Positions 1 to 64,000 of a stretch of 64,000 nucleotides of DNA are shown in pieces. The number at the start of each line of letters is the position of its first letter. Within the stretch, counting starts at the first letter, position 1. The notes below the pieces were generated by a model. It was given only the letters and a program-made list of their open reading frames with translations. It searched no databases and had not been told where the DNA came from. The stretch is from Phaeosaccion multiseriatum (Eukaryota > Protista > Ochrophyta, other classes): assembly GCA_965112735.1 (NCBI GenBank), contig OZ218960.1:2356001-2420000 (forward strand), read 5' to 3'. The translations under genes and the position numbers were made by a program.

Positions 1-85
1 AGCCCCTCCCACGGCCATGCCCCGGCACCCCTCGTCCCTTGAACTCACGCCCCCCCCCCTTGACTTCGGTACATACTCATTAACC

Positions 86-128
<43 letters not shown>

Positions 129-129
<1 letters not shown>

Positions 130-1062
130 GTGTTCCTGAACCTTTGGATTCAGGCCTTCAACTCGTACTTTGCCATGGGGTCCCTGCCCGCCTTTGCGCT
201 GGAGAAGCTCACAGTATCGAGAGAGATCGACAATGGACAGTACAGCGCTGGGCAATACTGCATCGTAATGGCTTTGGTGCAGATGCCCTTTGTCTTCATC
301 GGCACCGTCATGGCCGTGGCGCCTGTGTACTGGATCACAGACATGAACGATGACGTGGGCCGTTTCTGGCAGGTGAGTGAGTGAGTGGGTGGGTGAGTGA
401 GTGGGTGGGTGGGTGACGGAGGGACGAAGTGAGTGAGTAAGTGAGTGAGTGAGTGAGTGAGTGAGTGGGGGACAGAAAAGGAGAGAGGAAGAAACAGAAA
501 TTTAAGAGCGTTACCTAACCCATCATCTCTCCCGCCGCTCTGGTAATGCGTCTTTTCGCACACCCTGACGCTTCTTGTATCACCAACACCACCACCACCA
601 CCACCAACCCCACACCAGTACTGCTGCGTGGTGTTTGGGCTGCTGTACTCTATCGAGTCTCTGAGTGTGCTGGTGGGGGCAGCGGTCAAGTACTTCATCT
701 TTGGGCTTGCCATCATGGCCTCCGTCATCTCGTGCGAGTTCATCATGAACGGCTTCTTTGTGGCCGTCGACAACATCCCCTACTTCTATCTCTGGCTGTA
801 CTACATTAGCCCCTTCAAGTACTCCTACGAGGCATGTGTCCACCTCACCTTCAAGGGGCGTCCATTGGACGACTTTGACTCGTGCACGACAACGTGCTTC
901 GGCAACTCAGGAGACGACGTGCTGCAACGACTCGAGAACGGAGGGCCCAACCTGCTGAACATCAATGTCGGGCTGTGGATACTCGTGCTGCTGGGCATCT
1001 CGGCGGTGTATCGCGTTATGCACTATGCGATTCTCAGGAGCCAGCTCATCTCCAAGGAGTAG
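129..1062 (+). CDS. ABCG-family (White/ABC-2 membrane domain) transporter, last two exons (129-372, 619-1062); 5' part lies outside the window
   Basis: AG/GT-bounded exons join in frame: LPAFALEKLTVSREIDNGQYS (E-x4-RE-x3-G-x-Y ABCG motif), GFFVAVDNIPYFYLWLYYISPFKYSYEA, a Cys-containing extracellular loop and a final TM helix; stop at 1060-1062. Confidence 0.93.
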
Positions 1063-1491
1063 TGTAGTGGACTGCTGGCTGTTGAGGATACAGGATGCAT
1101 TTGAGTACTTGGAACGAGGAGCTTTTGACTTGTCGCTTTGGATTCGCTTCTTCCATACATATATATTTACACGGACATACTTCCCCACTGTGGTACAATA
1201 GAGATTGAAGTAGCCTTTTAGGTGTGTGTGTGTTCTTGGCAGTGAATGTGAATTTCGCACAGCACAACAACACACTTGTAAAACGATAAAATTATCCCTC
1301 TTGTCACCGTCTCGATACGTATTGAGTAGTGGGCTGCTACAGCTGACAGGGGCAAACACACCCCTCCAGCCCCCCCCCCCCCCCCCAACGCCCGCCCCGA
1401 GCGACTTGCGTTTCGACTCCCCCAAGTCCTGCCTGCTCTTGTCGCCTTCTACTAACTAATAGTACTATCAGTATGCCAAGGAACGCCCTGC

Positions 1492-2291
1492 TTACGCTCT
1501 GTTCGCCTCCTCAACTCCTGACCCCGCTTCCTCCTCCACAGGCTGCTCCGCGGGCTTCTCCTCGGCCTTATTCTTGTCGCCGTAACCCTCCGTACGCGCG
1601 GCTGCCCGAAAGGTGTTTGTCTTGAGCAACTTGACCAAATTCCTTGTCTGCCCCATATCTCCATTGGTGGGCAGGTCCTTGGCACGGAGCCACACGCGGC
1701 GGGTGCCAAACTTTGTCCGGTTCTTGTTCTTCACACGGCCAAAGGAGTCCATCGCCTCGAGATGCAGAGGCAGCGAATAGAAGCTCACCAGATCCTCCCG
1801 GTTGTGCCACACAGAGACAGTCTCGAAGGTTGGCCGGAAGAGGAAGAAGCTCTTGGCCTGCAGGGACTTTGTGAAGCCAATGACCTTGCCTTGTGATGCC
1901 TCTCTCATTTGGTCAAATAAGCGCTTGGAGTAGTCGTTGAACAGAGAGAACTGGCTCATGGGCACGGATATCCACGTGTGAAGACAGAAATACTCTGTGA
2001 TTGTTGGGTGAGTGAGGGGAGAGAGAGAGAGAGAGGGGGGGGGGGCGCGACCAGGGGGGTTAAGTCAGTCCACTGAAAAGCTTTCTTTCGATTGTCTAGG
2101 ACACCTCAGTTCAGCAGAAGACATGAGGGGAGGGAGGAGGGATCAGGGCCAAACAGGCTAGGTGCTGTACCTGCTTCGGGGTCTAAGTCCTCCTTGGGTG
2201 TTAGGCTCTCCCACGAGGTGAGCCAGGCTGGCACGCTCGAGTCCTCCCTGAACTCAACTGGAGGGACATGATCAGCCTCAAACTTGCCCAT
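1492..2291 (-). CDS. ~207-aa protein of the dimeric alpha+beta barrel (ABM / DUF3291 / CrtA-like) superfamily; exons 2171-2291 and 1492-1994
   Basis: ATG at 2291; GCAG|gtacag donor and cacag|AG acceptor join in frame. Motif ETVSVWHNREDLVSFYSLPLHLEAM matches the [TL]SVW-x4-L-x2-F-x5-H-x2-M pattern of DUF3291/ABM-like monooxygenases and cyclases. Confidence 0.65.
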
Positions 2292-2711
2292 GTTGTTGTC
2301 GGACCAAGCCTCCTGCCCTCTCCTCCTCCTCTCTCTCTCTCTCTCTCTCTCTCTGTCTGCAGCCGGATGTACTCCCGCGTGGCAAAGTCGCGTTATAAAT
2401 CGATGCTGAGAAAATTGAAAATTCCGAACCCCTGATTGCGGTAACAGTTGCAGGAGTTGCTGGCTTATTATTATGCACGAATTTTCGGAAAATTGATGCG
2501 ACAATTTGCAACTCAGCAACTCCCCAACACTTCATACACGCCAAGTACGGAGTGCACAGAGCTGACAGAAAAAAAGAAAACACGCCGCTACTCCCTTCCT
2601 ACGTAAGGAAAGGGAGTTGTGGGCACAGATAAAAAAAAAGCAGGAGTTAGGCCACACAATTAGCGCCCTATTAAGGCGAAAGATACCTTAGAAAAAAGGA
2701 CGGACATCATC

Positions 2712-5700
2712 ATGTCGACCCTCCCTGAGCCCGAGTCGAGGTCGAGGTCGAGGTCACGCGGCCGTGCCATCGTTGAAAAGATGAAGGAGAAGGTCCGGGG
2801 AACTCCCTCCCAGTCGCCAGCTCCTCGCGAACGACGCCACAGTGGGACTCGATCCGGTACCCCCTCCCAGTCTCCAGCTCCTCGCGAGCGCCGGGGCGGC
2901 GAGCGGCGTCTGCCGGGGCGCAGCCGGTATAGGGCTGGCTCTGAGCCGTCTGAGGCATCCAATTACAGCCCCACTGAGCGAGGCCTGTCAGAGGGCCCAC
3001 GCGAGCCAATTGCCATTGTTGGCATGGCAGGTTAGTGTAGCTGGGTAAGCCACTGGACTTGTTGCATGGCTGCTGGGCGAAGTTGGGATAGGTGGTGCTT
3101 GTGGTGTCGACTGCTGGCTGAGAGAGCATGACTAAAAGGGGCCATTTAACTATGCACCCCACCACCCTCCTTGCCCTACCAATCACTCGTGCTGCCTACT
3201 CGGTGCAATCTCAATGCTGGTACTCTCTTCCCGTATGAACCCACACATACACGCACACGCCCAGGGATCTACCCCAATGGCTTGGAGAACAGCTTTGCCT
3301 TCCTCACCGCTCTCCGAGAGGGGGAGAGTCTCGTCAAGACCGTCCCCGCAGAGAGAAGCATTCTCAGCTCAAACATGGCTCGCAACGAGGTCAAGCACAC
3401 GGAAGGCGAGAGTGCGAAGGTGCGTGTATTCCTGAGGACGGGTTGTTGATAGGAGAAGCACAGCAAAGGCCCTCCTGCGTTGTGCATAACGCTCCTTCGG
3501 AAGCGGCCCTCCTTTCTCTCTCCGTTTGTACTATGTGGCGTCGAGAGAATAATTCCTCCCCTTCCCCTCCCCCCCTTCTCCCTCCTCTCCCTCGGTCCAC
3601 ACACATACAAATGCACACCCACTTTCGCTCTCATCCCTCTCTCTCATCTATCTCCATCTCTATCTCTATATTTCTCTCTCTCTCTCTTCTCTTGCACCCA
3701 GTACGACATCGGGGGCGTGACTTCGGCAAGGGGCACCTGGATCAACGACTACTCCTCCGCAGACCTCAGTTTCTTCGACCTCAAGATGGATGAGGCCATA
3801 GCTCAAGACAGGCAGACCCTCAAACTGCTCGAGGCCAGCTATCACGCCATCCAAGACGCCGGACTCACACTGGAAGACGTGCAGGTACAGCCGACGGCCT
3901 CAACACACACCACCATCGTCACCACCTTCCACAACCACCACACCATCATCATCACTCACCCACCCACCCACCCACCTGTCGTTTCATCCCTTCATTCATT
4001 CAGGACAAGCTGACGACAGGCGTGTTTGTCGGCAACATGAGCTACGACTCTCAAATCTTGAGTGCCCACGCAACCTCAGTGCACTCCACCGCCTATGACG
4101 TCACCTCGGGCGGAAGCATGATGTGAGTGAGTGCGTGAGCAAGTGTGAAAGCCGTCTTGGGGGTGTGGATGAATACACCACCTTCACTCATCACATGGTT
4201 GCATATCCATCTCCCTCCCGCGCTGCTGTGCGGCCTGAGCAATACAAAACATCACCAAATCCATGTCCGCACCACTAGCAGCTCACCCCCGCCCACACTT
4301 CTACCCTCCCCTGCACCTGCATGTCTGTACAACACCTATCCCTCTATAGCGCCAACCGAGTGAGCTTTGCCCTGAACCTGAAGGGTCCCTCGGTCACCAT
4401 GGACACCGCCTGCTCTTCTTCCGGCTACGCGCTGGTAAGATGCACAGATACAGATAGATACAGATAGATACAGATAGATACAGATACAGATAGATACAGA
4501 TAGATACAGATAGATACAGATAGATACAGATAGATACAGATAGATACCAGGGAAGGAAAGGAGCGAGGCTGGGCTGCTGGGTGTTCTTGTGTTCGTGAGC
4601 GGTATGGTACTCTTTCTCCCCTCTTTTTGTTGCAAGTGAAGGGGAAGCAAGAAGAGAAGAGACACATCGGTTCGACACGGCTCTACCTCCACGCAAACGC
4701 CCGGGCCGCGGCCTCGGGGGGGGGGGGGGGGTGGGGGGAAAGCAAACGGCAAAGCCAACAAGACAGCACGAACCCCCTCACCCTCACCCTCACCCTCACC
4801 CTGATATGTATCTTACAGCCTCGTCCTGGTCCTCCCCCCTCGCTCCCTCGCTCACTCCCTCCTCCTTCTCACCCCTCGAATGTGTGTGCTTCAGGCCGTG
4901 GCAAGCAACTTCATACTCACGGGAGCGTGTGACGTGGCTATCGTGGCCGGAGTGAACTTGCTTCAAGCCATGTCCATGTTTCAAACGGCAAGCGTCGCAG
5001 GTGTGTGTGTGTGTGGGTGGGTGGTGGTGAAGGAATGTGAAGGAATGCTCTCACTATCACTAGAACAAGTTGCTCTTGCCTGGGCAGTGGGTGCTGGAAG
5101 AGCCATTCATTTGAGGCTTTCCTGCCCCTCTTCCAGTCATATAGGAAGCAAGCAAGCAACACCTGATTTGATTCGCCCCCTCCCCTCTCCTCTCTTACAT
5201 ACGCAAACTTGCTTAGGCATGCTTGCTCCGGATGGGCGATGTAAGACTTACTCCGACAAGGCCAACGGGTATGGGAGGGGGGAAGCCATTGCCGTAGTGG
5301 TGCTTGTGAGGGAAAACGTGCTTCTCTCTCGCGTGGAGAGGGTGAGGGCTTATGCTGAGCTCATGGCGTACGGTGTGAACAGTGATGGGCAGACGGTGGT
5401 GCCAATTGTTCGACCCTCCTCTTCGCAGCAACAGGTGCTCTTCAGGAAGTAAGTACAAGGAAGGAAGGAAGGAAGGAAGGAAGGACAAAGGAAGGGTTCC
5501 CGTCGTGCCTCTGTGTCTCTCTCCCTCCTGTGTATGTCTTGACGCAACTGGGACCACTGACAAACGCACGCGTTTTCATCATCCTAAATCTGCCGTCCTT
5601 CACACCACAGGGTTGTGCAGCAAGCCGGCGTCACTCCCTCCGATGTAAGTATCCGTAGACAATCCACTCCCTGCCTGCCCATATGCCTGCCCGCCCATAC

Positions 5701-8700
5701 GCTGCCGTGTTTGGGGTTGCACGTCCCCCCCCTTGGGTCGGCCTCCCCCCCCGCCCCTTTGGCTTGCACCGCTCTTGCATCACCTCACCTCACTTCTCTT
5801 CATCCGCGCACTTTTCAATCTGTGAATCCATTGGACAATCGACAACAACAACAACAACACAACGACAACAACGACAACGACAACAACGACAACGACAACA
5901 ACAACAACAACAACAACAACAACGATAGGTGACGTACGTGGAGATGCACGGCACTGGTACACAGGCTGGAGACATGGCGGAGACCACTGCCGTGGGGGAG
6001 ATCTATGGACGCAACTCTGGCAGGTAAGTTTTTGTTGTCAGCAAGTTGGTCATCCAGTCACTCTTGCCTTGCCCCTATCCCCCCCCCCCCACCTCCTCCC
6101 TCTTGTCCTGACTTTCACTCTCGTCCCCTCCCGCTCACCTCTCCTTCTCACCCGTAACTCTTGTATTCACTCCCCCTCTCACGCTCACAGAGACGTTGAT
6201 TCCAACCCCGTCCGTATCGGCTCCGTCAAGAGCAACATCAACCACACGGAGGGAGCTGCGGCCATCTGCGGCCTGCACAAGGTCCGTTAGTGTTGATTGG
6301 GTTGTTTGCTTCGCCAGTCGGAACTGTTTTTGCGCAAACAAAGGGGCAGCGGAAAGGAGAGAGAGAAACGTGATGATGAGCTCGGGTAGGGTGAAACTGT
6401 GAAAGCGCTGTTGTGTAGAGGGTGCTGGTGCTCAGTGGAGGAGAGATGTCCTCACCATCCTTCTGTGTGTGCGTGTGCGCGCGCGTGTGTGTGTTTCAAC
6501 CTCATCATGGTCATCATCATCATCCTCATCATCATCATCATCATCCTCCTCCTCCCCCTCCTTCTCCTTCCCCTTCTTCTCCTCCTCCTCCTCCTCCTCC
6601 TCCCCCTCCCCCTCCTCCTCCTCCTCGCTCCTCTGCACTGTCCACTCCGCTGTCCACCATACCAGGTGTTGCTCCAACTCCACCAGAACGTGATCCTTCC
6701 CAGCGCCATTGTCAAACCCTTGCGTGTTGACATTCCCTTCGATAGTCTGGGCGTAGAGGTTGCTCAGAAGTCGATCGGTTGGCGCAACAATCGGTAAGTC
6801 TAAGTCGTCCTGTCCACCCAAAGGCGCATACAAAGCGATGGTTACACGCATATACACACCCAGCGCATGTTGACCAAGTGCTGCGCCAATGCGCTGAATG
6901 ACACGCGCCGCATAAGTCATAGCCACAGGTACAGTTACACCAGGAAATGGAAACACTCAGCAACCCTCACCTTGCTCCCGCCGTCCCGGCCCGTCCTCCC
7001 TCACCACCACCACCACCACCACCACCACCACCACCCCCACCAGACAAGCTGCACTGAACCTGTTGCGCGATCCTGCAGCGGAGGACATGGATGCCGGTGA
7101 CGTCATCAACCAAGGAAGGCGCGTCGCTGCTGTCAACTCCTTTGGATATGGCGGCTCGAATAGTTGCTTCGTTGTTGGAGATGCCCCCGGTAACTGGCCT
7201 ACGCATGGAGAGGCGGACAGCTCTGCAACCTCCGCTGCGGTGCCCAACACGGCCACCACCTTCCCCTTGGCCGTGTCTGCCAGGAGCGAAGGTGCGTTGC
7301 CGTGGATAGATAGTGATAGATGAGATTAGCTATCGTTTGAATGTGTGGAAAGCTTTGGCTTCTCTTCAACACAAGGGGTCTGGCCGGAGTGGAGTGGCAA
7401 AGAGGGTGGAGAAGTGATGGTGCCAGAACCCTTGCTGCCTTGCCCTGCCCATATGCCTGCCTTGCCTTACTTGTGCACATGCGCCACCACCACGCGCTTC
7501 ACTGCGTTCTCACACGCATTACACACACCTGCCTGTCTAACCATGTACCCCTCTATCCTCTCTATCCTCTCTCTCTGTCTCTATCTGTCTATCTATCTAT
7601 CTATCTATCCGTCCAACTTATCATTTTTCCTTCCATCTATCCCTCTATTTTATCCTCTACGTTTCCTCTTATCCATCCATCTATCCATCCTCCCATCTAT
7701 CCTTTTATCTATCCATCCATCTATCCATCCATCTATCTATCCTTTGTCTGTCCATCCATCCATGCATCCATTAGGCGCATTGGTGGACAGCCTGCTGCAG
7801 CTTGCAAGGTTCATCGAACTCCGCCAGTCTGAGCTGAGCTGGTTCGACGCCGCCCACTCCGCCCACCAAATGATGCGCGACGAGCACATTGTGCGCAACC
7901 ACATCCGCCAGCTCAGCAAGAAGGGGAGCAGCAAGGGCTTTGGACTCTCCTCCGGCTCTTCCATGTCGAAGCTGCACACTTCTGGTACTCTCCGTCACGT
8001 CAGTCAAAGGTCCAAGACTGCCCGACACGAGTAAGTTGGCTATGCACACCTAAGTATTCTTACGTATGTTCGCTGGGCACACACTCTCAAGTATTTTTGT
8101 GACTTAGAACTAAAACACCCACCCGTCATCCAATTAGGGACCTCTCATGTTCGACTCTAACACATACACCCCCCCCCCCCTTTTCTTTTGCTGCTCTCCA
8201 TCCTCCTTCTCCCCTCACTCACTTCCCACCCACTCACTCACTCACTCACTCACTCACTCACTCACTCTTCTCAGTGGGGTGGACATTCTCTCTAGTGTGT
8301 CCTATACCCTCATGAACTTCACCGACCGCCACAACATGCAAGCAGCCGTCGTGGCCTCCACTGCCAAAGAGGCTTGCTCCCGTCTTCGTGCCCTTGCCGA
8401 GAAGCTCAAGCCTGCCGATGGAGGAAGGCCGAAGGACTTTGGGAGGCCCGGAGGGAACCCCAAGACTGTGTACGAGATGCGGATGGGCAAGAAGAAGAAG
8501 AAGGAGACAGAGAATGTTGCCTTTGTGTTCAGCGGTCAGGGATCGCAGTGGTTCGGAATGGGACGGGATTTGATGAAGAGCGACCCAGGTTAGTGCATGT
8601 AGTTGGTTAGTTAGTTTGTTGAGTGAGTGGTTGGTTAGTTATTGAGTTATTTGGGGTGGGTGGTTGGTCGGTATGCGCATTTTACAGTCCTCTCCATAAC

Positions 8701-11700
8701 CCCACCCCATCCCATCCCTTCCCTAACTTAACTTGCCCTACCCTCCCCTCGCCTCCCCTACCCCTACCCCGTACATAAACTTAAAAAAACACACATAACA
8801 CATGCCCCGTTCCTTCCTTCCTTCCTTCCTTCCTTCCTTCCTTCCTTCCTTCCTTCCTTCCTCCTTCCTTCCTCCTTCCCACCACCACAGAGTTTTACGC
8901 CGACGTGCACCACGTGTCATCCCTGGGTCAGAAGTATGGGCTCAAGTTCAGTGTGCTGGAGGAGCTCAAGAAGGACGAGGAGTCGAGCATCGTGGACACC
9001 AACCTTGTGGCTCAGCTGGCCATCTTCTCCATGCACTACGCGTGCGCACAGAGACTCCTTCGTAGTGGCGTCTCGCCCAACATCGTCGGTGAGTGGGAGT
9101 GGGACAGGAAGGGTGTGTGGGGGGGAGTGTGACTGGGTAGGTGGGTGGGTGGGTGGGTGGGTGGGGTGACTCTTTTTTCTCTCTCTCTCTCTCTCTCTTT
9201 CTTTCTCTCCCTTTCCCTCTCCCTCTCTTTCTCTCCGTCCACTTCTCCCTGGCTCTTCCTCATTGTCTTCCCCCAACCCCCCCTCCACCATGCATTCCAC
9301 ACACTCTCCTTCTGTCCTTTGCTCCTCTGCTCCTCTCCAGTCGGTCACTCCCTCGGCGACATCTCCGCTGCATGGCTCGCCGGAGCAATTTCCCTCGAGG
9401 AAGCCGTGCAAGTGGTCGTCGCACGTTGCACCCTCCAACAACGAGTGGCCAATGGCACCGGGCGCATGGCCGCTGTGTCACTGTCCCCTGCCGAAGCCAA
9501 GAAGTACATTGAGGAAGTGGCGCACATTGGGCAGGTGGAGATCGCTGCCATCAACACGTACAACTCCATCACCGTGTCGGGACACTTGGAGGCTGTGGAC
9601 GCCCTTGCCAAGGTATGTCAGCTGAGAAAGCTCCCGATGAAAGCTTCTCTTCTGGCATCTTGTAGGAAATACTTGTCTCTGCCCCTAGTGTGCCTTGCAG
9701 TTGTGATCCGATAATTCGCGGCCTATCTCTTTGTGAGTACTATCCCCCCTGCAACTGACTGTCTTGCCTTTCTTTCTTCCTTTCTTCCTCCCTCTCTCTC
9801 TCCCTCCCTCCCTCCCGCCCTCCCTCCCGTCCTCCCTCTCTCCCTCCTTCCCTCCCTCCCTCCCTCCCTCCCTTCCTCCCTCCCTTCCTTCCTTCCTTCC
9901 TTCCTTCCTTCCTTCCTTCCCGCCACACATACATACACAACCCACTCCACCCACTTGCTTGCCTATCTATCATCATCACATCAACAGAATTGCGAGGCAA
10001 AAGGCATCTTCGCACGCACTCTCCTCACCGAGTGTGCCTTCCACAGCTACCAAATGGACCCCATCGAGGCGGACTTCAAGGCCAAGCTCGCCGACATCCA
10101 GAGCAAGATCCCCTCCCTCTCGCTGCTCTCCACCGTCACCGGCAAGGCGGTGCTGGGCTCCCAGTACGACGCCGATTATTGGTGGAAGAACTGTAGGGGC
10201 TCGGTGCACTTTGCGCCTGCCATAGAGGCCATTCTCGACTCAGGTGCGTTGTGGTGTGTGTGTGTGTGTGTGTAGGTGTGTGTGTAGGTGTGTGTGTAGG
10301 TGTGTGTGTAGGTGTGGTTGTGCGTGTATGTAAGTGTGTGTGTATGGCTGTGTGTGTGTGCGGGTGTGTGTGTGTGTGTGTGTGTGTGAGTGTGAGTGTG
10401 GGTGTGCGTTTGCATGATGCGGCTGTGTTGTTGTCGCTTGACCTTCCTTTGACTTAACTGCTAGTTTGGCTGCTAGTGTCGGTCGGTCAGCCCTTTCCGT
10501 CGGTCGGTATCCATCTTCGTTCTTGGTGGTTGGTGGCGTGTTCCATACGATACAACGGACAAAAGAAAAGAGCAGGCGTGTGAGCTCCTAACTTACTCGA
10601 AGTAACTCCCTCCCTTCCCACGCTACCCCCAACCTCTACCTCTCCGCTGTGCCTCTCTTTGCCGCTCCACAGGCTGCCGTGTCTTCGTGGAGATTGGTGC
10701 CCGTCCCGTGTTGGCCAGCTACATCTCCGAACTGTCCGAGTCCATGAACATCGAGCCCAAGGACCTGCTGCTCGTGTCTGCACTGCCCAACCGTCCGACC
10801 AAGAAGTTCCCCACGCCCATCCGTTCAGATGAGCACCTCATGGCGGCCACCACTTGGCTGCACCTTGCTGGGCTGGCCGTTCGATGGGACAAGGTCAGTT
10901 AGTTGCGTGTGCGTGCGTGTACGTGCAGTCGGGTTTATGGTCTTTCTTTAGAACGGAGGAGACAAAGGAGGTAAACACTAGACAAGAGAGAAAGATGTCA
11001 CTTTACTTCTCCCTTGCTCACACCCACAACCATACCCACCGCCACCTTCCAATGTTCCTACCATCCGTACTTTCATACTCTCTCTCTTTTACACACACAC
11101 ACACATACAGGTGCTACCCGTGCACGAGCGAGTGCGTGTGCCCCTCTACCCGTACGACCGCTCCTACGTGCACTACCACGAGTCGCTGGGCCGCGTGCCT
11201 CGCTCCATCCACGAGCTCCTCGGCCACCGACTGACCCAGGCCGTGCCCGCTTTCCGTCATGACTTGGCCGTCTTTGAGAAGAAGATTAGCCCGGGAGAGC
11301 TTGGGTATCTTTGGGACCACGTGGTCATGGGCTTTGGGGCCATCCTCCCTGGTGCGGCTTTTGCGGAGATGGTAACGGCGGCTGCTATGGAGGCGACGGG
11401 TGTGCTGGCGGCGGCAGGGCCGGGAGGGGGAGGAGGAGGAGGAGGAGGAGGAGGAGGAGGAGGAGAAGGGGGAGGAGGGCAAGCAGGAGGAGGAGCAGGA
11501 GGGGCTTCTACCATTTCTCCAGGGTTGTCAGCAGCAATGGGTTCAACAGCGCAGAACCACAGCCACGGCCGCACGGCCAAGCTGCACCACATCGATCTCA
11601 TCAAAACCATCCCCTTGCAAGGCTTGCCGCTCATCCGCACCCGCGTCAAGGCCATGTGGCCGCCTCGATCCAAGGCGGCGCTGCTCACGGCAGAGGTCAT

Positions 11701-12926
11701 CGTGTACTCTGTGCTCAACGGAGGGAATGAGATGCTGCACGCCTCAGCTGAGGTGAGCGTCTTCGACCTTGCTCTTCCGGCCACCCCGACCGCAGCCCTC
11801 CCCGCTCTGCCGGCACCACCATCAGCCGTTGGTGATTCAGCAGACGAGGAGGGCGCTGCTACGGCTCCTCTCCCCCCTGTGGTGGGCAAGTGGGTATCGG
11901 CAGGCGGAGGGATTAAGCGCAGCATCTCCCAGGAGACTTTTTACGGAGAGATTACCAAGAGTTTCGGCTTCCAGTACGGCCCGGCCTTCGCGCGGTGCGA
12001 AGTGGCCCTCGTGCTGGAGGATGGCACCGTGTGCGCGTCCCAGCCGGCCCATGTGACTGCAACTGCAACTGCTGCTGCTGCTGCTGCGCCCCCCCCTCCT
12101 GCCCACACCCGTCGGCTGTCTCCACAAGAGGCCGCTGAAGAGGCGGAGCAGCTGCACATCGCCACGTTGGCGAGTTTAATCGGTGCCAAGTTCCGTGGAG
12201 CGGCGTCGCTGCTACACCCAACCGTGCTGGATGTGGCCTTTCAGCTCAGCATCTTGCTCGTGGATGCGCCAGAGGTAAGCAAGAAAGGGAGGAAGGCAGG
12301 AGGGGAGGGGGGGGAAACAGCTCTGTGTGTTTTGTGTGCTCTGCACTGGACCCTCTTGGGGCTTCTCCTCATTTACATTCACTCGCTTACCCACTCACTC
12401 ACTCACTCACTCACTCACTCACTCACTCACTCACTCACTCACACTCATTTACCCACTCTCTCACCTACCCACTCACTTTCCCACTCACTCCCTCACTCAC
12501 TCACTCCCTCACTCACTCCCTCACTCACTCACTCACTCACTCACCAACCTCGGCAGGGGGAGGGTGGCGATGACTCATCCGCCAACCTGTTGCCCGGTCG
12601 TGTGAGAGACCTTGTCGTACACGCCGCTTGTGCTGACCTGCCCTCCTCCAGTCAGCTGTGGATGAAGCTCCAGCAGGCCCCCGCATTCGACTCCATGCGC
12701 GAGGTCACCATCCACTGCTTGACTGGCGACGGCTTCAGGGTGTTTGACTGCATCCTGCAGCTGCGCAGTCTGACTGATCCCAAGCCGCCCGTTGTGAGGG
12801 GGCCGTACTACGCGGTGAGTGTTATGTGTATGTGTGTGTGTGAGTGTGAGTGTGTGTGTGTATGTGGGTATGCGTTCCACACCATTTCGATAAGTCAGCA
12901 GCACTCACACCAATACTCACACCTCA

Positions 12927-12961
<35 letters not shown>

Positions 12962-13715
12962 CAGCTGCGCGGCTTGGGCACCGAGGACGAGAAGCGAAAG
13001 AGAGAGGCCCTGCAGCAAGAGATCGAAGACGCGTACGAGGGATGGATGCGGCCCCCGGACGAGAAGGAGGAGAAGGCGAAGAAGGCCGAGGAGGCACTGA
13101 CGCAAGTGTCCGTGTCGGATCAGGTCATGGCGTCGGTGTGGGAGACGCTGCCCCCTGGTCTCATTGCGTCGTTGGCCGTGGAGGGCGCGGAGGAGGAGGA
13201 AGTTGCCAGGGTCAAGGAGACAAGTGAGTGCTTGTTAAGAGTGCGTGCTGCGAGGGCAAAGAGGGCTCCGAGTGCCTCGGGTTGGGGGTGTGGTTTGTCT
13301 GATTGGGAGGGGGGAGGGGGGGGGAGGAGGAGCGCACCGCTAGGAGAGAGAAAGAGAGAGTGCCAAAGTACAAAGTACAAAGTACAAAGGAAAGCCGCTC
13401 AGCGTTTGTTAGGCTCGTCCGTCTTTCCATCATGGTCTGTACTCATGCTTGCACTCATGCTTGTACTCCCCCCCTCATGTCTGTTACCTGCCAATCGTGG
13501 CTGCTTCTTGCCTGTGCTGACAGAGGACACAGCTGGGCTCGTTGTGGTGGCGTGGAGCCCAGAGTCTACCGTCGCTCTAGCCAGCGCCATGGAAGCTGCT
13601 TGCCTCAAGGCGGGCGGAGCAGGTGAGTGAGTGAGTGAGTGAGTGAGTGAGTCGGTATTGGGAGGCACTGTACTATTCTACACCGCATACAAAAGAGTAC
13701 TCAATTGGTCTGTCT

Positions 13716-13750
<35 letters not shown>

Positions 13751-14593
13751 ACTCAGCCAGTCAGTCAGTCAGTCCGTCAGTCACTCAAGCCGGTCAGTCA
13801 GTCAGTCGGTCAGTCAGTCAGTCAGTCAGTTCGTCAGTCAGTTCGTCAGTCAGCCAGTGGTGTGCGACAAGGGGAAAGAGTAGTTGGCCATTCATTGATT
13901 GTTCGTGCTGCGCTCTTTCGCTCGCCTCATCCTCCCGCCTTCCCTCCCTCCTTCCCTCCCTCCCCCTCCACCTCCTTACCTCCCTCCCTCCCTCCCTCCC
14001 CCGCCCCCCACCTCCCTCCCTACCCCAGCCCGGCCTGTGAAGGGCATCGCTCTGTGTGATTTAGTGTCTCCCTTCTGTAACGGCTTGCAGGGCTTGGACA
14101 CGGCCCCGGACAAGCTCGACGCGGCCCTGGAGCAGCTGCGTGAGCAAGTGTCAAGCTTCACCAGCAGCGACTCCGTCCCAACCTTCGATGTTCTCTTTGC
14201 CGCCCCCCTTGACTTGGCTTGTGCCGCCGTGTCCACAGGTAACAAAGTTCAAGGGGCGAGAGTGTGAGAGGGCAAAGGCAAGGGCAAAGGCAGGGTCCCA
14301 ATGTTGTGTGGTTTTTTTGTTCGTTGTCCGTCCGTACCATGCGTTGCTTCCTTCGCTCACCCCCCCCCCCCCTCCCCGCCAACAACACGTACAACACACT
14401 CTACCAGGCACCCCTGAGGAGGAACTGACACAGGAGGTGGTGGTGATGAAGTACCAACAAGCATCTGTGGGCTTCATCCTCTTGGCCCGTGCCCTGCTCG
14501 ACAACCCTCTTGAGGCCATGACGAGGGCGTTTTACACCATCACCAGCGGAGCGCAGCCGCCCAACTCAGGCGCCGGCAACACGTGAGTAGGAA

Positions 14594-14653
<60 letters not shown>

Positions 14654-17600
14654 AGTTTGTAATAGGAATAATCTGTCGGTCAGTCTGTCTGTCAGTCAGT
14701 CAGTCAGTCACGTAGATGAGATCGACGCCACGTACCAACGGTTGACTCTTTAGGAGAAAAGAAGAAGCCGATCGGGTCAGTCGATTCGCTTATGTATCCC
14801 GTGTAATGCTTCCCGCCCCTCTACTCTCGACCAATCAATCCATTGACTCACCAATGGCAGCGACGCGTACACAAGCGTCACCTCGGCCGTCTCGTCTGTG
14901 GTGCCCATGTCAAGAACGATGGCAATGGAGGTAAGGCCTGGCTGGTGGTGCTGCTTGCCTTCCCTCTCCCTTCAACTCTCGCTCCCCGTCCCACTCACGG
15001 CCCACAAACCTGCGTTTGCATGCGTTTCCATCGGCATTGTTGCCGTCTTGCCCCCCCCCCCCCCCCTTCTTCCCTTCCCTTCTCTTCTCTTCTCTTCTCT
15101 TCCCCCTCCCAGGTGATTGGCACTCTCGAAGTGGCGCAGTTGGACCTGCCCCTCACCCCGACGCCATCCACCTCCTCCCCTGACAGCCCGTCCTGGGCCA
15201 CCATCGCTGACAAGTGCGCCTTCTGGCTACACACTTGGTTCACCTCCATAGCGGCCCGAGGAGGCGAGAATTACTTTAGCGAGGTAGCGTCCGACGCCTC
15301 GGGGGTTGACTTTGCCCTCGTGCTTCGCCGGGTGCCTTGCAAGCCGACGCACGACGTTACGGGGACCAGACGAGCAGTGGAAGCAGCAGCAGCAGCAGCA
15401 GCAGCAGGGGGAGGGAGCTCGAACTGGTCTTCGGTGGTGGGTCGGTTGGATGAAAAGGTTCGTCTGAGCAGCGTGGCGACGGAGTCGTGCGTAAGGAGCA
15501 GCATCAGCAGCAACACCACGGCTCTGCTCGTTCCGGACGGCTTTGAGCTGATCACCGCCACCGCGCTGACCCCTCACGCCGTGGTGGGCTACCGCAGCGG
15601 GGGTGGCGGGGCTACCGTTGCCGGCGTGCTGGCGGCTTCCTCGTATGGCGGCGGCAGTGACCGCGCCATGGTGCCCTCCCAGCTACTGCACGACGTCGAA
15701 GACAACAAGAACGACAAGGCCTATCACGGGGTACTGGCGGCCACCTTGCCGTCGGCAGTGGCCTGCATTACCCAACTCTCTTCCCTTGGCTCCTGGTACG
15801 GCTTCTTGTCGCCACCATCCTCCTCCTCCTCCTCCTCCTGCTACCGCATCGTGGTGCTGGACAGCGAGTCCGTGCTCGGCAAGATGGCATGCTCTGCCCT
15901 GTCAAAGTTCGTGCCCGGTGCAGAGGAGGCGGTGGTCGGGGTGCCGGTGGGCAAGGGGGGGGCGGGCATGGAGGTGTTGACCTCCTCGCTTTTGGCGTCC
16001 AGCGAGGTAGCTGCCGTTGTCGTGGCGTACAATGATGGTGGTGATGGTGTTGGTGATAGCAACTCCACGCGCGTGCTGGAGCAAGCGGTGCTTGACAAGC
16101 TGATTGACGTTGGGCGGGTCATCTTCCTCACGCCCTGTGGCGATGGCGACGACGCTGCTGGAGTGTCCTGTGCTGTTCGCCGAGTGGTGAAGCACACGCA
16201 GTCCGTCATCAACTTCCCCGGTCACTCCTGCTACGCCGCCACTCCCTCGGTGATGAAGGCCGCGTTACGCCTAGTGGCGGAGGTCCACTCTGCCGGCCGC
16301 TTGACTAGCGTGGCGTTGCCCTCGGCACCAGCAGCAGCAGCATCAGGACGAGCAGAGTTACCACCACCACCGCCGCCAGCCCTTGGTGATACCGCAGCAG
16401 TTGGTGATACAGCAGCAGCAGCGGTGACCAAGAGCAGCCCTTGGCCGTGTCTCCACCCCTTCCTGCCCCCCGGCCAATGGCCCAGTGACAAGACATACCT
16501 CTTCCTCGGTGGCACCAAGGGCTTCGGTTTCACCACCGCCACCCTCATGGCCCGTGGCGGTGCCAAACACTTCATCCTCGCCTCTCGGAAACCCCCCACG
16601 GGACCGGAGGCGCAGCCCATCTTGGAGCTTCGCCGGGCCGTCGCTGCGGCTTCTGAGGGGGGCGGAGGAGGAGGAGGAGGAGGAGGGACTGTCGATGTTG
16701 TGTCGGTGGACATTACCCGCTGGGAAGACTTTGAAGAACGCCTCTTGCCTCTGCTGAAGTGCCGCCCTCCTCTCGGCGGGGTGATGTGCACGGCCATGGT
16801 TCTGGAGGACCTGGTGCTGCCCAATCTGTACTTGGACAAGCTCTGGTCCACCAGCGCACCCAAGGTGAGTGTGTGAGTGAGTGTGTGAGTGAGTGAGTGA
16901 GTGACGTGAGTTGCGTAAGGGGTCATGTTACAGGGTGAAGGCCTGGTGTCAGTCAGTCGCTGGTAAGCTAGTTCTTAGTGTAAGTTAGTTGGTCAGTGTT
17001 AGTCTATGCTTTTATGTGAAAGGCTGGGGAGCCATCGGTTGGCGGTCAGTGGTGTGTATACGTATATGGGTGAGAGAGAGAGAGAAAGAGGGAGGGGCTC
17101 TACCTTACCGCGTACCTTGTGTACAGTACGCCTAAACGAAAAAGCAATCCGCTAACCACCAACCACCCCCCCCCCCCGACCTCTTCATACCCTACCCATG
17201 TACCTACCTCTTCACTACATACAAACATACCCTACCCATGTACCTACCTCTTCACTACATACAAACATACCCTACCCATGTACCTACCTCTTCACTACAT
17301 ACAAACATACCCTACCCATGTACCTACCTCTTCACTACATACAAACATACCCTACCCATGTACCTATCTCTTGACTACATACAAACAACAAACACCCCCA
17401 GGTCCTCGGTACCCTCAACGTCCTCCGCCTATGCCGGATGGTGCCTCGCTCCACCTCCCTCGACTTTGTCATCTTCTTCTCCTCCATCGCCTCCATCCTC
17501 GGCAACGCAGGCCAGGCCGCCTACTCCGCCGCCAACGGTTTCATGGACTTCATGGCTCTCTCGATGCAGCGGCAAGGTATCCCGGCCCTCTCGGTCAATT

Positions 17601-18183
17601 GGGGAGCCATTGGTGATACAGGGGTGTTGTCGAGGGACAGCCGCGTCAAGGAGTTTTTGGAGAAGGGCGGATTCCACAGCATTGAGCCGGCCGATGGCTT
17701 GGCGAGTCTGGAGCTCGCGTTGGATGTGCTGCGCAACACCGACGCGGCCTTTTTGTTTAGCAAGTCATCCTTCGCCACCACCGCTGGAAGGAGTCAGGGA
17801 GGCAGCAAGTCGGCCATGTCGGGGGCCGGGCGGGTGGGCAGCTCTTCGGTGTTTTCCATCGTGGAAGAGGACGAGTTCGACGACGAAGAGGAGGGAGAGG
17901 GAGGAAGCGCTGCCCTATCTTCTGCTCATCGCCATCGTGCGGTGCTTGCCTCTGGACAGCTCATGGCGGCGTTTTTGCACCTCAATGTGTTTTGCAAGAC
18001 GCCGAATGGGAGGCTGATCGCGGAGCAGGCAAGAGGCGTGGACTACCTCAACCTCAAGGCTGAGCTCCAGAGGTAAGTCGCAAGATCTTGCTTGCTTTCT
18101 TGCTTGCTTCATTGACTGATTGACGGACTGACGGACTGACGGACTGACGGACTGAAGCTGTGCACGTGAGCTTGAGAGTTTTA

Positions 18184-18218
<35 letters not shown>

Positions 18219-20963
18219 CCTAAGAGTGGCCAGCTGCTGATGCTCTGATCGATTGGGAGATTGACTCGACTGACTGACTGACTGACTGACTGACTGACTG
18301 ACTGACTCGTAGACCGCTATGAAAGCTTGTTGGACACCCAACCAACACCCAACATACATTTCCTTCCACCCACCCACCCACCCACCCACCCACCCACCCA
18401 CGGGGGGAACCCTTCCCAGCGAGGAGGCAAGCGGTGACGGCGACAGCGGCGAAGCCGAGATCATCGCTGGCCTCGACGTTCGCAAGCAAGGCCACCTCTT
18501 GGAGCGATTCCTGCAGTACGTCACCAACCCGAGGGCACGCTCCGAGCTCGTGATTACCTACGTCAAGCGCTGTGTGGTTGTGGTGGTGGGCAATGACCCC
18601 TCTACTGTGAGCGGCATCGCGGACAGTGCGACACCCAAGGATGTAGGGCTGGACAGTCTGAGTGGACAGATGGTCGTGTCGGGTCTTACCACAGGCATGG
18701 GACAGCCTACGGAGATTTCCCTGCAGGAGTTGGTGGGGGGACAAAAGACGTTTGCAGACTTGGTACGTAATTCACTTGTTGCTTGGCTTAGCTTGGCTTA
18801 GCTTAGCTTAGCTTGAGTGGGATTGGAGTGGCTTGGGTTGGGTAGGGTTGGGTTGGGTTGGGTTGTGGGTTGGGATGGGTTGGGTTGGTTTGGTGGAGTG
18901 TGGTTGAGTGATTGAGTGGTTGGTTGCTCGATTGATTGCAAGAATTGAGTGATTGGTGGAAAGCTAACTCTCCCCCCTTTTCTCTCTCCCCCCCCCCCCC
19001 TAATCCCCTCCTCTCTTCCCCTTTCCCTCCTCCCGTCGCTCTCCCCCACCTTCCCTTCCTCTGTCTCTCCCCCTCTCCCCCCCACCCTCCCTCCCTCCCT
19101 CCCTCCCTCCCTCCCTCCCTCCCTCCCCTCTCTCCCCCTTTCTCTCTCTGCTTGATGTTCCCTGTTTAGGCGGAGCTCTACACGGCAGAGCTGGAGGATT
19201 TGCTTGCCGAGCAAGGCATTGACGTTGTCGAGGATGAGGTCAGTGAGGGAGACAGAGGCGCAGGGAGGGAGGGATAGGGAGGGAGGGAGGGAGAGAAAGG
19301 GGAAGAGAGGGAGCACGGAGATACGCCTTGTCGAACTGCTTTCACTCCCTCACTCACTCACTCACTCACTCGCTCATTTACTCTCTCCCTCACTCACTCT
19401 CTAACTCACTCTACGTACCTACCTACCTACCTACCTACCTACCTACCTCCGTACCCACCCACCCCCCTACCTACCAACGTACCTACCTACCTATATACCT
19501 ACCTGCCTGCCTGCCTGCCTGCCTGCCTACCCACCCTTCTTCCCCCCTCCTTCCTACCTACTTACCTACCTATCCATCTACCTACCCACCTACCTACTCA
19601 CCTACCTCATAGGATGAGGACGGAAACGGAGCAGACGGCCCCGCTGCCAAGAAGACCATGTCTGTCAGCCCATTGCTCCCCCTGGGGCAACGCATCGAGC
19701 TTCCCCTCTGCCTCGACAAGGAGAGCAAGACTCTCACCGCCGTAGACGGCGTGGACGGGCTCGATGCCTTGTTCATACCGCAGAGTGGCGAACGTCTTGT
19801 GGTCGGAATGTTCGTCGTGCCGAGCTTTGGGGAAGGGGATGTCGTGGCCCAGGGAAGGTCGGCGGCATTGACCTCCATGTGCTTGTCGGCGGTTACGGCC
19901 AAGGTGAGCGAGAGACTTTTGGTTGGGGCAGGAGGAGTGAGGGAGGATTGGGAGAAGGAGCATTGGCGACCATTGGTGAGGATTGGTGAGGATTGACATT
20001 TGTCGGAAGTATAGCGTGAGCGTGCGCGCGTGTGTGTGCATGCACTTGGGGCTGTTTGCGGGTGGGGTCACAAATTATCTGACCCATACTCACACCACTT
20101 TCACACCACTTTTCATTGATGGGCTTCACCCCACCACACACACACACACACACACAGGTGCCCTTCCCCATCATCACCGTCCGTCCCGTTGCTGGCAGCA
20201 ACAGCAGCAACAAGAAATTTACGGGACAGGACATGCTCCCGAGCATCGTCACCAAGATTGTGGAGTACGCGAAGGGCGTGATTGAGGACGACCAGCACGA
20301 GACGCTTTCCATCGTGCTCATGGGGTACTCGGTGGGAGCGGCGCTCTCTCTCCAAGTGGCCAATCGCCTCGCTTCTCAGTACACCAATCTGCCTTTCCTC
20401 ATCCGGGTCAAGGGCGTGGTGCTCATCGACCCTCTGGTGTTGCAGCCTTCAGCAGCCCAGACCAGCAGCAAAAACAGCGTCCTGGCCAGGCTCAGGGGCC
20501 GAGGAGGAGGAGAAGGAGGGAAGGGTATCGTGGGAGTGGGCCAGCGCTATGCTGCCAAGTTCGCCGAGGCTGAAGCCCGACGCTCCAGCCACCTCGCTAC
20601 CGCCTTCCGCCTCCTGTTGGAGAAGAGGCTCTCCCCAGGGGTGGACTCGCCCGCCCTCGGAGTCGCTGTGCAGATGGTGGCAGCCGACGGTCTCACACCG
20701 GCAGCGGTGACGGCCTTGGCAGGGGCGCTGGGTAGCAACACTTCCTCCAAGGAGGTGATGGAGAAGTTCGAGGCGGGTGTGGAGTACACGCACGCACTCA
20801 CACGCATGATGAACTCCTTTGATGGGGCGAGCTTCCAAGTGGCCAAGGAGGGGCGGGAGGCGATCGCTGTACATGCGCTCTTCCCCTCGGACACGTGCAT
20901 GTCACCTTACGTGCCCTCCATTCTACCCGACTTGGAGGTAATGTGTGTGTGTGTGTGTGTGTG

Positions 20964-20994
<31 letters not shown>

Positions 20995-21237
20995 AGGCGT
21001 GTTGGTTTCCTAACGACTCCATTTCCCCATCCCACCCACCCCACCTTTCCTCTCATCTCTCATCAGGCTCGCACCAAGGGCCTGCGGCGCCTGCTGGGCT
21101 ACTCCACGAAGCAGGCGGAGGAGTGGATGTCAGTGGAGGAGGTATCGGCGTGCAATCACGTCACTGTGCTCTCCTCCGCCAACGCTGCACTGGGCGTTTT
21201 CCGATCCAGCAGCGCGTGCTTTCGAAGCACCGTTTGA
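2712..21237 (+). CDS. Single-module (likely iterative) type I polyketide synthase, KS-AT-DH-psiKR-psiER-KR-ACP-TE, 32 exons, ~3,207 aa
   Basis: Exons 2712-3030, 3265-3419, 3702-3884, 4004-4122, 4350-4434, 4895-5000, 5217-5448, 5611-5644, 5929-6023, 6191-6281, 6666-6793, 7044-7291, 7775-8030, 8275-8588, 8891-9088, 9341-9612, 9988-10243, 10673-10893, 11111-12274, 12557-12814, 12965-13223, 13524-13622, 14029-14238, 14408-14582, 14861-14930, 15113-16864, 17402-18072, 18420-18762, 19170-19238, 19613-19903, 20158-20937, 21067-21237. All introns GT-AG and phase-compatible; total 9,624 nt. KS: EPIAIVGMA, DTACSS, EMHGTGT, KSNINHTE, NSFGYGGSN. AT: FSGQGSQW, GHSLG, AFHS. DH: HELLG, DHVVMGFGAILPGA, HPTVLDVAFQ. 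KR: GGTKGFG, VLED, GQAAYSAAN. ACP: GLDSL. TE: GYSVG and C-terminal NH. Confidence 0.96.
17186..17386. repeat. ~40-bp minisatellite (CATACCCTACCCATGTACCTACCTCTTCACTACATACAAA), about 5 copies, in a PKS intron
   Basis: Tandem copies directly visible immediately upstream of the acceptor at 17401. Confidence 0.9.
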
Positions 21238-21982
21238 ACATTTGCAGTGGTAAAGCAAAAGTAAAGTAAAGTAAAGTAAAGTAAAGGAAAAGAAGGGGGA
21301 GACTAGTAAAAGCTTCAGTATGGTTTGGTTGACCTTGGCAAGCCCCTGCTGCAATTTCACTCACGGGTTGGTACAAGTTCGAAGCAGTGCTTCATTTCTT
21401 TTAAGTGAATGTAGAGTTAGGATTAATGGGTATCGAAGCCACTGCGGCCCGTCCCGTATTTTCTTTAGTCAAGAGGAGGGGCGGAATGCTCTTCCATTTT
21501 TTTTATTGTTGCGTTGTTGAAAGCAAACACGCGACAAGTACAGTAGCAGCAGAGTGTGCGTTTTACACACCATCAGGGTGTGCCAACCTGTGAGCATCCT
21601 TCAATGCAAGAAGGCATGAAAAGCTTCTTTTCTGTAGTATAATACAAAAAAAATTCCTCGACCCCTTTCTTCCCCTTCCCTCCCCTTCCGTTCCCTCCCC
21701 AGCATCCTTCTTTTGCCTCCAGCCTCTCAGTGTCTCAGTGTGAGCCAGTCAAGTGCTCAACGAACGGTTGTGCCCACATCGCCAAATCGCCATGGGCCCT
21801 CCTCTCCCTCAAGTCATATACCCATACACCCGTATCAAGCTTAGCTGAGCTTAGCCCACAGTGTCAGCCACTCAGCCAAACACTTTAGTGCCTTTGCCAG
21901 TGCTCCAGGGGGGCCTAGGCAGGAGCGCTCTCTCCAGGCAACACTCACGTAACACTCACGTAAGGCTTACGGAAGGCTCGCG

Positions 21983-22754
21983 TCACATGCCAAGCTTCGA
22001 GGCGAGGTCTTTCTCGGCAACGAAGAGCGCGTGAAAGCCGAGAGGAACCCTGCGAGGAAGAGGGAAGGGGGGTGGAGAGAGCGTGAGAGAGAGAGGGGGG
22101 GGGGGGGGGAGGGGGGGGAGAAAGAGAAGGAAAGAGAGAAGATAGGGAGGGAGGGAGAGCGAAAGAGAGAAGAGGTAGGGCCCAGCGCCCCAAGTAGCAG
22201 TAGCGAGGTGTGGTGCTCGTCCTCCCACCCCCCTGTCGCTCTCTCTCTCTCTCTTCGTCAATAAACCTTGCCAGAAGAAGCAGCCCAGCTAGGCAGGGTG
22301 GCCTGCTCTTGCTCTTGTCGCACCAAGATACATACATACATACATACATGCACACATACACATACATACATACATACATACACACATACTCACATATATA
22401 CACATACATACATACACAAATACACAAATACATACATACATACATACATACATACATACATACACACACATACGTACTTTTGTGGGATCTTGACCCTGGC
22501 CAAGGGCTCGGCAGCCATGGTCTTGGCATCATACACGATCATCTCTGAGTCGGGCCCGTTCCTGCTGGTGAGGAAGGTGGCGAGGAAGCCGTCGTCCTCC
22601 GACTTGGGCGTCTCGTTGGGGATGAACACGCACTGCATGGGTGGTAGCGAGTCGAGGGCGGCAGAGAGACACATCGACAGACAGTAGGATACGGGCGGAC
22701 GGATGGACACAAAGACGGGACAGATAGACACATAGACAGATAGATAGACAGACG

Positions 22755-22785
<31 letters not shown>

Positions 22786-22841
22786 AGATAGCCAGACAGA
22801 CAGACAGACAGACAGACAGGCAGACAGACAGAAAGACAGAC

Positions 22842-22924
<83 letters not shown>

Positions 22925-22929
22925 TAGCC

Positions 22930-22966
<37 letters not shown>

Positions 22967-22985
22967 GGCAGACAGGCAGACAGAC

Positions 22986-23024
<39 letters not shown>

Positions 23025-23540
23025 GAGACGGACAGACAGACAGACAGACAGGCACACAGACAAAAAGAGAGAGAGAGAGCGAGAGGGACAGGCAGAAGAG
23101 AGGAAGAGGGTTAAGACGAGGAGGCTACTTCCATACCACACGAGCTGCACGATGCCTGTGTCGCCAACTGTGTATGTATCGCCAACTGTATATGCTGTAA
23201 ACGTTCGCTCTTCCCAGCAGTAACGCCAGGTGAGTGCACTCACCTCACCGCCCTTGAGTCCATCGGGGTGATAGATCTTGCCCACCGTCGCCGCTGGTGC
23301 ATCCGTGCATGTTGTATCCACCTACACATACGGTAGGGAGGGATGGAGGAAGAGGAGGTAGAGGAGGAGGAGGAGGAGGAGGAGGAGGAGGAGGTAGGAT
23401 GAGGATGTAAACACATACATGTACACACACTCCTAATGTCCATATCATGACACAGTCCCGCCACACCACTGCTATTTGTACTGCTGTAATAACACACACC
23501 TGTGCTAGTCAGATTGCACTTCAGCCTGCCTGCTCACCTT

Positions 23541-23612
<72 letters not shown>

Positions 23613-26600
23613 TTTGTCTCTTCCCCTCTCAGTCTTTCGCTCTCTCTCTGTCTCTCTCTCTCCCTCTCTCTCTGTCTGTCTCTCTCTCGTCTCTTTCTCT
23701 CGTCCCCTCTCACTCTTTCGCTCTCTCTCGCTCTGTCTCCCTCTCTATCTTATCTTTCTCACACTCCCCCTCTCTTCCTTTCTCTCTCTCTCCTCACTTT
23801 GATGACTCCCTCGCACTCGTTGTTGATGTCGAACATGGCGCAATACACGTAGCGATGGAGCCGTCCGACGAGCGAAGACCTTCAAGAGGGGGGGAGCATG
23901 AGCGAAGAAGGGGTGAGGCGAGGGGAGGGAAAGAGACACACAAACAGAGAGAGAGGGAGCGAGAGAGAGAGAGAGAGGGAAGGAGGGAAAGAGGGTGGTG
24001 GATTTCACGATAGCTTGGTAGGCCACTTGCCCCCTCCCTCCCTCCCTCCCTCCCTCATACAACTCACTCGATGTTGGGGAACTCAAGGCCGCCTTCGCAC
24101 GGCAGCTCCACCATCGGGCGGCACGTCACCGCGGAGGTGCTCAGATTGATCGTGTAGTGGTACAGCAGAGGGCGGTTCTCGGGGGACACCTGAGGTACCA
24201 GCAGCAGCAGCAGTTGGTGGTACAGCAGCAGCAGCAGCAGCAGTAGCAGCGGCCGTAGTAGTAGCAACAGCAGCAGTAGCAGTAGCGGCAGTAGTCACAA
24301 GTCAGTAACTCATCAACAGCGCGTTGTTGTGTGAGGTCAAAGTGATGGGGTGAATGCGCGAGTGAGTGAGAAAGGGGCAGAGAGACGGAGGGAGGGAAGG
24401 AAGGAGGGCGTGGATTGGAGAGTAATGCAGGTGAGTGAGTGGGCGAGTGAGTGTCAAGAGCAAGGCAGTTACGACAGTGACGGCAGTTACGGCAGTTACC
24501 GTAACGCACCTCCTCGGCCATCATGTCGAGGTCCATAGAGGGGGCCTGGCACAGCTGGATGTGCAGCAGCTCCTTTGAAGCAGGGTCCCGCCAAGCGTTG
24601 GCTGAGAGAGAGGAAAGGGGGCGGAGAAGGGGAGGGGGGGAGGGTGGGAGGGAGGGAGGGACGGAGAGAGGGGAAGGAAGATGTATGAGCAAAAGGCCTC
24701 TCTGGTGAATGTATATGTCAGAAAACCCTATGACAGTTTCACTCACTCACTCCAGCCCTCGTTCCCTCCCTCTACACGTTAGGTACATACACACATAGTA
24801 CACATCTCTTTGGGCAGACCGGCAGACTCGCAGACAGGCCGGTAGATAAGCAGGCAGGTAGGCAGGCAGGCAGGCAGGCAGGTAGGCAGGTAGGCAGCAC
24901 GCGCTAAGCCAGTAAGTCAGTGAGCCAGTAAGTCAGTAAGCCGGTAAGTCAGTAAGTCAGTAAGTCAGCAAGCCAGTAAGTCAGTAAGTCAGTACCTTGG
25001 TGGAAGGCGAAGACAGCCTCTGGGAGGGAGAACCATCGGATGCCAGAGGCGGAGGTTGCATCCAAGGGCAGCACTCCGAATCTGACCACACCATTATGTT
25101 GCACATACACACAGGGAGGGAGGGAGGGAGGGAGGGAGGGGAGAGAGGGAGGGAGGGAGGGAGGGGGGGGGGAGGGAGGGAAGGAGGGAGGGAAGGAGGG
25201 AGGAAGGAAGGACGGAGGGAGGGAGAGGAGGAGGGAGGGAGGGGAGGGAAGGAGGGAGAGGAGGAGGGAGGGAGGGGAGGGAAGGAGGGAGGGGAGGAGG
25301 GAGGGAGGGGAGGGAAGGAGGGAGGGGAGGAGGGAGGGAGGGGAGGGAAGGAGGGAGGGGAGGAGGGAGGGAGGGAGGGAGGGAGGGAGGGGAGGGAAGG
25401 AGGGGAGGGAGGGGAGGAGGACAGAGTCATGCACATCAGGTGAGTCATGCAAGAGTAGTGAGAGAAGGAGGAGGAGGAGGAGGCGGAGGAGGAAGGGGGG
25501 GGTTGAGGAGGAGGAGGAGGAGGAGGAGGAGGAGGAGGAGGAGGAGGAGGGGAGGGGTTGGGGGAAGGTGAGGGAGGGACGAGGGAAGAGAAGCTCCTTG
25601 AACCTTCTTCTCACCCACCTTGCTCCTGCCTCCTTTTGGAAGACGAAGGGCATCTTGTTTGTCTTGGCCATGTGTTCCACTGAGAAGACAAGGGGGAAGT
25701 CGAAGAAGATGGCGTAGCCTGCGCTCCCCTCACCTCCAGCGGCCTACAGGAAAGCCAACATAGAGTATAAGGAAGGAAGGCATAGAGACGGAGGTGTTGT
25801 CGGTGGGGTGGGTTGAGGTGGGTTGAGGTGGGTGGGTGGGTGGGTGGGTGGGTGAGTGAGTGAGTGAGTGAGTGGAGTGGGTGGGTGACTTAACACTGCC
25901 CCGAGATGACTCAAGTCCTCGGGGGCATCGCTTCGCGGTGACAAGATCATCCACTTGAGAAGGAGTGCATTTCCAGACAGAACCCCACACACGCAGTCTC
26001 TCTCAACATCATTTGCGTGACTGAGCGACTGAGTGACTGAGTAACTGAGTAACTGAGTAACTGAGTGACTGAGTGACTGAGTGACTGACTAACTGAGTGA
26101 CTGACTAACTGAGTGACTGACTAACTGAGTGACTGAGTGACTGAGTGACTGACTAACTGAGTGACTGACTAACTGAGTAACTGAGTGACTGAGTGACTGA
26201 CTAATTGAGTGACTGACTAACTGAGTGACTGACTAACTGAGTGACTGAGTGACTGAGTGACTGAGTAACTGAGTAACTGAGTGACTGAGTGACTGAGTGA
26301 CTGAGTGACTGAGTGACTGAGTGACTGAGTGACTGAGTGACTGAGTAACTGAGTAACTGAGTGACTGAGTAACTGAGTGACTGACTGACTGAGTGACTGA
26401 GTAACTGAGTGACTGAGTGACTGAGTGACTGAGTAACTGAGTGACTGAGTGACTGAGTAACTGAGTGACTGACTAACTGAGTGACTGACTAACTGAGTGA
26501 CTGAGTAACTGAGTAACTGACTAACTGAGTGACTGACTAACTGAGTGACTGTTTAACTGAGTGACTGAGTAACTGAGTAACTGACTAACTGAGTGACTGA

Positions 26601-29548
26601 CTAACTGAGTGACTGACTAACTGCGTGACTGAGTAACTGAGTGACTGACTAACTGAGTGACTGACTAACTGAGTGACTGAGTGACTGGTTGACTGACTTA
26701 CTGAGTGACTGAATGACTGACCTTCTCCTCGGCGGTGGTGGTGATGATGCTAAAGTCATGCATGAACAATGGCCTGGGCACCGGCACGGCGAAGTCCCTC
26801 AGCATGACCCCCTCCTTATCAATGGCGTAAAAGTGCAGATACGGAGCCACCTCTGCATGCATGCCAAAGGCATACATCATGCCTGTGGACAGGTCGAGCT
26901 TGGGGTGTGCCGTGAAGGGATGTCGTAGCTTGCCTCCAAAAGTGACGAGGCCGATGGTCTCGAGCATGCCGTCGCACATGATCTTGAGCTGATAAGGCAT
27001 GTCCCACTCCTGCAGCGCCATGAGCCGTCCTGGTGGTGGTGGTGGTGGTGGTGGTGGTGGTGGTGGTGGTGGTGGTGGTGGTGGGGGGGGGGGGGGGGGG
27101 CATGCTTCATTTGGTTTGTTGCTTCATGTGTGTGTGTTTGTGTGTGTTTGTGTGTGTGTGTATGTGTGTGTGTGTTTGTGAGTGTATCTGTGCGCGTTTG
27201 AATGGGCGGAGGGGGTAGAGACTCAGAAGAGAAGTTTGGGACATGGGCTTTCTTCTTCTTCTACTTCTTCTTCTACTTCTTCTTCTTCTTCTCTTCGACC
27301 TTACTCCGACCCCGACCCTTATATATAATACATATAGTATGAAGTAAGAGCACTTGCGACCCTTGACGCTGACAAAAAGCGCTACCTTCCGCACCTACAC
27401 CTATACACACACACCCTTACGTAAGCATTAGGTTGATTCTCATAAGCCTATACACATGTACCTGCATGGAACCTCAGTGAGGTGTTGGCTGTCCCGGCCA
27501 ACCCCTCTCCCAGGCTGCACAGACCAAGCTCCTTGCGGATGGTGTATGCGGTAAGCTCCGATACGCCTCTCTGACCCTTCATGTCTCCTGACAAGAGAGA
27601 GGGCATGTCAAGAGGAGGGAGGGAGGGAGGGAGGGAAAGATACAACGTGAGGTGGAGTAAGTACGGGTCGGACGCCTTCACTCCGCACACTCCACAGCAC
27701 ACTACTGCCCACACTCACTCACTCACTTACTCACACCTACTCACCTACTCACCCACTCACTCACTAACTAACTCACTAACTCACTCACTCACTCACTCAT
27801 CACTCACTCATCACTCACTCACTCACTCACTCACTAACCCACTCTCTCACTCACTCACTCACTCACTCACTCACTCACTCACTCACTCACTATCCCACTC
27901 TCTCACTCACTCACTCGCTCACCCACGCACTCACCCATCTTGACGTAGTAGGCCTGGCCTGCCTCCTTCTCCTGCGTGAGCCTCCTTGTCCGCACCCACC
28001 GCCTGGAGTACAGCGCCTTGCCGCCCTTGATGCGGAGGGAATGCACGAGTCCGTCGCCATCGAAGATGTGGTAGCCCCTGTGGTGTTTTGTGTGTTGTCG
28101 TACGAGGTAGGTAGGTAGGTGGGTAGGAAGGTGGGTAGGTGGGGTAGGTAGGTAGGTAGGTGGGTACGTAGGTAGGTAGGTAGGCAAGGAAGGAAGTAGG
28201 GTAGATACATGGGTAGAAGGAAAGGTAGGTAGGTAGGTAGGTAGGTAGGTAGGTAGGTAGGTAGGACTTGGGGCAAGACTTCGGAACCTGGCGCCATCTT
28301 CTCTCTCTGCACCTCTGTCTTTTGTCTTTCATCTCTCCCTCTGTCTTTCTCTTGTGTCTCTTTCTTCATGCGAGCGCGTGCGTGCGCGTACGTGTGTGCG
28401 TGAGTGTGCGTGTGTGTTCCGTGCAATTCCCGTTCGTCATCGTACCTCAAAGGAGAGAGACGCGGACTGGGCCCGTTGCGAGAGAACAAGCCATTCATGG
28501 CGGCAGGTAGGCTTCCCTCCACCACACACTCACAGGGCGCCTCAGACTCATTCTTGTCCCCAATGGTCGCGTAGGCGCCGGTCGTGTGCCTCTTGACAAG
28601 CTTGTCCGGCTAATGCCAGTCGTTCGTTAATCAAACAGGACAGAGAGAGAGAGAGAGAGAGCGGGGGGGGGGGGCGGGAGGTTCATTCATCCATCTACAT
28701 ATACATCTTTTTGACAAGAAAGAAGAAGCAAGGGAGAGTGTCAGGCTATTGAGGGCAGGAGGAGGAGAGGCCAAAGGGGTGAAACTGGAGGGGGATAGAG
28801 GAGAGGGGAGAGGGGCCAGGGGCCAGGGCTGAGGGCGAAGGAGGCGGGGGGGGGCTTGAGAGAGTTAGGAAGCTCGAGAATGCGTCGCAGTGTTATCTCG
28901 TCAACATGCACTAGTCTTACTCATTGCGTGTTTCGCTTGCACTCTCGCCCTCCTGTCGCCCTTGCGGCTCTTTGTTTTGGGTCTCTGAGGCGGTCTTCTC
29001 CTTCTCTTACCTTGGCCTTCCAGTCCTCGTTGAGTTGCTTGGTGATCTGCTCCAGCTGCGCCAGCATGGCTGCCTCCTTGGCGCCTCCACCGCCGCCACC
29101 ACCTCCACCTCCCCCTCCTTTCCCTCCTCCTGCTGCTGCTCCTCCACCAGCACTGGTGCTGAGTCTGCTAGGGTTGGCTGCATACTCGGTCAGGGCCTGC
29201 GTGATCTTGACGATGGCCACCCCCTTGATCTTTGGGCACACCTTCTTCACCTCTTTCTTCAGAGCGTCCTTTCCGCCTGTCTTGTTAATAGCCACCAGGG
29301 CATCCAGATCGAAGGCGCTCTGAAGCGAAAACAGGCGGGCGATGGTGGGAAAGGAGTATGCGGCGATAGGGAAGACGAGGGGACAAAAGGTCTACTGTAA
29401 GGTTTTTTTTTTGTGTGGAATGAATGCACGGTACGGGGTTATTGGCCCGTCAACATGTGTAAGCACGTACGCTGAGAGCCGTGATGTTGCTGTCGCCGGC
29501 AGCATCTCTCAGGCCGAAGGAATCGAAGAAGGCGTCCACTGTTGCCAT
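21983..29548 (-). CDS. Carotenoid cleavage dioxygenase (RPE65/CCD family, CCD1-like) with N-terminal SAM-like extension; 14 exons, ~644 aa
   Basis: Exons 29471-29548, 29011-29319, 28446-28609, 27935-28077, 27462-27587, 26722-27029, 25619-25743, 24996-25081, 24510-24601, 24068-24189, 23798-23879, 23244-23321, 22478-22632, 21983-22049 (1,935 nt, in frame). Motifs RNGPSP, YHIFDGDG, GTANT, EFPNI, GECVFIP, EDDGFL, and all four Fe-ligand histidines: FTAHPK, FMHDF, FAFHQANAW, VPLGFHALF. Confidence 0.94.
26017..26720. repeat. ~700-bp compound 8/12-mer satellite (GAGTGACT / GAGTAACT / GACTAACT) inside a CCD intron
   Basis: Directly visible tandem array. Confidence 0.95.
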
Positions 29549-29738
29549 GAGTAACACCGTCTGCTGGCCGAGCTTGGCGAAAGGATGTAATAAATCCCCG
29601 GAGTTGATGATCGTGTGGGGGAGTTAAAGGGGAAGTTGGGTCTCCGTCGTCGTTCCTCTGTGACATCCTTCTCCCGAGCTCGCCGGGCTCGCTCGGTTTT
29701 CGTTGAAGGACTCGCTGAAAGGCGGCAACAGAGCTGTG

Positions 29739-31235
29739 ATGGCGAAGATGCTGCTGCTGCGTGTGCGAAGCTCCACAGGGACGAAGAGGGTCCAGCTGCC
29801 TGTTGATAGCACCTGGGAGGACCTTGCGCGGGTGGTGACTCAGGAGCTGCACCTCGAGGAGATGGCGGCTCTCGCGCTGGATCCAGCGGGCCACAAGAGG
29901 GTCGGAGAGGGGTGCGATCCTGACGTGTCTTTGAAAGAGGTGAGTGCTGTCTTCCCTGTTCGCTTGGCGAGGATGCCTAGTCACTGAGTAGAGCGTACGT
30001 GTCGACCAAAGGGTGTGGCGCCTGAAACGCCCTTCTTGCCTCTGCACGCGCCTCGCTATACGTACTACCCTCGCTCAGCTGGGGCTGCAGCACGGTGACA
30101 TGCTGTACGTCATGGAGGACAGAGACGCCGCTCGGGAGGCGGAGGCAGCAGCGGCCCAAGCGCAGGTGGCAGAGGCCTCCACCCAGGCAGCAGCTCCTCC
30201 ACAAGCAGAGCGGGCTGGTGCGCAGCAAGTCTCAGCTGCGCAGGGAGGGGGTGGGGGGGTGGGCATGACGTTCTCTGCAGACGATGCTCCAGCTGAAGGT
30301 GGTGCCTACACCGGCTTCGGCAGCGGACCACGCACAGCGGCAGAGTTTGGGACGCCTCTCGCCGACTATGGAGATTACCGCGACTTGGGAGGGGAAGAAG
30401 GGGAAAAGCACCATGACGAGGATGGGGTGAGGGCGGCTGATGAGAGGAAGACAGAGCGCATGATCGGAGGGGGCGGGATGGGGATGGGAATGGGAATGGG
30501 GGGGATACCGCCCTTCGGCTTGTTCCACCACATGCCCATGTATCACCCCCAGGGAGTGGGGGGTCACATGGACGAACATGCCTTCGATGCGGACCTTGAC
30601 TACGAGGACGGGGAGGACGATGAGGAGGAGGAGGACGACGACGACGACGACGACGAGGAAGATCCACTCAGCCCCGACCCAGATTCTGGTGACGCTGTGT
30701 GGGATGCGCAGCTGCTACTGGCCATACAAGAGAGCCAAGCCCTTGCAGCAACACAGAAGGCAGCAGCAGCGGCGGGGGGAGAGGAGGGTGAGGGGGCTGA
30801 GGGGCAGGAAGGGGGCGAGGGAGGCCAGGGGCCGGCAGGGGTGGGCAGCACCAGTGGGATTGGGACAGAGGAGGAGCGGGGCACCGTGTCAACAGAGGGA
30901 GCAAGTGCTGCAAGTGGGGCAAGTGGGGCAAGCGAGGGGGTGGGGAGCAACTGGGGGGACATGCAGGCACAGGGGTTGCTTTCGGACGAGGTGGGTCGGT
31001 CTTGAACGGTACTACTCGGAGGGGGGGGGGGGGGGGGGTTGCACAGGGGCTCTATAGGTTGTTGCGTTATTGTGTTTGTCGCACTGGTCCACTTTTCGTT
31101 TTGGAAAGCGGCACCAAATCAGTCCTTTGGTTTGAAAGGGGTGGAATGAATCTGACAATGGGCGGTAGTGTCGACCACCGACCAGACCCCATGTGCGCCT
31201 CATTCCAGGCCTCCTCTCATTTGTCTTTCTTTACC

Positions 31236-31274
<39 letters not shown>

Positions 31275-31757
31275 GCACATACACGCACGCGCACACATCT
31301 AAATACACTCCCACAGGATCTTGCCGTGTACATGGCCTCAATGGAGCGAGAGCGTCAGTTAAAGAAGGACGAGGCCTTCGTAACTCGTCTGGCAAAGAAG
31401 GAGCAGAAGGAACGGGCACGGCGGCAAAGGAAGCAGCAGGAAAGGCGCCAGCAGCTGCAGCAGCAGAGACAGCAGCAGAGGCAAGAGCAGCTGCAGAGAG
31501 CCCAGCAGGCAGCGGCCGCCAACGCTGCACGAGCGAGTAACGAGGCTTTGGCCAGGGCAGCGGCTGCGAGTAGTGTGCCTCAGGGGATCCGAGAGGCTGT
31601 GGAGTTGGCGGGGAGGGGGGGGTCAGCAGAAGAGTTGAGGGCCATGCTGGAGGGGAGAGGGGCAGGGGCGGACATATGGACGGGGGGGGCATTGCCAAGG
31701 GCGAGGCCAGGAGCAAGGGTAGGGGGGAGGAGGGGGAGGGTGGGGCAAGGCAACGAG

Positions 31758-31790
<33 letters not shown>

Positions 31791-33262
31791 GAGGAGGAGG
31801 AGGAGGCACTGCTCAACGCAGCAGGAGCTCAGAGTCTGTTTGACCAACTCGAGGTTGCAGAGCATGTCGACAATCTCCGCGGCGGCCTCGATTCAAGCAG
31901 TGGCGCGGGGGGGCGGGGGAGGGGAAGGGATGCCCTCGCAGGGAGGGAAACAAGAGCGGCGGGGCGTGGAAGGCGAGAGGGAGGGCGAGATGGGACGTTT
32001 GCAGCACCGCCGCCGCCAACGCGACCCCTCTTCCCCCCTCGGACTCCTTTCCCCTCTGGACCGTTCGACCCATCTGGAGGGCGAGATGGAGCAGGTATGG
32101 CAGTGGACGGGGGCTCGGCGGCCGCAGGCAGCGACAGCGGCAGCGGCAGCGGAAGTGTAGGCGGCATGGGCGGGGCGAACACCACGTTTGAGGAGGAGTT
32201 GATGCTAGCTGAAGCGCTGAGTCTCAGCATGGCTACGGATGCCGCTGCCGCTGCCACTGCAGGTGGCGGTGTCCATGCCGATGATGCTACCGTAGGTGCT
32301 GCCGCTGCCGCCGAGCAGGACTCTGCAGAGGGAGGAGGAGGGGACCGCGTACACATACAGAATGGACAGAGTACAGAGAGTGGAGAGAATGGACAGAGGC
32401 AAGAGGAAGATCTGGGGACAGGGGGTGCACCCCAGGGGGGTTTTGATGATGGTCTCATGGTTCGAGGGACTGGCGTCCGTAGGCGTGCTCAGCAGCAGCC
32501 CCAAAGGGAAGGACAATCCCAGGGGGGAGGACAATCCCAGGGGGGAGGACAATCCCAGGGGGGAGGACAATCCCAGGGGGCACGCAGTACTACAGGTTCG
32601 CGCAGACGGCCAAGGGGCACTGTCGCCCCCCTGGGTCAAGGGAGAGGGGAGAGGCATGAGAGGCATGCTGCCCCCCCTCTGGGGCCTCCTCTGGGCCACA
32701 AAAAGGAGCAGGTGGAGCAGGTGGAGCAGGTGGAGCAGGTGGAGCAGGTGGAGCAGGTGGAGCAGGTGGAGCAGGTGGAGCAGGTGGAGCAGGCCCCTTC
32801 GTACTGGGAAGATGACGAGCTTTTTGCCCAGGCGCTGCAGTCATCGCTCGCCGGGGAGTCCTCGCATGCATCTCTGCAGCAGCAGCAGCAGGAGGAGGAG
32901 GAGGAACAGCAGCAGCAGCAGTTGGTGATACAGCAGCAGCAGCAGAGAAGGGTGGAGGCTCTCACGCGGGCGGCTTATTCAGAGCGCCCCCCGGGGGGCT
33001 TGGGCTTGCGGTCCTCCTCCTCCGAGGATGGCAGTGGATGGAGGGAGATGGCAGTGGAGGGGCGGCCTTTGCCTTCTGCGGAGGAGGCGGAACTGCAGAG
33101 GGCCCTGCTCGAGAGTGCGCTGCTCAAGGAGGAGAGAGAGAGGGAGAGAGGGACGGCCACGACAGCGACGGGAAGAGGAGGGGGAGGGGGAGGGGCGAGA
33201 GGAGCACGCCAAGCCGCCACACCAGCTGCAGCTGGAGGTATGTATGTCTATCTGTTCATCTT

Positions 33263-33326
<64 letters not shown>

Positions 33327-33550
33327 GAGGTATGTCTATCTGTTCATCTTTCTGTCTGTGTGTCTGTCTGGAGGTATGTCTATCTGTTCATCTTTCTGTC
33401 TGTCTCGATGTGTCCATCTGTTCATCTATCCATCTGTCGATCAATCTGTCTCTCTGTCTTTCTCGATCTGTCTATCTCGATCTGTCTGTCTATCTGTCTG
33501 TCGATCAATCTGTCTCTCTGTCGATCTCTCTTGTCGATCTGTCTTCTCTT

Positions 33551-33606
<56 letters not shown>

Positions 33607-33983
33607 TGTGTCTTCCCTTTCTGTCTCTCTCTCTGCCTCTCTCTGTCTTCTTTTTCTGTCTGTCTCTCTGTCTGTCTTCTCTTTCTCTCTCTCTCTCTCT
33701 GTCTTCTCTTTCTATCTCTTTCTGTCTCCCCCCCCCCCCATTATCTTCTTACGTACATCGCTTCTCTCTCCCCCCCTCCCCGTCCTCTGCTCCTCTCCTT
33801 TGTCGGGTGCCGCCCGCCCTCTCCTCAGCAGCCGCTCAACCTGACGCCGGCATTGACGTCGACGAAGATCTGGCCACCGCTCTGGCTCTCTCTCTGTCCA
33901 CAGCAGTTGGTGATTCAGCAGCAGCAGTTAGTGATTCAACAGCAGCAGTTGGTGGTTCAGCAGCGAGGAGGCCCGGGGCATGA
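29739..33983 (+). CDS. Ubiquitin-pathway adaptor: NPL4-type N-terminal ubiquitin-like domain, long low-complexity region and ~5 UIM-like motifs; exons 29739-29939, 30079-30990, 31317-33237, 33829-33983
   Basis: MLLLRVRSSTGTKRV...SLKE|LGLQHGDMLYV is typical of the NPL4 N-terminal UBL. UIM-like motifs: DAQLLLAIQESQA, EEELMLAEALSLSM, DDELFAQALQSSL, EEAELQRALLESA, DEDLATALALSLS. The 3' end is uncertain. Confidence 0.75.
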
Positions 33984-33986
33984 AGC

Positions 33987-34018
<32 letters not shown>

Positions 34019-34022
34019 CAGA

Positions 34023-34319
34023 GGGGCGGCGTCGGTCCCGCAGGGGGCGCGAAGGGCGGTAGTGGCGGAAACACTCATGGCCGACATGCCCCGGAGGGTG
34101 CGCTTGGGAGCCCTCCACACCGGGGAGAGAGGAGGAGGGGGAGGGGGGGGGGGGGGAGGGTTGACAGTATATGGAGGGGAGGAGAGGAGAGGGGGGGCGT
34201 CCTTCCAGTGCGGGCAGTGCCTGGCGGCCGAGAAGGGCTTGACGCTGGACTGTGGCTATCGAGCCAAGCTGTGCCCATTCTGCGACGCCTTCATTCAGTC
34301 AACGCAGGAGAGAGGGTAG
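34023..34319 (+). CDS. Possible terminal exon or small ORF with CxxC...CxxC zinc-finger-like motif
   Basis: FQCGQCLAAEKGLTLDCGYRAKLCPFCDAFIQ, in the same frame as the upstream UIM protein beyond its TGA and an (AGAC)n tract. Confidence 0.4.
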   Translation, partial: GAASVPQGARRAVVAETLMADMPRRVRLGALHTGERGGGGGGGGGGLTVYGGEERRGGASFQCGQCLAAEKGLTLDCGYRAKLCPFCDAFIQSTQERG

Positions 34320-34853
34320 AGAGAGAGAGAGAGAGAGACGGAGAGCCTTACAAAGACTGAAGCATCAAGCATCAATCCTCCATTAATTATGCGTATGCTT
34401 TCTTATCATGTATTTTTGAAAGAGGAGTCTCTTGTGTTGTACATCTCGTTACTTAACTCCTTCCTAAGCTCTCAGCAGGTGACACTCCCCCCCCCCTTCC
34501 CCCAATCGGAGGAACTTCAATACTTCAACACTTCATATTCATTGTGAATACACTCATGTACATTTGTTTGTCAAGCACCAGCGGCCCCTCCGTGTGCTCG
34601 CTGGGCGATGGAAGGGATACTTGATGCTTCTGATCCCTCCCCCCCCCTTGTTGTGTACTTGGCGCATCTCTCCCTCTCTGCAACGCGTCCCTCATCCTCA
34701 TCCCCTCCTTGCTTGCACTTGCTGCACTGCACTGCCCTCTGAGGTTCACACCCCTCTCTGTGGTGTCGTGCTATGAATAGCGTTAACCTCCCCGCCGTGT
34801 GCTTGACACGAAAGACTGCTGCTTGACACTAAAGTGGGTGTGGAGCTTCCTAC

Positions 34854-37800
34854 CTACCTCCCCGCGGTGTGTCTGACAATGAACGGGTGATTCATGACCT
34901 CGGCCACAGGGAGGCGATCCGAGGCCTCGTACCGCAGCAAGCTCCTGAAAGGGTAGAGCAGTGAAGGGGTAGTGAGGAAGGAGGGGGGGGGGGCGGCAGT
35001 GAATGAGATCACGACATACACACAGACACATACACAAACACTCATGAACGCACTCTCACGCACCCACTCACTCTCTCTCCCTCTCAGACACCCTCCCACA
35101 CATACCCACCCAACCTCCCCCCCCCTCTACCCAAACGCACTCACTTGATGAGGTCCTGCGCATCCTCAGGTACCCTGTCCCCGGGGGGGAAGCGCACGTC
35201 GCACTTGATGATGCGGCGATACCTTTTGGAGGGAGAGGGGTGGACAGGCAGGCAGTACCGAGTGTCAGGACGAGAGAGGGGTGGACAGGCAGGCAGTACC
35301 GAGTGTCAGGACGAGAGAGGGGTGGACAGGCAGGCAGTACCGAGTGTCAGGACGAGAGAGGGATGGACAGACAGGCAGTACCGAGTGTCAGGACGAGAGA
35401 GGGTGGGGAGTGTCAGGACAGGCAGTACCGAGTGTCAGGACGAGAGAGGGTGGGGAGTGTCAGGACAGGCAGTACCGAGTGTCAGGACGAGAGAGGGGTG
35501 GACAGGCAGGCAGTACCGAGTGTCAGGACGAGAGAGGGTGGGGAGTGTCAGGACAGGCAGTACCGAGTGTCAGGACGAGAGAGGGGTGGACAGACAGGCA
35601 GTACCGAGTGTCAGGACGAGAGAGGGTGGGGAGTGTCAGGACAGGCAGTACCGAGTGTCAGGACGAGAGAGGGGTGGACAGACAGGCAGTACCGAGTGTC
35701 AGGACGAGAGAGGGGTGGACAGACAGGCAGTACCGAGTCTCAGGACGAGAGAGGGGTGGACAGGCAGGCAGTACCGAGTGTCAGGATGAGAGAGGGTGGG
35801 GGGGGGGGGTGTCAGGACCGTGATGACGTACATGGCGGCGGACCCGTCGGCCTCAAAGGGAGGCTCCCCCACGAGTAACTCATACGCAAGCACGCCCACT
35901 GCCCAAGCGTCCACCATCTCGTTATGGGTCTTGCCCTGGTGGGGGAAGTACGTCAATGGGTGAGTGCGTGTGTGAGTGTAGGTCGTCGGGTGGGTATATC
36001 GGTATATGGGTGTACGGGTAGGTGGATGGGTGAGTAGGGATCAAGGCGAGGAGGGGGGTGCGTGAGTGAGTGAGTGAGTGAGTGAGTGATTGAGAAAGGG
36101 GGTAGGGACGGACAGGAAATGAGGTTAGGCCATACTAGCTACGCAACGGTTGGCTCTCGGCCCTCCGTGTGTACATACATACATAACATATATGTAAGTG
36201 TGTGCATGGGGTGTGAATGTATATACCCCCCCACCCCACTCGCCTCGATCATCTCCGGTGAGAGGTAGTCCAAGGTCCCGCAGAAGGTCGTCCTCCGACT
36301 CGAAGGCGCGTGGATGGACCACCCAAAGTCCGCAATCTTCATCTCTCCATGGTGCCCCACCAGCAAGTTCTCCGGCTTGAGGTCCCTGTGGATCACCTTC
36401 TTGCTGTGACAGTAGTCAAGCGCAAGGGCCACCTCTCGGACGTATCGGGCCGTGCGGGAGGGACTCAGGCGGCTGACAAGAGAGAGGAGAAGGGAAGGAG
36501 GGACAACAAGAGAGGGATAGGGAGGAAGGCATAAGTAAGGCATGCGCGACGAGGGACACGCAAGGACGTCACACCTCCAAAGTAAAAACAAAGGCAAAGC
36601 AAAGCGAGCCCTCCCTCCCTCCCTTCCTTCCTTCTCTCCCTCCGTCCCTCCCTCCCTTCCTTCCTTCTCTCCCTCCGTCCCTCCCTCCCTTCCTTCCTTC
36701 TCTCCCTCCGTCCCTCCCTCCCTTCCTTCCCTCCCTCCGTCCCTCCCTTCCTTCCTTCTCTCCCTCCGTCCCTCCCTTCCTTCCTTCTCTCCCTCCGTCC
36801 CTCCCTCCCTTCCTTCTCTCCCTCCGTCCCTCCCTCCCTTCCTTCCTTCTCTCCCTCCGTCCCTCCCTTCCTTCCTTCTCTCCCTCCGTCCCTCCCTCCC
36901 TTCCTTCTCTCCCTCCGTCCCTCCCTCCCTTCCTTCTCTCCCTCCGTCCCTCCCTCCCTTCCTTCCTTCTCTCCCTCCGTCCCTCCCTTCCTTCCTTCTC
37001 TCCCTCCGTCCCTCCCTCCCTTCCTTCCTTCTCTCCCTCCGTCCCTCCCTTCCTTCCTTCTCTCCCTCCGTCCCTCCCTCCCTTCCTTCCTTCTCTCCCT
37101 CCGTCCCTCCCTCCCTTCCTTCCTTCTCTCCCTCCGTCCCTCCCTCCCTTCCTTCCTTCTCTCCCTCCGTCCCTCCCTCCCTTCCTTCCTTCTCTCCCTC
37201 CGTCCCTCCCTCCCTTCCTTCCTTCTCTCCCTCCGTCCCTCCCTCCCTTCCTTCCTTCTCTCCCTCCGTCCCTCCCTCCCTTCCTTCCTTCTCTCCCTCC
37301 GTCCCTCCCTTCCTTCCTTCTCTCCCTCCGTCCCTCCCTTCCTTCCTTCTCTCCCTCCGTCCCTCCGTCCCTCCCTTCCTTCCTTCTCTCCCTCCCTCCC
37401 TTCCTTCCTTCTCTCCCTCCCTCCCTCCCTCCCTCCCTTCCTTCCTTCTCTCCCTCCGTCCCTCCCTTCCTTCTCTCCCTCCGTCCCTCCCTTCCTTCCT
37501 TCTCTCCCTCCGTCCCTCCCTCCCCTCCCTTCCCTTCCCTCCCTCCCTCCCTCCGCTTCCTCCTGCCTTACCTCTTCTCCTTGAGTTCCTCCATGAGCTC
37601 CCCTCCCGGAGCGTACTCCAAGATGAGATAGATACGCTTGGGGCAGTAGAAGTACCCAAACATGCGCAGTATGTTGCGGTGCCGCAGATGGCTCTGAATC
37701 TCGATCTCGCGTCGGAGCTGTAGTCCCGAGGAGGAGGGAGGAGCACACGCCGCGTACGTACGGTTTGTTCGCCATTGGGCAGCGCCATTAGCGGCCACCA

Positions 37801-38439
37801 AAGTGCGGCACAAGGCACAAGAGAGGAGCCGAGTGGAGAGAGGTAGAGGGGACGGGCGGGAGGAGAGGGGAGGGATGGCAGTGGATGGGTTGGGAAGGGT
37901 GAGAAGGGGGTACGGTACAGCGCTAGTCCAAAGACTAAAAAAGATGGTGAGAGTGACCCTCCACCAGCGAGGCAAGGCACACTCGATATCGCGTGCGGCG
38001 TAGAGATGCGAACATGGAAGAAAGACGTGACCTCAGTGAGAGCGGGGGGTGAGGTGTGCCCACGACTGTACTCGCCACGAGCAGGGCAGCAGGAAGGGGC
38101 AATGGGAGCGGTGCACAATCCTTGAGAGCCACTGGGGCAAAGCGAACAGAGACCAGGTAAGGTGCTTGCTTTTCCAAAAGCAAAGGGGGCCCGGAGGGGT
38201 GCCTTCCGCAGCAACCGAGCAGGGAGCAAGGGAGAAAGAGTCCAGCAACGCCAGCACCCACCTGATGCTCGATCTTGTTTTTGAGGAGCTGCTTCTTGCG
38301 CAGCACCTTCAATGCCACGATGTACCCGCTCTTCTTCTCTCTGGCCAAGTACACGCAGCCGAACTTGCCCATGCCCAGCTTCCTGCCAATGTCAAAGTCA
38401 TCCAAGCACCAATCTCGGGCTGCAGGCGCATGCGGTTGG

Positions 38440-38472
<33 letters not shown>

Positions 38473-38603
38473 GTGGGTGTGCCCTTCATTCCAAATTCCT
38501 GCTTCGAGTTTTCCTTGTCTTCCTCCGTAGCGGAAGAATGGGGAGCAGGGCTGCTGCTGTACCCTACTTTCTTGGAGGGCGGAGGGGGCATGTCGCTCGG
38601 CAT
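34854..38603 (-). CDS. Aurora-family Ser/Thr kinase; exons 38262-38603, 37572-37717, 36244-36472, 35832-35935, 35145-35222, 34854-34944
   Basis: [89 protein letters not shown] are Aurora signatures. Start codon is a best guess. Confidence 0.95.
35232..35818. repeat. 41-47-bp minisatellite (core GGCAGTACCGAGTGTCAGGACGAGAGAGGG), about 13 copies, filling an Aurora intron
   Basis: Near-identical tandem units in two length variants; no unique spacers. Confidence 0.95.
36608..37555. repeat. ~950-bp polypyrimidine/polypurine compound microsatellite (CCTCCCTTCCTTCTCTCCCTCCGTC-like units) in an Aurora intron
   Basis: Directly visible. Confidence 0.92.
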
Positions 38604-39384
38604 TGCACACACAGACCGGTCGCTGCTGCGATCACACCGAAGGCAATACTAGGCTTCCTTCTTCTGCTGCCTCCCGCGGCTACCGCGCCTACGCAATGCA
38701 AAGGGCCTTTCCGCTCCGCCCTTAGGCACTGCGCTGGCTCGATTCCTCTCTCCAGACTCTTCTGTTCGAATTGGCGGCTACCCCACGAGCTCTGTAGCCT
38801 TCACGCTCTACCACTTCTGGAGCTAGGGGCTGCCACTCGAGGGCTTTCTTTTCCTCTCTCTCCTTTCACACGCTTTTCACTTTTCCCTCTCCTCACCTTT
38901 TGATGGATGTGGCCGTTGGGACTTTATGCGCGACTTTTTGTGTCGAGCAGATCGATTAAATTTCCGTTTGATGGACACCTGCCTGTACTGGTTGAAGAAG
39001 GACTGGGCTTTGACATTGCGATCATTGCTGAAGCCCTTCCCTCTTGAAAGACTACTACCCTTACCCTGAGGCTACTGCTGTGCTACTGAGGAATGGGCAC
39101 AGGAAGCGAGCGGACAGGGAAGACCTGCCAATCGGTCCGTTTTTGGAGGAGAAAGAAAGAGCCCCTCTTGAGTTGAGGCCGCCTCCTTTCGGAAGGCCCT
39201 CTGGTCCTCTCCCCCTGCGTCCCCCGCCCCTCTCGCTGGGCCAGAGAGGGCGAGAGAGAGACACCAACTCAGTAGGAAGTGCTCCACCAGCAGTGATAGC
39301 GGCAGCCGCTGGACCTAAAAGTCAGAGAGGCAGCGGACAGAGGTTGCTGTGTGTCAGCTCCCGCTGGCGGTTAGCAGCTTCTCG

Positions 39385-41337
39385 ATGCAGCGCCTTTGGG
39401 GCCTCAGGAGCAGCAGAAGCCACTGGCTGCGGGGCTGGAGGGCAGTTTCGTATGCTTGTGGGAGTGTCCCACCAGGCAGAAGCAGCGGTGGGGGCCGCGG
39501 AGAGGCAGGTGGCGAAGGTGGCCAGAAAGGAAGCAGGCCACGGCAACAGTACCACTTGGTGTATAGACCCAATCATCAGCGCCCATCGCAAGGAAGCTAT
39601 GGCCGTGTGCCCGGAAAGAGAAGTCTCAGCAGTGCGAACGCTGCTGCGGAAGCGGAAGAAGAAGAAGAAGAATCCTCTGCTTCCACGCGAGGAGGGAAGG
39701 AGGAATCAGCGGCAGGGAACGAGGACAAGACAATAGCAGATGATGGGGGGAAACCAGGAGGATCGACGCCGGTCCCCGCAGCCCCGTCTCGCCACATGTA
39801 CACAGGGCGACAAGGGAGGGGGCTCCCCTTCACGAGCAGCCTGCACATGGTGGGGGAGGGGGACTTCCCAGACTGGCCTGTGTACCAAGTGTTGCAGCAA
39901 GACGGCACGCTCTGTGCAGGTACGTACAACGAGAGTGCGACGTGCATGTATGCTACATACGTATGTGTGTGTGTGTGTGTGTCAGGGCCTTCAACCAGGG
40001 CCAGCTCGTGTGCCGTGCTACTCCATGAGTAGTGCCACGCAACAAAGCCGATCCTGTCCTGGCCTATGGCCGCAGCGCCAGCGGAGACACCACACTGCCC
40101 TGAGACCGAAGCTTGACCCCCCCTCCCCCCTCCGTCCTCTCTCCCTCTATTTCTCTCCCTCCCTCCCTCCCTCCCTCCCTCCCTCCGTCCCTCCCTCCCT
40201 CCCTCCCTCCCTCCCCTCCCCTTTAACTAGCAGGAGCGGAGGAGCCGGCAACGATGGACAAGGCGCTGGCCATGCGCATTTACGAGCATATGGTGAGGAG
40301 AGGAGTAGACCCAGCTACCACCTCCATCCGCGCCGCATTTGTTAGTTGTATACCGACTGCTGCTGCATGGCCGACTGCTGTATCACCAACTGTCCCACAC
40401 CGCCCCCCCCCCCACCCCCCACTGTCTCACAGATTCGACTGCGTGAGATGGATACAGTCTTCTACAACGCACAGAGGCAAGGACGCATTTCATTCTACAT
40501 GACCTCGGGGGGGGAGGAGGGCTTACAGATGGCAGCAGCAGCAGCCTTGGACCAAGGGGACACCGTTTTTGGGCAGTACCGGGAGGTGAGGGAGGGGAGC
40601 GGAGCGGAGGGGAGGGGGGGAGAGGGTGAGAGGGTGAGAGGGAGGGAGGAAGGGGAGGGGAGGGGAGAGGGAGGGAGGCAGAGAAGGAAAGGGGGAGGAA
40701 GGAGGGATGAAGGAAGGAAGGAAGGAAGAAAGGAAGGGTTACCTCAGCTCTTCCCCCTCCTCCTCCTCCTCCTCCTCCTCCTTCAGGCGGGTCTACTAAT
40801 GTGGCGTGGCTTCTCCCTTCCCGAGGTGGCCGATCAGCTCTTCTCCAACTGCGATGATTTGGGCAAGGGCAGGCAGATGCCCATGCACTTCGGGAGCAGG
40901 GCCTTGAGGTGAGGACGCTTACGTACGTACACACACGAATATACACACACCAACACACCCCTCCCTCTGTATCACCAACTCCCTCCCTCCCTCCCTCCCT
41001 CTGTAGGTATCACACTATCTCCTCTCCGCTGGCCACACAAATTCCTCACGCAGTCGGGGCAGCCTATGCCAACAAAATCGCAGGGGAGGAGCAGGTGCGG
41101 GGGGGGGGCGAGGGAGAGAGGGGGAGGTGGATGGGAGGGGGGGGGGGCGAGGGAGGGAGGGGGGAGGGAAACCGCCGTCGGCATACGCATTGATTCCTTC
41201 CTTCGTCTGTCTGTGCTCAAGGCATTGCTTCCTCGGAGTGTTGTCTTTTCATCAGCACCCCCCCCCCTCTTTCTTCTTCCTCCCCCTTCTCGCCCTCCCC
41301 CCCCCTTCCTCCCCCTCCCCTTCTCCCCCGCCCTTCC

Positions 41338-41372
<35 letters not shown>

Positions 41373-43587
41373 CCCTTCCTCCTCCTCCCCTTCCTCCTCC
41401 TCCCCTTCCTCCTCCCTCCCGCCCCCCCAAAGGCCGTCATCTGCTTCTTTGGCGAGGGGGCCGCGAGCGAGGGGGACTTTCATGCCGCACTAAACTTTGC
41501 AGCCACAACTGAGGCCCCTGTCATTTTCTTCTGTCGCAACAACGGTTACGCCATCTCCACGCCAGCGGAGGAGCAGTACAGAGGTCGGTGGGAGGGAGGA
41601 GGGGGGGGATGGGGGGGGAGGGAGGGAGAGAGGGAGGGAGAGAGGGAAGGGGAGGGAGGGACGGAGGAAGGGAAGGAGAGATGAAGGGGAGGGAGGGAGG
41701 GAGGGAGGGAGGGAGGGAGAGAGGGAGGGAGAGAGGGAAGGGGAGGGAGGGACGGAGGAAGGGAAGGAGAGAGGGAGGGAGAGGGGGAGGAGGAGGGGGG
41801 AGGGGGGAGGGACGGAGGGAGGGAGGGAGGGGGAGAGGGAGAGAAGGGGAGGGAGAGAGGGAGGGAGGGAGAGAGGGAGGGAGAGAGGGAAGGGGAGGGA
41901 GGGAGAGAGGGAAGGAGGGAGGAAGGGAGGAGCACCGGCGGTCACCATTGGTGACAGAAACAAACACAGCTTGCGAAATCAAATGCATCAGCCCGTGCCA
42001 ACAAACCACCGATGTCCCCTCGCCCCCCCTCGTTCCCCCTCCCTCCCTCCCTCTCTCCCTCCCTCCCTCCCTCCCTCCCTCCCTCCCTCCTTCCCTCCCT
42101 CCCTCCCTCCCTCCCTCCCTCCCTCCTCCCTCCTCAGGCGACGGAATTGTGTCTCGGGCTCCTGGCTATGGGCTGCCCGGCATACGAGTGGACGGTAACG
42201 ACCCTCTTGCCGTGTTCAACGCCGTCGGAGAGGCCCGGCGGATGGCAGTGGAAGAGCATCAGCCCGTGCTGATTGAGGCCATGACATATCGGGTTGGGCA
42301 CCACAGGTGAGGGAGGGAGGGTAGGCGGGTGGGTAGTAAGTCAATGGGTGGGTGGGTGGGTGGGTGGGTGGGTGGGTGGGTGAGGGTATGGGTGGTGGTA
42401 AGTCAATGGGCCAAGGGTCAAGTGAGTGACTGATTGAGTGACGTGTCTTCGTCTGTGCCGTGCTATGGTACGGTGGAGATGAGAAGTGACTCGATGCACC
42501 TCCTGCCCCCCCCCCTCCACTCTCTCTCTTATTCACTCACTCACTCACTCACTCACTCACTCCCTCCCTCACTCACTCACTCACTCACTCACTCATTCAT
42601 TCACTCCTTCATTCACTCACTCATTCACTCACTCACTCACTCACTTCACTCACTCACTCACTCACTCACTTCACTCACTCATTCACTCACTCACCACACT
42701 CACTCACTCGCTCACTCACTCACTCGCTCACTCACTCACTCACTCACTCACTCACTCACTCACTCACTCATTCACTCACTCATTCACTCACTCATTCACT
42801 TACTCACTCACTCACTCACTCACTCACTCACTCATTCACTCATTCACTCACTCATTCACTCACTCACTCACTCACTCAGTCACTCACTCACTCACTCACT
42901 CACTCACTCACTCCATCACTCACTCACACACTCCCTTACTCAACTCCCTCCCTCCCTCCCTCCCTCCCTCCCTCCCTCCCTCCCTCCCTCCCTCCCTCCA
43001 TCACTCACTCACTCACTCAACTCCCTCCCTCCCTCCCTCCCTCCCTCCCTCAGCACATCTGACGATTGGTCCCGCTATCGGCCCAAGAGCGAAGTGGAGC
43101 AATGGCAGCAGCACGCTTGCCCCCTCCAGCGCTTCAAGGCCTTCCTCCTGGCCAAGGGGTGGTGGGACGAGGGAAGGGATGTCAAGCTCAGGGACACAGA
43201 GCGTATCAACGTCATCAGGTGAGGGAGCAGTAAGTCAAGGGGTGTGTGTGTGAGTGAGTACTATGTCAATTATTCTGGGGCTGAGTGAGTGGCTGCGTGA
43301 GGGGTTAGAGAGTGAGCGAGTGAGTGGATGGAAGAGTGAGGGGGTGTGAGTGAGTGAGTGAGTGAGTGAGTGAGTGAGTGAGTGAGTGAGTGTGCGTGTG
43401 TATTTATGACTCCCTCACCCTCACCCTCCCCCCCCTTAGGGCCTTGGAGGAGGCGGAGGCCAAGAAGAAGCCCCCTCTGTCCTCCCTGTTCGAGGAGGTG
43501 TATTCCGTCATGCCTCCCGCCCTGAGCGAGCAGAGGGACCACCTCATGAAGCACATCGCAAAGTACCCACACAAGTACCCACACTGA
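39385..43587 (+). CDS. BCKDHA: Branched-chain 2-oxoacid dehydrogenase E1 alpha subunit, mitochondrial; 9 exons (39385-39919, ~40231-40292, 40433-40585, 40787-40908, 41007-41094, 41433-41583, 42138-42306, 43054-43218, 43440-43587)
   Basis: [49 protein letters not shown] motif [13 protein letters not shown]...[19 protein letters not shown] phosphorylation loop; Arg-rich N-terminal transit-like peptide. Confidence 0.96.
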
Positions 43588-44063
43588 CGCACTAAGTGCC
43601 CCACACAAGTACCCACACTGACGCAATAAGGCACGAAGGCACTTAGGCACTGAGAGCACTGAGGGTCTCATGGCTTAGCTACTCATGGGGTGTAGCTACT
43701 GAGGGCTTCATGGCTGAGCTACTCATGGGGTCTAGCTACAGTACTGAGGCACTGAGGGGCTGGACATGATGGCTTCGCTACTGAGGGTCTGGGAAATGAT
43801 TGCCTCTAGTGGGGACCTCTTGGCTACTGATAGCCACCATGGAACAAAGTAGACACTTCAAGGCACTGAGGGCATAGCTGCTACTGAGATGCCTGTCTGC
43901 TGACGGCTCAGCTACCGTGAGCTTAGCCCACAACCCACCACTAGCCCGGCCATCAGTGGCAGGGTCCTCTGTTGCTTGACCCTTACAAGCCTGGCCATCG
44001 GCAGAGGGAATGTGCGGTGGTGCGTGAGGAGGGCGCATGGATGGTGTTGGAGGTGGGGGTAGG

Positions 44064-44101
<38 letters not shown>

Positions 44102-44133
44102 GGGGAGAGAGAGAGAGAGAGAGGGAGAGGGGG

Positions 44134-44164
<31 letters not shown>

Positions 44165-44168
44165 CAGG

Positions 44169-44219
<51 letters not shown>

Positions 44220-45054
44220 AGGAAGAGAGAGAGAGAGAGGGAGAGGGAGAGGGAGAGAGAGAGCCGACCGCCAGCGCCAGCGGAGGCAGAGGGGACGAAG
44301 GGCCCCCCCGGGCAAGCCCTTGCCTTCTTTGCTTCGCCTCTCTCTCTCTCTGCCTCTTCTCTTGCATGCGCGGCGGAGGGGGGGAAGGCTTACTTGTTAC
44401 CACAGGGGCTTACCACACACCACACGCGGGACGGGAAATGGGGTGAACAAAGTGTAACATATGGAGTGTGGTTGGGGTGAACAAATTATACCCAAAAAGG
44501 AGTGTAGATACTGTACTAGTGGATACTTATGGATACGTGTGTGTATGTGGAATGGTTGATTGTAAACAAAGCACAGCCCTTGGCCTTGTAAATAGTATAC
44601 GGCTGCACTGACTGTAAGTTATGTATGTACTTCGAAGTATTATGTATGTATGTATATAACATACCTCGCCTGCAGGTACTCTTTCACGTCATGTCATACG
44701 ACAAAGACTGATACCCCCAAACTTCTCCTTGTTGAGTGGGCAAGGCAAGGAAGGAAACCCCTGCCTCCCTGAGCACTCTCTCCATCTGTCTCTCCATCTA
44801 CTTCATCTGTCTCTCCATCTACTTCATCTGTCTCTCCAGATGCACACCCACAGGCATCTTCCGCTCTATCCCGACACCCATCACCCCCCCCCCCCTTGCC
44901 CTGTCAGTAGGCCCTTCGCAGTCGGGGGTGAGTAAGTCAGTAAGTCAGTTCGTCAGTTCGTCAATTCGTCAGTTCGTCAGTTCAGAAGGGCGTGGCTGGG
45001 TGGGGGTGCGTAAGTCACCAAGGAAGAAGGGTGCACACCACTGTTGTCGTCCTG

Positions 45055-48000
45055 TCACTCCGCAGGGGTGTGCGCTCCCTCCCCCTCTGCCACAAGTCGC
45101 ACAAAGAACTCTGCTGTTGTCTGGCCCTGAGGGGAGGGGGGGGGGAGGAGAGAGGGTGAGATGGCAGTGGATTGGTGGAGGAAGGAAGCAGAGAAACAAC
45201 ACACAACAAACACCCCCCAAAGTAGAGACAAGACACCCCCAAGCCAATGACTGCTGTATCACTCACTCACTCACTCACGTACTCACTCACTCATGCACTC
45301 ACTCCTCCCTCCCTCACTCCCTCCCTCCCTCACTCCCTCCCTCACTCCCTCCCTTCCTCCCTCACTCCCTCCCTCCTCCCTCACTCACTCCCTCCCTCCC
45401 TCCCTCCCTCCCTCCCTCCCTCCCTCCCTCCCTCCCTCCCTTCCTCCCCCCCTCCCTCCCTCCCTCCCTCCCTCCCTCCCCTCCCTCCCTCAGGCCCTCA
45501 CCATGGTGCAGCAGAACCTTGTCGGGTGCATTTGCATGAAGAGGTTGAGCCCCCCAAAGTGCTTCTTGAGCGTGACAAGCGCTGTGGATGCGCTGCCGGG
45601 GATACTCCTATTCGCGAGGAAGCGTCCCACATCTCGGGAGCTCACCTGAGCACATGAGTGAGTCAGTCAGTCAGGAGTAAGGCAGTGACTGAGCCAGTCA
45701 GGAGTAAGTCAGTGAGTGAGTCAGTCAGGAGTAAGCCAGTAAACAGTCCGTCAGTCGATAGAGAATGCGCAGGGGAGGGAAGGCGTGGTTTCTCTCCCTC
45801 GTCTCCCTCTCTCGCTCCTTCCCTCCCTCCCTCCCTCCCTCCCTCCCTCCTCCCTCCCTCCCTGCCTACCTCCCTCCCTCACTCCCTCCCTCCCTCCCTC
45901 CTCCCCCTTCCCTCCTTCCCTCTCTCGCTCGTCACTCCACTCACCGTGCCACCGACTCTGCCGATGTAGTCCTCTACCATCTCGAACAGGGCCTTCGAGA
46001 CCTCGGCACTGCGCAGAGAGATTGAGAGGCCGTTCAGACAGAGAGAGGGTTAGGATGGGGGGGGGGGGGAGACAGATAGAAGAGAGAGAGAGCGACAAGA
46101 GAGAGAGACAGAGAGGGAAAGAGAGAGAAAAGGGGGTGGGGGAGGAGATGAGAGAGGAGAGAAACAAAGAGAGACAGAGAGGGGAGAGAGACACACAGAG
46201 ACGAGGGCAGATGGGAAGGGGAAGGAAGGGCATAAATCTCCCATCTCCTCCATTGCCATCCCCCCTCCATCCATTGCCATCCTCCCTCCATCCATTGCCA
46301 TCCTCCGCTCAACCAGCGGTCTCTCCTCTGACCCCATCCACTGTCATCCCCCCTCCATCCACTGCCATCCTCCCTCCATCCCCTGCCATCCTCCCTCCTT
46401 CCACTGCCATCCTCCCTCCCTCCTCCATCCACTGCCATCCTCCCTCCCTCCTCCATCCACTGCCATCCTCCCTCCCTCCATCCACTGCCGTTCCCTCCCT
46501 CCCTCCACAAAAACCGACCCTGAACACCGACCTTCGAGTGTTTTGCGAGGGTGTTTGAGTGGTGGAGGTGGATACCAAAGAGGAGGAGCCAGAGCCCGCC
46601 CCCCCCCTTTTCCCACCCACGTCGCCCCCTATGCGCGAGAAGCCCGGCGTGGCAAGCACCCTCTTGAGCCGCTCCTGGGGGTCCTGTGCTTGTGGTGCTT
46701 GTGGTGGTGAGTGTGCTTGTTCATCGCTGCTGTCCACTCCCTCCCCAACCTCACTACCACCCTCGTCTTCGCTCTCTTCGTGCTGCAGCTGCTGCTGCTG
46801 GTAGTGGTGGTGGTGGTGGTGGTGGTGGTGATGGTGATGGGTCATGGGTCGGGATGGTGACGGTGATGGTGGTGGTGTTTGAGAAAGACGGAACGCACAG
46901 GAAAGGGGGGCGGGAAGCGCACGGTGTCAACAACGGGTACAGGCCTCCTCCCACCTCTCCACCCCCTCCCTCCCTCCCTCTCTCCTCCCCCTCCCTCCCT
47001 CCCTCCCTCCCTCCCTCCCTCCCTCCCTCCCTCCCTCCCTCCCTCTCCCCCTCCCCACCCCCCCCTCTTCCCTCCTTCCCTCCTCTGTCCCTCCCCCCCT
47101 CCCCCTCCCCCCCATAAGTCACACAAGTCACTCACTCACCCTCCTGTCCATCAGCCGCTCTATTAAGTCTCCCTTCTTGCCCGTCACAGGGAGTCCCTCT
47201 GCCTTGAGCAACTCCTTGAGCGACACGACTTTCAAAGCCTTCAACGCCTGCTCTCTCAAACGAGTCAAACGACGGGGGGGGACACCGGGGGGGGACCGCA
47301 GGGGGTGATGCACCCGGGGAGTAATTGATGCCCGGGAGAGAGAGAGGGGGGGGGGGGTGGGGACGCAAAGGGGGGATGCGATTGATGAGGCAGCAGCTAA
47401 AAGGGCTGGCAAGGGGCAAAGGCTCGCAGCATGGCAGCGCAGCATCACAGCAGCCACAGCAGCACTTGGTGATACAGCGTTAGAAGTTGGGCATTGCAAC
47501 GACTCTCGGCACAAGAAGGTGTTAGCACGCGCCCCCCTCCCCCTTGTATCACCAACACGCCACCCATCGTACCTGCAAGTCCTCCTCTCGCATCGCCTCA
47601 TCAATCTCGCCCCCCCTGCCCCCCTCTATACCCCCCTCTACGCCCCTCCCGCCCCCCGCCGCCCCCTCCAGCGCAGCCCCCGTTGGGAAGTCTCCTACTC
47701 CTCCGCCCCCCCCCCCCCCCGCTCCCCCCGCCCCCCCCGCCCCCAAGCCAATCTTGGCGCTCATCATGGAGCTGCTATCGTCTGAAAGAAGAACAAGGAA
47801 TTCATACTCGCCGGGCTTGGTCCTGAGGAGTGTTAACGTTAAAAAGGGAGTGTGTTAATGGTCCTTTAATGGTCCGAAGGAGTGTTACGAGGGGGTGTGT
47901 TTAATGGTCCTGGGGAGCGTTAACGTTCAGAAGGGGGTGTAAATGGTCCTGATGAGTGTTGAAAGGGAAAGGGAGTGCGTTGAGAAGGGGCATGAAGGTG

Positions 48001-48648
48001 AAAAGGGGGGCAGTGGGGGGGCACCCATACAGTGAGGGAGTGAGTTTGTGAGTGAGTGAGTGAATGAGTGGGTGGGTGAGTGAGTGGGTGAGGGAGTGAA
48101 TGAGTGAGTGAGAGGAGGGTGTGAGTGAATGATTGAGGGAGTGAGTTTGTGAGTGAGTGAGTGAGTGAATGAGTGGATGGGTGAGTGAGTGAATGAGTGG
48201 GTGGGCGAGTGAGTGGGTGAGGGAGTGAATGAGTGGGTGGGTGAGTGCGGGAGTGAGTGAGTGAGTGAGTGAGTGAGTGAGGGAGCGAGTGAGTGAGTGA
48301 GGGAGTGAGTGGGTGAGTGAGTGGGTGAGTTAGTTAGTGAGTGGGTGAGTGAATGAGTGTGTGACGCAGGCAGTACGTAGGCAGTACGTAGGCATCCATA
48401 CAGTGCATATCGTACGTAGGTAGGCATACACTAGTACGTAGGAAGGCATACATAGGCATACATAAGCAAGACCCCAAGCCTTGAAGCTGAGGCTAACATA
48501 CCTAAACTCGAACTCCTCCTGCCCGTAGTCCTCTAAAAAGCCCCGAAGGGTGCCTGCTTGCTTCTTGATGAGGTTGAGAGCGCTCTTGCCCTCCACAAGG
48601 AGGGCCTGCAGCTCCCTCCCAAGGTCTCGAGAGCTGAGTAGAGGGAGG

Positions 48649-48689
<41 letters not shown>

Positions 48690-50871
48690 GGATAGGGAGA
48701 GAGAAAGTCAGAGAGAGCGCGAGGAAGAGCGTGTGTGTGAGAGAGAAAGAGAGAGAGAAGAGAGAGAGAGAAGAGAGAGAGGGAGGGAGAGAGAGAGAAG
48801 AGAGTGAGAGAGAAAGAGAGAGAGGGAGAGACTCTTTTAATGCACCGGCGCCACACAGGCGCATCGCGTGATTACAGATGGGCAGGGCAGGCAGGGCAGT
48901 TGGTGATACAATCAGGGCACGCAGGGCCACTGAAGGCTGCTCCCCTCCTTTGCCATCTATGACTGAATCACCAACCTCCCAACCTCATGGCCGCCCCTCT
49001 CCATGACTGAATCACCAACCTCATGGCCCCTCCCTTGCTCTCAATGGACGCTGCCACGAACTCCACGAGGCTCTCTGCCATAGAGTCCGACAGCACCGAG
49101 TCAGTGCCGCCAGAGCCATTCGAGTCTTGCTGCCTCCTGGGGGGGGGGGGAGGGGGGCAGGAGAGGTGCATGAACATGCATGTGATGCAGGGGTGTATGG
49201 GTATACGTGGGAACATTGGCAGAGGAGAGGAGGGGGGGGGGGGAGGAGCAGAGCAGAGTTCAGCAGCGGTGTCGTTGCCGGAGGGGGGGGAAGGAGGAGA
49301 GGTAAGGACACGACAGCGACAGCGATACAACAGTGCGAGGACGGCACACTGTAAGGGGACTCACAACTGCTGTCCACTCCTACCAACGCAACACACACAT
49401 ACACACACATATATACACATATACACACACAAATACACACACACACATACACACACACACATACACACACATACACACACACATATACACACACATACAC
49501 ATACACACACACACATACACACACCAACCCATCCCCCCACGCACCCACACCCTGCGGTCCTCGCTGAGCAGCTGAGCTATAGATACGTCGCCCAGCCACC
49601 CACACACGCACCCACACCCATCCACCCACACCCTGCGGTCCTCGCTGAGCAGCTGAGCTATAGATACGTCGCCCAGCCACCCACACACGCACCCACACCC
49701 ATCCACCCACACACGCACCCACACCCATCCACCCACACCCGCCCCGCCCCACCCACTGACTTACTCACCCGCCCGGGTTCTCGCTAAGCAGCTGGTGTAG
49801 ATAGTCGTCCAGCCAGATGATGTCAAGGTCCCTGATGTGGGCAGAGGGGTCGGAGAGGGCCCTGTTGCACGAGTTCTTCATGCTGACCAGGCACACGCGC
49901 TTGCCCTTCTGCCGTGTGCGAGACATGGCCGGCATAAAGTCCTTGTCGCCTGGGGAGAGAGAGGTAGGGAGAGAGAGGAGAGTTGTCACAAGTGACTCAT
50001 CAGCCCTCCAACCCAAACCGGAAAGCTTACCTACCTACCGACACGGAGCCTGCTCCACCAACCAGCCTGCCCACACCCACCCACCCACCCACCCACCCAC
50101 CCACTCACCCACCCATCCACCCATCCACCCAACCCTCCCTGTTTTCTTCTCTTCTAACCTGTGATGAGGACAGCCATGTCATAAGCCTGCGGCACTGTGG
50201 AGTAGTGCAGCATGTCCACAGCCAAGGCGATATCAATGCACTTCTCCTGCAGTCCCACTGTCGTTGCGAGGTGCACGTCAAAGTTCTGATTCTGCATGGC
50301 GCGGAACATTTGGTGACGTACGCTTTCCGTGTGCGTGTCGGCACGGAGGGAGGAGAAGACGTTGGTGCGGACGACCTGGGGGTTAGGAGGGTGGGAGGGG
50401 GAGGGGAGGAGGAGGAGGAAGAAGAAGGAGAAGAAGAAGATGAAGAAGAAGAAGAAGAAGAAGAAGAAGAAGAAGAAGAAGAAGAAGAAGAAGAAGAAGA
50501 AGAAGAAGAAGAAGAAGAAGAAAAAGAAGGAGGAAGAGAAACGGGTGGGCTTAGTCGGAGTGAGAGGGAGGAAAAGAGGTGGTGGAGAGTGGAGGGTGGG
50601 GGGGGGGGTAGAGGGATCACCAACTTATCCACCTTAATAACTCTTTCCATACTAAGTCAGTCAGTCAGTCAGTAATCCATCCACTGCCACCCATCCACCC
50701 ACCCACCTCTACGAATCTATCCTGCTGCTGCTTGACAAGGAGCTGCTGCCTGACTGCCTCGGCAATGATGATGGGGAGCTTTTCCCACAGGACTGTGTAC
50801 TTCCGGTGCCATCTGTTGCCGAAACGCTTGGCGATAGGGCAGCGGTCCCCTCTGCCGAACATACTGAGGAG

Positions 50872-50909
<38 letters not shown>

Positions 50910-52194
50910 AGCGGAGAGAGGAGAGAGAGAGAGAGGAGAGAGAGGAGCGGAGAGAGAGAGAGAGAGAGGGAGAGAGAGAGGAGCGGAGAGAGAGAGAGAG
51001 GAGAGAGAGGAGCGGAGAGAGAGAGAGAGAGAGATGAGAGAGAGAGGGAGAGAGAGAGGAGCGGAGAGAGAGAGAGAGAGAGGGAGGAGCGGAGAGAGGA
51101 GAGAGAGAGAGAGGAGAGAGAGGAGCGGAGAGAGAGAGATGAGAGAGAGAGGGAGAGAGAGGAGCGGAGAGAGAGAGAGGAGAGAGAGGAGCGGAGAGAG
51201 AGAGAGAGATGAGAGAGAGAGGGAGAGAGAGAGGAGCGGAGAGAGAGAGAGGAGAGAGGAGCGGAGAGAGAGAGAGGAGAGAGAGAGGGAAAGGGAGAGA
51301 GAGAGAGGAGAGAGGGAGAGGGAGAGGGAGAGAGGGAGAGAGAGGAGAGAGAGGAGCGGAGAGAGAGAGGAGAGAGAGAGGGAAAGGGAGAGAGAGAGAG
51401 GAGAGAGGGAGAGGGAGAGGGAGAGGGAGAGAGGGAGAGAGAGAGAGGAGAGAGAGAGAGGGGGAGAGAGGAGAGAGAGTGCGAGAGAGAGGGAGAGAGA
51501 GGAGAGAGAGGGAGAGAGGGAGAGGAGAGGAGGAAGAGGAGGAGAGGGAGAGAGGGAGAGAGAGGGAGAGGGAGAGAGAGAGGAGAGAGGGAGAGAGAGA
51601 GGAGAGAGAGAGGAGAGAGGGGGGGAGAGAGGAGAGAGAGAGGAAGAGAGAGAGAGAGAGGGGGAGAGAGGAGAGAGAGAGAAGGAGAGAGAGAGAGGAG
51701 AGAGAGAGAGGGAGATGGAGAGAGGAGCGGAGAGAGAGAGGAGAGAGAGAGGGAGAGAGAGAGAGGAGAGAGAGAGAGGAGAGAGGGAGAGAGAGGAGAG
51801 AGAGGGGGAGAGAGGAGAGAGAGAGGGAGAGAGAGGAGAGAGAGGGAGAGGGCGAGAGAGAGGAGAGGAGGAAGAGAGAGAGAGGAGAGAGAGGGAGAGA
51901 GAATGAGAGAGCAAGGGGGGGGAGAAAAAGGAGAATGTGTGTGTGAGAACAAGAGAGGCAGCAAGGGATGGCAGCCCACAGCACAGCACAGCACAGCAGC
52001 CAATGGCAGTGGATGATGAGCTCGCTGGGGGGGGCGTGCCGGGGAGTGAAGTGGGTGTGGTGTGCTTGTGTGTGGTGGGCTGACAGGCTGACAGGCAGAC
52101 ACACTGCAGGCGGGGGGGGTGGCGAGGCAAGGCACGCACGGTCTCGTCCAGGCAGACGTCATCACAGCACAGAAACCCCATCCCATATGCCTCC

Positions 52195-52247
<53 letters not shown>

Positions 52248-53177
52248 GCCTGTCTGTGCCTTGTCGTGTGGCGGCTGTAGCCTCTCTGCTCGTCAAATAA
52301 GTCCGTAAGCGTCGCACCTCTCACTCAAACACACACACACACATCACTGCCATCCCACCCACCCACCCACACCCACCCACCCACCCACACCCACCCGCAC
52401 ACCACACCCACCTACACACCACACACATACACACACACACCTGTAGTAGAGCCACGTGCCGTCTATGAAGACCATGACCTTGAGGGGCCAGCCCTCGCGC
52501 TCCTGGTGATCCACATTCACCGGACTCCCTCCTGCCCCCGACGATGCCTGGGTGCTCCAACTCCGCCTCTGCGCGGGAAGGGCGCCATCATTCCCAGGTA
52601 GGATGCTCATATACCCTTCTCTCTGCATCATACGGCGACCGTAGCTACTAGCGCGGCTGTTCCCATCACTGGAGTAGTCGCCCTCGGCTTCGTAGCCATT
52701 ATTACTACTTAGAAGGGCCGTGTGGGAGAGCGCATTGTACGATTGGTCCGTGAAATGCTTTCCTATCGGCAACGACAACCCAGCGGCCGCTGTCCTACTT
52801 CCTGCCGGCCCTCCCCTTCCTCTCCTTCTCCTCATCGGGCTCTCGCTCGCCATGGCCCCCCTCACACAGCCCGTGGTGTATGGCGATGTAGATTGAAGTG
52901 CTTGCCCTCTTGGTTGCCCTCGCTTCCAGCCCGAGCCGTCTTTCCCGGGCTTTGGCCCTCTTCCAGCCAAGCATGCCCACCGAGCTGCAGGCGTGGAGTG
53001 TGGCTTCACGGTCACCCAGCCCACCGCTCTCCCCAGAGACATGGAAATCACATACACCATGGACACTCGCCTCTGGAGGAGCGAGAAGGATGGCTGAGCT
53101 CCAGACCTGCTGCTGCTCTTTCTCGTAGTCCTGCAACTTCTGCTGCTGCTTCTACCGTTCTCCGCGCAGCAACACAT
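45055..53177 (-). CDS. NYN (LabA/DUF88, PIN-like) RNase-domain protein with two LOTUS/OST-HTH-like repeats and a SAP domain; start uncertain
   Basis: NYN motifs KVMVFIDGTWLYY (~52441-52485), QEKCIDIALAVDML and DMAVLITGDKDFMPA (50159-50375 spliced to 49949). Repeats GGAMSSRDLGRELQ...LRGFLEDY and GGTVSSRDVGRFLA...LNLFMQMHP. SAP motif LKVVSLKELLKAEGLPVTGKKGDLIERL (47140-47247). Final exon 45055-45126. Confidence 0.82.
50868..51912. repeat. ~1-kb (GA)n-rich purine tract in a NYN-gene intron
   Basis: Directly visible. Confidence 0.95.
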
Positions 53178-53363
53178 GCGTACCCCCCCTTCCTATCCCA
53201 CTATTCGCCCACTCACTGCTCTTTATGAAGCCCCTCTTCCGGATCTTCCGTCTTCGACTCCTGGCCCAAGATGAAGCAATAATCGAGCCTCGCAGCCGCT
53301 GGTTCCCTTCTTCACCAGGAAGTAGTGAAGCGCGACAAATAGCTACAGCTCAGAGAGGCTCAG

Positions 53364-55473
53364 ATGAAGAGGCATCACCAGACTCACGTATGTGAGGCCG
53401 CGCGGCTCAGTCGCGCAGTGGGGGCGGCACTGCTGCTCCTGGGGAGCTTGACAGACCTGCCGAGGGAGACTTCAGCTTTTGTGTCACTCCAAGCGTGCAG
53501 TAGCAGCGCCTTTGCACCTGCGCCCATGTCCACGAGGTGCGGCAGCAGGGGGGTGGTGGAGGGCAGTCAGCGCAGCTATGCACAGGGAAGGAGGGCAGGT
53601 AGGGGAGAGCTGAACAACAGACCACACACTCGTTTGATGGCAGGGAGAGGAGGGGGAGGGCGGGGCCAAGGAGGACGCGGGGGGGGGAGAGGAGGAGGCG
53701 GAGGAGGCGGAGGAGGAGGTGGAGGAGGGGCGGGGGGCGGGTTTAGCAAGGGGAAGGGAGGGCCGCCGGCACAGAAGGTCCAGCAGGAGTTCAAGCTTGA
53801 CACTGAGACCAAGCCCAGGCCAAGCACCCCCTTCACGGCTGCTGCAGCGGCCAATGCGGCAGCGCCCATGGATCGGGAGACTTTGCTGCAACAGCCTATA
53901 TCAGTGGAGGATGTGCCCGAGGGAAAAGAGGGCCAGGTGATCATCCTCAGAGACGTGGACACCCATCGGTGAGTGCAGTCAGTGTGGATGTGTATGGCCG
54001 CGTCAAGGCCCCCACGTCAACCGCTGCAAGTGCACCCCCAAACCTTGTCGTCTCACCCCTCCCTCCCACCCCGATGTCCTCACCTAACCCCTTCCTCACG
54101 TCCTCCTCACCTCAACCCTATACGATATACCTCACGCCCTCATCATCTCACCCCGCCATCCTCCCCACCTCCCCACCTGCCCTACTCGTGCGACATCACT
54201 CCCTCCCTCCCTCCCTCCCTTCCCCCCCTCACACTCTACAACAGCGCGGTGGAGTGCTACCCTAACGTGTACTTCAACATCCAAGGGGAGCGCTTCGTCA
54301 TGGCCTCTCCCTGCGATTGGTGCGTGTCTATCGGCAAGACGCTGCCCGACGGCAAGCTCGAGCACATCTCTGTAGAAGACCCTCTCATGGACGAGCTCTA
54401 CCTTAGCATTTCGGTACGTGCGTGTGTGTGAGTGTGTGAGTGTGTGAGTATTCTTGTGTGTTGCGTGTCTTGTCTCTTCTGGCTCCCTGAGTGTCAGCAC
54501 AACCATGGTAACCCATCCATCCCCCTCTAAAAAGCTTCAAACAACCCCTCCCCTCCTCCTCCTCCTCCTCCTCCTCCCTCCCCTCCCCTCTTGTCTCTGC
54601 TGTCCTTCCTCAGAACCTTCTGGAAGAGGACGACATTCACCTCTTTCGCACACCCGTGGCCTTGACGCTGCAGGGAGAGTTCATGGAAGACGATGAGGAG
54701 GAGGAGGAAGAAGAGGAGGAAGAGGAGGAAGAGGAGGGAGACGGTGTACCGGACTATACGGTCATTGGTCATGACAAGAAGATCCCCGGCAAGAACTACG
54801 ACAAGGACCCCAACGACTCGGAGGAAGAGTGGAATGAGGAGGAGTGGGTGCTCGACGACGAGTATACAGACATTGACGAAGAGGTACGTGATGGACGTTA
54901 CGGACGTTACGGACGTTACGAACGACTGATTCATGGGCGATCTGGCTACCCATCTACCTCTCTACCTCCCGACATACGTACCTATACGTACGTATCTGCC
55001 TTCCCATCTCCCTACCCTCTCTACCTCCTTACCTATCCATCTGCTCCCCTTTGCGTCACCCGCGGAACCTCACCGTACATTCCGCGGTGGGAGTGAGTAA
55101 TTGTTGGATTTGGATGGGCTTGGGAGCCTAATCGGTAGCGTATCGATCTTGCCCGTCCGTCTTTGTTGTATCTTGTGTTTGTGCTGTTGTGGTGTTGTTA
55201 TGGCGTTGTTAGGGCGTGGAGCTCATCGCCTCGTTTTGGTTCAACGAGACGGAGTTCTCTCTCGTCAAGCACATGCGTCCCATTCTGCTCGTGGCCAAGA
55301 CCACGGAGGAGGAGTCGCGCTTCGAACTCGTGACGGAGGAGGAGAGCGCTTACGTCATGCCCATCTTGGAGCATGTGCTGACCGAAGGGGCGGGGCTGGA
55401 GGAAGAGGACGGGAAGCTTGGGGCCATGATGCAGGAAGAGCTAGCCAAGGCTGCGGCGGGGGGCAAGGCGTGA
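53364..55473 (+). CDS. Plastid-targeted protein of the cyanobacterial-type DUF3727/DUF1292-like family; exons 53364-53968, 54245-54413, 54614-54883, 55213-55473
   Basis: Hydrophobic leader ending TSAF-V (bipartite plastid targeting); motifs AVECY...SPCDWCV, LFRTPVALTLQGE, acidic linker, VELIASFWFNETEFSLVKHMRPILLVAK. Confidence 0.72.
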
Positions 55474-55806
55474 GAGAGGGAGGGAGGGAGGGAGGGAGGG
55501 AGTGAGGAAGTGACTGGTATGGATCTGTGAGTGAGTGAGTGAGTGAGCGAGTGAGCGAGTGGTTGGAGGTTTGGTTGATGGACACCTCGCTCGACGCCCC
55601 TGCTCAGATGCTGCAGTCTTGTGTACGTGGGCACGGCCTGTCCCGGGAGGCAAACGACCCCTTGGGGTGCAACCCTAGGGTGTACTTGCTGGAGGAGGAG
55701 GAGGAGGAGGAGAACGCAAGGGCTGGGCGGGGAGGCAAGAGAGAGAGAGAGAGAGCCGTCCTTTGGAGAGTACGCCACCTCGTTGTTCGTAGTGTGAATA
55801 CAAAAG

Positions 55807-55844
<38 letters not shown>

Positions 55845-56080
55845 TTTTCTCTGCACGACAGTGCTCATTTCACACAGTCTCTGTGGATCGATTTACAACA
55901 CTCTATTATTAATGTCTGTTTGTTGTTTCGGTGATGAGGAAGGTGTGAGATGTTCATGTTCGTATACCCCTTTCGTACTACTACGAAGTACTACTTACTG
56001 ATTATTGGCGGCCTTTCCATACCACACCACACCACACTCTTCCCTTACATGAGGGGCTGGGAGGGCACAGGGAAGGGCTA

Positions 56081-56416
56081 TCAACAGGACATTGCCTGCA
56101 GCAGCGTCTCATTCCCCTGGTCAGTCCCTGTCCCCTTCCGTCCCTCCCCTCCCTCTCCCTCCTCTCCCTTCCTTGCCACCCCGAGTGCCTCCAGCGACGC
56201 ATCGAGGTCACTCTCCGACGACGAAAGCTGCGCCTTGGCTTGCTCCACCGCCTCTGTGAGGGCTGTGAGCTGCTGTCGGAGGCCCTCTCCCTGCTGCTCG
56301 AGCTTGCGTATTAACACCTCCCGGGCCTGCGGATGGCAGTGGATGGAGGGATGGAGGCGGTGGGGTGGTGGGCAGAGTGAGGCTCGGAGGCGGCGACGGT
56401 CTTGGCAGGGCTCGGG

Positions 56417-56450
<34 letters not shown>

Positions 56451-57324
56451 GAGGGAGAGAGAGGGAGAGAGAGAGGAGAGAGAGAGAGGGAGAGAGAAAG
56501 AGAGAGAGAGAGAGAGCATGAGAGAGAGAGAGGGAGAGAGAGAGAGAGAGAGAGGGAGGCAGGGAGGGAGGGAGGGGCACTTGCCTGGTGCGAGCGGTAC
56601 TCGTTTAGGGCGTTGTGGAAGTTGAGGAACAGCTGCTCCATGTCGGCCATCTTCCTCCTGTGCGCACCAGAGAGAGAGAGGGGGGGGGGGGGGGATGTCA
56701 GCAGCAGGGGAGAAGGGTAGGCATGCTATATATATGTATATATATATGGGTGCTTGTAACTCACCTGTGCAACGCCGGATAGCGCACCAACACGTCTAGC
56801 AGCTGCGTAAAGTTCTGCATGATGGCGTCCAGTAGCCTCCTCAATATGACCGCGTAGCTTACCTCTGTCCCACTCCCATGCCCCATGCTGCTGCCCTCAC
56901 TGGGTGCGGCTTGCTGGCTTCCTACTTGCCCCTCCTCCTCCTCTCCTGCTTCGCCTGCCTCTGCTGAAGCCCCTCCCCGCGAGCCCTCGTCCGCCTTGCC
57001 GCCCTCTCCTCCTTTGTAAAGGAGTTTTTCTGGCGGTAACAGGTTCTCGGTCACGATTTTCCCCTCTGCGTGCGTGAAAGTCACCCCGAACACGCTGTAC
57101 GCGTCTCCCACGGCTGGAAGAGGGGGAGGAGTGAGGGGAAAGCCTGTCGCATTGGCACCATCACCACGTGCGTGATCTTCTCCCTCTCCCTCCCCTCCTT
57201 CCACCCCTGCCCTCTCCGCGTGTGCTCCCGCTGCGCCCTTCCCCTCTTTCCCAAAGAGTTTGTAATAGTGAGGAGGGGCAGGGAGGGCACTGACAATAGT
57301 GGCAGCATCATCTGCCCCAGACAT
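56081..57324 (-). CDS. MED7: Mediator of RNA polymerase II subunit 7; exons 56765-57324, 56585-56657, 56081-56326
   Basis: SALPAPPHYYKLF, PPPLP...YSVFG, NFTQLLDVL, LFLNFHNALNEYRSHQ|AREVL are MED7 hallmarks. Confidence 0.92.
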
Positions 57325-57739
57325 GGTACGCCCTCCGATCCGCCTCTCTCTCCCCCCCCCCCCTCCCCCCCTTCTATCTACGAGAGTGGCTCCTTGCTCA
57401 TCTCTCCCTGCCTCTCTCTCCCTCTCTCTGTGCGTGTGTGTGTGTCTATGTTTTTGTTTGTCTCCCTCTGTCTGTCTTATCTGTCTCTCTCCTCTTTGTC
57501 TCTCTCTCTCACTCTCTCTCTCCCTCTCTCTCACTCACTCCCTCTCTCTCGCTTCCTCGCTCGCTCCCTCTCGCCCCCCCTCGATGTCACCCTCTATCTC
57601 TCTTTGGGTGTGGAGGATTTAGGTGGGGGGGCCGGCCCAAAGGATTCGTTAGCTTACTACGATCACACGATCTGATCGGGGCGGTGAACCTCCTTCTCCC
57701 CCCACCTCGTCTGCAGTACAAAGATGGGCTGATCCGTGG

Positions 57740-58986
57740 ATGACAGAAGCGGACCATGCCTCCCGCTGCCTTCCTTTTCTGTGCAGAGGCAGCAGCCGCC
57801 GCAGCATGGCATGGAAAGAGAAGGCCATCGCGGCGCTCGAGATTGAGAAGAGCCAGCGCACCGTAGACAAGGGGTCCCCTCCTTCCCCAGCACCCTTTCA
57901 CTTCGCCAGTGGATGGGAAAGCCAGTACATCGCATCGAAGCATACGAAGAAGGACAGGGGGGGAGCGCAGGGAGCCTTTGGGACTGTGAAATCTGTCCAG
58001 CGCAAGCAGGATCCTGCTGGAGACGGGGCAAAGGGGGAGGGACCGATGTTTGCGTTGAAGACCATCGCTCTGGGCCCCATCACCGATGAAAAGGTGTTTC
58101 ACGTGACGCTGAGAGAGGTACGGCGACCAGCCTGAAACCTTCCTTGATTCCCTCACGGCAGGCACAACATGCACCCTGAGAAGGGGGGGGGGGGGGGGGG
58201 CGAGAAGAAAACCTGCTTACTGTGCCTGCTGCGCTGCTACTGCTGCTACTGTAGGCCAGCATCATGGAGGAGCTCGGCCACCCGAATATCGCCCGCCTGA
58301 AGGAGGTATTCGTATCGACGAGGTACGCACTGCTTTGCCAAGGGAGCGAAGTGCCAATTGTGCATCCCCTGGTCCTCTTGGCGCTCGGTCCCCAGCCATA
58401 CCCACCTACGTCCTCCTTTCCCCTCCGCCTCCATCTGTAGGCGGCTCGACTTGATTATGGAATGGTGTGGGGGAGGCTCTGTCAAGGCTCTCTACTCCCC
58501 CTCTCCGCGCGGTGGGGGGCACAAGCGCGCCTCAGAGGCCTGTGCACAGCACATTGTCAAGCAAGTGGCCGCGGCCCTCAAGCACTGCCATGACAGGGGC
58601 ATCGCGGTAAGGAGTGGAGGGCATCAATATTATCATCATATGGAGGGGCGTGCCGTGCTGGACGCCAAGACGGAGTGGAGGGAGGGCATCAAAGGGAGTG
58701 GAGGCACGCCCTTCCTCAGCAGGCAGGCAGGCAGGCAGGCAGGCTGGCAGGCGGTCAGACACGCAGGGAGAGAGACAGACAGACAATGACAGACAGACAG
58801 ACAGACCCCCTGTACGGTCAGCCAGAGTTTGAAAATGGGGCGGGAGCGTCCCGCGGGGTGGGGAAAGGGAAGCATGCAGAACAAGTCCGTGGTGTCTTCC
58901 TTCCTTCCTGCCTCTTCGTTTCACTCGCTCTTCCTACGTGACGCACCCACCGACGTGCTTCACTGTTGTTTCTCTTCTGTTGTTGT

Positions 58987-59032
<46 letters not shown>

Positions 59033-59859
59033 CGTTGTTGTTGTTGTTATTGTTGTTGTTTTTGGTGTTGGTTTGTTGTGTCTGTGCCTATGCTGGCGAC
59101 GGCGATGTCGTAGCACCGGGATGTGAAGCTCGCCAACTTGATGTTCGCCACAGGGGCGTCAGGAGAGCAAGAGCAGCAGCAGGTCAGGAGGAGGCGGCGA
59201 CGCCTGTGCTGACACACTCAAACAACAGAGAGGGAAAAGAGGGGGAGGGAGAGGACATGAGAGAGGAGGAGGAGAAGATGGAAAGGAGTTAGAGGGGAAG
59301 GGAGGGAGAGTGGGAGGGACGAGGGACGAGGGACGAGAGACCAAGAGCGCGGGAGAGGGAAAGAAGAGACAGAGGGAGATGCGACCCTTTACCCGCGCGA
59401 CTCAACCCGCCCCCCTCCCTCCCTCCCTCCCTCCCTCCCTCCCTCCCTCCCTCCCTCCCTCCCTCCTTCCCTCCCTCCTTCCCTCCCTCCCTCCCTCCCT
59501 CCCTCCCTCCTTCCTTATCCACTGCCATCCCTCCCCCACACCCACGAAAAGGGTTGTTCCGTGGTGAAGCTCGTTGACTTCGGCACGAGCACTCGCTTCC
59601 ACCCCGGGGAGGTGAGTCGTGACGTCATGGGAACAGTGCCCTATGTGGCGCCGGAGGTCATCACCAGCCGCCAGCACCGCCCACCAGAGGTGGACATTTG
59701 TAAGTCTGCGTTTGAGCTTGAGCGTGTAAATGCCCCTGGTGCAGAGAAGAGAAGCTGTGGTGCTGCGGTGTGTGTGTGTGTGTGTGTGTCTGTGTTTTGG
59801 TGTGTGTGTGCCTGTGTGTGTCTGTGTGTGTGTGTGTCTGTGTGTGTCTGTGTGTGTGT

Positions 59860-59896
<37 letters not shown>

Positions 59897-59933
59897 TGAG
59901 TGTGTTTGTGTGTGTGTATGTATGTGTGTGTGT

Positions 59934-59972
<39 letters not shown>

Positions 59973-59994
59973 TGAGTGTGTTTGTGTGTGTGTA

Positions 59995-60027
<33 letters not shown>

Positions 60028-60106
60028 CTGTGTGTGTGTGTGTGTCTGTGTGTGTGTGTATGTGTGTGTGTGTGTGTGTGCGCGTGAGTGTGTTTGTGTG
60101 TGTGTA

Positions 60107-60168
<62 letters not shown>

Positions 60169-60634
60169 TGTGTTTTGGTGTGTGTGTGCCTGTGTGTGAA
60201 GTCTGGGCACCACCCTTCTCTTCTCCTCAGACACTCAATGAGTCAATGACTTGAGCCCTCTGATGCGCCGATCCGGTCTGCCTTCGCCCCCCCCTCTCCC
60301 CCATTCTTGCAGGGTGCCTCGGTTTGGTGGCGTACGAGCTGATTGCCGGCTCAGTGCCCTTCAGTGCCACAACCATCGGTCAGCACCGGTTTGACTTTGA
60401 CTTGGCGTCAGACTACTCGTGGAGGGTGGCGAGGTGTGTGTATATGTATGTGTGTATGTATGTATGCATGTATGTATGTATGTATGTATGTATGTATGTA
60501 TGTATGTATGTATGTATGTATGTATGTATGTATGTATGTATGCATGTATGTATGTATGCATGTATGTATGTATGTATGTAGGTAGGTATGTATGTAGGTA
60601 TGTATGTATGTATGTGTGGGTGCGTGCGTGCGTG

Positions 60635-60670
<36 letters not shown>

Positions 60671-60870
60671 GCACTGTACCCACCCCCCTCATTGCCCTGC
60701 CCTGCCACCCCCCTCGCCATCCACTGCCATCCCCCCCCCCCCCCCGCGCACGCAGCGAGGCTGCCCGCCATTTCACCCGCAAGGCTCTGCAAGTGAACCC
60801 CTCGAATCGCCCCACAGCGGAGCAAGCAAACGCCCACCCTTGGCTATCCTCCGCAGGCCTCCGTAAATAG
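57740..60870 (+). CDS. CAMK-group Ser/Thr protein kinase; exons 57740-58117, 58255-58322, 58441-58606, 59114-59182, 59552-59699, 60313-60433, 60756-60870
   Basis: GAQGAFGTV, FALK, HPNIARLKE, HRDVKLANL, KLVDFG, GTVPYVAPEV, DIWCLG, RPTAEQANAHPWL. Confidence 0.9.
59768..60198. repeat. (TG)n-dominated microsatellite with internal higher-order duplication, kinase intron
   Basis: Directly visible. Confidence 0.93.
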
Positions 60871-61133
60871 TTTTGGTATCAGTATTGGTATACGAGGAGG
60901 AGTAGTAGTAGGAGGAGGAGGAGGTCGAAGGAGGATCGATCAGGAGGAGAAAAAAGAAAAAAAGGACAGTATCTCGTTCACCGTCAATTTTGAAAAACGG
61001 GCGGCCACGACCGCACATGGCCCGTTATTTTCGTTTTCAATGACTTACTCCACCACGTCAGGGAGGCGACAGCTTTACCACACACACCATTGTATAGCGG
61101 CCAGTTTAGACATTTATATACTCGCGTAAGACG

Positions 61134-62147
61134 ATGCGTTTCCACAGAGCAATTGCCACTGCAGCTGGTTGCGGCTGCTCGCTTCGATATGCGGCAGCGT
61201 TCGCCCCAAGCGTGGGAAGGACTCACGGTGTTGTGCGGTCACAACCAACGTTTCTTGGGGGGGGGTCTACTCGCCTAAATGTGGCCAGCGTTCAGCCGCC
61301 GGCCCCTGTGGACGTGCTGAGGGAAACGCAGGTGATGGGAGAGGGAGCGGGGGCGCTCGTTGGGGAGGATGTGGCGGCGAGCAGCGTTTTGGCAGCAGTA
61401 GCAGCGCCCGTCGAGAAAAAGAAGAGGAAGGGAAAGGAGGCAACCGTCAGGGCTGAGGGAGATACTCTAGAGAATCTGCCCTACATGAAGAGGACCGTGG
61501 CAGTGACGTTCTTGTATGCCACCGCAGTCGTCGTCAACGCTCTCATGCACGTCACCTCCCCCATGATGGCCGCGCAAGTGGCGGCGGCCACCGTGGCAGG
61601 GGTGCTGGCAGCCGACCTCTTCACGGGCTTCTTCCACTTTGGCGTGGACAACTACGGCGACAAGGACACGCCGGGGCTGGGCATGGTCATTGACGCCTTC
61701 CAGGGCCACCATGACACGCCGTGGACCATCACGCACCGACCTTTCTGCAACAACGTGCACAAAGTGGCCTACTTGGTCCTGCCCCTCATGACCATGGTCG
61801 TGCTCGCCAACCTTGGGCCCGTGGGCACCATCTTCGGTGTTGGGTTCTGCATGGGCAATCTCATGTGCCAGGAGCTCCACAAGCAGGCGCATCAGACGGT
61901 GGCGACGGCCCCCTGGAAGCAGCTGCAATCATTGGGCGTCATCTTGCCCAAGAGTGTGCACGGGAAGCACCACCAAAATCCCTTCTCTTCCAACTACTGC
62001 ATCGTCACAGGCACCTTCAACCCCCTCCTGGACGGGCTCAATACCTGGCGATTCTTGGAGAACGTCATCTTTAAGCTCACGGGTGTGGAGCCCAACACAT
62101 GGAAGAATTGCCCGTCCACCAAGGAGGAGTCCCTGGCGCTCTTCTAA
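61134..62147 (+). CDS. FAD4: FAD4-like (TMEM189/Kua family) plastid lipid desaturase, intronless
   Basis: Leader ending AAAFAP; His motifs ADLFTGFFHFGVDNYG, AFQGHHDTPWTIT, QELHKQAH, HGKHH, YCIVTGTFNPLLD, TGVEPNTW. Confidence 0.9.
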   Translation: MRFHRAIATAAGCGCSLRYAAAFAPSVGRTHGVVRSQPTFLGGGSTRLNVASVQPPAPVDVLRETQVMGEGAGALVGEDVAASSVLAAVAAPVEKKKRKGKEATVRAEGDTLENLPYMKRTVAVTFLYATAVVVNALMHVTSPMMAAQVAAATVAGVLAADLFTGFFHFGVDNYGDKDTPGLGMVIDAFQGHHDTPWTITHRPFCNNVHKVAYLVLPLMTMVVLANLGPVGTIFGVGFCMGNLMCQELHKQAHQTVATAPWKQLQSLGVILPKSVHGKHHQNPFSSNYCIVTGTFNPLLDGLNTWRFLENVIFKLTGVEPNTWKNCPSTKEESLALF

Positions 62148-62786
62148 GGCCCTCAGTTCTGCCTCAGTTCTGACGCCCTGCTGAGGTGACAGGCAGGACA
62201 TGTAGCTACTATAGAGAGAGAGGTGCAACGGCTCCAAGGGTTAATTGGTCCCTCTCGAGAGAGAGATAAGACAGAGAGAGACAGAGAGAGACAGAGAGAG
62301 CGAGAGAGAGACACACGAGAGAGAGGGGGGGGGTTCAGCACCTTCTGCTCTCTTGGGGGTTTATGGGCTCAGCGCTCATGGCACGGCTCAGAGAAGGAGT
62401 TTCTCTGCGCCATGCCGGACGGAACGGAAGACATGAAAGACGGACTATACTGAAACACGTACAGAAGGAAAGAGTGGCAGCACCAGCACTGTCCTTACCT
62501 TAATCACTGACACTCGCTACCTTTTTTTGAGCCGACATACTTACTATGATATAAAGTGATGCCGATAAGTATATTATAAGTAGTATAAGGTTTTATAAAT
62601 AAAATTTTGACTTGTTAATTCATGTGACGACCCTATATCATCGCAGGCGTGGCTGGATGGCCCTGCGCCCGTCTCCCCCCCCCCCCCCCCGGCACCTCCC
62701 CTCCCCCAAACCTCCTCCGTTCACCGTAAAGAATTATTGCTCCTTCTCCTCCTCCTCCTCCTCCTCCTCCTCTCCCTCCCCATGCC

Positions 62787-63198
62787 CTATGTAAAGAAGT
62801 ACTGTTCCTCCTCCTCCTCCTCTCCCTCCCCATGCCCTCCCCCGTAAGAGCCTGGTGGTGGTGGTGGTGGTGGAGGAGGAGGCGGTGGCTGACGCTGCCG
62901 AGGCGCGGGCCGTCGCCTGTCGAAGGCCGGTGCCTCCTCCCCCCTCCTCCCGCCCCCTCCTCCTCTCCCTCCTTCACCGCCAGCTCCGTCGTCCTCATCC
63001 TCGCCTCCGTCGGAGGATCCGTCGAAGTCATCCTCGTCGTCCTCGTCGCCTCTTCCCTCCCTCTGCACTCTCCTTACGGTGCGCATAATATTGTCAAAAG
63101 CCACCCCCAGCACACGGGCAACCTTGTCCTTGATGTGGTACCTGGTGTTTACAAAGTTGTTTGGGAGTGAGTGAGACGAGGGGAGAAGAGGGGGACGT

Positions 63199-63239
<41 letters not shown>

Positions 63240-63559
63240 CACACACACACACACACTCACACACGAACGATACTATGCGATTCACTACCCCCCCTCCCCA
63301 TCTCCGCATCCCTTCCTGCCTTCCTTCCTTCCTTCCTTCCCCGCTCCCAAACCCAATCCATCCCTGCTGCCAGACGTCCGCCAAATATGCCGACAAGCAG
63401 ACCGACAAGCAGGCCGACAACCCGACAACCCGAGAGCCCGATGAGATGAGATGAGATGAGATGAGATGACTGATTGATGATGACTCACTTGCTGTCCCAG
63501 AACATGGCCTTATTCATGCATAGCGAGCACACCGCCATAAACTTGGCCCATGCATGCAC
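62787..63559 (-). CDS. 3' exons (63489-63559, 62787-63141) of an unidentified gene starting beyond the window
   Basis: AG/GT-bounded exons join in frame: VHAWAKFMAVCSLCMNKAMFWDSK-YHIKDKVARVLGVAFDNIMRTV, then an acidic/Pro-rich tail. Confidence 0.6.
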
Positions 63560-63580
63560 CTTCAGGGGGAGAGAGAGAGG

Positions 63581-63990
63581 AGTCAGTCAATCAGTCAGTA
63601 CTTGGTGTCAGTCAGCCAAGTCAATCAGTCAGTCAGTCAGTCCGTCACTCAGTCAAGTCAGTCAGTCAGTCAGTCAGTCAGTCAGTCAGTCAGTCAGTCA
63701 GTCAGTCAGTACTTGGTGTCAGTCAGTCAAGTCAATCAGTCAGTCAGTCAGTCAGTCAGTCAGTCAGTCCGTTAGTCAAGTCAGTCAGTCAAGTCAGTCA
63801 GTCAGTTAGTCAGTCAGTCAGTCAGTCCGTCAGTCAAGTCAAGTCAGTCAGTCCGTCAGTCAGTCAGTCAGTCAAGTCAGTCAGTCAGTTAGTCAGTCAG
63901 TCAGTCAGTCCGTCAGTCAGTCCGTCCGTCAGTCAGTCAGTCCGTCAGTCAGTCCGTCAGTCAGTCAGTCAAGTCAGTCGGTCAGTCAGC
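63581..63990. repeat. (GTCA)n microsatellite, intronic
   Basis: Directly visible. Confidence 0.93.
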
Positions 63991-64000
63991 CTGGCTGGCA

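Follow-up and report, generated by a model that had tools for sequence, protein, structure and literature searches.

An enoylreductase-sized block lacking recognisable enoylreductase sequence in a polyketide synthase of the alga Phaeosaccion multiseriatum

The stretch of Phaeosaccion multiseriatum DNA analyzed here (contig OZ218960.1, 64,000 nucleotides, hereafter the window) hosts a spliced gene which, as judged from its sequence, is a single-module type I polyketide synthase (PKS) with the order KS-AT-DH-psiKR-[X]-KR-ACP-like-TE-like. X denotes a block of about 350 aa located at the ER (enoylreductase) insertion point. All coordinates given below refer to the window and to its + strand. Searched exon by exon, the gene matches the Pfam families ketoacyl-synt, Ketoacyl-synt_C, Acyl_transf_1, PKS_DH_N and KR on successive exons of one strand, and KS, AT, DH and KR follow each other as in type I reducing modules. 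The ACP is marked by a GLDSLS phosphopantetheine motif only (18646..18663), no Pfam match to an ACP domain being found at E<=0.01. The C-terminal domain is an alpha/beta-hydrolase of thioesterase-like type, with a GYSVGA nucleophile elbow at 20323..20340; its Pfam Thioesterase and Abhydrolase matches (E ~1e-4) all fall under the gathering cut-offs. The introns of the gene are rich in microsatellites and have a GC3 of about 0.5, and long Gly runs are found within the DH and KR exons.

The DH domain carries the active-site His in LWDHVVMGFGAILPGAA (11309..11359), which conforms to H-x3-G-x5-P and lies in an ORF (11111-13627) matching Pfam PKS_DH_N at E=3.3e-8, and the Asp in LLHPTVLDVAFQLS (12209..12250), which conforms to D-x3-Q, the Pfam PS-DH match (E=1.2e-4) being just under cut-off. 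The catalytic KR subdomain is split over two exons. Its N-half (16478..16864; Pfam KR, 2.4e-13; 61 bits to a bacterial PKS profile) includes the glycine (NADPH) loop TYLFLGGTKGFG at 16493-16528, VLED (16799-16810) at the LDD position, and the catalytic Lys in SAPK. Its C-half (17402..17728; Pfam KR, 4e-19; 101 bits against the same profile; 44-55% identity with bacterial PKS KRs) includes the Ser of FFSSIAS and the Tyr and Asn of AAYSAAN (17474-17536). The profile alignment sets AMVLEDLVL on 'aAvldDgll', with an Asp at the third LDD position, and this residue, along with Lys, Ser, Tyr and Asn, marks a putative B-type ketoreductase. The preliminary description had called attention to the His/Asp pair of the DH and to the Tyr/Asn and VLED of the KR; these motifs were located, and Pfam and profile alignment agree with their assignment. 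Both the DH (His, Asp) and the KR (GGxxGxG, Lys, Ser, Tyr, Asn, Asp at the LDD position) thus look intact.

The psiKR region is spread over three exons. The first (14408..14582), read from the sequence, ends with ...AFYTITSGAQPPNSGAGN at the donor AC/GTGAGT and contains AFYTITSGAQ (14527-14556), which aligns with the 'lwlvtrgaqav' columns of a bacterial psiKR-ER-KR profile, weakly and in itself not significantly. The second is a mini-exon of 70 nt in phase 2 (14861..14930), the splice sites and frame of which were read directly; it includes ...SAVSSVVPMSRTMAME and supplies the psiKR 'GLxRtxxxE' strand, represented by the string SRTMAME(V) (14910-14933). The third is a long exon of 584 codons (15113..16864), encompassing the psiKR tail, X, a linker, and the N-half of the catalytic KR, and bounded by the acceptor cag/GTG at 15113 and the donor AAG/gtgagt after 16864. 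The psiKR tail (15113..15262) comprises VIGTLEVAQLDL..., VAQLDL (15131-15148), and a helix predicted by DSSP on a low-confidence model. All strings quoted in the preliminary description are present in the sequence where it had placed them.

X spans 15263..16312 and is separated from the KR by a low-complexity Ala/Pro linker (16313..16477) in which an 18-bp unit is repeated twice (GDTAAV/GDTAAA) and GC3 falls to 0.3-0.5. In PKS modules the ER sits between the structural and catalytic subdomains of the KR and measures ~310-330 aa, and X corresponds in both place and size. Between VAQLDL and the glycine loop of the KR there are about 450 residues, ~350 more than in a module devoid of ER. The distance from TSGAQ to TYLFLGG is ~491 residues, against ~447 columns in a profile built from 56 bacterial psiKR-ER-KR segments, and because of this spacing X is regarded as both ER-sized and ER-placed.

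Translation of X is suggested by the lack of stops and by codon usage. None of the 584 codons of the long exon is a stop, against 19 stops in each other + frame. GC3 in X is 0.70-0.90, as in the KS, AT and KR exons and at variance with introns (~0.5), and remains exon-like throughout, except for two short repeat tracts. One of these is an (AGC)8.7 microsatellite detected by Tandem Repeats Finder (15382..15407), which within X translates as a stretch of poly-Ala and coincides with a local dip in GC3. X abounds in Ala, Ser, Gly and Pro, and contains microsatellite-derived runs. The earlier claim that ~350 aa lie at the ER position between the structural and catalytic KR is borne out, and the block is ER-sized and falls in one open, translated-looking exon. 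Errors in the exon model, with X being in part an in-frame intron or untranslated, or decay of the whole gene to a pseudogene, either of which would deprive X of meaning at the protein level, are scarcely probable. Introns of this gene can stay open for hundreds of codons (the ORF at 10982-13627 spans repeat-rich introns), and the four sequencing runs in which the locus is found look like genomic DNA contigs, with no RNA run among them; yet X lacks the repeats typical of the introns, the catalytic motifs of the KS, AT, DH and KR exons are all intact, and no interrupting stop was found in any exon examined. The 'joints' in these runs were rejected as evidence of splicing, all of them falling at (GCA)n-type repeats.

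X shows no significant similarity to ADH_N, ADH_zinc_N or PKS_ER. No Pfam match was found in X at E<=10, either with the whole ORF or with five sub-ranges, and no match was found in NCBIfam. Phmmer searches of PDB with the whole of X and with its halves gave nothing, or hits at chance level only (NrdI, E=1.1; PH0495, E=2.3). An HMM custom-made from 80 bacterial PKS ER domains scored X at -1.2 bits, a value equalled or exceeded by 52/500 and 87/500 shuffled sequences in the control sets. The probability given by hhalign to the X-ER pair is <1% (<=0.3%), profile-global alignment to ER yields z values of 0.3-1.9, again at chance level, hmmalign deletes the entire ER model and leaves X unaligned, and alignments of X to ER by sub-domains show no collinearity. 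The NADPH loop hhhH-A-x-x-GG[VL]G-x-x-A was recovered by motif search in all four bacterial ER controls, and is missing from the translation of X on direct reading; the glycine-rich strings VGKGGAG (G-x-G-x-x-G; 15947-15967) and SYGGGS (15641-15658) of X lack such a context.

The preliminary description had recognized a degenerate NADPH loop in RIVVLDSESVLGKMACSAL (15845-15901), and an echo of the ER segment LAPGGRFVEI in AVLDKLIDVGRVIFL (16085-16129). Both strings exist; no profile or pairwise method aligns either of them with ER, the former not being set on the ER glycine loop by any method, and a likeness to ER motifs above chance is not confirmed. An alternative register drawn by eye, with ASGVDFALVL paired with the ER NFRD strand and RIVVLDSES with GVDVVLNSL, is equally good, and both registers were discarded as evidence, no scoring method preferring either. 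The motif register originally proposed is unsupported, because every alignment-based ER test is negative. Of the pseudo-ER formerly proposed there stands a block at the ER site without NADPH-binding signature; its recognisability as an ER does not.

Relatives of X were not found either. A phmmer search against 1.84 billion representatives gave 0 matches, a metagenome locus search gave none, and none emerged from word searches with the exon and with the KR part, in which low-complexity words probably swamped candidates. These results are in line with X being a lineage-specific orphan insert which never was an ER, either a new structural domain or a largely disordered expansion seeded by repeats in a permissive psiKR-KR loop. 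The chance-level outcome of the ER profile tests fits this explanation, as do the Ala/Ser/Gly/Pro-rich exon with its (AGC)n and 18-bp repeats, and the Gly runs in the DH and KR exons, which suggest that the gene is prone to expansion of coding repeats. We consider such an origin unlikely, though to be taken seriously. The match to ER in size and the exact coincidence with the ER insertion point would be fortuitous; in type I PKS and FAS architectures, ER is the only domain known to occupy the psiKR/KR insertion point. The functional outcome would be the same, the PKS having no ER in cis.

Structure predictions bear on the same issue. AlphaFold (AF2) models obtained from the single sequence for the exon and for the core of X have pLDDT of 37 and 34.5, values from which no fold can be assigned, and as such compatible with an orphan insert. 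In both low-confidence models a beta-rich first part is followed by a part in which beta and alpha elements alternate, a predicted pattern compatible with the MDR layout. Hydrophobic beta-alpha periodicity over residues 245-340 would speak for a folded alpha/beta unit, against a disordered expansion. Shape matches returned by Foldseek from PDB and Atlas (pyruvate kinase, FtsZ, ExoVII, one FAS modifying region) are scattered, have TM<0.4, and were judged meaningless. The ESM-Atlas language-model feature search with X residues 100-400 retrieved MDR/ER clusters only, 'fatty acid synthase-like' ones and a fungal ER-KR cluster included. The scores (0.83-0.87) are beneath the threshold of the search (0.9), and qualify the clusters as leads only; they fall in a range attained by shuffled sequences one third of the time, and X and its neighbours have 123-139 of 256 features in common, fewer than true members of a family typically share. 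MDR is the family which had been predicted for X from position, before the Atlas search was run. A uniformly MDR neighbourhood is not what an orphan insert would lead one to expect, and constitutes the sole positive, if weak, signal of ER ancestry beyond position and size.

VGKGGAG might also be taken to mean that X is a highly divergent, still functional nucleotide-binding reductase, acting through this string or through SYGGGS and carrying out enoyl or other reductions. A strand (AVVGV) is predicted before the string and a helix after it, with a further strand ending in Asn-Asp beyond, an arrangement which would make a Rossmann-like fingerprint, and the codon bias is uniformly exon-like. A G-x-G-x-x-G motif is, however, expected by chance ~0.4 times per 450 residues (a rough calculation at 9.4% Gly), the ER context is not found upstream of it, and no NAD(P)- or FAD-binding family matches X in Pfam or PDB at E<=10, apart from the PDB chance hits already mentioned. 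This makes a working reductase very unlikely. Somewhat less improbable, though still doubtful, is a new, lineage-restricted folded domain which replaces the ER at the psiKR/KR junction, and which may feature a cryptic dinucleotide-binding beta-alpha-beta unit around VGKGGAG.

Descent of X from an ER, as an extreme 'ER0', is the origin we lean towards. X shows one of the two hallmarks of ER0 domains, the ER position being kept while catalytic and cofactor residues are gone; as to the other, an MDR sequence or fold attesting descent from an ER, only the sub-threshold Atlas neighbours point that way. Inactive ERs are a familiar feature of PKSs, and those known are usually still recognisable by sequence; the negative result of every alignment-based homology test on X counts against ER ancestry. 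The absence of ER similarity in X, set against the 61 and 101 bits which the KR halves score with the same bacterial set, is on the other hand what one would expect of a dead domain under relaxed constraint. Since an ER-sized block without NADPH-binding signature occupies the ER site, no working cis-ER is expected. In this respect the earlier view of a dead ER holds, for want of any ER signature, although the motif correspondences on which it had been based do not. The PKS is almost certainly devoid of a functional cis-ER, and probably leaves the double bonds it forms unsaturated.

The closest comparisons are offered by systems with silent and with active ERs. In solved structures, the best matches of the KR N-half are LovB (7cpx, E=2.6e-5) and PsoA (9x2c, E=2.5e-4), both of them highly reducing PKSs of fungi in which the ER is inactive, and likeness is confined to the KR, the LovB ER0 region being unmatched by X; LovB carries in addition CMeT and condensation domains. 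The ER0 of LovB does not bind NADPH, and activity is supplied by the trans-acting ER LovC, a precedent which supports the alternative of a trans-ER for the algal PKS. Single-module type I PKSs of bacteria, such as those from a plasmid of Deinococcus sp. KNUC1210 (WP_239048595.1) and from Methylosinus trichosporium pOB3b3 (WP_003614821.1), have KR C-halves 44-47% identical to that of the alga and the same psiKR-[ER-sized block]-KR spacing. In contrast to X, where nothing comparable is found, they bear a canonical, active ER, with VLIHAAAGGVG or VLIHSATGGLG. The ER0 domains of the animal FAS-like EcPKS1 and EcPKS2 (PDB 9ctk/9ctl) keep the MDR fold without activity, and polyene products are the consequence (PMC11831141). 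As in the single-module, iterative EcPKS1 and EcPKS2, the ER site of the algal enzyme, itself single-module and presumably iterative, is taken up by a domain almost certainly silent, next to a KR and a DH that look intact. The algal enzyme differs in that the EcPKS ER0 is ordered, canonical MDR and recognisable, whereas X has no detectable similarity (no PDB match at E<=10 above chance), in that an MT0 is not recognisable between its DH and psiKR, and in the TE-like domain at its C-terminus. The parrot psittacofulvin synthase MuPKS, invoked in the preliminary description as an analogy for product logic, is a vertebrate FAS-like enzyme with a pseudo-MT; it is a type I PKS working iteratively, to which the elongation of polyene chains is ascribed (PMC11739604). 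Unimodular cis-AT algal PKSs are considered to be iterative (PMC4661987), and the PKS of P. multiseriatum, a cis-AT enzyme, is presumably used in the same way.

ER ancestry, a structural role for X, iterative use and the type of product are what we infer when the following course is proposed. X would be the remnant of a decayed ER, stripped of its NADPH loop and of every sequence feature by which an MDR could be recognised, and would probably persist as a spacer, wholly or partly folded, thanks to which the psiKR/KR modifying region keeps its geometry. Each beta-keto group would be reduced and dehydrated by the intact KR and DH, the enoyl intermediate would not be saturated by the PKS itself, and the chain freed by the C-terminal hydrolase would be unsaturated (polyene-like) or partly reduced. 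The outcome might differ if a separate, trans-acting ER were recruited; no candidate was detected in the 64-kb window by searching all six frames with the ER HMM, though introns could conceal one. An unsaturated or partly reduced product, or else the use of a trans-ER, is thus a reasonable inference, and a polyene may be suggested by analogy with the enzymes described above.

A new mechanism would be opened only if X proved to be a genuinely new domain, in which case it would be a structural or catalytic feature without counterpart in known megasynthases. If X is an ER relic, the gene adds to the reducing PKSs in which the ER is silent, and shows how far a domain can decay beside conserved neighbours; annotation should then expect an unsaturated or partly reduced product, and not a fatty acid. 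For the mining of algal natural products, the locus offers a compact, probably iterative PKS equipped with a thioesterase, the product of which may be a polyene acid.

The window (~58% GC, intron-rich eukaryotic DNA) hosts a single multi-exon polyketide synthase (PKS) gene on the + strand, extending from ~2.9 kb to ~21 kb. Searched one exon at a time, the gene has single + strand exons matching the Pfam families ketoacyl-synt and Ketoacyl-synt_C (3.4-7.3 kb), Acyl_transf_1 (8.4-10.3 kb), PKS_DH_N (11.1-12.3 kb), KR (16.5-17.7 kb) and, weakly, thioesterase and alpha/beta-hydrolase (20.1-21.2 kb); the carrier-protein motif GLDSLS lies at 18646-18663, on the same strand. From these matches and the motif, the predicted order is KS-AT-DH-psiKR-X-KR-ACP-TE, psiKR and KR being the structural and catalytic ketoreductase halves, and X a block of ~350 residues at the enoylreductase (ER) insertion point. 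The PKS appears to be a single module with cis-AT, an arrangement viewed in algae as iterative (PMC4661987). The DH dyad is intact, as had been proposed: the D-x3-Q motif is kept, and so is the His motif (H-x3-G-x5-P), which exceeds the usual length by one residue. KR retains GGxxGxG, Lys, Ser, Tyr and Asn, and an Asp at the LDD position, typical of B-type KRs, so that the Tyr/Asn pair and B-type-like motif previously noticed are indeed present. About 30 Gly-rich residues directly follow the DH His motif (~11400-11500), and a G10 run separates KR strand beta-2 from its helix (~16650-16690). Along with a poly-Ala tract in X, these runs suggest that coding-repeat expansion is tolerated in surface loops.

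The splice structure around X was re-derived by reading the sequence. On the + strand, the predicted psiKR exon ends at 14582 (donor AC/GTGAGT), and is followed by a 70-nt mini-exon (…SRTMAME, 14861-14930), a long exon (VIGTLEVAQLDL … SAPK, 15113-16864) and the exon of the KR C-terminal half, from 17402. X spans 15263-16312. Residue 461 of the long exon opens the KR glycine loop TYLFLGGTKGFG, ~450 residues after the psiKR 'DL' strand. The distance between psiKR and KR landmarks is ~491 residues in the alga vs. ~447 columns in a profile built from 56 bacterial psiKR-ER-KR segments; X is therefore both ER-placed and ER-sized, as the preliminary description held. We know of no domain other than ER at the psiKR/KR junction of type I PKSs and fatty acid synthases. 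The frame of the long exon has no stops in 584 codons, vs. 19 in each other + frame. GC3 in X is 0.70-0.90, as in KS, AT, KR and TE exons (introns, ~0.5), and dips in two places only, the poly-Ala tract encoded by (AGC)n at 15382-15407 and an Ala/Pro linker with an 18-bp duplication at 16313-16477. From its coding character, the block looks translated.

The four public runs containing the locus resemble genomic DNA, their contigs breaking off at repeats. Summed contig word depth reaches 10^4-10^5 at 16344-16527 and 18736-18900 in all four, because of (GCA)n-like and (TGGGT)n repeats; read-derived 'joints' all sit at these repeats, and were rejected as splice junctions. The intron separating the KR exons carries 5.1 copies (98% identity) of a 40-bp unit (CATACCCTACCCATGTACC…) at 17186-17387, open in two + frames. 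The gene's introns are dense with tetranucleotide microsatellites, namely (GTCA)n, (TGTC)n, (GTGA)n, (CCTC)n and (CCAC)n (13623-14021, 14594-14710, 16865-16911, 18113-18401). Several are in frame and stop-free, so that naive ORF calling merges exons; the ORF at 10982-13627 spans at least two introns.

Similarity of X to ER, or to the MDR family including ER, was not detected by any alignment. In the long exon, Pfam (E<=1) found only KR and NCBIfam only KR-type matches; five sub-ranges of X had no Pfam match at E<=10. Searched with phmmer against all PDB chains (LovB, PsoA, EcPKS2, FAS and MAS included), whole X had no match at E<=10, its halves chance-level matches only. A 39-residue local match to flavodoxin-like NrdI (PDB 3n39, E=1.1) at X residues 174-212 (15632-15748; SYGGG…VP.Q…GV.A), visually striking, is at chance level and was not taken as evidence. 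Comparators were real ER domains of bacterial PKSs whose KR resembles the algal one, drawn from plasmid PKSs and 80 genome loci. With all filters off, X scored -1.2 bits against the custom ER model, reversed X -1.5 bits, and 52/500 (global) and 87/500 (local) shuffles scored at least as high; by contrast, the KR halves reached 61 and 101 bits with that bacterial set. Profile-global alignment gave z values of 0.3-1.9, varying with gap costs, hmmalign deleted the whole model, and best placements of ER sub-domains along X were not collinear. A profile comparison akin to the one advised earlier did not favor ER either, hhalign of X with the bacterial set giving a probability of 0.05-0.3% only.

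All strings quoted in the preliminary description occur where it had placed them. Its register, with RIVVLDSESVLGKMACSAL (15845-15901) as degenerate NADPH loop and AVLDKLIDVGRVIFL (16085-16129) as counterpart of LAPGGRFVEI, has no statistical support. A different collinear register, pairing ASGVDFALVL with the NFRD strand, SYGGGS with the Gly loop, RIVVLDSES with GVDVVLNSL and VLEQAVLDKLIDVGRVIFL with the C-terminal helix-strand, is equally good by eye, and such matches are thus not evidence. Of the pseudo-ER proposal, placement, size and lack of an ER-type NADPH loop stand; MDR likeness does not emerge from alignment.

Relatives of X were found neither by phmmer against 1.84 billion cluster representatives, nor by a metagenome locus scan, nor by a word search covering proteins 0.55-1.75 times the query length, a range outside which full-length PKS relatives fall; hence no alignment could be built. 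Having no relative among about 15 billion predicted proteins, X could conceivably be an orphan insert, an unlikely origin, or, less likely still, a new domain. Position and size speak for ER instead. Two single-sequence AlphaFold models of low confidence (pLDDT 37 and 34.5; searches with such models are uninformative) both feature a beta-rich stretch followed by four beta-alpha units (RIVVL, AVVGV, AAVVVA, RVIFL). In an ESM-Atlas feature search with X residues 100-400, the named neighbours listed were all MDR clusters, including arthropod 'fatty acid synthase-like', fungal ER, fungal ER-KR and haptophyte ones, with scores (0.83-0.87; 123-139/256 shared features) denoting chance or very distant relatives by the tool's calibration. 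MDR being the family predicted beforehand from position, the coincidence carries some weight. Weighing position, size, secondary structure and feature search against the negative profile tests, we consider descent of X from an ER somewhat probable.

The ER-type NADPH loop, found in 4/4 bacterial controls, is missing in X, and X matches no oxidoreductase family; for these reasons a working cis-ER is very probably absent, whatever the origin of X. Each cycle would comprise condensation, ketoreduction and dehydration, and then halt at the enoyl stage. No MDR-type ORF was found in the window by the ER model; a partner trans-ER elsewhere in the genome is possible. Other ORFs include one at 61134-62147 (+), whose Pfam Lipid_desat match is strong (E=5e-50) and which lies downstream of the PKS by ~40 kb, and one at 36139-38229 (-), matching Pkinase (E=2.8e-24) after a long low-complexity N-terminal region; ORFs 1492-1962, 2710-3183 and 28856-29320 had no Pfam match at E<=0.001.

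Among precedents for the predicted chemistry, LovB (7cpx), the top PDB match of the algal KR, borrows a trans-ER. Inactive ERs (ER0) are well known in reducing PKSs, both fungal HR-PKSs and animal FAS-like PKSs; EcPKS1/2, a further precedent, make polyenes with a non-functional ER (PMC11831141). Known ER0 domains remain recognisable, whereas the algal block does not, and the unusual point is the extent of the loss. The finding is ordinary to mildly interesting: the ER0 kind is known, and the algal locus adds at most one new case to it, with unusual decay.
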